A DNA stretch of 64,000 nt from Macrostomum lignano (taxonomy: Eukaryota). Both the position numbers and the translations under genes were made by a program. Location: assembly GCA_002269645.1 (NCBI GenBank), contig NIVC01003743.1, positions 1-64,000 on the forward strand, given 5' to 3'. Shown piece by piece: positions 1-64,000 of this stretch. Numbering within the stretch: the first letter of the stretch is position 1; every line of letters begins with the position of its first letter. The notes under the pieces are model-generated. The model did not search any database. It was not told the DNA's origin and worked only from the letters and a program-made list of their open reading frames with translations.

Positions 1-130
1 AAAATTGGAAGCATTTTACATAGGCCTAGGCCCTGGCCTAAGGTTCAAGAAGTCCAAACTCCCTATTATGTAGGCCCCCTATTATATGTTGGGCACTAGT
101 CTGGATATAACTTAATGGGCCTAAAATCTA

Positions 131-1116
131 AGGGTGTCCAAAAAGTAGTGATACTTTTAACCATAGCTCCATTCTATAGCTGCCTGTGATTTAAAATTTT
201 ATGAACTGATAAACTTCTCTTCTACAGACTGCTTTTTGAATTTTTAAAATTGATACCAGAGAATAAAAGTTATACCCACGAAAGTAACAGTATATGTACC
301 ATAGAGTTACATAAACTATATCAAAATTTATAATAGTCAACTTCTGCACTCATTCATTAAGAAGGCATCGATAAATGTCTTGTTTAAGCAATACCAAGGC
401 CCAATTGCAAAATGATGCTCCCTGTGACTGACTGAAATTTGTCTATGGAAAGAATCATGTGCAGAAATATAAAGCATTAAATTCATTACTTTACTTGCAA
501 ACAGAGGAGCTTGCATTTTGCGATTTGTTCATGAGTTCATTGCCCATACTTGACAACAACACATGGATGTGCATTCAGTTGTTGCTCAGCAAAGTACCCA
601 TCTTCACTCTTTGGGTCGCTGGCCATCGTGCCTCAGAAATTCACGCAAACTTTGCTCTGCGCACGGATTCTCTGTGGTCAGCAAAATGACAGTTTATCGA
701 TGGATGAAGCAGTTCAGCGAGGGAAGGACTGACTTGGCAGGTCAGCATCGGACGGGGCGGCCATACGTTCATCGACTTGATGTACTGGCGGACTCCATTC
801 TGGATCTTCTTGACAAGGACTCCCAAATGACCATTGAGAGAGATTGCTGACAGGTTGGACAAACCGAAATCAACAATTCATCAAAGCTTACTCGGCATGG
901 ATCTCGTGAAGCTCAGCCTATAATTTGTGTAACTATTCGGTACAGGTACTGTTACTTTCGTGGGTATAACTTTTGTTCTCTGGTATCAATTTTAAAAGTT
1001 CAAAAAGCAGTCTGTAGAAGAGATTTTCCGCTATCAGTTCATAAAATTTTAAATCACAGGAAGCTATAGAACAAGAGCTACGGTTAAAAGTATCACTACT
1101 TTTTGGACACCCCTCG
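131..1116 (+). mobile_element. Internally deleted mariner-type element with long (~170-190 bp) TIRs and a residual transposase N-terminal HTH fragment
   Basis: 131-~320 (AGGGTGTCCAAAAAGTAGTGATACTTTTAACC...) is the imperfect reverse complement of ~919-1116 (...GGTTAAAAGTATCACTACTTTTTGGACACCCCTCG). TA flanks both ends. ORF 563-850 has VYRWMKQFSEGRTDLAGQHRTGRP, the mariner W..RF..GR...D..RSGRP pattern. No DDD domain. Confidence 0.85.
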
Positions 1117-1500
1117 TATTAATAAGCATTAAAATTTTTAATAATGTTAGGCCCTAATGCCAATAATGGACTGCCATTAATATTTTTTTGAACTAACAAA
1201 TTAATGAGTTTGTATTAATACTTTTTTGAGTTAATAAAAAGTTCATCGTTAATTTTAATAGCAATGTCAATGACCAAAATATGCAAAGAATTAGAATAAA
1301 AATGTAAATCTGAAGAAAAGTTGCAACATTACAATTATATTTAGGTCTACCCTATTGAATAATTAATCTCTTTGTTTATAACAATGTTCATGCAAATATA
1401 ACAACTTCTTACCAATGAACTTCCATAATGAATTAAAATTCTAAACTTTTTTACTTGCATATGAGCATCGATTGCTTTGATTTACTTAACTTCTTTCTTA

Positions 1501-2093
1501 CCACACTTAGGAAGGTGTCATGTGTGCGCAGGAATATATTTCAGCGTATTTTTGGAGTGTGCGCTGTGCACGAAGCTAAAATATGAATTTGTGTGCCGAG
1601 GTCTACATTCGTTTATTGACAAATACATAGCTGGAGTACTAATGCACCGTAACACTAAAAACTCAGTAAAAGTCCAATTAAAACAAAACTAAAAAATAGA
1701 TAAATTTTTGTACCTTATGTAGGTTTTTTTCAACTGAAAACTTTAGCTTTATTTTAGCTCACGCAGAAAATTGTCAAAAGAAATAGTTTTAACTTTACAG
1801 TAAAATCCCATTTTGAATTTTATTATTTGTTTCACTTACCAAGAAACAATTTTTTATTGATATGCTTGGAAAAAATGTAATCTTAAAGCATATTTTATGC
1901 ACTGCATATGTAGATTATACATTTAGGTGACTCATTGTGAGTTCAATTTTTCTGATCAGGTTTTGCTATGCGCCACTGTGTGCTAAAAACTTCTGCTAAG
2001 CCTTTGTTGTGCGCCGTGTGCGCCACTTCGCGCACATTTTTCATTGATGTGCGCCAGAATTTTCCGCCATAATGTACACCTTCCTGAGTGTGG
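1501..2093. mobile_element. Non-autonomous TIR element, hAT-like
   Basis: TIR CCACACTTAGGAAGGTGT at 1501 versus ACACCTTCCTGAGTGTGG ending 2093 (17/18). Flanks CTTTCTTA (1493-1500) and CTTTCCTA (2094-2101) form an 8-bp TSD with one mismatch. Confidence 0.65.
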
Positions 2094-2536
2094 CTTTCCT
2101 AATCTTTTGTAACTTTTTACTGCACCTGCTAATGCTATTGAAACAACCTTCCTGTTCTTTAGCTCTTAAGTTTCAAATAAAAAAGATACTTCTTTTACCA
2201 TATGCTTACTTTAAGTAGTATTATACATACAAACTTTTAAAATTTATATTTATTCCTTTTTTAGCTTGTAAATCACTTAGATGACCTTTGTGTTTTGCTA
2301 AAAAAATGGAAAAGCAAAGAAAGTGCATTATGAAGTCTTTTTGTTTTTTGTATTTGCAAGATTTCTATATTTTCTATGTTAACTTCAATAGATTAATGCT
2401 TAATACCAATTATTAGTTAACTTAAAAAATAAAAGTTAATAAGTGAAGATTTTTGGTTTTAATGCTAACACTTAAGTTAAGATTTTTATTAATGGTGCCC
2501 AACACTAGTATTATACATTCTAGTATGCATCCAGAT

Positions 2537-2896
2537 TGGGGGCCATAGCCCAGCAGTCTAGCGCAAGATCTAGTATCCCAGCAACCTAGGCTCAATTCCA
2601 AGTGCAATCACATTAATTTGGGGCTGAATTAGAATCTCGGCTTGGCTCTGCTCATGCAATTAACAGCCTTGAGAGCCAACCCCCCTCCCCCCAAGGTGCA
2701 GTGAAGTATACATGCGATAAAATAAAGTTAGGGCCACTGTACATTCCTGTGTGAGTGTGCCTGTATACATATCTGTGCGCTTATATGCCTGCTTAGGGGA
2801 GTTGGCAGAATGGGCAGTAATGCCTCTTGTTGGTTGTGTGCCTATGTTGCTTAAAGTGTGCCAGGGTGCACATAACCCCCTGCCTCTAATAAAAAA
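2537..2896 (+). mobile_element. Full-length tRNA-derived SINE (called family 2 here)
   Basis: 12-bp TSD ATGCATCCAGAT at 2525-2536 and 2897-2908. Degenerate box A (TAGCCCAGCAGT) and box B (GGCTCAATTCC) head, A-rich tail. Body matches 5830-6010, 9478-9575 and 21170-21485. Confidence 0.75.
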
Positions 2897-2998
2897 ATGC
2901 ATCCAGATCCAACTAATTGTGTATAGTATATACTCATACCATATGAATATATATTATCTACATGTTTATAAATTTGATCTATTTTTAATACCTATATA

Positions 2999-3135
2999 AC
3001 TTTTGCTGACAGTTTTTCAGACACATTTTGCACAAGTGTTATAATACTAATAGTTAACTTTTGCCAACACATTTTCAGACACTTCGCAGCATTTTAAGTG
3101 TCAGAAGATATGTCTAAAAAACTGTCTATGAAAGT
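2999..3135. mobile_element. Possible tiny MITE / imperfect inverted repeat
   Basis: AACTTTT-GCT-GACAGTTTTTCAGACACAT versus the reverse complement of ATATGTCTAAAAAACTGTC-TATG-AAAGTT. No clear TSD. Confidence 0.35.
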
Positions 3136-3176
3136 TATACAGGTTGCATGTATTTCTAATTTTACCATTCTAAAAC

Positions 3177-3231
<55 letters not shown>

Positions 3232-4444
3232 AACAATGAGGAAAAAGGGGAAGAACTCCCATCACTGGAGTTCCATTCCCTGAAATCTATCAGCTGAATC
3301 TTATGACTGAATCCCATCATCCAAATCCTTCCTTTCTAAAATCTATCAAAATCCTCTCAGTGTAATAGATAGAAATCCTTGTAAGAAATCCTCAGTGTAA
3401 TAGAAAATACTATTAAATTGAAGTGTGTAAAAAGATGCTTTCTAATTGTCTAGCCTAAATATATTCAAAATATAGGATTCAGTGGTTAGGGTTAAAGAAA
3501 TCTACACAGAGCTGCCTATTGAAAGGTGCCAATAATAAAAAATTGAACCAATTGATTGTGCAATAGATTTCAGTCAGTATCAGTCTCAGTTAAAGTTGAC
3601 AAAATGATTGCGCAATCTAAATCAATCCTCCAATATACAGCGGCAGTTAGAAGTTGAAGCCCCCAAATTTATCTATTGCATCTTGCAAAAATAAGTACAA
3701 TCTTTGTAGAAAGTTAAAGATATGGAAATCATTTTTTGAATGCTGTGCTTTTAGTTTTCATACTTTAAGCAAACAACTTATATCCTCTAACTCAGCATTT
3801 AAAGATCTTTCCAGCAATGTAAGTCTCTTTTCTCAAAGTTCTAAACTCAAGGAACAGTTTGTGTTTGAAAAAATAGTTTTTCTTTTGCAATTAAAATGAA
3901 ATTTAAGATGAAATGTTATACTCATATAAAAGTGTCTATTTTTTACTGGAGCTATGCTAGGAGGTGCTACCTCACTAACTATATAGCCCACACCTTACCC
4001 CTTTTAACTGTTACCTACTTTGCTCTCTGAGAAACACCATAGACAACCTAACATTTATTGACAAAAAAATTGCTTGAAATGTAGTTGGGTGATTATAAAT
4101 TGTATTTAAGTAGACAGTATTTAGCTGGCATTGATCAAATAAGCTTGTCATTATTATTTTACTGCCAGTCATATGCAGTTAATATTTGTACAGTAAAACG
4201 AAATAGCAAATTTAAGAGAAAATGTGTTTTATTAAAAAACAAATAGGGCCTATTATATTATTTAATTGATGAGAGGCCAAAAAAGTTTGTTTGTTTCCTA
4301 AACTCTAACTTGTATATTAATGCATGCACATTCTGACACCAATTAAATTAACTCAAAGCAGAGTTTAACAATTGGCTTTACCTGTGAACTAAAATTGGCA
4401 GTTGTCAAGAAAGCTAGCTACCAAAAAATCTGCTTGACAAACCA

Positions 4445-7400
4445 ATGTGGAATCCAAGTGCTGTACCAGCAGCAGCCACATTTGGCAGCACAGCTGGGGT
4501 GTCGGCTCAACAGTCCCCAGGCCAAGCTGCTGCAGCTTCTATTGCAGTTTCTACTCCATCATTTTCTCACTATGCAGCTCTGGCTGCGGCCTATAGCAGC
4601 GCCGCCGCCGCTGTTCCCGTTGTACCAGCGCCAGTTCAAGCGCCGAAACGACCGTCTGATTTGAAAAATGTCAACACTTCAACTATGTGCCGATTTAATC
4701 TTGGCAATGGTGCGCCGACTGGGGTAAGCGCAGGGGCTGGCTTATTTATAAGTCTAGTATACATTGTTTAGCTGCCCTGTGAACAAGTTGTTAAGCTGGC
4801 GCACCTGGTGTTGGCGCCCTTTTGTGCTGGCGCCCCTTGGTGCTGGCGCCTCTTGGTGCTGGCGCCTCTTGGTGCTGGCGCCCCTTGGTGCTGGCGCCCC
4901 TTGGTGCTGGCGCCCCTTGGTGCTGGCGCCCCTTGGTGCTGGCGCCCCTTGGTGCTGGCGCCCCTTGGTGCTGGCGCCCCTTGGTGCTGGCGCCCCTTGG
5001 TGCTGGCGCCCCTTGGTGCTGGCGCCCCTTGGTGCTGGCGCCCCTTGGTGCTGGCGCCCCTTTGGTGCTGGCGCCCCTTGGTGCTGGCGCCCCTTGGTGC
5101 TGGCGCCCCTTGGTGCTGGCGCCCCTTGGTGCTGGCGCCCCTTTGGTGCTGGCGCCCCTTGGTGCTGGCGCCCCTTGGTGCTGGCGCCCCTTGGTGCTGG
5201 CGCCCCTTGGTGCTGGCGCCCCTTGGTGCTGGCGCCCCTTGGTGCTGGCGCCCCTTGGTGCTGGCGCCCCTTGGTGCTGGCGCCCCTTGGTGCTGGCGCC
5301 CCTTGGTGCTGGCGCCCCTTGGTGCACAAATAACCGCGCCGCATTTAATAATGGCTACCATAATTTCATAACTTAGAAAATTTTTTACTTCAAAATTATT
5401 GATTTCATTTTTTAATAATACTGAACGTACGAGTAACTACGACTGTATTGTTAAATCAAAATGCCTCGCCATCTAATTAGTAGTGCGCAACTTCGTTCAA
5501 ATTAATCAGGTGCCGCCACCTCAGCAGCCTCCTGCGCTGCCTCAGACGGCACCAACCGCCGCAGGCGCTCCCCAGCCGCTGCCCGAGGCCCATAGCAACG
5601 CCGGCGATGATGACGAGTCGGCATTCGAAGCCGAATTCGATCGAATAATGGAGGCGAAGCGCCAGGCTGAGGAAGCCAATCTCGATCCCGATGAACGGGC
5701 GGCCCTTCGGGAACTGGAGGCCGTGAAGAAGCAGAGACGCTTTGCCAATCATGCTGACTCTACCGAGGCTGATGCTGCTAGGGAGTTCGATCGTTTTCAG
5801 GTACAGATTGTAGTAACAGCAAGTCACAGGTGTACATGCCTGAGGGTTAGAAAGTCAGGACCCCTGTACACCCTCTGTGAGCGTCTGTATGAGTGCGTGA
5901 CTGCGTACAGTATTGGCGCGCTTGTCACTGTGCTCAGCAGTCAGCGGAATGGGCAGAATTGCCTCAAGCGCTGGCTGTGCGGGAGGATGTCTCCGAAAGC
6001 GTTGCACCCGCGATAGTTTATGGGCTATTAACTAAGTGAGTCGAGTCAACCCTCAACTCCAAGAGTCGTTCTGTTTGCGCTTAACTTTCTTTATCCCAAG
6101 TAGACTAAAGACTAAATAGAGTTGTTATAAATGCGAAATGGGATTGTATTTGGTAAGATTACACTGATGCCCTTTAGGCGCAGCACAGTGATTTCTAAAG
6201 CGACTCTAGCACGCCTCAGATACAACTCTGCGGCTCCAGAACCATTTGCGTCGCCCCAGAGCCACTAGACTCGCAAGAGTCACCCCAAAGTCACTAGAGT
6301 CACCACAGAGTCACTAGAGTCACCACAGAGTCACTAGAGTCACTACAGAGTCACTAGAGTCACCACAGAGTCACAAGAGTCACCACAGAGTCACTAGAGT
6401 CACCACAGAGTCACTAGAGTCACCACAGAGTCACGACAGAGTCACTAGAGTCACTGAGTCACCACAGAGTCACTAGAGTCACCACAGAGTCACTAGAGTC
6501 ACCACAGAGTCACTAGAGTCACCACAGAGTCACTAGAGTCACCACAGAATCACTAGAGTCACCACAGAGTCACTAGAGTCACTAGAGTCACCACAGAGTC
6601 ACGACAGAGTCACTAGAGTCACTAGAGTCACCACAGAGTCACCACAGAGTCACTAGAGTCACCACAGAGTCACTAGAGTCACCACAGAGTCACCACAGAG
6701 TCACCACAGAGTCACTAGAGTCACCACAGAGTCACTAGAGTCACCACAGAGTCACTAGAGTCACCACAGAGTCACCACAGAGTCACTAGAGTCACCACAG
6801 AATCACTAGAGTCACCACAGAATCACTAGAGTCACCACAGACTCACCACAGAGTCACTAGAGTCACCACAGAGTCACCACAGAGTCACTAGAGTCACCAC
6901 AGAGTCACTAGAGTCACTAGAGTCACCACAGAGTCACTAGAGTCACCACAGAGTCACTAAAGTCACCACAGAGTCACCACAGAGTCACCACAGAGTCACT
7001 AGAGTCACTAGAGTCACCACAGAGTCACTAGAGTCACTAGAGTCACCACAGAGTCACTAGAGTCGCCACAGAGTCATTAGAGTCACCACAGAGTCACTAG
7101 AGTCACCACAGAGTCACTAGAGTTACCACAGAGTCACTAGAGTTACCACAGAGTCACTAGAGTCACCACAGAGTCACTAGAGTCGCCACAGAGTCACTAG
7201 AGTCACCACAGAGTCACTAGAGTCACCACAGAGTCACTAGAATCACCACAGAGTCACTAGAGTCACCACAGAGTCACTAGAGTCACCACAGAGTCACTAG
7301 AGTCACCACAGAATCACTAGAGTCACCACAGAGTCACTAGAGTCACTAGAGTCACCACAGAGTCACTAGAGTCACTAGAGTCACCACAGAGTCACTAGAG

Positions 7401-10400
7401 TCACCACAGAGTCACTAGAGTCACCACAGAGTCACTAGAGTCACCACAGAGTCACTAGAGTCACCACAGAGTCACTAGAGTCACCACAGAGTTACCACAT
7501 AGTCATTAGAGTCACCACAGAGTCACTAAAGTCACCACAGAGTTACCACAGAGTCATTAGAGTCACCACAGAGTCACTAAAGTCACCACAGAGTCACTAG
7601 AGTTACCACAGAGTCACTAGAGTCACCACAGAGTCACTAGAGTCACTAGAGTCACCACAGAGTCACTAGAGTTACCACAGAGTCACCAGAGTCACCACAG
7701 AGTCACTAGAGTCACCACAGAGTCACTAGAGTCACTAGAGTCACCACAGAGTCACTAGAGTCACTAGAGTCACCACAGAGTCACTAGAGTCACTAGAGTC
7801 ACCACAGAGTCACTAGAGTCACCACAGAGTCACCACAGAGTCACTAGAGTCACCACAGAGTCACTAGAGTCACCACAGAATCACTAGAGTCACCACAGAA
7901 TCACTAGTGTCACCACAGAGTCACTAGAGTCACCACAGAGTCACAAGAGTCACCGCAGAGTCATTAGAGTCACCACAGAGTCACTAGAGTTACCACAGAG
8001 TCACTAGAGTTACCACAGAGTCACTAGAGTCACCACAGAGTCACTAGAGTCGCCACAGAGTCACTAGAGTTACCACAGAGTCACTAGAGTCACCACAGAG
8101 TCACTAAAGTCACCACAGAGTCACTAGAGTTACCACAGAGTCACTAGAGTCACCGCAGAGTCACAGAGTCACTAGAGTCACTAGAGTCACCACAGAGTCA
8201 CTAGAGTCACCACAGAGTCACCACAGTGTCACCACAGAGCCAGTAGAGTCACAAGAGAGTCACTAGAGTCATCACAGAGTCACCAGAGTCACCACAGAGT
8301 CACTAGAGTCGCCACAGGGGTTACTAAAGTCACCACAGCGTCACTAGAGTCACCACAGCGTCACTAGAGTCACCACAGAGTCACCAGAGTCACCACAGAG
8401 TCACTAGAGTCACCACTGGGGTTACTAAAGTCACCACAGCGTCACTAGAGTCACCACAGAGTCACTAGAGGCACCACATAGTCACTAGAGTCACCACAGA
8501 GTCACTAGAGTCACCACAGAGTCACTAGAGTCACCACAGAGTCACTAGAGTCACCACAGAGTCACTAGAGTCACCACATAGTCACTAGAGTCACCACAGA
8601 GTCACTAGAGTCACCACAGAGTCACTAGAGTCACCACAGAGTCACTAGAGTCACCACAGAGTCACTAGAGTCACCACATAGTCACTAGAGTCACCACAGA
8701 GGTTACTAAAGTCACCACAGCGTCACTAGAGTCGTTTCAAAGTCTCAGACAATAAAAGGCCTCTAATTGACTCTGAGGTGACTGTTTGACTTTTTTGGCG
8801 ACTTGTACCGTGACATCTCGTCGTTTTTAAGTTGTCTAGAGTCACTTCTTTCATATTGTATCATAATTTTACCCTGCGTTGTCTGATACGCTTCTTGGCC
8901 TTGTTACCGTTTTCATCGGGCCAGTCTCCAGGCCAACTTTCGAGCTTAAGCCCCAAATTTTTGTTTTGGCCGTGCACGGCATCTCTTCGTTCTAATGAGT
9001 GAAGAAGTCACCAGAAGAAGTCAGCGATATTGCTTAATATTGTAGCAGTAATCGTGTTATACTTCTGGTAGATTATATGAAAAAAAAATTATTTAGCGGC
9101 TCAATTTGTTAAACAGTTGGCATATTCCCTTAGCTGACTGATTCCTTTGAACGCTACATTGCTCATTACTACTTATGAATAGTAGTAGGTTTTATCTAGC
9201 ATATGTACCGGTATATGGAATCTTGATGCTGCGAAGACTCCACGAGAGACTAACTGACAATAGGATGAAATAGTGAATTACAATAATATTCAAGATGGTT
9301 GTTGACTAGTGGTCAGAGCGTCGGACTCACGATTTGAATGTCGGGGGTTCGATTCCCGATCACACTGGAACAATTCGTGTCCTTGAGCAGGACACTTAAC
9401 TCTGCATTGCTTCAGTTCACCCAGCTGTAAAATGGGTGCCAGCATTAGCTGGGGTAATTGAGGACTGAACAGCCGTAGGCATGTACACTCTGTGCCTTGC
9501 GCCTTGGGGTTGGCCCTCATGGCTGTGAATCGCATGACAACCCCAGAGAATGTGGCCAGGGGGTTGTGGCCCTGCCCCGCCCCAATTATCTAAAAGGGTT
9601 ACCCAACACCCTGCCATTCCCTCCAGACCAGTAGTGCATCGGATTCCACCGGAGACGGTAGCGAACTGGCCAAGCAGGCAGCGGAATGGCGCACCTACAT
9701 GTCCTACGCGCTGCAGTACAATCCGCAGGAAGCTGAACGCCTGTTCGCCATGTACCCGCACTTGCGCGACCTGCTGGCTACTCCCGACGATGCTTTCAAG
9801 CAGCAGCAGACTGCGCTGGCAGTGGAGCAGACCAAACAGCCCATGGCTCCTAATTTAAACGTGACAAGCTACGAAATTCAGCAGCAGCAGCAGCAGCCGA
9901 TGCAGCCTCCAATTCAGCCACAGCAGCAACTGCAGCAGCAGCAGCATCTGCCCACTTTGCCAACCATGGCCGAGGCTGAATCTCGTCGCAAAGCTCAAGA
10001 AGCTGCCGAGCAAGCACTAATCGAACTGGCCGCTATGCAGGAGCAACAGCAGGAGCAGCAAAAGCAACAGCAGCAACAATTAGAACAGCAACAGCAGAAG
10101 CAATTAAAACAGCAACAGCAGAAACAATTGTTGAAGCAGCAGCAAAAGCAGCAACGCGAACAGCAGGCGCAGTTAAAGGCGTCTAGCAAGAAATCGTCCG
10201 GATTTCACGATGTTTCCCAGCCTCCTCCACAGCCGCCGCCGCATCAGCAGCAGCAGAAGCAGCACCCGCCTAGGCCTTGGGCTGACACTGACGAGCGCAA
10301 GGGTCGCCAGCAGCAGCCTGCAGCTCCGGCCTATAAAAAGTCGCGCTTTGACTCTCCGCAACCGTGGCAACAGCAGCAGCAGCAGAAACTGCCTCCTAAT

Positions 10401-11767
10401 TTTCAACAACAACAGTATCAGCATCCGCCGCCTCATCATAGTAAGCCGCAGCATCATCCCTCTAGTGTTAAGCGACAGAATCAGCAGCGCAGCGGCGTTG
10501 TCATCAATTTTGGCCAGGTAATTGGAACTGGATTTTTGGTTAGATTGCATTAAATGGATTGCTAATCTATAGCCATATCTGCTGGGTGAAGGAACAGAAT
10601 GGATTGCTAATCTATAGCCATATCTGCTGGGTGAAGGAACAGAATGGATTGCTAATCTGTAGCCATATCTGCTGGGTGAAGGAACAGAATGGATTGCTAA
10701 TCTGTAGCCATATCTGCTGGGTGAAGGAACAGAATGGATTGCTAATCTATAGCCATATCTGCTGGGTGAAGGAACAGAATGGATTGCTAATCTATAGCCA
10801 TATCTGCTGGGTGAAGGAACAGAATGGATTGCTAATCTATAGCCATATCTGCTGGGTGAAGGAACAGAATGGATTGCTAATCTATAGCCATATCTGCTGG
10901 GTGAAGGAACAGAATGGATTGCTAATCTATAGCCATATCTGCTGGATGAAGGAACAGAATGGATTGCTAATCTATAGCCCATATCTGCTGGGTGAAGGAA
11001 CAGAATGGATTGCTAATCTGTAGCCATATCTGCTGGATGAAGGAACAGAATGGATTGCTAATCTATAGCCATATCTGCTGGGTGAAGGAACAGAATGGAT
11101 TGCTAATCTATAGCCATCTCTGCTGGGTGAAGGAACAGAATGGATTGCTAATCTATAGCCATATCTGCTGGGTGAAGGAACAGAATGGATTGCTAATCTA
11201 TAGCCATATCTGCTGGGTGAAGGAACAGAATGGATTGCTAATCTATAGCCATATCTGCTGGGTGAAGGAACAGAATGGATTGCTAATCTATAGCCATATC
11301 TGCTGGGTGAAGGAACAGAATGGATTGCTAATCTATAGCCATATCTGCTGGGTGAAGGAACAGAATGGATTGCTAATCTATAGCCATAGCTGCTGGGTGA
11401 AGGAACAGAATGGATTGCTAATCTATAGCCATAGCTGCTGGATGAAGGAACAGAATGGATTGCTAATCTATTCCTCATACCAAAGCATCCTTAAACCTCC
11501 CTCCCCCAACCGGGCCAGAGACCTGCCGAGTCCAGCAATCTGGTGCCAGTTCAGGACGCCTCCGTCAGGCAGGCGTTCGCTGCCGCAGCTGACGAGGGAG
11601 ACGAAGCCGAGGAAGGCGAAGTGTCCGAGGAGGTGCCCGAGCTGGTGCGCATTCGAATGCGCAATGTCGGCAAGTACACGCCGACCTCGGAGGGCCCGAG
11701 GTCCTACGGCAAGACCCGTGCGGGCTTCTGTGACGACAGGCGACGGCCCAAATACGAAAGATTTTGA
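4445..11767 (+). CDS. PCNP-domain (PEST proteolytic signal-containing nuclear protein family) protein with long A/P/Q-rich N-terminal region, ~569 aa, 4 exons
   Basis: Exons 4445-4723, 5510-5800, 9627-10517 and 11519-11767 join in phase 0 through GT-AG sites. C-terminus SVRQAF...EEVPELVRIRMRNVGKYTPTSEGPRSYGKTRAGFCD matches the PCNP signature ([42 protein letters not shown], recalled). Confidence 0.75.
4795..5325. repeat. 16-bp minisatellite (GGTGCTGGCGCCCCTT)n, intron 1 of the PCNP-like gene
   Basis: About 33 near-identical units with degenerate edge units. Confidence 0.95.
5431..5489 (+). other. Degenerate 28S rRNA fragment (R2/I-PpoI target region), copy 1
   Basis: 5431-5480 matches the recalled LSU consensus GAGTAACTATGACTCTCTTAAGGTAGCCAAATGCCTCGTCATCTAATTAG at 39/50 ungapped. 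Mismatches cluster in the AAGGTAGC core. Confidence 0.8.
5830..6010 (+). mobile_element. 3' half of a family 2 SINE
   Basis: GTGTACATGCCTGAGGGTTAGAAAGTCAGG...GGAATGGGCAGAATTGCCTCA aligns to the reverse complement of 21180-21310 and to 2700-2830. Confidence 0.7.
6255..8732. repeat. 20-bp minisatellite built from 9-mer AGAGTCACT and 11-mer AGAGTCACCAC, intron 2
   Basis: About 2.5 kb array with visible 20-bp periodicity. Confidence 0.95.
9294..9477 (+). mobile_element. tRNA-derived SINE with CORE-like central domain (family 1), 3' truncated
   Basis: tRNA-like head with box B GGTTCGATTCC, then GTGTCCTTGAGCAGGACACTTAACTCTGCATTGCTTCAGTTCACCCAGCTGTAAAATGGG, which resembles the CORE-SINE domain. 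Second copy at 49174-49368 (-). Confidence 0.8.
9478..9575 (-). mobile_element. 5' part of a family 2 SINE
   Basis: GGCATGTACACTCT..CCTTGGGGGTTGGCCCTCATG..GTGAAT aligns to 21299-21360 and to the reverse complement of 2660-2715. Confidence 0.7.
10554..11470. repeat. 45-bp minisatellite, intron 3 of the PCNP-like gene
   Basis: Unit AATGGATTGCTAATCTATAGCCATATCTGCTGGGTGAAGGAACAG, about 20 copies. Confidence 0.95.
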
Positions 11768-13530
11768 ACTGACTCCGCTCCCTCCCCAGACAAATGCTTC
11801 TTACTACTCGTATTGGACTTTATAATTTAATTAAGCTATTTTCTATGATCCCGATTTCAACAAAACAATATCGTTAGTTTTACTATTATGGGTTTCTGAC
11901 CAATTTTACTACTATAATAAGACTATGTTGTTACATCGCATTTATCTGTAAGTTACTAACGGGAACTTTTGTAATGACGTCCAAGTTGGTTGGTACACGA
12001 AAACTTTGCAATTTTTGTTGGTCATTGTTTAATATTGTTGCTAGGGGAAACACTACTGCTTAGGACTAAGGACCTTGCTGTCGTAGTTTACTTCGCTGTC
12101 ATACCGTAATCATTTTTGTCGTATGTTTCTGCGTCTAACTCCCTCTTGTCTACCCAGTGAACTTTTTTGTTTAAATTTGGGTGTAGCTTTATCACTACTA
12201 CTATTACTGAAGTAACTAGTAGCTTAAATTTCTATAGCGTTCTACCTTTTGTTGAATTGTGTTATTTTCACATTGGCGAAGTTATTAATGTTTAATGATA
12301 ATAATAATAATTTCTTTATGTTCATTTGTTTTTATGTATCAATGTCTATACGAATAACGTCAACTTAACATAAAGTTGTTGAATGCAATAAAAAGCTTTC
12401 GATAGCTTTAATTGCTATGTGGCTCGACCAGAACATTTGACACCGAATTGTCCGTTTTTATTGGCTATCAAATATTTTAAAATACTGGCTTTTATAATTC
12501 TGCGAAGCGCATATTCGCCCTGTTATCTTACTTAAGCTGTACAAGATCTTCATCCAATAAAGCAATTGCTATGAATGTACATGTGGTTAAACTATAACTA
12601 CTAAAGTATTTGTTAGATCAGCCTTTGGTCACAATCAACAAAAAGTTTCGGTTTACCCCCCTATGTTGTATTTTTCTGAAATCTTAAACCTGTAAATGTT
12701 AGTTATGGGAGATCCCCGTTGTTCAGCTTTAAGTTCCTTGGATTTATTGATCAGTGAGTGAACTTGTAGCCAATTATTCAAAAAATAAGGGCGTGAAGGC
12801 GGTGCTTCTTTTTATTTCGTCTTGTTCAGTAGTTTTCCGTGTGGAAAATTAGGCTTGAGTAATATGGAGTGCCGGGTACTTTTATTTAAACAATTTCGTT
12901 AAAAAATAATTCGAGAAGTATGTATGCAAGAGTCTAAAAATTTCTAATATAGGGTTGTTTACGCGGAACTTTCTAGGTTGAATACTATATCCTACATGTT
13001 ATTGTTTGGTGTTCGGAATCTTGACTACACAGGGCATGCAAACTGAAGCTCGTAATACTGTTTTACATTAAAGACACTATTTATACATTTAGGCGCATCA
13101 CTAATGCGATCTACCATGTCAAGCAAAGAAATCCGGATTTTTTGAATGAATACTATACTTAAACAAGTAATAATAATTTAATTTAGCAAAACTTTTTAAA
13201 TAGTTTCAGAAAAGTTATTATTTTTATATTGCGATTTATTTTCTACTGAAGTTTTAATAACGGTTTTAAAAAATATAACTCTTTGCCGTTGGCATATGAA
13301 ATTTGTTTTTAGACCATGGTCACATGTCTGATTTTAATTCCCGATTTCGAAGTTACCATATTCAATACAAGGACGACTTTCAATTACATTTTAAAGCTTA
13401 AATGTAAAATGATATACAGGTAGATGTGCAGCTCACTGGTTTTTAGAATAAATTGTAAAAAATGTTCAATGAGTTCAGTAACTTTGGTGAGATTTTAAAC
13501 GATTGATAATTAATTTAAGGTGCCCTATAT

Positions 13531-13820
13531 GGTAATGGCTAGAGTTCCGGCACCGGAACCCGTTTTCTAACAGCTATGGATCCGGCAGTGCCGTATAAAA
13601 GCATACAAAAACACTACTAAGAACATATCTTAAGAAGTCTGAACATTAGAAGCATCTTGTTTCGAATCTTATCATATCGTCTTGAATCTTATATAGAACA
13701 AAATCTCAATATCAGCCACATGTAGAAAGAAAAATATTATGTTCTGTTTTTATTATAATGCACTGCCGGATCCATAGACGTTAGAAAACAGGTTCCGGTG
13801 CCGGAACTCTAGCCATTGCC
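13531..13820. mobile_element. MITE with ~65-bp TIRs, superfamily unassigned
   Basis: GGTAATGGCTAGAGTTCCGGCACCGGAACC...GGATCCGGCAGTGC is mirrored by GCACTGCCGGATCC...GGTTCCGGTGCCGGAACTCTAGCCATTGCC. No clean TSD. Confidence 0.8.
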
Positions 13821-14153
13821 ATTTATAATCATTAATTAATTAATTAATTATATCTTATAGGTGATAGGCCCCTATATGATTTAAATTAAGATGACAATAT
13901 ATTAAACTAGGCCAAATCAGTATAAATTTGTAATTTACTTAAGCCTACTTTGCCTTATCTTTGGCCTTATGGACCAGCTATCCAATATATAATATGGCCT
14001 ATGTCCTATAGCCCATAGTCAGAAAGGTGTCCAGTGTATGCAGGAACTAATTCTAGGCAAAATTAAGCCTGTACGCCAATGTACGCCAATTTTTTAGCCT
14101 CATTTTGAACATTACGCTGTATGTAGTAGTAGTAGTAGTAGTAGTAGTAGTAA

Positions 14154-16745
14154 CCCAGTGAAAAATGATTTATGGATTCCACGTGGGTTCCACGTGGCCA
14201 TGTAGAATTTAAATGTTTCTTTAATTTTTGCAAATTAATGACTTAAAGATGACATAATGGTATGCAAAGTATTTTTTATGCATTATTTTTTTATTTTTAC
14301 TGTCCTAATGTTGATGTGGATTTTACAAGGAATTCAAGAGAAATAAGCGTATATTGATTCAACATGGAATCCACTTCGATAAAAAACTGTGATACACCAC
14401 ATTCAGACGTTTTTATGAAATTACTATAATAAATTATTATATTTATATCCTTTTAAGTAAAAATTAATATCTTAAAGCTAAATTATAATCGGACAATAAG
14501 ACACTGTTTGTTAAAATAGACAAAATAGAAGTAAACAATAAAAAACGTTTCGTGCTTTTTAAAATGAAATTAATTTTATTTTATATTTGTCAATGTCTTG
14601 GTTCAAGGCCTTGAAACATAAATTGCCTTGTTTATGGCTATTTAAGCACCTTAAAAATTTTAGTAGACCTAGCCTATAGGCAATAACTTATAAGGCCATG
14701 GCCTCCATGGGATTAGAAATTAGATAAATCAGTATTTTATCATAGATAGGCCTAATACTTTTGGTAAAATCCATGATAAATTTATTTAGGCTTATCCAAT
14801 TTCTAGGAATCCCATGGCCATGTCCATAGATTGGCTACTCGTTTTTTAACTTGAATAGGCCTTTAGAAGTTCATAATTTCCTCTTAGTCCTACCTATCTA
14901 TTTATATGTATGCTCATTAGGCCTATTTTAAGCTAGGCCTATAACTATCAATTTAGCCTAAAATTTAGGTCCTTCTATTTTAATTAAGGTTAGGACTAGC
15001 TTGACTTTGTGAATTGTGACTAGTCAATCTAGTTAATCTGTTAAAAATCTATTAATTTATGATTTTCTTCAAAAAAGCCTATTAGCATCTTTTGGACTTG
15101 TTGCATTTTTTAAAAACAATTTTTCTCTAATCAATTGCATACAAACAAGCAAGATTTTCATTTTTAATATATGGATATTATTAATTATAATAAATAATTC
15201 TTTGCAATTACACTTGCAACTTGCTTTTGGCATAGCTAGCCTAGCAGACCCCTAAGGTTGTTATTATAAATAAGTATTAAATTATTGTAAATTTGATCTG
15301 ATTTAGGCCAAGACCAGAATTTAATAGCCATAGGGCATAGCTATTTAGGCTTAGGCCGCTTAGGCCTAATGTTTAATCATACTAGGCTAGCAAATATAAA
15401 AAACATGCATTGCTTTGCCTAAATACTTTATAGTCTAAAATCAATTTTAAAATAAAAAATTAAATTTATAGAAACATTTATTAATTCTTTTTGTACTTAT
15501 TATTTTATTGGTAATTTTATTGATTGACTTAGGTAGAGTTTTCTTTTTTGCTAGAGACAAGGTGCAAAATCATACCCTATGCTTACTTTCAGGGTTTTAT
15601 AATTTTAAGGCTTAGAATGCAGTTTCTCTTTTTTCTTATATGAAGGCAGTGCAAATAAGGCTTCAACAAAAAATAGGTAATGAGATCGCACCTAAACTGT
15701 ATCCACTTTTTATTTTCAATTTTCAAGGTGGGATTTTAAAATTTAGGGTGCATATGCATAGTTTGCGCATAAAAAATAAACCTAGGACTTAGGCCTAGTT
15801 AATTTTAAAATAAACTTTTTTTATAATATAAGTATTCATCAATAAATTAGTTTTATGAATTATATCAATATTATTTATCAATCTTAATTGGCAACAATTA
15901 TTTTTCTATTTTATTTCAGCCTAACATTACATGGCCCATCCTCAAACTTGGATGTCACCTTGGTCTTGCATTTGAAGAAGCTTGCAAAGCTACTTGGAAT
16001 TTGAATTTAATATCTCAAATGCTACCTTTTGTGAAGCAATGGTAAGTTTTAGTTATAAACTGATTTTTTTCTGTCATCAAAATCTATCAAAATCTATTAT
16101 AAAATCTGTCATCAATCTGTTATAAAATTCTGTAATTTAAACCCTTTCTTTTCTAAGGTTGCTCACCTGACCTGAAGAAGCAGCATTCTGGCAATTGGCA
16201 GCAGCATGTTTTTGACTGTTCTAATTCTGATGCATTATATTATTGTTAATTAATTAATGCTATTGACAATGTCAATTTCAAATTATATATTATATCATAT
16301 GCGCAGTGCAACTCTAAAGATATCAATATTTACATCAGTGTGTTTATTCTTTGTGTGCCAATGACTCACTACTGTACATAAATACACCTTACATCGTTTT
16401 TAAATATTGAATTTTGAATTTTTGTGCAGAAATATTTTTGGCTATAGCTAGTGTTTTATCTGTGTTTCAGTTTCTTTTATATGGTATTGAGATCTGGGGT
16501 TCGTATGAAATTTTGAGATCTGGTATTATTTTGAGATTTAGGATGCAACAATTTATTATGGCAACCAGTATAATGGCTGCTTACTCAATGACAATGTGGA
16601 TTCTATGTGAAATACATAATTACTTCCATATGGATCTTCCATGTGGAATCCATATCTTGATTCCACATGGATGGACGGAGACAAATGCACATATGGATTT
16701 CATATGAAAAATCCACATGGAATCCATATCATTTTTTTCACTGGG
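14154..16745. mobile_element. Non-autonomous CMC/EnSpm-like DNA transposon, ~2.6 kb
   Basis: Ends CCCAGTGAAAAATGA..TATGGATTCCAC and GGAATCCATATCATTTTTTTCACTGGG. 2-bp AA flanks on both sides and subterminal TTCCAYRTGG repeats. CCCAG ends with a 2-bp TSD fit animal EnSpm elements. Confidence 0.7.
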
Positions 16746-17681
16746 AAGTTGGCTCAAGCAAGAAGCCTGTTTGGCCAGTATATTTCTGTGTATTTAAGTT
16801 ATTTTAGTATTAGTTGTTTAAATACGATCAAGTTCAAAAGGTTAAATTTGTTCAAAAGGTTAAATTTTTACACGAGTTACGATGCAAGTCACGATATTTG
16901 TAAAATTATTAAGGTATTTGAAAGAGCGTTTTTTGTAAAAAGATGTATTTTGCAAGTGCGCAATATTTCAAAGCGTGAAAAACAAAAGAAAAATGAACAA
17001 AAATGTGAACAAAAACGAACTTCAAAAGAACTTTACGTTAAACGAATAACGACGATTTGAATAGGTATTAGATAGGAAACTAATTAAATACTAATTAAAT
17101 GCTAATTAAAAAAAATTGAAAACAGAAACAAATAAAACAATACTTTTTTCACAAAAGTGCAAAATAACAATCTTTAGAAATAGTTTTCCATTATCTGCTT
17201 ACTTTTTATTATTCTTTAATTTTTTCAATGGCTTTAAATCAGCAAAGACATACGATACAACGCAAATGAGATTGAATATGATTTGTAAAAAAGGTGACAG
17301 TGCTTGCTTACATACGCGGACAGTGGTTATGATGCCGCCAGTAAAATTGGTACGTCAATTTTGTTGTTCTGTTGTGTGTGTACGCAGATACGCAGATACA
17401 CTAGTTTTCTAAAGATCTGTACGCCGAAACTGATTTTAACGGCCAAGTGTACGTAGGAATATTCTTGCGTACGGACACCTTCCTGACTATGGCCTATAGC
17501 TTGTATGGTATAGGAGTCAGGACTAAGACTACTAGACATTAAGACTGACTACCACACTTGAAAAGCTGGGGGAGGAATTTGGCTCAATGTGTTATTGAAT
17601 TGAATGGTGCTAGAGAGATAAGTGGGTAAGAAAGCCAGCAGTACAAGCCTAGGCCTACAAGAGAGGAACCTTTAAAAGAAT

Positions 17682-18335
17682 GGCAGTGCTTATTTAGCCG
17701 GCACCGGTCAAATAAGCGCGTCACTATTTAGCCGGCAGTCCTGCCCCATTGCCGGTCAAATAAGCGCGTCACTATTTATCTGGCAGGCCTGCCCAACTGC
17801 CGGTCAAATAAGCCCGTCACTATTTAGCCGGCAGTCCTGCCCCACTGCCGGTCAAATAAGCCCGTCACTATTTAGCCGGCAGTCCTGCCCCAGTCCTGCT
17901 GCCGGTCAAATAAGCCCGTCACTATTTAGCCGGCAGTCCTGCCCCACTGCCGGTCAAATTAATAAGCTATAACCCATTCATCCAAGCGATCCTTGCCCTC
18001 TCGTGTGCTACAGACAGTATACATGTACAGTATGGCCAGGGCCCACAACTAGGACGTATTAAACATTCGCCGACACTTATTCAGACACTTCTACAGACAC
18101 TTTAGTTTCTGTCGTACGAATCGTAGGAACAAGCATTAAATTTGTTTATTGCCGGCTAAATAGTGACGAGCTTATTTGACCGGCAGTGGGGCAGGACTGC
18201 CGGCTAAATAGTGATGGGCTTATTTGACCAGCAGTGGGGCAGGACTGCCGGCTAAATAGTGACGGGCTTATTTGACCGGTGCCGGCTAAATAGTAGCGAA
18301 CTTATTCGACCGGTGCCGGCTAAATAAGCACTGCC
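17682..18335. mobile_element. MULE/Foldback-type non-autonomous element with internally repetitive arms
   Basis: TIR GGCAGTGCTTATTTAGCCGGCACCGGTC / GACCGGTGCCGGCTAAATAAGCACTGCC. Perfect 9-bp TSD TAAAAGAAT (17673-17681, 18336-18344). Arms made of ~50-bp repeats in inverted orientation. Confidence 0.9.
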
Positions 18336-19307
18336 TAAAAGAATAGCAATGCTAGAAGATTAATAGCTCTCCCTCAATACCAAGGTATCCATGCATTTTG
18401 GTGCTCTAGATTGCTTTTTGGTATTTCAGTTTAAAACACCAAAATAATATTAAAAAGAAATTCTATAAGTATAACAAATATATAAATACTTTACAAAATG
18501 TTCAATATTCATAATAAAAGCAGTAGGCCTATTCATTTCGTTAAACTGGCATGTTTCTTAAATTTATAAAAATCCATTCAATTTAATTGCATGCATTTGC
18601 TTGCTGTATCTTAATATACAATATAAGCTAGCTGCTAGTGCTATGAAGACTTAGTTAGGTAAAGTTAAAATTTATCAGCTGAGATATGGCTAGCAATATT
18701 ACAGTAGGCCTCAATTGAATCAAGAAATCAAGAGTCTGGTCAGAGAAAAAAAATTAAATCAAAATAAAATAAAACCATTTTTAAATTAAAAAAAACATTA
18801 AGTCAGCTTAACAAAATGAATAGTAGGGCCTACCTTAGTTTTTTTACAGTAAGTGAGTAAATGAGCTAAATTAAGACTGAATTTCTATATTTTTGTGTAT
18901 AATTCTTATCTCTACATATAAAAATCAAAACTCTGTGTGTGTGTCTATGTACAAATTACTTCGCTATAGACTCCCATACTGCTCAACCAAATTACACCAA
19001 ACTTTACACCCACCCTAAAATTACTACGGAGAATGTCTTAGGCTACCTTTAAATTTCCTAGACTCAAGTCTTCCTATCTAAAAGTATAAAAAGCTGCTCA
19101 AAATGTGTGGTTTTTTCACTAAATCCTCCATAGTACCACTCCACATCTACCAATCCTCTTCAAATTTGACACAGACAATCCTCAACTATTTTGGCACAAT
19201 CATGTAAAATTTAGAGTCTCAAAGTTAATCTTGAATGGTGCTATGCACTTTTAAAGTTAGGCTGTTTTTTTCAGTGTAGCAACTACCCCAACCTCTGCCT
19301 GCCTGCC

Positions 19308-19602
19308 CATACATGCGCAACCTCCGAAATTCAGTCGGCCATGCGACTTAGTTTTAACAAAAATGCGACATAGTTTTTGGCCAAAATGCGACTTAGATGT
19401 AAAAAAACCCTAGAGCAAAATTAACGCAACTTTGGGTAAACGGCAGGAGTAACTATGACTGTCTTATTAAACCAAAATGCCTCGTCAGCTACTTAGTACT
19501 ACTACTTTGTTATTTTTTGGGTGGGCATTTTGCGACTTCCTTGGTTGGCCGCCAAATTGGTGGGCCAAATCGGCCGACTCGGCCGACTGTTGCGCATGTA
19601 TG
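19308..19602. mobile_element. 295-bp hAT-type MITE carrying a 28S rRNA fragment
   Basis: Perfect 14-bp TIR CATACATGCGCAAC / GTTGCGCATGTATG. Perfect 8-bp TSD TGCCTGCC (19300-19307, 19603-19610). Subterminal ATGCGAC(T/A)TAG repeats. Confidence 0.92.
19434..19497 (+). other. Degenerate 28S rRNA fragment (R2/I-PpoI target region), copy 2
   Basis: 54/64 ungapped identity to the recalled GGGTAAACGGCGGGAGTAACTATGACTCTCTTAAGGTAGCCAAATGCCTCGTCATCTAATTAGT. Six of the ten mismatches fall in positions 34-41. Confidence 0.9.
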
Positions 19603-21169
19603 TGCCTGCCTCTCTTTCCCGATCCCAATCTGGGCCCAGATATGTAAAAGAGTTTCAAAATTGACTAACTTTCAGCTGCCATAAATTTGCTCCACGTGAA
19701 GCGATTGACTTCAAACTTGACACAATTCTTCATTGACTCATTCTTTATCTAAATGTAGAGTTTCAACTCTGTAACTCAACCAAAAAAGAAACTGTAAGCA
19801 TTTGAAGTTTGTCTGCTTTTTCTGTTGTTTGTGCCACTCACTCACTCATTCTCCCAGAGCCAGACCAAGGGTCAAGCAATAAGGCTGAATGTACATGGCA
19901 ATGTATAGTGTTTTGGAATAGCTTTGTTTATGGCTTTCTCTACACCCTGTGGAGAGGCTATGTTTAGTCATCTATAACAGTTTAGTGAGTAGCATTGTCC
20001 TCTGTATAGGCTCTGTATACATTAGAAAATTTTTATATTCATTTTGTTTTCGTAACTGATATGCATTGCGTACAGTCAATAAATTATAATATAATTGTTG
20101 TTTTACTTTGCACTTTTTAGAACATCATTTTAAAATGATTATTCTTGCATTTATTCTTATTGTACCTTAATGATAAAAAAATGATAAAGTAAAAATTCTA
20201 GTTCAATAAATCATAGAAATAAATAAATGCTTCATGTTTATTTTTTCATAGACCAATGTATAATACTATTTTATTTGTTAGTCTATGGCATTTTGATTGA
20301 CTTGAAGTACTTGTTCAAATAAATGACAAAAGTTTTCATTTTTATACCTTATAATATCTTATGAATAGGAGCAGCTTTTAAAAAATAAATTATATTTTCT
20401 AATGTTAACATTTAATATGTTTAAGATTACATTTAACTTTAGCATAGTTTATAACAATTTACAATCAAAGTTGGTTAATTTTTGCATTGATAGCAAAATT
20501 TTAACACTTTATAAAACTTGTATTAGCTTCTACTATTCCCTATGAGAAGGTATATATACTAGTAATATTATACTTTCTAAAGGCATTCAAAGTATTTTTT
20601 AACTGTTTAAACTGTTTATTATCTATCATAAATATGCATAAATGCTTGGCATTCTTCAATATATTTTAATGGAAAAATATACCTTTAGAATATAGAAAAC
20701 TTTTAGCTAATATTCATAAAATATTAGTAATAAAAATATAATATTTACTCTTTTTCATGCCTTTAAATATTGTTTTACCAAATGTACCTTAACACTGCAA
20801 AGCTATAATAATGTCTTTATCAAAACAAAAAATGAAAATAATTTAGATGTATTAAAGTAATGATCCTAAAATGAATTGCTTAGCAACTATACAATATTAT
20901 TCTATTACAAAGCATTTTAAAAACTTTTTTCAGATAGCTTAAATGTTGCAAAGTTTTTCTCAATACATTAGTATAATACTTTTGTTTAGTTAGAAAATTG
21001 ATTGGTTTTATCCAAAAGACAAACCAGTAATGATGATGACTCACTAATTCCTATATTCAAAAGAATAATTACGAGTCATATACTATCATAATTACTAAAA
21101 TTATGGAATGCCCCACACAGTTGCTGCATTAGTGCCACAATATATACATGCCAAAATCTTACTAATATT

Positions 21170-21485
21170 ATTTGCAGGTGGGTTGCAGGAACCCTGAGGC
21201 AATTCTGCCCATTCCACTGACTCTTGAGCTATATGCAGGCATGCATATGTACACCTTCTCACACAGGGTGTACAGTGACCCTGACTTCCTTATCATCAGG
21301 CATGTACACTCTTTTCCTTGGGGGTTGGTCCTCATGTTTGTGAATGGCATAACATCCCCTGGCCAATTTTTGTGCACACAAGCCGCAAGCCCAAATGAAT
21401 GTGGCCACACATTGAATCAAACCAAGGGGTCATGGGGTAAAAGTCAGACACATTTATTGCTATGCTAAGCTACTCTTTCCCATGA
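21170..21485 (-). mobile_element. Near full-length family 2 SINE
   Basis: Reverse strand reads a degenerate tRNA head, GGCCACATTCATTTGGG, GAGTGTACATGCCTGA and GGAATGGGCAGAATTGCCTCA, colinear with 2537-2896. Confidence 0.7.
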
Positions 21486-21899
21486 CAATCTCTTTGCTGT
21501 GCCAACCAGTCTAAACATGCGCCATATGATTGGATGCCATTTGTTAACTTATTTTAATAGAGATTTTGTTAGATGCTATTCAGCATTTCAAATGTCTGTA
21601 GTAGTCAATTTAGAATTTTAAATCGCTATTACATTGCACTATTGTGTACTGTGCACGTGTTGGCCACATTGAGTGTCGTATTTTTAGCAGCAAGCTTATA
21701 CAATATACCGGGCAAATCACTCTGCTTGATACCATTAGCACTGATCAGCCAATCAGCGATCTGGTAGTTGATCAAATTATTCTAAATAATGAAGCTGTGG
21801 ATCAATGCTGTGTATAAATACTCGTACTGTCGTACGCTCATATACAGAAAACAGCCAATGTTTAGATTAATCCATTTTTAATGGCATTAAATATAAATT

Positions 21900-24800
21900 A
21901 TGGAGCCTCAGCTGCGAGCGACATGCTTCAAAAAGCGACTGTGCCATCGGTATCTGCTGCGCAGCAGTGGCAGCTCCGTCTCCAATCACCCTCACCTTCA
22001 GCAGCAGCAGCCACATCAACATCGCAGCGACATTGTTGCCACCGTCGATAGTTTGCATTCTCAAGTGTGCCAGTCGCCACCAACTTACATTACAGTCTCT
22101 TCATCGTCTACTGCGTTTCCTTCTAGTTCCTTATTTTCTTCTCAATCTCCGAGTTTGCCTTCCCGTCTGTCGCAAAGCGTTTCTTCTTGGCCAGACGCTT
22201 CCAAGATGGCCGCCTCGCTCTCTGCTAATGCAGTCGTCTCGATGTCTCCACCGACAAGACGGTCGCCGCGTTGGTGGCCGTGCAACGTCTGCGGTCGTAG
22301 ATTTCAACGCAGTGATCTGCTTCGCAGGCACGCCCGAAGTCATTCTGGTCGACGTGACTACCTGTGTGAAGAGTGCGGTCAGGCTTTTGCTAGGTGAGGC
22401 TTCTCAGTTAAGTGTATAACTATTAATGTGAACAAATTAGTGCTTGTCATTCTGTTATTTTTACCCTTTATCAAATCTGAGTAGGCGCTACCCTTCATCA
22501 AATCTGAGTAGGCGCTACCCTTCATCGAATCTGAGTAGGCGCTACCCTTCATCGAATCTGAGTAGGCGCTAGCCTTCATCGAATCTGATAGGCGCTAGCC
22601 TTCATCGAATCTGAGTAGGCGCTACCCTTCATCAAATCTGAGTAGGCGCTACCCTTCATCGAATCTGAGTAGGCGCTACCCTTCATCGAATCTGAGTAGG
22701 CGCTAGCCTTCATCGAATCTGATAGGCGCTAGCCTTCATCGAATCTGAGTAGGCGCTACCCTTCATCAAATCTGAGTAGGCGCTACCCTTCATCGAATCT
22801 GAGTAGGCGCTACCCTTCATCGAATCTGAGTAGGCGCTACCCTTCATCGAATCTGAGTAGGCGCTAGCCTTCATCGAATCTGATAGGCGCTACCCTTCAT
22901 CGAATTCGAATCTGAGTAGGCGCTAGCCTTCATCGAATCTGAGTAGGCGCTAACCTTCATCAAATCTGAGTAGGCGCTACCCTTCATCGAATCTGAGTAG
23001 GCGCTACCCTTCATCGAATCTGAGTAGGCGCTACCGTTTATCGAATCTGAGTAGGCGCTACCCTTCATCAAAACTGAGTAGGCGCTACCCTTTATTCTCA
23101 AATCAATTTATGTATTATGTATGTAAACAACAACATTAGTGGCAAAAATAAGGGTGTTGTTGTGACGCTAAGTGCTTATTTATAGAAAACTTACTTGAAT
23201 TAATTTATAAATTTAGAGTACTGACGTAGATCAGTTTGATTTATCACCAGCTAGTTTCATTCTGTTAGGCCAGCTCATACGCTACTTGTTTGGCTGCACA
23301 AAGCGAGACGTTCTTTACCATACCATTTTTGAAGTTTGTGCATGAGGTTGTTTGTGTTTTCCGTGTTTACTTCCTAGTAGAGTTGCCAAGTTAAGAGTCA
23401 ACCAGTTTCTTGTAAAGAGCCGGTAGGGGGGGGGGCGACAATGACTCAACACGGCTGATCCTAACTGCTTCAACACCGGCTGAGGTTGGGAAGAAGACGG
23501 AGCATTTTAATTGTTAGCTCACACACCCTTCTAGTGTATATTTATCATATAAGTAAATAAAGGTTAGGCAAAGGTCAGCCAGGCATTGTAACCGCGTTGC
23601 AACGGATCAGTTCATAACAGTGCGCTCTCGTAGTTCAAATTGTGAGCTAATGATTTTGGTTTAGTGCAACCAAAGCTGTTCTGTCTGCCTGACCTTTGAT
23701 TTGCTTGGATGAAAAGCCTTTTGGGGCAAAGGTTAAACTGAATGGAATTTGACCTTACTATCGGTGCAGCCTACTGCAGAGATGAAAATTTGTTTTGGAT
23801 TTTATTACACACAGTTCCTACCAATGATGACAAATATTGACCTCAGTTGACCTCGCAACTGCATTCATTCATGCATCTGGGCCACGATCCATTATCAAAC
23901 TTTATTAATTCTCAGAAATGAGGCTGGGACAAACCATGATATAAGTGGGCGATAACCGATCATAGTATTGTAAGAGTAGGTGGGCGATGACCAACCATGA
24001 TATGATATTTAGACTCAAAGGGCGATGACCGATCATGATAAATGGACACAAAGAGTGATGACCGATCATCATAAACAGACACAAAGGGTGATGACCGATC
24101 ATTATAAGCAGACACAAAGGGTGATGACCGATCATGATAAATAGACACAAAGAGTGATGACCGATCATGATAAATAGACACAAAGAGTGATGACCGATCA
24201 TGATAAATAGACACAAAGAGTGATGACCGATCATGATAAATAGACACAAAGAGTGATGACCGATCATGATAAATAGACACAAAGAGTGATGACCGATCAT
24301 GATAAATAGACACAAAGAGTGATGACCGATCATGATAAATAGACACAAAGAGTGATGACCGATCATGATAAATAGACACAAAGAGTGATGACCGATCATG
24401 ATAAATAGACACAAAGAGTGATGACCGATCATGATAAATAGACACAAAGAGTGATGACCGATCATGATAAATAGACACAAAGGGTGATGACCGATCATGA
24501 TAAATAGACACAAAGAGTGATGACCGATCATGATAAATAGACACAAAGAGTGATGACCGATCATGATAAATTAGACACAAAGGGCGATGACCGATCATGA
24601 TAAACAGACATATAGGGCGATGACCGATCATGATAAACAGACACATACGGCGATGACCGATCATGATAAACAGACATATAGGGCGATGACCGATCATGAT
24701 AAACAGACACAGAAGGTGATGACCGATCATGATAAACAGACACATACGGCGATGACCGATCATGATAAACAGACATATAGGGCGATGACCGATCATGATA

Positions 24801-25120
24801 AACAGACACAGAAGGTGATGACCAAATATATTTCAACGCCCGCCCGCAGATCTGACCACCTGGCAACGCACAGACGCAAGCACACGGGTGAGAAGCCGTA
24901 TTCCTGCGGCCAGTGCAGCTACTCGGCCAGTCGAGGCGACATGGTCACCAGGCATAGGCGGACCATTCACCGCCAGGCTGGCGAAGGCTTCGCTGACGCC
25001 GAATCGAATTCAATAGCAGCTACGCGTAGTTGCCCTGTTAATGAGCAGCGTGTTCAAATTTCTCTGCCTTCAACCGCTGCTAGCGGCGTTTTCGAATCGT
25101 TGCGTTCCAGCACTCGCTGA
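21900..25120 (+). CDS. klu: Klumpfuss-like EGR/WT1-class C2H2 zinc-finger transcription factor (3 fingers), 2 exons
   Basis: Exons 21900-22393 and 24850-25120, phase 2 intron inside FAR|SDHL. Fingers CNVCGRRFQRSDLLRRHARSH, CEECGQAFARSDHLATHRRKH, TGEKPY linker and CGQCSYSASRGDMVTRH. The last finger resembles the klumpfuss Y.A.RRDMITRH finger. Confidence 0.75.
22467..23092. repeat. 27-bp minisatellite in the klu-like intron
   Basis: Unit TACCCTTCATCGAATCTGAGTAGGCGC, about 23 copies. Confidence 0.95.
23570..23853. promoter_or_regulatory. Candidate nuclear-receptor response element cluster (two AAAGGTCA sites and a perfect DR4)
   Basis: Perfect AGGTCA/TGACCT at 23573, 23690, 23750, 23838 and 23848. 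TGACCT-CAGT-TGACCT at 23838-23853. Confidence 0.45.
24030..24820. repeat. 33-bp minisatellite in the klu-like intron
   Basis: Unit GATGACCGATCATGATAAATAGACACAAAGAGT, switching to a variant sub-array after ~24570. Confidence 0.95.
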
Positions 25121-25214
25121 TGGCAGGCATGGTTTTTTGACTGAAATAAATTTTCTTTTTCGGGTGCTGCTATGGCCGCTATGACTGCGATCTGTCAGTC
25201 AGTTCTTGATCCTT

Positions 25215-25975
25215 AGGCTGCCTTAGAGCTGCCACCCCTCTGATCCTTCAGTGACCTGAGCTGCCACCCCTCTGATCCTTCAGTGGCCTGAGCTGCCACC
25301 CCTCCGATCCTTCAGTGGCCTGAGCTGCCACCCCTCTGATCCTTCAGTGGCCTGAGCTGCCACCCCTCTGATCCTTCAGTGACCTGAGCTGCCACCCCTC
25401 TGATCCCTCAGTGGCCTGAGCTGCCACCCCTCTGATCCTTCAGTGGCCTGAGCTGCCACCCCTCTGATCCTTCAGTGACCTGAGCTGCCACCCCTCTGAT
25501 CCTTCAGTGGCCTGAGCTGCCACCCCTCTGATCCTTCAGTGGCCTGAGCTGCCACCCCTCTGATCCTTCAGTGACCTGAGCTGCCACCCCTCTGATCCTT
25601 CAGTGGCCTGAGCTGCCACCCCTCTGATCCTTCAGTGACCTGAGCTGCCACCCCTCTGATCCTTCAGTGGCCTGAGCTGCCACCCCTCTGATCCTTCAGT
25701 GGCCTGAGCTGCCACCCCTCTGATCCTTCAGTGGCCTGAGCTGCCACCCCTCTGATCCTTCAGTGACCTGAGCTGCCACCCCTCTGATCCTTCAGTGACC
25801 TGAGCTGCCACCCCTCTGATCCTTCAGTGGCCTGAGCTGCCACCCCTCTGATCCTTCAGTGACCTGAGCTGCCACCCCTCTGATCCTTCAGTGGCCTGAG
25901 CTGCCACCCCTCTGATCCTTCAGTGGCCTGAGCTGCCACCCCTCTGATCCTTCAGTGGCCTGAGCTGCCACCCCT
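25215..25975. repeat. 32-bp minisatellite downstream of the klu-like stop
   Basis: Unit GAGCTGCCACCCCTCTGATCCTTCAGTG(G/A)CCT, about 24 copies. Confidence 0.95.
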
Positions 25976-26469
25976 TCGCAAGAATTTTCTGTAGATAATA
26001 AATTTTATTATTAGAAGTTATATCTGTTTAAATAGTTTGTTTTTATTGCATAGTTATTAATAAGTGCGTATTTTCTAGAATCTGGTTGCTATTTACGCGT
26101 GTTTATACATGCAAATGCCTTTCATCTTACTTTTAAACTATAGTTTATCACTATCAGTCGCCGTAATAAGCTTTGTGTAAATATACTTACTGCGATGCTA
26201 TATAATGTTGAATTACTTCTTGGTGTCAATTGGCTATCCCTAAGGAAAAAAATTAAAATGCGCCTATCACAGTGCATTTTGACGTCTCAAATAGTTAAAA
26301 TAAAAAACTCAAGTGCATCGAAAAAATCTTGTTATATTATCAGACACTATAAATTTAACAGTAGCTCTGACTTGTTGGGTTTATAATTAAAATATTTTAG
26401 GACAATATACAGCTTAGATATTTTATCTTATGTACATGTTATATAAATGGCAATTACCCTTATAGTCTG

Positions 26470-28385
26470 CACAAGAACCGCTCCTTAAATATCCCCAAGA
26501 ATCGCGCCTAAAATTTTCTAAGAACCGCCCCAAAATCTCCCTAAGACCCGTCCTTAAATCTCCGTAAGAACCGTCCCTAATTCTCCCTAAGAACCGCCCC
26601 AATATCTCCCTAAGACCCGTCCCTAAATCTCCGTAAGAATCGTCCCTAAATCTCCGTAGGAACCGTCCCGAATTCTCCCTAAGACCCGTCCCTAAATCTC
26701 CCTAAGAACCGCCCCAATATCTCCCTAAGACCCGTCCCTAATTCTCCCTAAGACCCGTCCCTAATTCTCCCTAAGAACCGCCCCAATATCTCCCTAAGAC
26801 CCGTCCCTAATTCTCCCTAAGAACCGCCCCAATATCTCCCTAAGACCCGTCCCTAATTCTCCCTAAGAACCGCCCCAATATCTCCCTAAGACCCGTCCCT
26901 AATTCTCCCTAAGAACCGCCCCAATATCTCCCTAAGACCCGTCCCTAATTCTCCCTAAGAACCGCCCCAATATCTCCCTAAGACCCGTCCCTAATTCTCC
27001 CTAAGAACCGCCCCAATATCTCCCTAAGACCCGTCCCTAATTCTCCCTAAGACCCGTCCCTAATTCTCCCTAAGAACCGCCCCAATATCTCCCTAAGACC
27101 CGTCCCTAATTCTCCCTAAGAACCGCCCCAATATCTCCCTAAGACCCGTCCCTAATTCTCCCTAAGAACCGCCCCAATATCTCCCTAAGACCCGTCCCTA
27201 ATTCTCCCTAAGAACCGCCCCAATATCTCCCTAAGACCCGTCCCTAATTCTCCCTAAGAACCGTCCCTAAATCTTTCTAAGAACGCCCCTAAATCTCCGT
27301 AGGAATCGCCCCTAAATCCCCCTAAGAACCGCTTCTAAATCGCCCTAAGAATCTCCCCTAAATCTTCTTAAGAATCGCTCCTAAATCTCTGTAAGAACCG
27401 TCCCTAATTCTCCCTAAGAACCGCCCCAATATCTCCCTAAGACCCGTCCCTAATTCTCCCTAAGAACCGCCCCAATATCTCCCTAAGACCCGTCCCTAAT
27501 TCTCCCTAAGAACCGCCCCAATATCTCCCTAAGACCCGTCCCTAATTCTCCCTAAGACCCGTCCCTAATTCTCCCTAAGAACCGCCCCAATATCTCCCTA
27601 AGACCCGTCCCTAATTCTCCCTAAGAACCGCCCCAATATCTCCCTAAGACCCGTCCCTAATTCTCCCTAAGAACCGCCCCAATATCTCCCTAAGACCCGT
27701 CCCTAATTCTCCCTAAGAACCGCCCCAATATCTCCCTAAGACCCGTCCCTAATTCTCCCTAAGAACCGTCCCTAAATCTTTCTAAGAACGCCCCTAAATC
27801 TCCGTAGGAATCGCCCCTAAATCCCCCTAAGAACCGCTTCTAAATCGCCCTAAGAATCTCCCCTAAATCTTCTTAAGAATCGCTCCTAAATCTCTGTAAG
27901 AACCGTCCCTAATTCTCCCTAAGAACCGCCCCAATATCTCCCTAAGACCCGTCCCTAATTCTCCCTAAGAACCGCCCCAATATCTCCCTAAGACCCGTCC
28001 CTAATTCTCCCTAAGAACCGCCCCAATATCTCCCTAAGACCCGTCCCTAATTCTCCCTAAGAACCGCCCCAATATCTCCCTAAGACCCGTCCCTAATTCT
28101 CCCTAAGAACCGCCCCAATATCTCCCTAAGACCCGTCCCTAATTCTCCCTAAGAACCGCCCCAATATCTCCCTAAGACCCGTCCCTAATTCTCCCTAAGA
28201 ACCGCTTCTAAATCGCCCTAAGAATCTCCCCTAAATCTTCTTAAGAATCGCTCCTAAATCTCTGTAAGAACCGTCCCTAATTCTCCCTAAGAACCGCCCC
28301 TAAATCTCCCTAAAAACCGCCCCTAAATCTCCCTAAGAACCGCCCCTAAATCTCCCTAAGAACCGCCCCTTAAATATCTTTAAGA
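26470..28385. repeat. 23-bp monomer / 46-bp dimer satellite with higher-order duplication
   Basis: Alternating CTCCCTAAGAACCGCCCCAATAT and CTCCCTAAGACCCGTCCCTAATT. A divergent block recurs at 27271 and 27776, and partly at 28201. Confidence 0.95.
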
Positions 28386-28615
28386 ATGGCTTTCAGAATT
28401 TAATTGTGTTTAATTAAATCTCGCCGTTGAAATGTCAACTCTCAGTTGACATCAATCAATCACTCAAATTATGTTTATTGCTTGCTTTTCCTTCTGCATT
28501 CCGAATTTTCTCGAACACTGACCGTCTTTGCAGTTTATCGGAAGTTGTCTGGTTTTTGTTTCAAGATTTTATTAATTTAAAAAAAACAAAGCAAACTTCT
28601 CATCGCATAGTTGCT

Positions 28616-31247
28616 ATGGCAACCGCGTACACCTGCGAACACTTGAGCACTCAGCTGGGGCCCGGCAGTCCCGGCCGCGGCCAATATGAGATGCTATTAA
28701 AGCGACTCGTTTATCCTCGCAGTCCAGTCGAACGGGTGCTGAAATCCCAGAAGCAGAAATGCGCCCAATGCGACAGTATGGCCAGGGTTCACGCTTGCCT
28801 ACTCTGCGTTCACTTTGGTTGCTATGGCAACGGTCATATTCAAGGTCACGTGGACGCAGCGCATCCGGCCGGAGGATCTCAGGCTAGGCTAAGCGTGGAT
28901 TTGAGCTCTGGCCAGGTTTACTGCCACGATTGCTCGGATTATCGCTACGATCTTAGCCTGCTGCAGATGCTGCGTCAGTGCCGACGGCGGGCCTTCAAAT
29001 CGTTAGGCGTGCCGAACTTCTTCGAAGACTGGATACCCTCTGAGGAGTTCCTAGCCGTGCTGGCTAAGAATCGATTGAATCTGCGAGTGTCAACTAATCA
29101 ATTGCTGGGATTGCGCGGCCTGGTTAATCTGGGCAATACCTGCTTTATGAGCTGCATTGTTCAGGTTAGTAAATATTGCTTTTAAACTACTTAGTAAGTA
29201 GTAAAGAAACCAGTTGATTATTTTTGTCTGTTAGCATACTGTCTAGAAGGACTGTTCGTTCGTTCACAAAAGGTGATGTTAGAAGACTACAATAAAACTG
29301 ATCAGATACATCATACAAACAAATTCTGACAACATGAACAGTTCTGACACAACATGAAGAACAGTTCTGACACAACATAAACAGCTCTGACTCAACATGA
29401 AGAACAGTTCTGACACAACATAAACAGCTCTGACTCATGAACAGTTCTGACACAACATGAAGAACAGTTCTGACACAACATGAACAGCTCTGACTCATGA
29501 ACAGTCTTGACACAACATTAACAAGTTCTGACACATGAACAGTCCTGACACAACATTAACAAATTCTGACAAAACATAAAGAACAGTCTGACACTACATG
29601 TACATGAGGAACAGTTCTGACACAACATGAGGAACAGTTCTGACAAAACATGAGGAACAGTTCTGACACAAAATGAGGAACAGTTCTGACACTACATGAG
29701 GAACAGTTCTGACACAACATGAGGAACAGTTCTGACACAAAATGAGGAACAGTTCTGACAACATGAGGAACAGCTCTGACACACCTAATACCATGTGTCA
29801 GGTCACGAATACCTACAAACCGTCCCTATCAGGCACTGGTTCACACGCCCGTGCTGCGCGACTTCTTCCTGTTGGATCCGCACTCCAGCCTGCGCGAGCA
29901 CCCCGCCCTGTCCTGCCTCGTGTGCGAGTTTGCCCGACTATTTCGCGAATTCTATTCCGACTGCGATAATCCATTCGTGCCGAGCTCCACTCTGCACTTA
30001 ATCTGGGTGCACGCGCACCATCTAGCCGGCTACGAACAGCAGGACGCGCACGAATTTCTAATGGCCGCTTTAAATCTGCTGCACCAGCATTTCCAAGCCG
30101 ATTCTGGCAGCGGAGAGCCGAACGGTTGCACAGTTGGTCACCAGCTGCAGTTACAGCAGCAGAGAAGTCCATGCCGGTGCATTGTTGACCAAGTGTTCTC
30201 TGGTGAATTCCAGTCCGATCTCAAGTGTCTCGGCTGCGACAGCGTCTCGCGTACTATCGACCCGTTTTGGGATATTTCGTTGGATATGAACACCCTGACT
30301 AGCGAGAGTCAGACTCTTGGCTGCTCTCTGGAACGGTGGGTATTTTAGCTTTAGAGATGAACCTGGTGCTGGTAAAAACCGCGGTAATTTTCCGTTTAGA
30401 AAATGAGGTCTCGGATAATTCGTATGGGAATTTTGGGAGCTAAGATAATGAATTAATGGATTCTCTGGGGAATTTAGGCATTCTAAATGGAACTTGGGTG
30501 CATTCTAGGGAAATTGAGATATTCTAGGGGTAATTCAGGCGTTCTAGGGGGAATTTAATCATTCCAGGGGGAATTTAGGCATTCTGGGGAGGGAGTTTAG
30601 GCATACTAAATGGATTTTATACATTCAAAAGAAATTTATACATTCTAGGGATAATTCAGGGGGGATTTGGAGGATTTCGTTGGGGAATCAAAAGATTCTA
30701 CGGAGGAATCGAGGGATTTTAGTGGAGAATTCCGTAGGAAAGAATAATATATTTTTGGGTTTTGAAAAGAACTGCCCAGGTGTGCCGCATTGTTTGCAGG
30801 TACATCGCCCCCGAGCATCGAGGCAAGATTCGCTGCTTCCGCTGCCAGACAGTGCAAGACTCTATCAAACAGTTGACCTTTCGCAAGCTGCCAGTTGTGG
30901 CCTGTTTCCATTTCAAACGGTTCCAGCACGCCTGTCTGAACCACAGGAAGATTAGCACTCACATCTCGTTTCCCGAGCTGCTCGACATGACACCGTTCAT
31001 GTCTAGCAAGGCTAATCACGACGACTCGTTGGAGCGTCTTGGCAAACAGTACCGCCTGTTCTGCGTAGTGAATCACTCCGGTAGTCTGAGCGCCGGTCAC
31101 TACACCTGCTACGTGCGGCACAATTGTAACACCTGGTACAAATGCGACGATCACCAGATTAGCGATGTGCCAGTGTCTGAGGTGCTGACCTCCGAGGGCT
31201 ATCTGCTGTTCTATCACAAAGTTGTGCTAGATTATCATGTCACTTAA
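28616..31247 (+). CDS. USP22: Ubiquitin carboxyl-terminal hydrolase 22 / nonstop (SAGA DUB module), 3 exons
   Basis: Exons 28616-29164, 29833-30335 and 30800-31247 join in frame. N-terminal ZnF-UBP, Cys box GLVNLGNTCFMSCIVQ|ALVHTP, EQQDAHEF, KLPVVACFHFKRF, His box VVNHSGSLSAGHY..WYKCDD. Confidence 0.95.
29325..29775. repeat. ~23-bp minisatellite, USP22 intron 1
   Basis: Unit GAGGAACAGTTCTGACACAACAT with variants. Confidence 0.9.
30430..30740. repeat. Degenerate ~20-bp repeat, USP22 intron 2
   Basis: Recurrent ATTCTAGGGGGAATTTAGGC-like units. Confidence 0.6.
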
Positions 31248-31511
31248 TTTATAAATAGTGACTGACTGACTGCCTGGCTGACTATTAAAAAAGACTATGA
31301 CTACAAATGTCTTTTAAAACAACTTATTTATTCAGGCGTACTTGTGCGCGTTTCAGTAAACGGTTTAAACTAAATGAGAAATTTAATACTAACCAAAACT
31401 GTAGCTTGGTGTGTTTTATAACCATAATAATATTAACTTCTATTTACTATAATTGTTTAATGCATCGTTAATTATCCCAGAATATTGGTTTTTCTACAGC
31501 TGCTAGAGTAG

Positions 31512-32231
31512 CTAGATATGCCGCTCGCAATTAAAGTTATGAAAGAAGTACACATCTACTCTTCCCGATGGGAAAAGGGCAGCCTTAGGGATAAGGGATA
31601 AGCTTATTTCAGTAGTTTGTCTGTGCTATGTCACTTAAATTTTATGTGGCAGCTAAAATTTCTTTTTGCTTCGTCGGGGCGTATGGGTTTAAGAAGGAAC
31701 AGCAAGAATTTAACTCCTACACAAGCGAACCCAAGATGGACGAAACTCTGTCTAGGGGACAGGCCCAATCTGGCTCAGCCAATGAGAGAGCAGTAAGGAG
31801 AGAGGTGAAATTTAGAAGAAACTCAGCCTAGGGGACAGGCCCAATCAGCCAATGAGAGAGCAGTAAGGAGAGAGGTGAAATTTAGACGAAACTCAGCCTA
31901 GGGGACAGGCCCAATCAGCCAATGAGAGAGCAGTAAGGAGAGAGGTGAAATTTGGACGAAACTCAGCCTAGGGGACAGGCCCAATCTGGCTCAGCCAATG
32001 AGAGAGCAGTAAAGAGAGAGAGGTCAGTCAGACGGACGAAACTCAGCCTAGGGGACAGGCCCAATCTGGCTCAGCCAATGAGAGAGAAGTAAGGAAAGGT
32101 GAAATTTGGACGAAACTCAGCCTAGGGGACAGGCCCGATTTGGCTCAGTCAATGAGAGAAAACAAAGAACTATAACTTTCCTACTGAACAGAGTTGATGA
32201 ACGAAATTTTTTTGCAAGTGACATATTTAGT
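31512..32231 (+). mobile_element. TIR element (copy A) with an internal ~70-77-bp CCAAT-box tandem array
   Basis: Left CTAGATATGCCGCTCGCAA, right TTGCAAGTGACATATTTAGT. About 5-6 units containing AGCCAATGAGAG at 31750-32160. Colinear with the reverse complement of 38536-39273. Confidence 0.75.
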
Positions 32232-32784
32232 TTTCTAGCATCTCGTGTACGATTATCTGACCTTACATGATTATTTATTTACCGCTTATGTTTGTCTTAT
32301 GTTTGTCTTTTTTCCTAATATTATTGATAATATCAATGCTGTAAAATAAACGGATAACTTATTGATGTAAAATGAACTAAATAAATATTTATGTTTAGTG
32401 CTTTCAGCCTGTAACTGATGTTCGTGTACCAACCCAACTAAATAAGACTGAAGTGTGTTGTATAGTGCCGCTATCGTTTTGATCAGATTTTTAAAGAGTG
32501 ACTACTGACTGATTCACTGTTGACTAAGTGTATACATTTAATTACTCTAGAAATGATAGGTAGTACACTATCCATATAAACTTCTGAAGCCATTTTTAAC
32601 ACAGTCCTTGACTTGCTCCCCAGTTATATTGTGCGTAACTGCTTAGACAGGCGGTCTTTGTAGTCCTGTAGCGCTTTCATTCACTCTCATTCATTCTCGC
32701 TTCACTCTTATGGTTTTCTGTCTGTCTGCCTGCCTTTCTGTCTGTCTGTATGTCTGCCTGCCGTCTGTCTGTCTGTCTGTCTGT

Positions 32785-34545
32785 CTGTCTGTGTTTGTCA
32801 GCTTGCCTACCTGCCTGTTTGTTTTAGTATCAATGTCTCTGTGTTTGTCAGCTTGCCTACCTGCCTGTTTGTTTTAGTATCAATGTGTCTGTGTTTGTCA
32901 GCTTGCCTACCTGCCTGTTTGTTTTAGTATCAATGTCTCTGTGTTTGTCAGCTTGCCTACCTGCCTGTTTGTTTTAGTATCAATGTCTCTGTGTTTGTCA
33001 GCTTGCCTACCTGCCTGTTTGTTTTAGTATCAATGTGTCTGTGTTTGTCAGCTTGCCTACCTGCCTGTTTGTTTTAGTATCAATGTCTCTGTGTTTGTCA
33101 GCTTGCCTACCTGCCTGTTTGTTTTAGTATCAATGTGTCTGTGTTTGTCAGCTTGCCTACCTGCCTGTTTGTTTTAGTATCAATGTCTGTCTGTGTTTGT
33201 CAGCTTGCCTACCTGCCTGTTTGTTTTAGTATCAATGTCTCTGTGTTTGTCAGCTTGCCTACCTGCCTGTTTGTTTTAGTATCAATGTGTCTGTGTTTGT
33301 CAGCTTGCCTACCTGCCTGTTTGTTTTAGTATCAATGTCTCTGTGTTTGTCAGCTTGCCTACCTGCCTGTTTGTTTTAGTATCAATGTCTCTGTGTTTGT
33401 CAGCTTGCCTACCTGCCTGTTTGTTTTAGTATCAATGTCTCTGTGTTTGTCAGCTTGCCTACCTGCCTGTTTGTTTTAGTATCAATGTGTCTGTGTTTGT
33501 CAGCTTGCCTACCTGCCTGTTTGTTTTAGTATCAATGTCTGTCTGTGTTTGTCAGCTTGCCTACCTGCCTGTTTGTTTTAGTATCAATGTCTCTGTGTTT
33601 GTCAGCTTGCCTACCTGCCTGTTTGTTTTAGTATCAATGTGTCTGTGTTTGTCAGCTTGCCTACCTGCCTGTTTGTTTTAGTATCAATGTCTCTGTGTTT
33701 GTCAGCTTGCCTACCTGCCTGTTTGTTTTAGTATCAATGTCTCTGTGTTTGTCAGCTTGCCTACCTGCCTGTTTGTTTTAGTATCAATGTCTCTGTGTTT
33801 GTCAGCTTGCCTACCTGCCTGTTTGTTTTAGTATCAATGTGTCTGTGTTTGTCAGCTTGCCTACCTGCCTGTTTGTTTTAGTATCAATGTCTCTGTGTTT
33901 GTCAGCTTGCCTACCTGCCTGTTTGTTTTAGTATCAATGTGTCTGTGTTTGTCAGCTTGCCTACCTGCCTGTTTTAGTATCAATGTCTCTGTGTTTGTCA
34001 GCTTGCCTACCTGCCTGTTTGTTTTAGTATCAATGTGTCTGTGTTTGTCAGCTTGCCTACCTGCCTGTTTGTTTTAGTATCAATGTCTCTGTGTTTGTCA
34101 GCTTGCCTACCTGCCTGTTTGTTTTAGTATCAATGTCTCTGTGTTTGTCAGCTTGCCTACCTGCCTGTTTGTTTTAGTATCAATGTCTGTCTGTGTTTGT
34201 CAGCTTGCCTACCTGCCTGTTTGTTTTAGTATCAATGTCTCTGTGTTTGTCAGCTTGCCTACCTGCCTGTTTGTTTTAGTATCAATGTCTCTGTGTTTGT
34301 CAGCTTGCCTACCTGCCTGTTTGTTTTAGTATCAATGTCTGTCTGTGTTTGTCAGCTTGCCTACCTGCCTGTTTGTTTTAGTATCAATGTCTGTCTGTGT
34401 TTGTCAGCTTGCCTACCTGCCTGTTTGTTTTAGTATCAATGTCTGTCTGTGTTTGTCAGCTTGCCTACCTGCCTGTTTGTTTTAGTATCAATGTCTGTCT
34501 GTGTTTGTCTGCTTGCCTACCTGCCTGTTTGTTTTAGTATCAATT
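32785..34545. repeat. 50-bp minisatellite between USP22 and DUS4L
   Basis: Unit CTGTGTTTGTCAGCTTGCCTACCTGCCTGTTTGTTTTAGTATCAATGT(C/G)T, about 35 copies, flanked by TGTC microsatellite. Confidence 0.95.
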
Positions 34546-35294
34546 TGTTTGTCTGTCTGTCTGTGTCTGTCAATCCGTCAGTCTCTATCATTCTATAAAA
34601 TTCTGTCTTAGTGTGCGTTTTTCTGTCTGTATTGTTATTTTTTTGGTATTCATTTTGCTAAAGTCTCTCTGAATACTAAATTTAGCAAAAATCTCTGTTT
34701 GGTTTAACATCCATCCTTCAGTATCTTAAAATTTCTTGATTTTCTCTCTTCATTACTGTTTCTTTCTGTGTCTTTCTTGTTTTTTATTAAAATTCAAAAT
34801 GGTCAGCATATATTTTGTTATTCTGTTAACCCCAATACTTCATTGGCAACTCTATTTAACTGCAGTAATACAGTCTGTTGGTATTACATCAGCATGGCTA
34901 ACTTACTGTTTGGCTTTCATGTTGTTTTCTTTAATTGCTGTCATTTGTAATATGAGAATAATAAATAATTAACATTGTGTTGAACTCCCTGTCGCCCAGT
35001 CCTTTCGCACCCCCCACTGTCTCCGCAGTGTTTACCATGTTTGACAACTTGACGAATATCCGTAATAAAAAAATAAACTTTGGACCCGCTTTGTCATCAG
35101 TTTGATCTTGTTTGACGTCAATTTCGATCGCTTATTGAAATATTATTTGTTTTAATTCGTCCTTGAATTTCTGCTTTCAGTTTGATAAAACTGTGTAGGT
35201 TATAGTCCCATCAGCTTTTCTATGCCTCCGTAATTCGATATCTAGTATGATTGTAATGGTAAGTTTAGTACAATTACCCCAGTATTTTCTCTAG

Positions 35295-35370
35295 CCATCT
35301 ATGTATCTTTATCCATCTATCTATCTATCTATCTTTCTATCTATCTGTCTATCTATCTATCTATCTATCG

Positions 35371-35406
<36 letters not shown>

Positions 35407-35470
35407 ATCTATCTGTCTATCTATCTATCTTTCTATCTAACTGTCTATCTATCTATCTATCTATCTATCC

Positions 35471-35506
<36 letters not shown>

Positions 35507-35612
35507 ATCTATCTGTCTATCTATCTATCTTTCTATCTATCTGTCTATCTATCTATCTATCTATCTATCTAACTGTCTATCTATCTATCTATCTATCTAT
35601 CTGTCTGTCTGT
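35295..35612. repeat. (TCTA)n microsatellite
   Basis: Direct reading. Confidence 0.95.
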
Positions 35613-35703
35613 GTAGTAATATCAGCTTCTAATTAGTCACTAAGACAAAATAGCATCCACAATGTTTGCCGCTTATCTTATCCTATTCCATCTTACAAAA
35701 TTC

Positions 35704-37657
35704 ATGTCGTCAAGCGAGCGCAGCAAGCTGTCAAAATTCTGCCAGCCCGGCAGGCCGTATGTCCGCATCTGCGCACCGATGGTTCGCTACTCCAAGCTTC
35801 CGTTTCGCTATCTGATGCGTCAGTACGGCTGCGACCTGTGCTACACGCCTATGATCGTCGCTTCGTCCTTTCTGTGCTCCGACAAGGCCAGGGACAACGA
35901 ATTCGTCACTGGGCCGGGCGACCGGCCTCTCATAGTGCAGTTCGCTTCTAACGATCCGGCAGAGTTCGCCGCCTGCGTCCAGTTGGTCGAGCCGCACTGC
36001 GACGGCGTGGATTTGAATTGCGGCTGTCCGCAACGCTGGGCCAATCAGCAGAATCTTGGCGTTTGTTTGTGCTCACAGCCGCAACTGTTAGCAGAGATGC
36101 TCACGGCTGCCAGGGCGGCGCTGCGATGTCCTAATAAGTTTGCGCTATCCGCAAAAATTCGATTGTGTCCGGATATGCGCGACACGGAGCGGCTGTGCTT
36201 GGTGAGCATGCCATACATGCGCAACCTTGGGGATCACTGGCCGTTTCTATTGGCAACACACATATGTAAGTCGCTATTGGCTGAGAGCAGTCACGTGACT
36301 ACTATTCTGTCCAATAGCGACTTACATGTGTGTGCTGTGTGTGTCGCCAATATAAACAGCCGGGTGAATCCCTAGATTGCGCCCAAGCATGTTGGTGAGG
36401 GGAGAGCAGTATAAAATTAGCCCAATGTACATTCTAAACCCAGAATGTAGATTGCCAGTTTGCTAAAAAATAGCCGCCCAAACCCAGAATGTAGATTGCC
36501 AGTTTGCTAAAAAATAGCCGCCCAAATCCAGAATGTACATTGACAGTGTGCTAAAAATAGACGCTTAAATCCAGAATGTACATTGCCAGTGTGCTAAAAA
36601 AATGCCCACATCCAGAATGTGCATTGCCAGTGTGTTAAAAATAGACGCCCAAATTTAGAATGTACATTGCCAGTGTGTTAAAAATAGACGCCCAAAATCT
36701 AGAATGTACATTGCCAGTGTGCTAAAAATAGATGCCTTAACCCAGAATGTACATTGCCAGTGACCCAAAAATAGACGCCTAAACCCAGAATGTAGATTGC
36801 ACAGTTTGCTAAAAATAGCCGCCCAAATCCAGAATGTACATTGCCAGTGTTCTAAAAATAGACGCTTAAACCCAGAATGTACATTGCCAGTGTTCTAAAA
36901 ACGCCTAAACCCAGAATGTAGATTGCCAGTTTGCTAAAAATAGCTGCCCAAATCCAGAATGTACATTGCCAGTGTTCTAAAAATAGACGCCTAAACCCAG
37001 AATTGATGATGTGCTAAAAATAGCCACCCAAATCCAGAATGTACATTGCCAGTGTGCTAGAAATAGATGCCTAAACCCAAAATTTACATTGCCAGTGTGC
37101 TAAAAATAGACGCCCAAATTCAGAATGTACATTGTCTGTGAGATAAGTAAAAATAGCTTTTGCCGCTCTTACCCACTCAGACCCTCGAAAAGGCCGGAGC
37201 AGATTGGATAACTGTGCACTGTCGCACTCCAACCCAGCGTCACGAGCCGGCAGACTGGGAAGCTTTAGCCCGACTACGCTCTGTTTTGCCGACCCGCATA
37301 GCTCTGGTTGCCAATGGCGACGTGTTTAATCTATTGGACGCGGACAGATTACATTCTCTTACTGGCTGTTTAGGCGTCATGTCCGCCAGAGGCCTAATAC
37401 GCAATCCGGCCATGTTCTCGCCAGAGAGGCCGTTGACAACGCCTAACGAGTGCGTTCGACGATTTTTATGGCTGAGCTTGAGTCTGGGCCTACCCTATCC
37501 GGTGTTTCACTATCACCTGGTGCACATGCTCGAGGATCGATTGAGTCGGGCTGAGGCGCATTTCTTCAATTATTTGACCAGCGTAGCCGCTGTTATTGAC
37601 TTTGTCAATCGGTGGGTTCTGAATGCTCATAATGGGGATTGTGGCAATGATGATTGA
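35704..37657 (+). CDS. DUS4L: tRNA-dihydrouridine(20a/20b) synthase, DUS4-like, 2 exons (upstream in-frame ATG at 35662 possible)
   Basis: Exons 35704-36201 and 37181-37657, phase 0. ICAPMVRYSKLPFR, DLCYTPM, PLIVQF, GVDLNCGCPQRWA, WITVHCRT, VANGDV, GVMSARGLIRNPAMF. Confidence 0.95.
36435..37135. repeat. ~43-bp minisatellite, DUS4L intron
   Basis: Unit CCAGAATGTACATTGCCAGTGTGCTAAAAATAGACGCCTAAAC, moderately diverged. Confidence 0.9.
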
Positions 37658-38280
37658 TGACGATGATAATGGTGATGATGATTGATGATGATAGTGATGA
37701 TGACGATGGTAATGATGATGATTAATGATGATAGTGATGATGGTAATGGTGATAATGATGATTAATGATGATAGTTATGATAGCAATGGTAATGATGATG
37801 ATTAATGATGATAGTGATGATGACAATGGTAATGATGATGATTAATGATGATAGTGATGATGGTAATGGTGATAATGATGATTAATGATGATAGTGATGA
37901 TGGTAATGGTGATAATGATGATTAATGATGATAGTTATGATAGCAATGGTAATGATGATGATTAATGATGATAGTGATGATGACAATGGTAATGATGATG
38001 ATTAATGATGATAGTGATGATGGTAATGGTGATAATGATGATTAATGATGATAGTGATGATGGTAATTGTGATTGGTGATGATGATTATTGATGATGATA
38101 GGGATAATGGTAATGGTGATGATGATTATTAATGATGATAGGAATGATGGTAATGGTGATGGTTGATGATGATTATTGATTATTAATTGATTAATTGATT
38201 ATTGATTATTAATTGATAGGTATGATGGAAATGGTGATGATAGATAATGGCAATGGTGATGATGATGATGATGATGAAAC
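37640..38280. repeat. GAT/ATG-based compound microsatellite at the DUS4L 3' end
   Basis: Direct reading. Overlaps the last codons of DUS4L. Confidence 0.9.
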
Positions 38281-38535
38281 TGAACTCAGTCGTGGCACAA
38301 TTAATTTCGAATAAATTATGCTGCAGTGCGCCCTCTGTTTTATCTCATTAAAAGTGCCGTTATGACAGAGCTGAAATAATCTATAAGCCTATCATTAGCT
38401 GTCAGTGCAGGGGAATCTGTTACGATTTGAGATTCTGGCAATGTTTGTCTAAATCATTATTTCCATCTAAATCATCTGTCTTCCTTGTGTGTTCAGATTT
38501 AAATTTACTGCCTAGTAACCACGGCTACTCAAATT

Positions 38536-39273
38536 ACTAGATATGTCACTCGCAAAAAATCCGCTTATCTACTACTCTTCAGGAGCAAACGTAGCGTTTT
38601 TTGCCTTTAAAATAGTAAAATCAGAAATTTAATATAAAAAATTACAAGAACATTTTTTGCTTCAGCAAACCCTTGTTTAATTGACTCCAGACTGCCTCAG
38701 ACTTGACATTATTCAAAAAGAAATAAATTCAAGACTAAGGATTCCAAGAAAACGTGAAATATCTATAGCGAGCAAAAGAGAAAAGGGGTCGAACCCAACC
38801 CCCCAGCCAGGCCGATAAACAGGTCGGCTTTCCTCTTGTCCGCTTGTGTCTGATTTTGATATCCCTCCTTACTGCTCTCTCATTGGCTGAGCCAGGTTAG
38901 GCCTGTCCCCCAGGCTGATTTTCGTCCGTCTGACTTTGATCTCTCTCCTTACTGCTCTCTGATTGGCTGAGCCAGATTGGACCTGCCCCTAGACTGAGTT
39001 TCGTCCGTCTGACTGACCTCTTTCCTTACTGCTCTCTCATTGGCTGAGCTAGATTGGGCTCCCTAGGCTGAGTTTCTTTACGTCTTTACGTTCACTTGTG
39101 TACATCAAGTTAAGTGCTTGTTGTTCATTCTTGACCCCATATGCTCCTGAGGGTGCAAACACCGAGGAAGACAAGATATTTTAGCTACCACATAAAATTC
39201 AAGTGACACTGCGCACTGGCGCAGACAAACTACTGAAATAAGAGTAGACGTTGTACTTTTCAGAAATTCTAGT
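38536..39273 (-). mobile_element. TIR element (copy B) of the same family as 31512-32231, inverted
   Basis: ACTAGATATGTCACTCGCAA left end, ...GAAATTCTAGT right end. CTCTCATTGGCTGAGCC units at 38865-39075. 39085-39260 aligns to the reverse complement of 31545-31730. Confidence 0.75.
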
Positions 39274-39634
39274 TAGTCTAGCATCTGTCCAAGTAACTAA
39301 TGCAGTAAGCTAGTCAATTAGTGTTTATTTATAACTTGTTATTGAGCTCTTTGATCGCATTTTAATGCGTGCTTAAATTAATTGAAATTTATGCTTAATA
39401 AACTATTATTATATTGACTGTTGTTATTGTGTGCCTTTATGTATGCTTTAGTGTCCTTATTTGCCTAAAGAATCACTAATAAATGATGACTTCATATTGT
39501 CTTACAAATATTTTGTCGCTTTCATTTCTATGAACAATTCTTTCTTGAGTTAATAATCATAATGCAACGACAAATTAATTTCAGCAAAGATCCCCTGACA
39601 GAACCAAGCTGATTGAGTAGCAACACTAGTGTAA

Positions 39635-46182
<6,548 letters not shown>

Positions 46183-47929
46183 CAAAACACACGATTTTTT
46201 GCAAACAATCTGAATAAAATTTTGGAAAAACTCTTATTCGACTACTTAAATAAACTTCATCACAAAAGTAGTGTAAAGAGTTTTTTGTTTGTAAATTTAG
46301 TTTTTGTCTCAGTTATTTTTTCCGGTTATTAACAAAATCCGGTTTCTCTTTGGTTTAAATACTCGTATTTCGAGTCCATTGGTTTATTTTTGCTACTCGC
46401 TACCAGTGAAAAAAAACAAATTAATTAATCAATAATGCTTCGCTAATACATATTTATGTACAGTAGGACTGTACCGTATTGCGCCTGTCTAGCTTATCGT
46501 GTCTGCTGGATCTTGTTAAACAATAAATTTATTTTTGCATAATTTTTTCTATTTATTATATTTTGCTTTCATCTTCAATACCATTAGTAGGGCTTGAGGA
46601 AAACTTGTTTTGAAACTCTTCCGCTGTCGTAGGTTATATAAGTTTCTTAGCCTTGATTATAGTACTATTAGTAGTGTAAAAAACTGCTGTAACTACTCTC
46701 TTTTAGAGTAGAAGAAAATGCACATAAGCCATGCCTCTCACCCTTTTGTGTGTGCGTCTTTGCAATTTTTTTCTGCTTCTGCTGTTCTTTGGCCTCCCAA
46801 GTTTGTCGGCGGTGTTGCTGCTGCTGGTGATGCAGATGGATGCAAACAATGCCTGCTTTGTTATTAAAATTGGCACAAATTCATTTTAACTTACCCTGTA
46901 TTCATTTGATGCATATTTTCTATTCGCGTAATCATCATAATTTATACTGTAAAAATTTAAATTTGTAAAAAAATTCGTTAAATACAGTAAATCCTTGGGC
47001 ATTAGCATCCTGAATTGCTGCACTCGACTATTCTATTGTCACGGACTTGTTAATCTACTTTTTAATTTGAGAATCAATTGTTAATAGAGGCATATTTTCT
47101 TATTAATTTATTGTATTATCGTTTATCGTTTATCTGACATTATGTTTTTTCGCTAATTTTCTAGTTGGTAGGTCAGAAAGCTCATCTGATAGTCTTCAGG
47201 AATCGTCCACTTAAACAAAGTCCTATTCAAATTCGCGCTAAAAAGGACCTCGTTGAAATTTTTAAAACGTTCTTTTTTGGTTCGAATTTAAATTTGATTT
47301 TGTTGCCGAGTTGATTCTTCAACATTTTCGCTCATTTGCTCTCAGTTTTTTGTCATTGTTATTTTGTTATTTCTTAATTTTCCATGCCATTGAAATTGAA
47401 ATTGCTGTTGCTGCTTTTGTTACTGTATCAGTAATATTTGTTTATAAATAATCCGCTGCAAAACTAACAATATTGAAGGCTTATTGGCTATTTGTAAAAT
47501 TTCTCCTGTTCGTTTATTGAACTGATTAGTTTAATATTTCTTATTTAAATATAAAATATCTCGTTCGTTCTTCTATCATTGATCGATAAAATTGGTTTGA
47601 GTCATAAAAATCGTTTTAAAAAATCATAAAAAGCAAAAATTGATCCATTCTTCTGTTTTCAATGGAGCTGGTCTGTTTTTTTAACCAAATTTGACCAGAT
47701 ATTTGCCAGCCAGAGATTTGCTCGTTCTACGTAAAGATAATTTCCTTATATTACATGCACATGTAAGTAGTTAAGGCATTTTTCACTCGATGATATGACC
47801 TGAGCCGCGAGCCTTAATATGTACTTTATATATATCTAGTGTATATCGCATGTACATATGCATGAGTTATGAATTTTGGGGCCGTTCAGTTAATGTCGAT
47901 TGGGTATAAATTGGTATAACAAATTGGGT

Positions 47930-49030
47930 GAAATTCCGCCGTGTCATCGAGGAGGCGCGCATCCGCCAGTCTACGCTGATCATTTGTCTTCGTTGACTTT
48001 CGAAAGGCGTTTGCTTGACTCGGTGTTGAGAGCCGCGCTTCTTTTGTCCTTCGAGCCTACCGGGTCCGCAGCAGCTGTCATGTCGCTGTTCTGCAGGGCG
48101 ACACACTAGCGCCGTTCCTCTTCGTGCTGCTGCTGCTGCATGGACTGGATGCTTTGGACCGCACTCCCCTCGGCTGATGACGGCTTCCTGCTGCGCAGAC
48201 GCATCAGTCGCCGCCACTGCAAAAAGCGCCTGAGCGTGCTTGGCTACGCCGACGATCTCGCCCTCCTGTTCTCGGCCGTTGAAGGCGCCCAGCGCCAGAT
48301 CGACAATAGGTTGGTTGAGGTGGCATCGAGCGTCGGTCTGGTTGTCAACACACTGAAGACCGAGGAGCTGACTGTGCCAGCCGACATCCCAGCGGACCTG
48401 ACGTGCCGCGGCGCAGAGGGGCAGACGGCCAAGCTCGTACGCTGCCAGTGGTTCACCTTACCACGGCGGTCTGGTGCCCACGTGAAGGAAGACCTCCGGC
48501 GGCGCAGAGGACTTGCCTGGGCGGCCTTCCGTTCAATCCGAGCCGTCCTCCAGTCCGAAGCGCTGCCTGACCGCCAGAGGGCTCGGCTGTGGCAGGCGGT
48601 GGTCGAAACCATCCTGCATACAACGCAGAGACGTGGACGTTGACGGCTACGCTGGAGCATCTAGCAGCTGCATGGACTCGACGCACTCAGGGCTGCAGCT
48701 GACGAGAGCGTCAGGACCGAGGCCCTGTACGATCGAGCCAAGCTGTAGCGCCCGTCCGTCATTCTTCGATGATGGCGCTAACGACTTCAACTGGCGGGTT
48801 ACATGTACTGTACGTGATCCGGGCCCCGGCCTAGCCCCCGAACCTGTTCAGGACGTCTTGCTGCTCACACCTTGCAGGGCCCGTTTCAGGCGGGGTCAGG
48901 CCCGAACCTGTCGATACGTGGACTGCCTGCTATGCGACGCTAGGGCACCCGACACTGCCAACGTGGCGAACTTCGTCCGCTCTCAGGCTCTGCCATCTGA
49001 CGCGCCCTGCTCTAACTGTGACTTACATGC
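47930..49030 (+). mobile_element. 5'-truncated, frameshifted non-LTR retrotransposon RT fragment, probably RTE clade
   Basis: Across frames: RRVIEEARIRQSTLII..FVDFRKAF, QGDTLAPFLF, VLGYADDLALL, VGLVVNTLKTE, RRRRGLAWAAF, AVVETIL. Several frameshifts and an internal deletion before QGD. Confidence 0.9.
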
Positions 49031-49173
49031 GGTGCTGCGTATTTTGCTGTTGTGACTTTATTTTCACCAACTTAATAATACTAATAATATTGATTACACC
49101 TTACCCTGATGAGCAGATCTGCAACCGACAGCTCAGCAGCCGCAGCTATTTCACGGCGAATCTGAAGGCTGCG

Positions 49174-49368
49174 TACGGCTGTTCAGTCCAAAGACTGGGG
49201 GGTCGCCACACACCCTTAATCAACTCATTCTACCCATTCTACGTACAGCTGAGTAAACTGAAGCAATGCAGAGTTAAGTGTCTTTCTCAAGGACACAAAC
49301 TCCTCCTAGTAGGCCCCAACCTTTTGGTTGTAACTTGTAAGTCCGACGCTCTAACAGGCTGAAACCCC
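49174..49368 (-). mobile_element. Family 1 CORE-like SINE (tail probably continues to ~49080)
   Basis: Reverse strand AGAGCGTCGGACT...GTGTCCTTGAGAAAGACACTTAACTCTGCATTGCTTCAGTTTACTCAGCTGT...GGACTGAACAGCCGTA, homologous to 9294-9477. Confidence 0.8.
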
Positions 49369-50494
49369 TTTGACTTGTTCAACTGCTTAAAGTAGTAGAA
49401 TAAAAGTATATACGAGTAGAAGTATATTTCACTCCATTTTGCTAGCGATTTCGTTTAAATGTTTGAAATCGAATCGCGAACAAATTTGTCTATATCTAAA
49501 TCTATTCATATTTATAAAAAGCCTTGGATTCAATTTCCATGGTAAAATTTGTTGGTTGAAGTTTGTTTATGCGAAATTATATACTGGTTCAGACATTGCC
49601 ATAATAGGTCAATTTTGTGATGGAGAGGAATAATTATCATCATAACTCTTCCGGTTTTGAGCATGAAATTTCAGTACAACTAAATATAGCTAGTTTTAAC
49701 CTATCCTCCAACGCCGTCTTAACTAAAAAGGACTTCATTGCGGACGTTATTATCATACAGATTTGTGAATTATTTGCGCGTAAGATAGACTTTGTGAACG
49801 TTATGCTGTTATATTCTTTCTTTTATCAAATTAACTCTTTTCCTGTTCGATTGCGTAGCCAGGAAAGGGCATGTTGTATGTAGTGTATGTTTCCTTTAGT
49901 TAGACTGCCTGTATAAAAGCAATTTAGTTGTGCGGCGTGCTGTGCTGTGTGCTGTGCCTTTGCCCTCTAGCTGCGCAGCCAGTATAAAAAAGACCATATG
50001 GGGCCGTAGGGTTTGGTCAAATGCGTTTCTTAATTTAAGTGGCTTACTTTATAGTTCAGTTTTGAGGGTCGGTCCGCGGTCTACGGTCGAGGCATAAATG
50101 TACATTCATTGCCCGGCCCCCTCCCTGTGCGTACATTTATCTCAACCGCTCTTTCGGCCCAACCCCCACCCAGTGCGGAATGGAAAGGAACTCTGCGTAC
50201 ATTGGCTCCCCCATGGGGCAGGCTTGTACGTTCCCGCAAAGAGGAAGGGTTTTATGACTATCCAAAAGGCAAGCCTCAATAGACGAAAGCGACACAGCAG
50301 CAGACCCCCGCCTCGCCTCTCCTTTCCCCCTTCAGTCAGTCAGTCGGCCTGAACTGCAATTATCGCGGCTTGTCAGCTGGGCCTTGTCCGTTCATTTAAC
50401 TCAAACTTATTTGAACCCATAAAATAGTTTGAGTCTTGAAAATTGCTCTCTAATTGCTGTTAAATACTAGGTAATTAAATTGTAAAATCGGACT

Positions 50495-53400
50495 ATGACC
50501 AAGCTTGACGTCTTCGAATTCAAATTAGAGAATCCCGGCCGGCCTATTCTAACTGGCGGCGTTGTACGCGGCGAATTGCTGCTTCGATTAAAGAAAGACG
50601 TCGACATAGCCAGAATAATGGTGCACCTGTTTGGCGGCGGTCAAGTTGAATTCCAAGACGGCCAGGGCGCGACGGGTTCTAGGTCAACTACTGTGTGCGA
50701 AGATAACGAGACCTATATTCGATTGGCGCAGATTGTCTACGCCAAGGTTAGTAATGATTATTATAGTAATAATAATTAAATATCCTTAAGGAACAGGCAG
50801 TTCTTACTTCTTAGCTTCAATCAATTTTCTGGCTCTAATGCTGGTACAGGAGTGTAGTATTGACTAGAATGGTTTGTCTGGAATCTGGATATATCGTGTA
50901 GCTGAACTAAACCAATGCCCCATCTGCCTCTGGGTACTTTGTTTCATAGCGGCATAGCTTAGCTTATGTCGTGTCGCAACCAGCTTTCACTTTGGGATCC
51001 TGAGTGAATTTGAAGTTTGAACCCTTGTCGCTTGATGGCTAGTTGATGCCTATTTGGTACCCGTACCTGGTTCTTTCCCAGCTCGATGCCATTTAATTTA
51101 AGTTCCGCATTTTTGTAATTCTTATTTTATTTCTGTTACTCAATCCCGGCTTTAGTTTAGGGATCTCCTTAACTTCCCTAATCCCTTCAGGTATGATTGA
51201 AGGAAAGCTTAGGAAAGATTAGTTAAAGAGATGATTGAAGGATTAGTGAAGTTAAGGTATTATTGAAGGGATTAAGGAAATTAAGGTGATTGATGGATTA
51301 GGGAAGTTAAGTAGCTGCCTGAGGGGATTATGTAAGTTAAGTAGCTGCCTGAGGGGATTAGAGAAGTTAAATAGCTGCCTGAGGGGATTAGGGAAGTTAA
51401 GTAGCTGCCTGAGGGGATTAGGGAAGTTAAGTAGCTGCCTGAGGGGATTAGGGAAGTTAAGTAGCTGCCTGAGGGGATTAGGGAAGTTAAGTAGCTGCCT
51501 GAAGGGGATTAGGGAAGTTAAGTAGCTGCCTGAGGGGATTAAGGAAGTTAAGTAGCTGCCTGAGGGGATTAGGAAGTTAAGTAGCTGCCTGAGGGGATTA
51601 GGAAGTTAAGTAGCTGCCTGAGGGGATTAGGGAAGTTAATGAAATGCCTGAGGGGATTAGGGAAGTTAAGTAGCTGCCTGAGGGGATTAGGGAAGTTAAG
51701 TAGCTGCCTGAGGGGATTAGGGAAGTTAAGTAGCTGCCTGAGGGGATTAGGGAAGTTAAGTAGCTGCCTGAGGGGATTAAGGAAGTTAAGTAGCTGCCTG
51801 AGGGGATTAGGAAGTTAAGTAGCTGCCTGAGGGGATTAGGAAGTTAAGTAGCTGCCTGAGGGGATTAGGGAAGTTAAGTAGCTGCCTGAGGGGATTAGGG
51901 AAGTTAAGTAGCTGCCTGAGGGGATTAAGGAAGTTAAGTAGCTGCCTGAGGGGATTAGGGAAGTTAAGAAGATGTTTGAGGGGATTAGGGAAGTTAATGA
52001 AATGCCTGAGGGGATTAGGGAAGTTAAGTAGCTGCCTGAGGGGATTAAGGAAGTTAAGTAGCTGCCTGAGGGGATTAGGGAAGTTAAGTAGCTGCCTGAG
52101 GGGATTAGGGAATTTAAGTAGCTGCCTGAGGGGATTAGGGAAGTTAAGTAGCTGCCTGAGGGGATTAAGGAAGTTAAGTAGCTGCCTGAGGGGATTAGGG
52201 AAGTTAAGTAGCTGCCTGAGGGGATTAGGGAAGTTAAGTAGCTGCCTGAGGGGATTAAGGAAGTTAAGTAGCTGCCTGAGGGGATTAAGGAAGTTAAGTA
52301 GCTGCCTGAGGGGATTAGGGAAGTTAAGAAGATGTTTGAGGGGATTAGGGAAGTTAATGAAATGCCTGAGGGGATTAGGGAAGTTAAGTAGCTGCCTGAG
52401 GGGATTAAGGAAGTTAAGTAGCTGCCTGAGGGGATTAGGGAAGTTAAGTAGCTGCCTGAGGGGATTAGGGAAGTTAAGTAGCTGCCTGAGGGGATTAGGG
52501 AAGTTAAGTAGCTGCCTGAGGGGATTAAGGAAGTTAAGTAGCTGCCTGAGGGGATTAGGGAAGTTAAGTAGCTGCCTGAGGGGATTAGGGAAGTTAAGTA
52601 GCTGCCTGAGGGGATTAAGGAAGTTAAGTAGCTGCCTGAGGGGATTAGGGAAGTTAAGTAGCTGCCTGAGGGGATTAGGGAAGTTAAGTAGCTGCCTGAA
52701 GGGGATTAGGGAAGTTAAGTAGCTGCCTGAGGGGATTAAGGAAGTTAAGTAGCTGCCTGAGGGGATTAGGGAAGTTAAGTAGCTGCCTGAGGGGATTAGG
52801 GAAGTTAAGTAGCTGCCTGAGGGGATTAAGGAAGTTAAGTAGCTGCCTGAGGGGATTAGGGAAGTTAAGTAGCTGCCTGAGGGGATTAGGGAAGTTAAGT
52901 AGCTGCCTGAGAGGATTAGGGAAGTTAAGTAGCTGCCTGAGGGGATTAGGGAAGTTAAGTAGCTGCCTGAGAGGATTAGGGAAGTTAAGTAGCTGCCTGA
53001 GGGATTAGGGAAGTTAAGTAGCTGCCTGAGAGGATTAGGGAAGTTAAGTAGCTGCCTGAGGGGATTAAGGAAGTTAAGAAGATGTTTGAGGGGATTAGGG
53101 AAGTTAATGAAATGCCTGAAGGGATTAGGAATTCGTGAGGCAACCTACCTAACTGCCAACCCAAACCCAACCCGCCACCTGCAGTCGAACCCGTCAGCCA
53201 AAAAAATTTCTCGCAACGAACTCTACAAGTGCCCGTTCGAATTTCACCTGCCAGCTGATCTGCCCAGCTCGTTCATGACCGTGGTGTACTACAAGCTGAC
53301 CGCCTTCCTAGACTGCGGCGGAAAAAGTCACGAGGTCACCTTACCGCTGGTTGTTATTAACGATCTAGATCTTAATAAGTACTCTGGAAGGTTACACCTG

Positions 53401-55418
53401 GCCGAACCAATCGATGCCTGGTCGCCAAGTCGCTCCAAATTGGACACCGGCCTAGTAACCGCTCGATTAGTTGCCACTAAGAGAGGCTACGGTTTCGGGG
53501 AGACTATTGTCTTGCAAATCGAAATTTATAACAACTCCAAGGCTAAATTGGAGAATTTGAACGCCTGTCTGGTGCAGAAGGGCATTCTGAAAGTAAGTTT
53601 ACTCAAAAAAACATTTTTTGTAACATAATTTAACAAAATTGAGCATTCCCCAGAAGATTGTCTTGTCAGAAGATAGTCCTTGAAGAAGAAGATTGCCTGC
53701 CTGATAGTCCCTGAAGAAGATTGTCGTCCTGATGAAGAAGATTGCCTGATGGTCCCTAAAAAAAGAAGATTGTTTTCCTTATAGTCCTTAAAGAAAATTG
53801 TCTTCCCGATAGTCCCTAAAAAAAGAAGATTGGTTTCCTTATAGTCCTTAAAGAAAATTGTCTTCCCGATAGTCCCTTAAGAAGAAGATTGTCTGCCTGA
53901 TAGTCCCTGAAGAAGAAGATTGTCTGCCTGATAGTCCCTGAAGAAGAAGATTGTCTGCCTGATAGTCCCTGAAGAAGAAGATTGTCTGCCTGATAGTCCC
54001 TGAAGAAGAAGATTGTCTGCCTGATAGTCCCTGATGAATAAATTATGAATATTGTTTTCATTCCTAGTCAAGAGTATTAAAAAAAGACACGATTGTCTTC
54101 TAGTCTTTCCCTGGTCGCGCAGCTTCTATCATTGGATCCCTTTCGCTTCTTCCCCAGGCATACAGCAACAGCGGCGCCCAGTTCCGTCGAGTGCAGCGGC
54201 TGCTGGTGAAACACGTGAGCCTGGGCAAACTGCGCCAGGGTGAACGACTCACGCCTGAGGATATTCGAATCCAGGTGCCCTGGGTTGTCACCAGCGATAT
54301 GGACAAGTTTACTAAGCTGATCGAGATCGAATACTATGTTCAGGTGGGTAAACTTTTGGAATGGGGTATGGGGGAATTGCGGCACCCACTGAACCATGAG
54401 ATTGATGGGGAATTGCGGCACACACTGAACCATGAGATTGATGGGGAATTGCAGCTCCCAGTGAACCATGAGATTGATGGGGAATTGCGGCACCCACTGA
54501 ACCATGAGATTGATGGGGAATTGCGGCACACACTGAACCATGAGATTGATGGGGAATTGCGGCTCCCAGTGAACCATGAGATTGATGGGGAATTGCAGCT
54601 CCCACTGAACCATGAGATTGATGGGGAATTGCGGCACCCACTGAACCATGAGATTGATGGGGAATTGCGGCACCCACTGAACCATGAGATTGATGGGGAA
54701 TTGCAGCTCCCAGTGAACCATTAGATTGATGGGGAATTGCGGCACTCACTGAACCATGAGATTGAAGGGGAATTGTTGCTCCCAGTGAACCATGAGATTG
54801 ATGGGGAATTGCGGCACCCACCGAACCATGAGATTGATGGGGAATTGCGGCACTCACTGAACAATGAGATTGATGGTGAATTGCGGCACACACTGAACCA
54901 TGAGATTGATAGGGAATTGCGGCACATGAGATTGATAGGGAATTGCGGCACACGAGATTGATGGGGAATTGCGGCTCCCAGTAATTCTCACCTAAACGGG
55001 GAATCGCTCCGCCTCCCCCTCGCAGATCACCAGCAGCACGCAGATGCTGTCGGCAGTCACCGGCCAGCCGCTATCGCAGGTGGTTTGCATCGGACCAGAC
55101 TACCGGAAGTCCGAGTTAGTCAGCGTACTGTTAGAGGAACAAATCGCTATCGGAGTTCGAGCGCTCCGGGAGCCTAACGGAGTTGGCGCTGTCGGCTTGC
55201 AGACGCAACAGTCGCAGCAGACGAGCTCGTCTCTCTACCCAAGCTTGTCTACTACACCGTCGGCTCCACCGCCTGACAGCTCGGATTTGGCGATGTTCAC
55301 CATGGTGCCGACGGCGCCGCCTAGCTACGACGAGGCGCTGACGCATCAGAAAGCGCCGATTGAAGAGGCCGCCGGAGCTAGCAGCAGCGGGAACGGCGGT
55401 GATGTGGCTGAAGATTGA
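50495..55418 (+). CDS. ARRDC: Alpha-arrestin (arrestin domain-containing protein), 4 exons, ~412 aa
   Basis: Exons 50495-50746, 53185-53592, 54158-54343 and 55026-55418, all phase 0. Arrestin_N (VVRGELLLRLKK..IMVHLFGGG; PFEFHLPADLPSSF), Arrestin_C (KRGYGFGETIVLQIEIYNNS), C-terminal PPSY. Confidence 0.9.
51280..53130. repeat. 30-bp G-rich minisatellite, arrestin intron 1
   Basis: Unit GAGGGGATTAGGGAAGTTAAGTAGCTGCCT, about 60 copies. Confidence 0.95.
53650..54035. repeat. 31-bp minisatellite, arrestin intron 2
   Basis: Unit GAAGAAGAAGATTGTCTGCCTGATAGTCCCT. Confidence 0.9.
54365..54985. repeat. 36-bp minisatellite, arrestin intron 3
   Basis: Unit GAACCATGAGATTGATGGGGAATTGCGGCACCCACT with variants. 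Confidence 0.95.
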
Positions 55419-55499
55419 TTGCTTGATTAATTTTTTATTAAACTATTGATGCGTTAACTGAATTATCAGTTGATTAACTGATGTGTTGATTGACTTATA

Positions 55500-56940
55500 T
55501 GTTGATTAATTTATCAGTTGATTGATTGATGAGTTGATTGATTGATGAGTTGATTGATTGATGAGTTGATTGATTGATGAGTTGATTGATTGATGAGTTG
55601 ATTGATTGGTGAGTTTATTGATTGATGAGTTTATTGATTGATGAGTTGATTGATTGATGAGTTGATTGATTGATGAGTTGATTGATTGATGAGTTGATTG
55701 ATTGATGAGTTGATTGATTGATGAGTTGATTGATTGATCAGTTGATTGATTGATGAGTTGATTGATTGATGAGTTGATTGATTGATGAGTTGATTGATTG
55801 ATCAGTTGATTGATTGATGAGTTGATTGATTGATGAGTTGATTGATTGATCAGTTGATTGATTGATCAGTTGATTGATTGATCAGTTGATTGATTGATCA
55901 GTTGATTGATTGATGAGTTGATTGATTGATCAGTTGATTGATTGATCAGTTGATTGATTGATCAGTTGATTGATTGATGAGTTGATTGATTGATCAGTTG
56001 ATTGATTGATCAGTTGATTGATTGATCAGTTGATTGATTGATCAGTTGATTGATTGATGAGTTAATTGATTGATCAGTTGATTGATCGATCAGTTGATTG
56101 ATTGATCAGTTGATTGATTGATGAGTTGATTGATTGATCAGTTGATTGATTGATCAGTTGATTGATTGATCAGTTGATTGATTGATCAGTTGATTGATTG
56201 ATCAGTTGATTGATTGATGAGTTGATTGATTGATCAGTTGATTGATTGATCAGTTGATTGATTGATGAGTTGATTGATTGATCAGTTGATTGATTGATCA
56301 GTTGATTGATTGATGAGTTGATTGATTGATGAGTTGATTGATTGATCAGTTGATTGATTGATCAGTTGATTGATTGATCAGTTGATTGATTGATCAGTTG
56401 ATTGATTGATCAGTTGATTGATTGATGAGTTGATTGATTGATGAGTTGATTGATTGATCAGTTGATTGATTGATTGAGTTGATTTGAATGATTGATTGAT
56501 GAGTTGATTGATTGATGAGTTGATTGATTGATGAGTTTATCGTTGATTGATCAGTTGATTAATTAATCAGCTGATTGATTGATGAGTTGATGATTGATCA
56601 GTTGATTGATTGATCAGTTGATTGATTGATGAGTTGATTGATTGATCAGTTGATTGATTGATCAGTTGATTGATTGATGAGTTGATTGATTGATCAGTTG
56701 ATTGATTGATGAGTTGATTGATTAATGAGTTGACTGATTGATCAGTTAATTGATCGATCAGTTGATTGATTGATGTGTTGATTGATTGAGGGTTTGATTG
56801 ATTGATGAGTTGACTGATTGATGTGTTGATTGATCGATCAGTTGATTGATTGATTGATGTGTTGATTGATTGATGTGTTGATTGATTTTTGAGTTGATTG
56901 ATTGATGTGTTGATTGATGGATATGCTGATTGATTGATTT
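55500..56940. repeat. 16-bp GTTGATTGATTGAT(G/C)A array downstream of arrestin
   Basis: Direct reading. Confidence 0.95.
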
Positions 56941-57226
56941 TTCTTAAAATATTGATATTTTGAATGAGTGCTCTTTTGATTAATTCGGTCGTGGATAAAC
57001 TGAATTGATTTTCTAATGTTTAATAATTCGTTCTTGGATATAAATAACTCAATGAAGTTTTTATGAAAGAAGTTATCTATCAGTTATTAATTCATGTTAC
57101 ATTGGTTGATTGATTGATTTGTTTGATAAATTGATTGATGATAAAACCAAACCGGTCAAGTGATTTTGCTTTTCCCCGCTTACTGCTTGCGTCTACTAAT
57201 CGCTGATAATTTAAAATGTACTTTTA

Positions 57227-57290
57227 GCGAGTAAACTTCTGGAGAAACTATTACACAGATGCCTCGTCAGCTAATTAGTTACGCCTGAAT
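57227..57290 (+). other. Degenerate 28S rRNA fragment with the 13-nt target core deleted, copy 3
   Basis: 22/28 to GCGGGTAAACGGCGGGAGTAACTATGAC, then directly 26/30 to CCAAATGCCTCGTCATCTAATTAGTGACGC. TCTCTTAAGGTAG is absent. Confidence 0.8.
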
Positions 57291-57737
57291 AGCCGTAATT
57301 CTTGGGGAATTTGTCTAAAAATCTGTAGTTGATTTAACCTGACTTTATATCTCTGCAGATCTTCCAGCTTGTATTGCAAAGCTGTCTTTACAAGCGATCT
57401 ATAAATTTAAAGTTGTCAATTTATTCTGCGCTAAAATTGCTTCTATAGTGGATTTTTAATAGTAGCAATTTCGAAAATCGTATGCCTCGCTTCTACATAA
57501 ATTTTATCCTTTAAAATCTGTTCTGGCCGTCTCTGTCGATTGGTAAATGTCAGAATAGATAAATTGTGCCATGCCCTGTAAGTAATACTATGCTACTGTA
57601 AGTAGCGCTGGTATATTACCAATCGGGTAATTCTTTGTCTCATTCAACTTTTTAATTGATATTAGTATTTTTTGTTGTAGTTATTTAATTTTCGTTCTTT
57701 TGTACCTACTATGTGGCGCAAATTATGCTTAATATTT

Positions 57738-58410
57738 TTGGTGTCAGATGGCGCCAGACTAGTGTCAACAATTTGTGTCAGATGGCGCTAGATTAGTGTC
57801 AACTATTTGTGTCAGATGGCGCCAGATTAGTGTCAACTATTTGTGTCGATGGTGCCTGATTAGCGTCAACTATTTTTGTGTCAGATGGCGCCTGATTAGT
57901 GTCAACTATTTGTGTCAGATGGCGCTAAGTTAGTGGCAACTATTTGTGTCAGATGGCGCCAGATTAGTGTCAACTATTTGTGTCAGATGGCGCTAGATTA
58001 GTGTCAACTATTTGTGTCAGATGGCGCCAGATTAGTGTCAACTATTTGTGTCAGATGGCGCTAGATTAGTGTCAACTATTTGTGTCAGATGGCGCTAGAT
58101 TAGTGTCAACTATTTGTGTCAGATGGCGCCTGATTAGTGTCAACTATTTGTGTCAGATGGCGCTAGATTAGTGTCAACTATTTGTGTCAGATGGCGCCAG
58201 ATTAGTGTCAACTATTTGTGTCGATGGTGCCTGATTAGCGTCAACTATTTTTGTGTCAGATGGCGCCTGATTAGTGTCAACTATTTGTGTCAGATGGCGC
58301 TAAGTTAGTGGCAACTATTTGTGTCAGATGGCGCTAAGTTAGTGGCAACTATTTGTGTCAGATGGCGCTAAGTTAGTGTCAACTATTTGTGTCAGATGGC
58401 GCAAAATTAG
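57738..58410. repeat. 34-bp minisatellite with CAGATGGCGC core
   Basis: Unit GTCAGATGGCGC(C/T)AGATTAGTGTCAACTATTTGT, about 19 copies. Confidence 0.95.
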
Positions 58411-59913
58411 TGTCAGTGAGCTTTAGGCAAGGTGGTGTCATATATCTGCAGTGTACTACGGGTTTCAATGCTTGTAATGAATTAAATGTTAAATTGAACT
58501 GCAGTTCATGAATATTTTATTCGCTTTCAATGCTAAACTGACATACGCGATGCCCGCTACGCATACGTAAGTAGTATATACTGCAAGTGCTTGGTTTTTT
58601 CATTTCGGTTTTTTTAACGCGTTCGTTAAACTTGGGTTTCTAATTGTCCATTATTTAACTATGAATATGAATTATGATTGCACCTTCGAATTTGCAATTT
58701 GGATTTTTATTATTTTTGCGTAATTACACACACGTACGAATGCGGCTTGAAAGCGATGCTATTTTGTACTACTATAACTATTACTATAGTACTGGTGTAC
58801 TTTTGGAAGAGTTCAAATAAAAAGCTTCACCTTGCTGAGCGCAATCTTATTTAGCTATTTAATATGCATGTAAATTTGTAGCTTCAAATTATAAGTACAT
58901 CGATAAGTTTTCATTACATCGTGTGCGCGTATTCCTTTTTCATGAATTTGGAAGTTCAGTCATAGAGTTTAATCTTACAGTTCAAAGGCTTTGGTTTAGC
59001 AGTATAATTAACCGTAAGCTGCATGTATGCTACTTGAATGGGTCGTCTTGTACGAGCGTATCAACTTGTCTGCAAGTTCTAATTGCTAATTGCTCTTAGG
59101 CAAAGTTATTTAATTTTATTAATGCGAGTAAAAGACGTTCAATTTTTGCTTTTATACATGGCCTCTATATAAACGGATGTCTTCTATTTTCTTACTAGAC
59201 TTCGTACGATTACAAAATTAATGGTATATTTACCGCCAGAGTGGCAAAGGCCAGCCTTTTGGAACATGAAAATAATGTGCCGAAGCGAGAGTGCAATACG
59301 AAATATTTAGTTAGTTGTATATGGATGGGACGCATTTATTTCAAAGAAAAAAACAATTCGTGTTTAGCAAATTGCCGCGAGAACCTTTAGGTTAAGTCCC
59401 AGCAATTGCTTGGAGAAAAAATGCAGCAAACGATTATCGAGTGTTTTGAGTACAGTTTTGGGCAGATGAATATATACCGTTAGAAATAAGCGCGGCTCCG
59501 GACAGTGGTAATGTTACATGCAAATATACACAAGACCGTCTTTCTGTGCGAATGCGTCGCGAAATAAAAATTTTTTGCTGCTACCGGAAGGTCAAATAAG
59601 TTGCCTGCCGAGGATTATTACCTGCGAGTTGGGCTAAGAATTTACTCGTCGATATTAAACAATTGGGGTAATGCACGAGCAAGGTCGGGGCTCAATGAAC
59701 ATTGTTTAGGCTTTCATACAAGCAATGCCATTGGGGTGGGCAAATATCGGAGACGCGGATGGGAAGTCAAACTGGGCGGTTATAGAAAGTTTGCAGTCAG
59801 AGAGCGGCGAGCTGGTCAACCATTACGCATGCAATACTTCTATTTAAGTCTGCAGTCACCGGGTGTTTGAGAGTCGGCTTTCGAGTTGACCGGGGGGAGA
59901 GTGCCGCAGTTGC

Positions 59914-60324
59914 TTAGCAGCCTGGGTACATTGATTGCATCTGGGCGCACTGGCGTTGTCGCGACTGGCACATCATGGCGATCATCTGGTCGTCCTTGCG
60001 GTCCATCAGCTCCGCGCAGCGCTGCTTCCAGCACCTGGCCTGTTCGCGCCAGCGGCAAGCCTCGATCTTCCATTGCCTGGTGGACTCTCGACAGCGCATC
60101 GCCTCCGCCCGCCATTTGGCCAGCGCGTCGCGGGTTTTGCAGTATTCGCACTTCATTATGTTGGCCTGCTGGCGCCAATGGAAAGCTGTGCGAGTCATTT
60201 CGCAGAGCTGCTTCTGCAGTTTGACGGCCTCGGCGCGCCACTTTTCCCGGCTCCGCTTCCATCGGTGGATGCAGTCCTTCCAATTCGCGTCGCACCAATT
60301 GGGCGCGCAGCCATTGATGTTCAT
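59914..60324 (-). CDS. Orphan 136-aa Trp/Cys-rich heptad-repeat (coiled-coil) protein
   Basis: ATG...TAA ORF in a GC-rich island. Trp at residues 15, 22, 29, 50, 71, 85, 92 and 99, all in one 7-residue register. KWRAEA repeated 42 aa apart. The DNA itself is not repetitive. Confidence 0.75.
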   Translation of the reverse strand: MNINGCAPNWCDANWKDCIHRWKRSREKWRAEAVKLQKQLCEMTRTAFHWRQQANIMKCEYCKTRDALAKWRAEAMRCRESTRQWKIEACRWREQARCWKQRCAELMDRKDDQMIAMMCQSRQRQCAQMQSMYPGC

Positions 60325-60894
60325 TACTTCTTTGACGAACTCGCAGTCAAACTCGCATTAACGGTCGCTAAAAGCTGTTTAGCAGATCTTTTTTGCTCCC
60401 CTGGAATGAGCGAGCTGTTGCCGATCGATGGGTTGGGTAAAAGTCGTTGCTGCGCTGCGAGCGGGGCCGCTTTAGCCCGCTCCCTAGACTGAGCCTCGGG
60501 TTTCAGCCATAGACATGTTTTTAGCGTGCAGTCCTGGCTTACTGGTTGGGGCGAAGATCGAAGCCGAATACGCTATGGGTGTCAGTCCCGATCGTCTCAG
60601 ATAGCAAGCTTTAAAGCAACTCTAAGAATTTGGCAGCGAACGGCTGTCTGGTAACTTTCGTTTGTACTTTTATCAAAATACTCTGATGGGGCGGGACATC
60701 ACCACTGCGTTTATGTTAGCTGACAGACTGTCTGATGTGACTCAGACTTTTTATTGATATTTGAGGCCGGATTAATTCATGTACAGTGCGTTTTGGATTT
60801 ATAATAATTTCTGCCTATAAATCTCGTTATTAATTCTAGGAAATATATATAAATATTCTTTCTACACGTCTGTCTCTGAATTCTATAGACTGTG

Positions 60895-61480
60895 ATGGTC
60901 TGTGATTGACTGTGATGGACTGTGACGATGGACTGTGATGGACTGTGATAGACTGTGACGACGGACTGTGATAGACTGTGATGGATTGTGATGGACTGTG
61001 ATGGATTGTGATAGACTGTGATGGATTGTGATAGACTGTGGTAGACTGTGATAGACTGTGATGGACTGTGATGGACTGTGATGGACTTTGATGGACTGTG
61101 ATGGACTGTGATAGACTGTGATGGACTGTGGTAGACTGTGACGGACTGTGATGGACTGTGTTGGACTGTGATAGACTGTGATGGACTGTGATGGACTGTG
61201 ATGGACTGCGGTAGATTGTGACGGACTGTGATGGACTGTATTAATAGTCTGTGACGAACTGGTGATGGACTGGAGATGGACTGTGATGGACTGTGATAGA
61301 CTGTGATGGACTGTGGTAGACTGTGACGGACTGTGATGGACTGTGTTGGACTGTGATAGACTGTGATGGACTGTGATGGACTGTGATGGACTGCGGTAGA
61401 TTGTGACGGACTGTGATGGACTGTGATATACTGTGATGCACTGTGACGAACTGGTGATGGACTGATGGTGGATTGTGATG
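60895..61480. repeat. 10-bp minisatellite (CTGTGATGGA)n
   Basis: Direct reading. Confidence 0.95.
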
Positions 61481-64000
61481 GAGAGTGCGGCTTGCTGCCG
61501 TACACAGGCTAACGATCGCATGCACGAATTGACACCCCTTGGAAGCGCAGCGCGTGGATTGACCTGCATGGTGTGCTCGCGGCTGGTTCACGGTTTTGTC
61601 CAGCCGGTAGCCAAATGGATGATCTGATAGCAGCGGCAGCCTATTATAGAGTCGGTACATGCGCATCCACCGCAAAATTATTTAATATACGCAGAGGTAC
61701 ATGTACTGCATCTGCATGCATGAACTGATGCGCCACGCCTACTGACTGAGTTAAATACATTACTACGCATGCTTCTCGGCCCCTGGGCAGATCGAGTGTT
61801 TTTGGCCTGGTGCAGGTATTAAAAGGTACCGAGCAGACTGTGCCTGCAAGACACACCTGCACGACGCACAATGAGTGCTCTACCGTTCCGATTGAATTTT
61901 GTCAACTTCGCCTCAGCTAGTAGCTATAAATGTACATGTACCATAAATACGACCGTATAGCTTTAGATTGTGTTTGACAGGCCTGCAATCCTATGGATAA
62001 TTCTCGATTTCCTACACATGGTGTTCCTTTCGAACACATGCATTAAATGTCGTAAACAGTTAAAATGCAACAACTCTATGATAGACCTACATGTACATGT
62101 ACGCGAGAGCAAATAAAGGGGCCTTTTGAGCCAAGCAATTATTTGCGCCATGAAATTGAATTCAGTAGCACTACAGTTTTTGGCCTCCTTCAGTGCGACA
62201 AGCTGCACGTATGTGGCCTACTGTTCGATCATTGTTGGCCATATACATGTACATTGTAGCTAACGACACATACATGCACATGTATTACACATAGTCGTAA
62301 ATGTACATGCGTGTATATTCTATATACTCCGATTCACTCCGCTCTGTTGCTAGCTATTGAGTTATAGGCATAAACGTATGTACAACCATACCTCTATTAA
62401 CATTTATGTATATTACTACACACGCAATTGTCCATATGCAACTGCAGACAACGTACATACATAGCTGTATGTTTTAGAGCTGAAATCGATCATAAAAAGA
62501 TAATTTTAATTTTCTCGTAATAAACTTTCTGATCGATCGAAATTTATTCACACTGCAACAACATGTGGCTTTCATGATAAATGTATTGTTCAAGGACCAC
62601 TGCAAAGTTACCGATTGTACAAGTACAGCCGCGTAAAATGTTTCGTCAGACAGCTAGTATAGTGATGAGTTTCAATTGAACAAAGCGCAGACAAGAGTTG
62701 CAGTTAATTTTGATATTGAGGTTCAAACGGCATTTTATAATATTTTTTTAATTCTAGCCTTCGCCGGTCGTGGACACAGCTGCATGACATGAGATCGGCA
62801 ATGCAATGCGATATTTTGAGCTGGAGTTGGATTGAGCATCAGAGTATGTAATTTTTTATCTGCATTATTTTTATGTTGCATTATTTTTGCGTTTTCTGAA
62901 TTTTAAGTAAATGATTTCATGGGCTCCACGAAGCATTTTCAATTAAACATGCAATAAGAGATACAGTACTTTGTTATACGACTAACTCTGTTTCTTGTAA
63001 AAAAGCTCGAGCTCACATTGCAGATTGATGTTGATTCGATCGATAAAATGTAACTTAATCGATAAAGTTGTCGACAACAACACGAACATGTATAACTGTA
63101 TTTAATTTAACAATGCTAATGTTATCCGCTTTGTTGTTTACTCGCGTTTTTAGACCTACTTGTTAGCCTTATAAATCGTAGGGCTACGTTGCAGTTTGTT
63201 TTGCGACTCTAGATTTATTTGTTTGGGCGTAGGCCTAGACTTTATCGAGGATTTGAGCCTAAGCCTAACTTTTTCTGCATGTTAATAAGCCTTAGTAGGG
63301 CTTTCCATATGCCTAATATGGAAAATGCTATTTACACAGAAGTTTCTAGAATGAAATTTTTATATTAATACAGTACAGAAAGTTAGCAAAGGTCAATACA
63401 AGGTCACTACAAAGTACAATGACTAATTCAGTAATAGGAATTTTGGTAACAGCCACTTTGACTTTGGTAACAAGTGAGAATAACAGCTGTATTAATTAAT
63501 AGGCTCAAAAAATCTCAAGAAAGTTTCATAGAAAGAATAATAAAAAATAATTAAGATTAATCTATTATATGTATTATATCATATATAATATATAGCCTAG
63601 GCCCTATATTATAATTTTGATTTCTGGCAATCTAGGTAGGCCTATGCCAACTGCACTTTAGTAGTACTTTTGCTAAATTCTCTTTGTTTTCAAATTTTCC
63701 CCAAGGAAAGTTAATGTGTGAGTATAAACAAAGGCCTTCTTGAACTTTAGGTACATAAAATACTTCCAATTTTCCATTTTTTTGAAAATTTTGTTAGAGT
63801 CCTAAAGGCTGTCCAAAATGATAATAAAGAAAAAAAACTGCAAAAAATTACCCTCAAAGGTAACAGGAGGTTGATTTGTACATCTCTTATATAACTAATG
63901 TTAATTTGATCCAAGCAGTTTCGGAGAATTGTGTGTTTGAAAGTTGAACTTATTTTAGAATCATAACTTTCTAATGTAAATATTTTCTAAAATTTGATGA

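What the first reader, a model, noticed from the sequence alone, without database searches (positions are those of the whole stretch)
57227..57290. Third 28S fragment has a clean 13-nt deletion of the endonuclease target core
Seen: both flanks of the LSU segment are present, but TCTCTTAAGGTAG is missing. It shares the GTCAGCTA variant with copy 2. Known: the missing bases are almost the whole I-PpoI site and span the R2 nick and insertion point. Inference: a second, independent way of losing the same core, as expected if intact ectopic targets are cut and repaired or selected against.
Basis: partly seen in the sequence, partly recalled or inferred. Interest (0 to 1): 0.72.

Follow-up and report, generated by a model that had tools for sequence, protein, structure and literature searches.

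The report
Decayed 28S fragment with core deletion
A short, decaying copy of ribosomal RNA gene sequence sits between ordinary genes and lacks 13 bases at the spot where R2 jumping genes normally cut. It belongs to a small family of such copies, one of which rides inside a DNA transposon, and nothing shows that the loss was caused by cutting rather than by ordinary decay.

Summary
Window 57227-57292 (+) matches the 28S/LSU segment around the R2/I-PpoI site, 22/28 upstream and 32/38 downstream, with a 13-nt gap over the core. It shares GTCAGCTA with copy 2. Which 13 nt are missing is ambiguous: TCTCTTAAGGTAG and GACTCTCTTAAGG fit equally, and the second ends exactly at the R2 nick.

There are three such modules, here called c1 (5431-5489), c2 (19434-19497) and c3 (the finding). 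They are the only LSU-like pieces in the window. None has RNA structure, coding potential or 28S homology beyond about 80 nt.

Two results change the reading. First, c1 and c2 share six identical derived core substitutions and a non-28S right junction, so their altered core was inherited, not lost twice. Second, c2 lies inside a 295-bp transposon-like element (19308-19602) with perfect 14-nt terminal inverted repeats and a perfect 8-bp target-site duplication. The lesion-bearing module is therefore transposon cargo.

c3 has no such ends and extends beyond the c1/c2 insert, so its deletion is a separate event. Two lesions covering the nick have a positional chance of about 0.05-0.08. The shared T>G is uninformative (P=0.35).

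Best reading: a neutral relic of a dispersed 28S-derived repeat. Endonuclease-driven loss remains possible but unproven.

The parts
57227..57254 (+). c3 upstream flank, homologous to 28S positions about -39 to -14 (or -11) relative to the R2 nick
   Evidence: 22/28 matches to GCGGGTAAACGGCGGGAGTAACTATGAC, P=1.6e-7; alignment
57251..57255 (.). c3 deletion junction. 13 nt of the 28S core are absent. The breakpoint lies either after 57251 (missing GACTCTCTTAAGG, ending at the R2 nick) or after 57254 (missing TCTCTTAAGGTAG)
   Evidence: both placements cost 3 mismatches
57255..57292 (+). c3 downstream flank, homologous to 28S +1/+4 to +43. Contains the GTCAGCTA variant and a second 2-nt gap
   Evidence: 32/38 matches; BLASTN E=1.8e-4 to 3e-4
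19434..19497 (+). c2 28S-like module. The core is replaced (GACTGTCTTATTAAACCAAAATGCC) without a change in length
   Evidence: 63/80, E=3e-14; LSU_rRNA_eukarya model positions 2216-2310, 15.6 bits
19308..19602 (.). 295-bp non-autonomous DNA-transposon-like element (MITE) carrying c2. It has 14-nt perfect terminal inverted repeats CATACATGCGCAAC (19308-19321 / 19589-19602) and three subterminal ATGCGACWTAG repeats
19300..19307 (.). Left copy of the 8-bp target-site duplication TGCCTGCC
   Evidence: Direct reading
19603..19610 (.). Right copy of the 8-bp target-site duplication TGCCTGCC
   Evidence: Direct reading
5431..5497 (+). c1 28S-like module (28S homology 5431-5489) plus 8 nt of non-28S junction shared with c2. 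It lies in an intron, 12-20 nt upstream of the acceptor of the exon starting at 5510
   Evidence: 45/59, E=1e-7 to 28S; 86.5% identical to c2 over 52 nt; splice context
36211..36227 (+). Terminus of a sister element (CCATACATGCGCAACCT, identical to the left end of the c2 element), with no 28S module

Best explanation
c3 is a non-functional, neutrally decaying solo copy of a small dispersed repeat that originated from about 75-80 bp of the 28S rRNA gene centred on the R2/I-PpoI site.

Shown here:
- There are three copies in 64 kb. All are on the + strand and all cover the same 28S interval. None has 28S homology beyond that interval.
- One copy (c2) is the central cargo of a 295-bp DNA-transposon derivative bounded by inverted ends and a target duplication. 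This gives a concrete way for the fragment to be copied around the genome.
- c1 carries the same altered core and the same right junction as c2, so it descends from the same lesion-bearing template.

Inferred:
- The fragment was captured once, or at most twice, from rDNA. Filler or template-switch capture during gap repair of a cut-and-paste element is one route.
- It was then spread by transposition and by short patch copying.
- It has since decayed with an AT bias.
- In c3 the 13-bp gap is one of two small deletions picked up during that decay.
For: - The three modules stand far above background: scores 31, 44 and 32.75 against a maximum of 19.25 in shuffles and 14 elsewhere in the window.
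- About 4.7 kb of genuine LSU probe sequence hits the window only at these three sites.
- There is no 28S homology outside the modules on either side.
- c1 and c2 are 86.5% identical to each other, closer than either is to 28S. They share 6 identical derived substitutions (P=6e-5).
- The c2 element has perfect 14-nt inverted ends and a perfect 8-bp duplication, and a sister terminus lies at 36211. The perfect ends contrast with cargo that is about 15% diverged, so the lesion predates this insertion.
- There is no RNA structure (z between -0.3 and +1.8), no Rfam family at gathering score, no tRNA head and no ORF of note.
- c3 is about 19% diverged with two small gaps, as expected for old neutral DNA.
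- Transposons that carry rDNA-derived pieces are a known phenomenon (PMC10946416).
Against: - c1 and c3 have no inverted ends or target duplications, and their flanks show no similarity to the arms of the c2 element. Transposon carriage is therefore demonstrated for one copy only.
- c3 extends beyond the c1/c2 insert on both sides. A single capture thus requires a longer ancestor that was later trimmed.
- Both lesion events cover the R2 nick (joint positional P about 0.05-0.08). All copies are roughly symmetric about that nick. Neutral decay explains neither point by itself.
- The host's own 28S sequence and the genome-wide copy number are unknown.
Confidence: 0.55

Rival explanations
1. Endonuclease-driven erosion. 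An R2-type element recognises the intact flanks of ectopic or donor copies and nicks the bottom strand at AAGG^TAGCC. It cuts the top strand a variable distance upstream. The break is rejoined without cDNA, deleting the bases between the two cuts. That gives 13 bp in c3 and a small duplication-plus-deletion scar in the c1/c2 ancestor.
For: - One of the two equally good alignments of c3 puts the deletion exactly upstream of the published bottom-strand nick.
- R2 junctions with upstream 28S deletions are documented and attributed to top-strand cuts outside the preferred site (PMC2718515).
- Ectopic target copies can be used by R elements: a 22-bp R1 target in the D. ananassae IGS carries R1 insertions.
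- The 7 shared c1/c2 differences fall within 14 nt spanning the nick (P=5e-4 for the clustering).
- All modules are centred on the nick.
Against: - Given that each lesion is a single event, the positional coincidence is only about 0.2 x 0.26-0.39.
- The alignment of c3 is ambiguous.
- There is no R2 reverse transcriptase or endonuclease ORF, no R2 junction and no half-module in the window.
- The c1/c2 lesion was inherited through copying, so at most two events exist.
- The expected product of R2 at an intact target is an insertion, not a deletion.
Confidence: 0.2
2. The core was never there. The modules derive from an rDNA unit already occupied or scarred by an insertion at this site, or from the 28S-like 3' UTR of an R2 family joined to downstream 28S. 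The centre is then a junction rather than a deletion.
For: - Seven R2 families carry 28S-like sequence in their 3' UTR directly abutting downstream 28S (PMC5035012).
- In c3 the downstream part can start exactly at TAG(C).
- R1 copies outside rDNA carry 7-28 bp of 28S with them.
Against: - There is no element sequence at the centre (0 nt in c3, about 5 nt in c1/c2).
- c1 and c2 lack the TAG that target-primed insertion would leave intact.
- The upstream and downstream flanks are about equally diverged. The model predicts a diverged upstream flank and a conserved downstream flank.
- No 3' tail or target duplication is present.
Confidence: 0.1
3. A functional element. The two flanks are kept by selection, for example as a decoy or binding site for a factor or guide RNA that recognises this 28S region, while the centre is free to vary.
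For: - Mismatches are concentrated in the centre while the flanks of c2 are 91-94% identical to 28S.
- A SNORA74/U19-like H/ACA snoRNA whose pocket fits the H69 loop lies in the same gene as c1.
- All three copies are in the sense orientation of the neighbouring genes.
Against: - The three contexts are unrelated: an intron, the interior of a transposon, and intergenic DNA.
- H69 pairing is broken in c2, and no structure signal is seen on either strand.
- The c3 flanks are about 19% diverged with AT-biased changes.
- Complementarity to the snoRNA is automatic for anything copied from 28S.
Confidence: 0.05

Closest known systems
Orphan rDNA fragments / rDNA-derived pseudogene pieces scattered outside the rDNA array
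   Same: A short piece of rRNA gene sequence lying among protein-coding genes. It is decaying, with no rRNA function and no flanking rDNA.
   Different: All three pieces cover the same ~80-nt interval, and two share derived changes. They form a copied family rather than random debris.
Transposable elements carrying rDNA-derived sequence (Pokey/mPok with IGS repeats, SINE28 from the 28S 3' end, 5S-headed SINEs and Cassandra; review PMC10946416)
   Same: At c2 a 28S-derived segment is internal cargo of a non-autonomous element with inverted ends and a target duplication.
   Different: The segment is the R2/I-PpoI target region of 28S. It is not a promoter-bearing 5S, an IGS repeat or the 28S 3' end, and no such case is listed in the review's table. 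No benefit to the element is evident. Only one of the three copies is demonstrably inside an element.
28S flanks co-mobilised by R1/R2 retrotransposons, and ectopic R-element target copies (Stage & Eickbush 2009, PMC2718515)
   Same: Short 28S stretches next to the insertion site end up outside 28S genes. Target-site deletions upstream of the nick are known.
   Different: Those fragments lie on one side of the site and remain attached to an R element. Here both sides are present and no R element is attached.
Fish R2 families with a 28S-like 3' UTR (Kojima et al. 2016, PMC5035012)
   Same: They give the appearance of a continuous 28S sequence that is altered around the canonical insertion site.
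   Different: In the fish families the 28S-like part is 110-130 bp of upstream sequence inside a full R2 within rDNA. Here there is no R2 body and no rDNA context.

Membership tests
Functional nuclear LSU (28S) rRNA gene | Match to the LSU_rRNA_eukarya model at gathering score, extending over the gene | tested here: not met
   No Rfam hit at gathering score. c2 scores only 15.6 bits against a cutoff of 50, and c3 has no LSU hit. No homology beyond about 80 nt.
Functional nuclear LSU (28S) rRNA gene | Intact universal core CTCTTAAGGTAGCC and H69 pairing | tested here: not met
   The core is deleted in c3 and substituted in c1 and c2.
rDNA-derived pseudogene fragment | Statistically significant similarity to rRNA gene sequence | tested here: met
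rDNA-derived pseudogene fragment | Located outside an rDNA unit, with no function-preserving constraint | tested here: met
   The modules are flanked by protein-coding genes. c3 is about 19% diverged with indels, and no structure signal is present. Constraint at orthologous loci could not be tested.
Non-autonomous cut-and-paste DNA transposon (MITE; 8-bp duplication as in hAT or P superfamilies) | Terminal inverted repeats | tested here: met
   Met for c2 only: 14/14 perfect inverted ends, extending to about 22 nt across an indel. Not met for c1 and c3.
Non-autonomous cut-and-paste DNA transposon (MITE; 8-bp duplication as in hAT or P superfamilies) | Target-site duplication flanking the ends | tested here: met
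   Met for c2 only: TGCCTGCC at 19300-19307 and 19603-19610. None at c1 or c3.
Non-autonomous cut-and-paste DNA transposon (MITE; 8-bp duplication as in hAT or P superfamilies) | Multiple copies, and an autonomous partner encoding a transposase that would assign the superfamily | tested here: inconclusive
   One sister terminus lies at 36211-36227. No transposase is present in the window, and the genome-wide copy number cannot be reached with these tools.
R2 insertion or R2 footprint | R2 sequence (reverse transcriptase or restriction-like endonuclease ORF, or 3' UTR) joined to TAGCC | tested here: not met
   No R2-like ORF or junction is present. The centre of c3 holds 0 extra nt.
R2 insertion or R2 footprint | Lesion boundary exactly at the bottom-strand nick AAGG^TAGCC | tested here: inconclusive
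   One of two equally scoring alignments of c3 ends at the nick.
SINE / retroposed rRNA fragment (e.g. SINE28) | Poly(A) or LINE-type tail, target-site duplication, pol III head | tested here: not met
   No tail and no duplication longer than 6 nt. No tRNA-like head. SINE28 derives from the 28S 3' end, not from this region.
Structured small RNA gene | Stable fold, or a covariance-model match | tested here: not met
   z-scores from -0.3 to +1.8 on both strands; no family match.

The most novel reading that the evidence does not exclude
Ectopic copies of the R2 landing site, spread through the genome by a DNA transposon, are disarmed at the cleavage point by R2 endonuclease cutting followed by error-prone rejoining. 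The central lesions would then be a fossil record of R2 nuclease activity outside the rDNA. They would also record a three-way interaction between rDNA, a cut-and-paste element and a site-specific retrotransposon.
Probability: 0.15. Interest if true: 0.6.

Novelty: new member of a known kind. Interest (0 to 1): 0.27.

Why it matters
As it stands this is ordinary: an rDNA-derived relic, one more example of transposons picking up and scattering rDNA pieces.

It would matter if a genome-wide census showed that copies of the R2 target are damaged specifically at the nick. That would be direct genomic evidence that a strictly site-specific retrotransposon nuclease acts on off-rDNA targets. It is relevant to how target specificity is policed in nature, and to the current use of R2 proteins for targeted gene insertion. 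The transposon-borne copy also shows how an R2 landing site could be seeded outside the rDNA.

Tried and rejected
1. Longer 28S pseudogene. Local alignments of 250 nt on each side of each module against about 110 nt of adjacent 28S were no better than shuffles.
2. General scatter of rDNA debris. 4.7 kb of genuine LSU sequence hits only the three modules.
3. Small RNA gene, snoRNA or target mimic. There is no fold signal on either strand, no Rfam match and H69 pairing is broken.
4. SINE or retroposed fragment. No tail, target duplication or tRNA head.
5. c1 and c3 as further copies of the c2 element. There is no similarity to its arms or to the sister element. A gapped 11-nt inverted repeat I saw by eye around c1 (about 4779-4790 / 5490-5501) was not returned by the repeat finder, so I treated it as chance.
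6. Relatives elsewhere.
   - The derived-core pattern has no match in metagenome contigs.
   - The GTCAGCTA pattern found only two genuine divergent LSU genes.
   - The c1 host gene has no protein relatives.
   - The AMPK-like exon has none above 84% identity, so no orthologous loci or genome copies of this species could be fetched.
7. Literature. No paper holds the variant sequence. None was found describing a MITE that carries this 28S region.
8. I ran no further search on pinning down the taxon, because it would not change the verdict.

Full report
**What is at the coordinates**

Window 57227-57292 (+) reads GCGAGTAAACTTCTGGAGAAACTATTAC|ACAGATGCCTCGTCAGCTAATTAGTTACGCCTGAATAG.

I used the 28S segment around the R2 site as reference.
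- against a published 84-nt R2 target duplex (bioRxiv 10.1101/2024.11.11.623112);
- against a published 60-mer whose cleaved bottom-strand halves place the nick at top-strand AAGG^TAGCC (PMC13000458);
- against the Rfam LSU consensus printed.

Against this reference:
- The upstream flank matches 22/28 (P=1.6e-7 at a fixed offset).
- The downstream flank matches 32/38, with one extra 2-nt gap.
- BLASTN of the downstream flank alone gives E=1.8e-4 to 3e-4.
- A gapped local alignment of the whole module scores 32.75. The best unrelated place in the real window scores 14, and the maximum over 60 block-shuffled windows is 19.25.
- The alignment contains one 13-nt gap over the core.

The missing 13 nt cannot be named uniquely. 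All placements remove TCTCTTAAGG.

**The family**

A pattern search and BLAST find exactly three such modules, all on the + strand:
- c1 at 5431-5489: 45/59 to 28S, E=1e-7.
- c2 at 19434-19497: 63/80, E=3e-14. It is also recognised weakly by the LSU covariance model at positions 2216-2310.
- c3, the finding.

Further properties:
- About 4.7 kb of genuine LSU sequence, fetched incidentally from metagenomes (L001, L002), hits the window only at these three places. This is not a general scatter of rDNA debris.
- None of the modules continues into neighbouring 28S sequence on either side.
- All cover the same interval, roughly symmetric about the nick: c3 about -39 to +43, and the c1/c2 insert about -35 to +36.
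- None folds better than shuffled sequence on either strand.
- No Rfam family, tRNA-like head or meaningful ORF is present.

The surrounding DNA is an animal-type gene region. It has a kinase (AMPK-alpha-like), a zf-UBP/UCH protease, a dihydrouridine synthase and an arrestin-domain gene, all on the + strand. It is unusually rich in minisatellites. c3 lies about 1.8 kb downstream of the last arrestin-domain exon, between two arrays.

**c1 and c2 are not independent**

Over 52 nt they are 86.5% identical to each other, more than either is to 28S. In the 51 shared columns:
- Seven positions differ from 28S in both copies, six of them identically, where 0.65 identical parallel changes are expected (P=6e-5).
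- All seven lie within 14 nt spanning the nick (P=5e-4 for such clustering).

The core reads GACTGTMTTRTTAAAYCAAAATGCC against GACTCTCTTAAGGTAGCCAAATGCC. The length is unchanged, which is compatible with a small duplication plus a small deletion. The two copies also share 7/8 nt of non-28S sequence (ACTTYGTT) immediately after the point where 28S homology ends. Their altered core was therefore inherited from one template.

**c2 is transposon cargo**

c2 sits in the middle of a 295-bp element, 19308-19602, with these features:
- perfect 14-nt terminal inverted repeats (CATACATGCGCAAC), extendable to about 22 nt across a 10-nt indel;
- three subterminal ATGCGACWTAG repeats;
- a perfect 8-bp direct duplication of the flanking DNA (TGCCTGCC at 19300-19307 and 19603-19610).

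The same 17-nt terminus occurs once more, at 36211-36227 in the intron of the dihydrouridine-synthase gene, without a 28S module.

This is the anatomy of a non-autonomous cut-and-paste DNA transposon. An 8-bp duplication fits the hAT or P superfamilies, but no transposase is available to assign it. The ends and duplication are perfect while the cargo is about 15% diverged from 28S and 13.5% from c1. The lesion therefore predates this insertion and travelled with the element.

**Where c3 fits**

- c3 has no inverted ends and no duplication longer than 6 nt. It shows no similarity to the arms of the c2 element or its sister.
- It retains 28S homology beyond both boundaries of the c1/c2 insert (3/4 on the left and 6/8 on the right; P=1.7e-3). 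It is not a descendant of that insert. Either it is a separate capture, or all three descend from a slightly longer ancestor.
- The GTCAGCTA variant shared with c2 is the only identical derived state in 54 shared columns, where 0.43 are expected (P=0.35).
- That variant falls at a position that is lower-case in the Rfam consensus and is G in two genuine LSU genes. It may even be the host's own 28S state. It says nothing about relationship.

**How strong is the case for targeted loss of the core?**

There are at most two lesion events.
- A single 13-nt deletion placed at random in the 82-nt alignment spans or abuts the nick with probability 0.20.
- A single 14-nt complex lesion contains the nick with probability 0.26-0.39.
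- The joint probability is about 0.05-0.08, on a hypothesis framed after seeing the data.

c3 is about 19% diverged from 28S with AT-biased changes and two small gaps. That is what an old neutral fragment looks like.

On the other side:
- One valid alignment puts the c3 deletion exactly upstream of the nick.
- The literature documents R2 junctions with upstream 28S deletions, attributed to variable top-strand cleavage.
- It also documents R elements using an ectopic copy of their target (PMC2718515).
- The window contains no R2 sequence, no junction and no half-module.

**Verdict**

The best-supported reading (about 0.55) is that c3 is a neutral relic of a small dispersed repeat. That repeat derives from the 28S R2-site region and has been copied at least partly as cargo of a DNA transposon. 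The 13-bp gap is ordinary decay.

Rivals:
- Endonuclease-driven erosion, about 0.2.
- Origin from an already occupied or scarred site, or from an R2 3' UTR with 28S-like sequence (PMC5035012), about 0.1.
- A selected element, about 0.05.

The remainder is unassigned.

Transposons carrying rDNA pieces are known: Pokey, SINE28 and the 5S-headed elements (PMC10946416). I found no description of one carrying this particular 28S segment. I therefore file it as a new member of a known kind, of modest interest.

**Limits**

No DNA of this species or a close relative could be reached:
- There were no protein relatives for the c1 host gene.
- The best AMPK hit was 84% identical.
- The metagenome scans are exhausted.

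Genome-wide copy number, the host's own 28S, its R2 content and conservation at orthologous loci all remain untested. These are exactly the data that would decide between decay and erosion.

Noticed in passing
window 9010-9117 (+): SNORA74/U19-like H/ACA snoRNA hairpin (40.5 bits, E=7.8e-7, below the gathering score), which folds with z=-3.15. Its pseudouridylation pocket (AAGUCA / GUGUUAUA) fits the 28S H69 loop GUAAC-UA-UGACU, the same stretch that is copied in the three modules. It lies in the intron after the one that holds c1. The link is probably coincidental.
   Followed up: partly
window 19308-19602, with flanks 19300-19307 and 19603-19610: A complete 295-bp MITE-like element with perfect 14-nt inverted ends, subterminal ATGCGACWTAG repeats and a perfect 8-bp target duplication TGCCTGCC. 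It carries the c2 28S-like module as its central segment.
   Followed up: yes
window 36211-36337 and 36436-37134: A sister terminus of the same element family sits right after a splice donor of the Dus-domain gene. It is followed by a near-perfect 84-nt hairpin (a weak 'mir-3149' Rfam hit) and a 43-bp minisatellite. No right end was found.
   Followed up: partly
whole window: About a third of the 64 kb is minisatellite or microsatellite arrays (35 TRF rows, periods 4-134 bp), mostly within introns of + strand genes. Examples are a 1.6-kb TCTG array right after the kinase exon (40507-42110) and a 1.5-kb GATT-type array just upstream of c3 (55445-56938).
   Followed up: no
window 17704-17959 and 18150-18279: Two arrays of the same 48-bp unit in opposite orientation (reverse-complement consensus units). 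This is a foldback-like structure about 1.2 kb upstream of the c2 element.
   Followed up: no
window 4445-10553 (+): A glutamine-rich multi-exon gene with no detectable protein relatives in the 5.8-billion-protein search and no Pfam domain. It hosts c1 (intron 1), a 2.4-kb 9-20-bp array and the snoRNA-like hairpin (intron 2).
   Followed up: partly
window 48140-48643 (+) and 563-850 (+): An ORF with a YADD motif that looks by eye like a LINE reverse-transcriptase remnant (no Pfam hit), and a weak Mos1-type HTH fragment (E=8.6e-4, below the cutoff). Both look like old transposon debris, and neither is R2-like.
   Followed up: partly
L001 (1199 nt) and L002 (3537 nt), metagenome contigs: Genuine but divergent eukaryotic LSU genes that carry G at the GTCAKCTA position. 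L001 also has a diverged core (GACGCCCATAAGTTAGCGAAATG) within otherwise continuous LSU sequence.
   Followed up: partly

What the first reader, a model, noticed from the sequence alone, without database searches (positions are those of the whole stretch)
59914..60324. Orphan protein with tryptophan locked to a heptad register: candidate natural Trp-zipper coiled coil
Seen: positions 15, 22, ..., 106 read W W W L M W M T W C W W W L. Every in-register W is followed by K or R. The +4 position is mostly small or hydrophobic (I R A L A A Y L A T A A C). There are 13 Cys and no signal peptide, and the DNA is not a tandem repeat, so the pattern is held at protein level. Known: Trp is rare in coiled-coil cores, and engineered Trp zippers form higher oligomers with a channel. 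Inference: a lineage-specific structural or filament protein, possibly disulfide cross-linked. In-frame CEFDCEFVKEV just upstream hints at a slightly longer N-terminus if there is an indel.
Basis: partly seen in the sequence, partly recalled or inferred. Interest (0 to 1): 0.75.

Follow-up and report, generated by a model that had tools for sequence, protein, structure and literature searches.

The report
Testis flatworm protein with tryptophan heptads
A real, selectively constrained gene of the flatworm Macrostomum lignano, from a testis-expressed family found only in that genus, encodes a single long helix with an invariant tryptophan every seventh residue, a core pattern not seen in any solved coiled coil and with no known function.

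Summary
The 136-aa ORF at 59914..60324 (-) has 8 of its 9 Trp in one heptad position. Each is followed by K/R, and Ala or a small residue sits four positions on. The DNA is not repetitive.

The window is Macrostomum lignano (contig NIVC01003743.1). The ORF is a called gene. It has four further paralogue groups in this genome and no relative outside Macrostomum among about 15 billion proteins.

All eight in-register Trp are invariant across the five paralogues although dS is saturated. dN/dS is 0.14-0.44. Heptad positions d, e and a are the most conserved, and b and f the least. AlphaFold2 gives one helix spanning residues 9-132.

A published comparative study lists the family as orthogroup OG0001725_2. 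It is annotated "Testis region" and falls in the high-expression bin. Orthologues occur in 8-13 Macrostomum species, with omega 0.065-0.26.

The gene is therefore not a true orphan and not a transposon ORF. It is also not a classic Trp zipper, because Trp occupies only d. Only 2 of the 13 Cys are conserved, and the proposed N-terminal extension is not supported.

The best reading is a testis/sperm coiled-coil rod with a Trp/Ala seam. Oligomer state, strand orientation and function remain untested.

The parts
59914..60324 (-). Complete CDS (136 codons plus TAA stop at 59914..59916) of a Macrostomum-specific, testis-family helical protein. The coding part is a single exon.
   Evidence: ORF list and translation. 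The exact protein is a called gene on three contigs of GCA_002269645.1, and locus L007 is this window. CDS GC is 0.60 and GC3 0.81, against 0.41-0.46 in the flanks.
59986..60291 (-). Heptad rod, residues 12-113. It holds 14 uninterrupted heptads: d = Trp at 8 positions (15, 22, 29, 50, 71, 85, 92, 99) with L/M/T/C at the other six, a = Ala or small, e = Lys/Arg, g = Glu/Gln/Ser.
   Evidence: Register table. All eight Trp are invariant in the five paralogues; mean pairwise identity by position is d 0.79, e 0.76, a 0.61, b 0.35, f 0.40. Hydrophobic periodicity is 3.5 residues on the Wimley-White interfacial scale. AlphaFold2 gives one helix over residues 9-132, with 10-residue block means of pLDDT of 92-98 over residues 21-100.
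60292..60324 (-). N-terminal cap, residues 1-11 (MNINGCAPNWC). It holds the only out-of-register Trp (W10). In the paralogues it is followed by a variable, Gln-rich insert.
   Evidence: Alignments. pLDDT is below 50 for residues 1-10.
59917..59985 (-). C-terminal tail, residues 114-136 (Gln/Met/Cys-rich). It is weakly conserved and ends in Cys in two of the paralogues.
   Evidence: Five-paralogue alignment. 10-residue block means of pLDDT fall from 82 to 61 over residues 111-136.
60358..60360 (-). In-frame TAA stop just upstream of the CEFDCEFVKEV peptide. It closes the reading frame 12 codons before the ATG.
   Evidence: Sequence read and extended translation. Upstream regions of the paralogues do not align.

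Best explanation
This is a functional single-coding-exon gene of the flatworm Macrostomum lignano. It belongs to a small family restricted to the genus: five paralogue groups in this genome, listed in the literature as orthogroup OG0001725_2. Members of that family are annotated as highly expressed in the testis region.

The 16.6-kDa product is essentially one alpha-helix about 120 residues long. Along about 100 residues (about 14-15 nm) it carries a strict 7.0-residue seam: Trp at d, Ala or a small residue at a, Lys/Arg at e, and Glu/Gln at g.

The most likely mechanism is that the Trp/Ala seam is the buried interface of a supercoiled helix-helix assembly. This would be a coiled coil made of copies of the protein or of its paralogues, forming a rigid rod that acts as a structural or scaffolding element in spermatogenic cells or sperm. 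The large Trp knobs would be accommodated by the small Ala residues of the partner helix.

Shown: the gene is real and under purifying selection; the Trp register is invariant; the conservation pattern has coiled-coil form; a helix is predicted; the family carries a testis-region annotation.

Inferred: self-association, strand orientation, oligomer number and the structural role.
For: Gene reality:
- The exact protein is a called gene on three contigs of the M. lignano assembly.
- GenBank gene models of that assembly derive only from RNA-seq transcripts (RPKM >= 0.5, or supported by a mapping of the earlier de novo transcriptome assembly) and exclude repeat-overlapping transcripts (PMC5730564).

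Selection:
- Pairwise dN/dS between the five paralogue groups is 0.14-0.44 with dS above 1.
- Nucleotide similarity between paralogues is confined to the CDS.
- Published codeml omega values for the orthologue sets are 0.065, 0.104, 0.167, 0.208 and 0.264. The 0.065 set has 408 sites (136 codons), the length of this protein (PMC8662610 Table S1).

Expression:
- The four orthologue sets listed in the Datasets sheet are in the '[50 - max]' expression bin, and all five sets are annotated 'Testis region'. That annotation scheme was largely validated by in situ hybridisation.

Structure:
- AlphaFold2 gives a single helix over residues 9-132, mean pLDDT 86.
- The eight d-position Trp are invariant, and d, e and a are the most conserved positions while b and f are the least. 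This is the conservation signature of a coiled coil.
- Periodicity is 3.5 rather than 3.6 residues over about 100 residues. From helix geometry, the stripe therefore winds around a straight helix and can only stay on one interface if the helix supercoils.
- A Trp+Ala layer has 316 cubic angstroms of side-chain volume, close to 333 for Leu+Leu.
Against: - No oligomer could be modelled or measured. The AlphaFold2 model is a monomer built from a two-sequence alignment, and long lone helices are its default output for such sequences.
- Trp is very rare at coiled-coil core positions (general knowledge). No solved structure shows a Trp(d)/Ala(a) repeat, so the packing has no precedent.
- Simple counts disagree on orientation. 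Sterics favour antiparallel packing: the layer-volume SD is 36-53 cubic angstroms, against about 107 for a parallel in-register dimer. Charges favour parallel packing: 2-3 attractive g-e' pairs, against 5-8 like-charge e-e' pairs in the shared antiparallel register.
- The testis annotation is documented for paralogues by gene ID. The link of this particular copy to Mlig013763.g1 rests on length only.
- The structural role is a guess from abundance, constraint and shape.
Confidence: 0.55

Rival explanations
1. The Trp plus Lys/Arg stripe is not a homotypic core. It is a binding face for another polymer or surface. The helix would wrap in a supercoil along a filament or nucleic acid, as tropomyosin does on actin, or dock onto an acidic membrane. 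Indoles would stack or insert, and the neighbouring basic residues would contact phosphates or acidic groups.
For: - The invariant Trp is always followed by a conserved basic residue; identity at position e is 0.76.
- Trp with Arg/Lys is a typical interfacial or nucleotide-stacking combination (general knowledge).
- The Trp form two triplets, 15/22/29 and 85/92/99, plus isolated sites, which could be discrete contact platforms.
- The 10.5-angstrom spacing of residues i and i+7 is a regular ruler (helix geometry).
- A parallel homodimer would pack poorly.
Against: - The non-Trp d positions are conserved hydrophobics (L36 and L106 invariant, M43 in 3 of 5) and the a positions are conserved small or hydrophobic residues. 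That looks like a continuous buried seam rather than spaced contacts.
- Net charge ranges from 0 to +15 among the paralogues, so polyanion binding is not a conserved property.
- No partner is known.
Confidence: 0.2
2. The protein is a natural Trp zipper forming a parallel higher-order bundle (pentamer-like) with a central channel, possibly locked by disulfides.
For: - Trp sits in a strict heptad register.
- Engineered peptides with Trp at the core positions are known to form pentamers. This comes from memory of Liu et al. 2004; the term is used for a pentameric coiled-coil building block in PMC4619341.
- In a parallel arrangement the g-e' pairs are attractive or neutral.
- C103 at an a position is invariant.
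Against: - Trp occupies only d. Position a is mostly Ala, Thr or Cys, so the defining all-Trp core is absent.
- In parallel bundles the layers would alternate between very bulky and nearly empty: 456 against 177 cubic angstroms per pair.
- Eleven of the 13 Cys are not conserved.
- The protein has no signal peptide, so it starts in a reducing compartment.
Confidence: 0.08
3. It is a sperm nuclear basic protein, protamine-like, that condenses chromatin in spermatids.
For: - The family is testis-region expressed.
- This paralogue is basic (pI 9.5, net +14) and Cys-rich, as many protamines are (general knowledge).
Against: - K+R is only 21% of residues.
- Paralogue D is neutral (net 0, pI 7.15) and E is only +6.
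- The protein is predicted to be an ordered helix.
- The conserved features are Trp and the heptad seam, not charge density.
Confidence: 0.05
4. It is not a functional gene. It would be a chance ORF in a GC-rich, stop-poor island, or an ORF of a mobile or repeated element.
For: - The island is stop-poor in several frames. A longer 185-aa ORF runs antisense at 59935..60492.
- The window is packed with satellite arrays.
- A hAT transposase-like gene lies about 4.5 kb away in one allelic copy.
Against: - dN/dS is well below 1 with saturated dS in this frame.
- Antisense and other-frame ORFs are not kept across the paralogues.
- The paralogues sit in unrelated genomic contexts with unrelated flanks.
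- The family is analysed as expressed orthologues in 8-13 species.
Confidence: 0.02

Closest known systems
Macrostomum orthogroup OG0001725_2 (Table S1 of PMC8662610, Mol Biol Evol 2021)
   Same: Paralogues B (Mlig029657) and D (Mlig033729) of this gene are listed there by gene ID. They are 60% and 55% identical to the window protein. One orthologue set has exactly 136 codons. All sets are annotated testis-region, with omega 0.065-0.26.
   Different: That study treats the group only as one of 1,149 alignments for rate analyses. It says nothing about the protein, its Trp register or its function. The identity of the window copy with Mlig013763.g1 is inferred from length and was not shown.
Engineered tryptophan-zipper pentamer (Lpp-56-derived peptide with Trp at all a and d positions; Liu et al. 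2004, recalled from memory)
   Same: Trp sits in a strict heptad register on a long helix.
   Different: Here Trp is at d only, position a is Ala or small, and 6 of the 14 d positions are L, M, T or C. The oligomer state is unknown. This protein is natural, conserved and testis-expressed.
Alacoil and sterically matched (large/small) antiparallel coiled coils (Gernert et al. 1995; Monera et al. 1996; recalled from memory)
   Same: A small residue recurs every seven positions at one core position and is paired with a large residue at the other. Antiparallel pairing gives even layer volumes, with an SD of 36-53 cubic angstroms, and the same register is optimal in four of the five paralogues.
   Different: The large partner is Trp rather than Leu or Ile. 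The e positions are nearly all basic, which would put 5-8 like charges opposite each other in an antiparallel homodimer. Orientation was not tested.
Canonical leucine-zipper-type parallel coiled coils
   Same: The heptads are unbroken, with basic e and acidic or polar g positions giving attractive g-e' pairs. Core and flanking positions are more conserved than b, c and f.
   Different: Core chemistry differs: Trp/Ala instead of Leu with Ile or Val. A parallel in-register dimer would alternate Trp-Trp and Ala-Ala layers.

Membership tests
Heptad-repeat (left-handed) coiled-coil proteins | Uninterrupted 7-residue (3.5-residue) periodicity of apolar residues over several heptads | tested here: met
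   There are 14 consecutive heptads without a stutter. Apolar residues occupy d at 13 of 14 and a at 11 of 15 positions. The spectral peak is at 3.5 residues on the Wimley-White interfacial scale.
Heptad-repeat (left-handed) coiled-coil proteins | Continuous alpha-helix | tested here: met
   AlphaFold2 gives a helix over residues 9-132, with 10-residue block means of pLDDT of 92-98 over residues 21-100. This is a prediction only.
Heptad-repeat (left-handed) coiled-coil proteins | Core (a, d) and flanking (e, g) positions more conserved than the outer b, c and f positions | tested here: met
   Mean pairwise identity is d 0.79, e 0.76, a 0.61, g 0.58, c 0.58, f 0.40 and b 0.35.
Heptad-repeat (left-handed) coiled-coil proteins | Typical aliphatic core (Leu, Ile, Val at a and d) | tested here: not met
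   Position d is Trp in 8 of 14 heptads, and a is Ala, Thr or Cys in 8 of 15.
Heptad-repeat (left-handed) coiled-coil proteins | Two or more helices packed knobs-into-holes | not testable with these tools
   Only single-chain prediction was available. This needs multimer prediction or experiment.
Engineered Trp-zipper pentamer | Trp at both a and d core positions | tested here: not met
   Trp is at d only. The a positions read D I R A L A A Y L A T A A C K.
Engineered Trp-zipper pentamer | Parallel five-helix bundle | not testable with these tools
   No oligomer modelling or biophysics was available.
Alacoil-type / sterically matched antiparallel coiled coil | Small residue every seventh position in the core, matched with a large one | tested here: met
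   Position a is mostly Ala, Thr, Ser or Cys in all paralogues, and d is Trp. d/a' layers have a volume SD of 36-53 cubic angstroms, against about 107 for parallel packing.
Alacoil-type / sterically matched antiparallel coiled coil | Compatible e-e' and g-g' contacts in antiparallel orientation | tested here: not met
   There are 5-8 like-charge e-e' pairs and 0-3 like-charge g-g' pairs in the shared best-packed register. This is a crude count.
Sperm nuclear basic proteins / protamine-like | Very high and conserved Arg/Lys content | tested here: not met
   K+R is 21% of residues. Net charge is 0, +6, +9, +14 and +15 among the paralogues.
Transposable-element or repeat-borne ORF | Copies share flanking element sequence and lie in repeats | tested here: not met
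   Between paralogue groups only part of the CDS aligns at DNA level. Flanks do not align. Neighbouring genes differ. There is no tandem repeat in the ORF.
Any curated protein family (Pfam) or solved structure | Significant profile match | tested here: not met
   The best Pfam hit is a generic coiled-coil model at E = 0.04, below its cut-off. The best PDB profile search hit is E = 0.8. An exhaustive HMMER search of 1.84 billion representatives finds only M. lignano paralogues plus one low-complexity coiled-coil hit at E = 3e-4.
Macrostomum orthogroup OG0001725_2 (testis region) | Homology to the listed member genes | tested here: met
   The window protein is 60% identical to BOX15_Mlig029657g2 and 55% identical to BOX15_Mlig033729g1. 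Both gene IDs are listed in the orthogroup.

The most novel reading that the evidence does not exclude
The family is a natural coiled coil of a kind not yet seen. Its core would alternate invariant Trp (d) with Ala or small residues (a), a 'Trp/Ala zipper'. Steric matching would dictate an unusual assembly, either antiparallel or staggered, possibly built from mixed paralogues. That assembly would form a rigid sperm-specific rod or filament in Macrostomum.
Probability: 0.4. Interest if true: 0.7.

Novelty: new variant of a known kind. Interest (0 to 1): 0.6.

Why it matters
Coiled coils are the best-understood protein fold. Their sequence-to-structure rules are built almost entirely on aliphatic cores, and Trp cores are known only from engineered peptides. 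A natural family that has kept eight Trp at one heptad position, with omega as low as 0.065 in a class of genes that usually evolves fast, would be a test case for those rules. It bears on how a 228-cubic-angstrom side chain is packed, which orientation and oligomer number result, and what the adjacent basic residues do. It could also supply a new self-reporting (fluorescent) assembly module.

For flatworm biology, the family is an abundant, genus-restricted, testis-expressed set of proteins with no assigned role. M. lignano offers RNAi, in situ hybridisation and transgenesis, so its role in the elaborate Macrostomum sperm is directly testable.

Tried and rejected
- Within-group comparison. 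I compared the three near-identical copies of this gene (L005-L007). The CDS differs by 1-2 synonymous changes. The flanks are almost as similar once satellite indels are set aside, so this comparison has no power.
- In-window paralogues. tblastn and blastn found none.
- Internal duplication of the protein. Identity at shifts of 7 to 49 residues does not exceed a null that preserves heptad position. The best value is p = 0.036 at shift 42, uncorrected for seven tests.
- Antisense or other-frame coding. The 185-aa antisense ORF is not kept in the paralogues.
- N-terminal extension. A stop lies directly upstream, and the upstream DNA is not conserved between paralogues.
- Shared promoter or UTR motifs among paralogues. 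There is no 10-mer shared by three or more paralogues within 500 nt upstream, and the flanks do not align.
- Expression look-ups by gene ID. Nothing was found in the main text of any paper. Nothing was found in the held supplements of PMC5816591, PMC7336406 or PMC5730564; some of those files may be truncated. Only PMC8662610 gave hits.
- Mlig-sperm1 as a candidate identity. It is a different gene, Mlig020950, which is conserved in planarians and has a beta-sheet domain.
- PDB search with an idealised (EAARWKQ)x8 peptide. It returned only designed Leu/Ile coiled coils, none with Trp in register.
- Literature searches for natural Trp-heptad coiled coils and for Macrostomum sperm coiled-coil proteins. 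Nothing relevant was found.
- Structure-library (Foldseek) search. I did not run it, because a single long helix gives meaningless matches.

Full report
**1. The observation**

Window 59914..60324 on the minus strand is an ATG-to-TAA ORF of 136 codons. Trp occurs at residues 10, 15, 22, 29, 50, 71, 85, 92 and 99, so eight of the nine Trp fall in one residue class modulo 7. The full series 15+7k reads W W W L M W M T W C W W W L.

Each in-register Trp is followed by Lys or Arg. The +4 position reads I R A L A A Y L A T A A C, and there are 13 Cys.

None of 200,000 random placements of nine Trp reached eight in one class. The analytic probability is about 1e-5 (my calculation).

The DNA is not repetitive. 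Tandem Repeats Finder at its lowest threshold reports nothing in 59800..60450. The 21-nt heptad units average 37% identity, and the Lys/Arg codons differ from one heptad to the next.

**2. Where the window comes from and whether this is a gene**

The exact protein is a called gene on three contigs of the Macrostomum lignano assembly GCA_002269645.1. One of them, NIVC01003743.1 (locus L007), is this window in reverse orientation.

The GenBank annotation of that assembly was built only from RNA-seq-derived transcripts (novel ones needed RPKM >= 0.5 or a mapping of the earlier de novo transcriptome) passed through TransDecoder. Transcripts overlapping repeats were removed (PMC5730564). A gene model there implies a transcript. 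This applies directly to the paralogues whose GenBank names I could see. For the window copy the names are masked by the tool, so it is inferred.

The CDS is a compositional island: GC 0.60 and GC3 0.81, in flanks of 0.41-0.46. The window as a whole is mostly minisatellite arrays with scattered exons of ordinary host genes (zf-UBP, dihydrouridine synthase, arrestin).

**3. Relatives**

A word-indexed search of 5.8 billion protein clusters and an exhaustive HMMER search of 1.84 billion representatives found only M. lignano proteins. They fall into five groups:

| Group | Protein | GenBank name | Length | Copies or loci | State of the ORF |
|---|---|---|---|---|---|
| A | P0001 (window protein) | masked | 136 aa | 3 contigs (L005-L007) | intact |
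| B | P0002 | BOX15_Mlig029657g2 | 143 aa | 4 contigs (L001-L004) | intact |
| C | P0003 | Mlig005078g1 | 118 aa | L008 | in-frame TAG at L008 3355 |
| D | P0006 | Mlig033729g1 | 156 aa | L009 | intact |
| E | P0004 | Mlig033173g2 | 70 aa | L010 | 1-nt frameshift near L010 3198 |

- Group B is 60% identical to the window protein.
- In C, homologous coding sequence continues beyond the in-frame TAG.
- In E, restoring one base recovers the whole protein and keeps the Trp register. These two lesions may be real or may be assembly errors.
- The one remaining hit is a 1,240-aa low-complexity coiled-coil protein at E = 3e-4 and is not a relative.
- Pfam gives only a sub-threshold generic coiled-coil match. 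PDB sequence profiles give nothing.

Between the groups, DNA similarity is confined to part of the CDS. Upstream and downstream regions do not align and share no 10-mers, and the neighbouring genes differ. The family is therefore a set of dispersed cellular paralogues, not a mobile element.

**4. Selection and what is conserved**

Nei-Gojobori dN/dS between the five groups is 0.14-0.44, with dS between 1.1 and more than 3, which is saturated.

In the five-way alignment all eight in-register Trp are invariant. W10 is kept in four of the five paralogues.

Mean pairwise identity by heptad position, calling the Trp position d, is as follows:

| Position | d | e | a | g | c | f | b |
|---|---|---|---|---|---|---|---|
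| Identity | 0.79 | 0.76 | 0.61 | 0.58 | 0.58 | 0.40 | 0.35 |

This is the pattern expected if d and a are buried, e and g flank the interface, and b and f face solvent.

The non-Trp d positions are also hydrophobic and largely conserved (L36 and L106 invariant, M43 in 3 of 5).

Only two Cys are invariant: C18 at g and C103 at a. The Cys at 41, 59, 62, 78, 90 and 98 in this paralogue are replaced in the others.

Net charge runs from 0 (D) to +15 (C), and this copy is +14 with pI 9.5. Strong basicity is therefore not a family property, although the basic e position is.

The three copies of group A differ by only 1-2 synonymous changes. Their flanks are about as similar, so that comparison says nothing.

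**5. Published information**

Table S1 of PMC8662610 (Mol Biol Evol 2021) lists orthogroup OG0001725_2 split into these orthologue sets:

| Set | M. lignano gene | Species | Sites (nt) | omega |
|---|---|---|---|---|
| MIortho3 | Mlig013763.g1 | 13 | 408 | 0.065 |
| MIortho4 | Mlig029657.g1 | 12 | 435 | 0.167 |
| MIortho6 | not retrieved | not retrieved | 432 | 0.208 |
| MIortho8 | Mlig014861.g2 | 10 | 426 | 0.104 |
| MIortho10 | Mlig033729.g1 | 8 | 432 | 0.264 |

All are annotated "Testis region", and the four sets listed in the Datasets sheet are in the upper expression bin.

Five sets match the five paralogue groups I found. The 408-site set equals 136 codons, the length of the window protein. 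It has the highest whole-worm expression value of the four listed (-5.9) and the lowest omega. I infer, but could not show, that this set is the window gene.

The "Testis region" label comes from positional RNA-seq of cut worms (Arbore et al. 2015). According to the paper it was largely validated by in situ hybridisation. The orthologue sets include species with absent or reduced sperm bristles, so the family is not tied to bristles. The paper does not discuss the protein itself.

**6. Structure**

AlphaFold2, run on a single chain with a two-sequence alignment, gives one helix over residues 9-132. Mean pLDDT is 86, with 10-residue block means of 92-98 over residues 21-100.

On the Wimley-White interfacial hydrophobicity scale the strongest period over residues 12-112 is 3.5 residues. 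From helix geometry, a straight alpha-helix has 3.6 residues per turn. A stripe with a 7.0-residue repeat drifts about 20 degrees per heptad, roughly 260 degrees over 13 heptads. It can stay on one interface only if the helix supercoils around a partner. This is the main argument that the Trp seam is a coiled-coil-type interface and not a flat amphipathic face.

**7. How the seam could pack (simple counts, not a model)**

- In a parallel in-register dimer the layers would alternate Trp+Trp (456 cubic angstroms) and Ala+Ala (177 cubic angstroms). The layer-volume SD is about 107 in every paralogue.
- In an antiparallel pair each layer is d+a'. A Trp+Ala layer is 316 cubic angstroms, close to 333 for Leu+Leu. 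The SD falls to 36-53, and the same register is optimal in four paralogues and a near-tie in the fifth.
- Charges point the other way. A parallel dimer has 2-3 attractive g-e' pairs and no repulsive ones. The shared best-packed antiparallel register puts 5-8 Lys/Arg pairs opposite each other at e-e'.

Orientation and oligomer number are therefore open. Heteromers of paralogues, antiparallel four-helix arrangements, or a non-self partner all remain possible.

The engineered Trp-zipper pentamer is not a good model, because it has Trp at both core positions (from memory; the term appears in PMC4619341). No PDB chain aligns its own Trp with those of an idealised Trp(d)/Ala(a) heptad peptide.

**8. 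Interpretation**

- Best supported (0.55): a testis/sperm coiled-coil rod of about 14-15 nm whose Trp/Ala seam is the assembly interface, serving a structural or scaffolding role. The points for it are a constraint that is strong for a testis gene, high expression, five co-retained paralogues with the same register, and the conservation pattern.
- Binding-face reading (0.2): the stripe binds a filament, nucleic acid or membrane.
- Parallel Trp-zipper bundle with disulfides (0.08).
- Protamine-like chromatin protein (0.05).
- Non-gene or transposon ORF (0.02).

**9.

- "Orphan" needs qualifying. The gene has no relative outside the genus, but it belongs to a five-paralogue family with orthologues in 8-13 congeners.
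- Disulfide cross-linking is at most a feature of this paralogue.
- The CEFDCEFVKEV peptide is closed by a TAA at 60358..60360. It stems from a 12-nt imperfect duplication that is absent from the paralogues. Paralogues B, C and D start at the same aligned Met as this copy, while E carries three extra N-terminal residues.

**10. Verdict**

This is a real feature: an uncharacterised, genus-restricted, testis-annotated helical protein family with an invariant Trp heptad. The kind (heptad coiled coil) is known. The core chemistry and its conservation are not. I rate it a new variant of a known kind, with interest 0.6.

Noticed in passing
window 59935..60492 (+): A 185-aa ORF runs antisense to the gene and is longer than the gene itself. 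Several frames of this GC-rich island are stop-poor. The antisense ORF is not kept in the paralogues, so it is a compositional artefact that could mislead ORF-length-based calling.
   Followed up: yes
L008 3355..3357 and L010 about 3198: Paralogue C (Mlig005078g1) has an in-frame TAG with homologous coding sequence continuing after it. Paralogue E (Mlig033173g2) has a 1-nt frameshift, and repairing it restores the full protein and the Trp register. These are either young pseudogenes or indel or base errors of the long-read assembly.
   Followed up: partly
window 60334..60357 (-): An imperfect 12-nt direct duplication (TGCGAGTTTGAC / TGCGAGTTCGTC) lies just upstream of the ATG. It is preceded by TAA and is absent from the paralogues.
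   Followed up: yes
window 60777..61675 (-), array at 60888..61482: A 10-bp minisatellite (GACTGTGATG, about 58 copies) 0.5 kb upstream of the gene creates long spurious ORFs of the HHSPSQSITV type in several frames.
   Followed up: partly
whole window, e.g. 6276..8733, 26473..28386, 32788..34544, 40507..42110, 51295..53129, 55445..56938: Minisatellite arrays are unusually dense: 35 Tandem Repeats Finder rows with score 200 or more, periods of 8-134 bp, and arrays up to 2.4 kb. Unique genic islands sit between them. No Rfam family matches in the window.
   Followed up: no
window 28427..29185 (+), 35662..36375 (+), 53086..53628 (+): These look like exons of ordinary host genes: a zf-UBP zinc finger, a dihydrouridine synthase (Dus) and an arrestin. 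A 412-aa arrestin gene model (Arrestin_N and Arrestin_C) is called about 4.5 kb downstream of the gene in loci L006 and L007.
   Followed up: partly
L005 1..510: In one of the three near-identical copies of the locus, a hAT-family transposase-like gene (ZBED1 and Dimer_Tnp_hAT domains, 549 aa) is called about 4.5 kb upstream. It is not called in L006 or L007. The corresponding position in this window lies beyond its end.
   Followed up: no
residues 12-92 of the protein (window 60049..60291) and the aligned residues of L001, L008, L009, L010: The antiparallel d/a' register with the most even layer volumes is the same one in four of the five paralogues and a near-tie in the fifth. Its dyad lies near residue 52, with W50 opposite A54'. 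This could be a real constraint or a by-product of the shared Trp pattern.
   Followed up: partly
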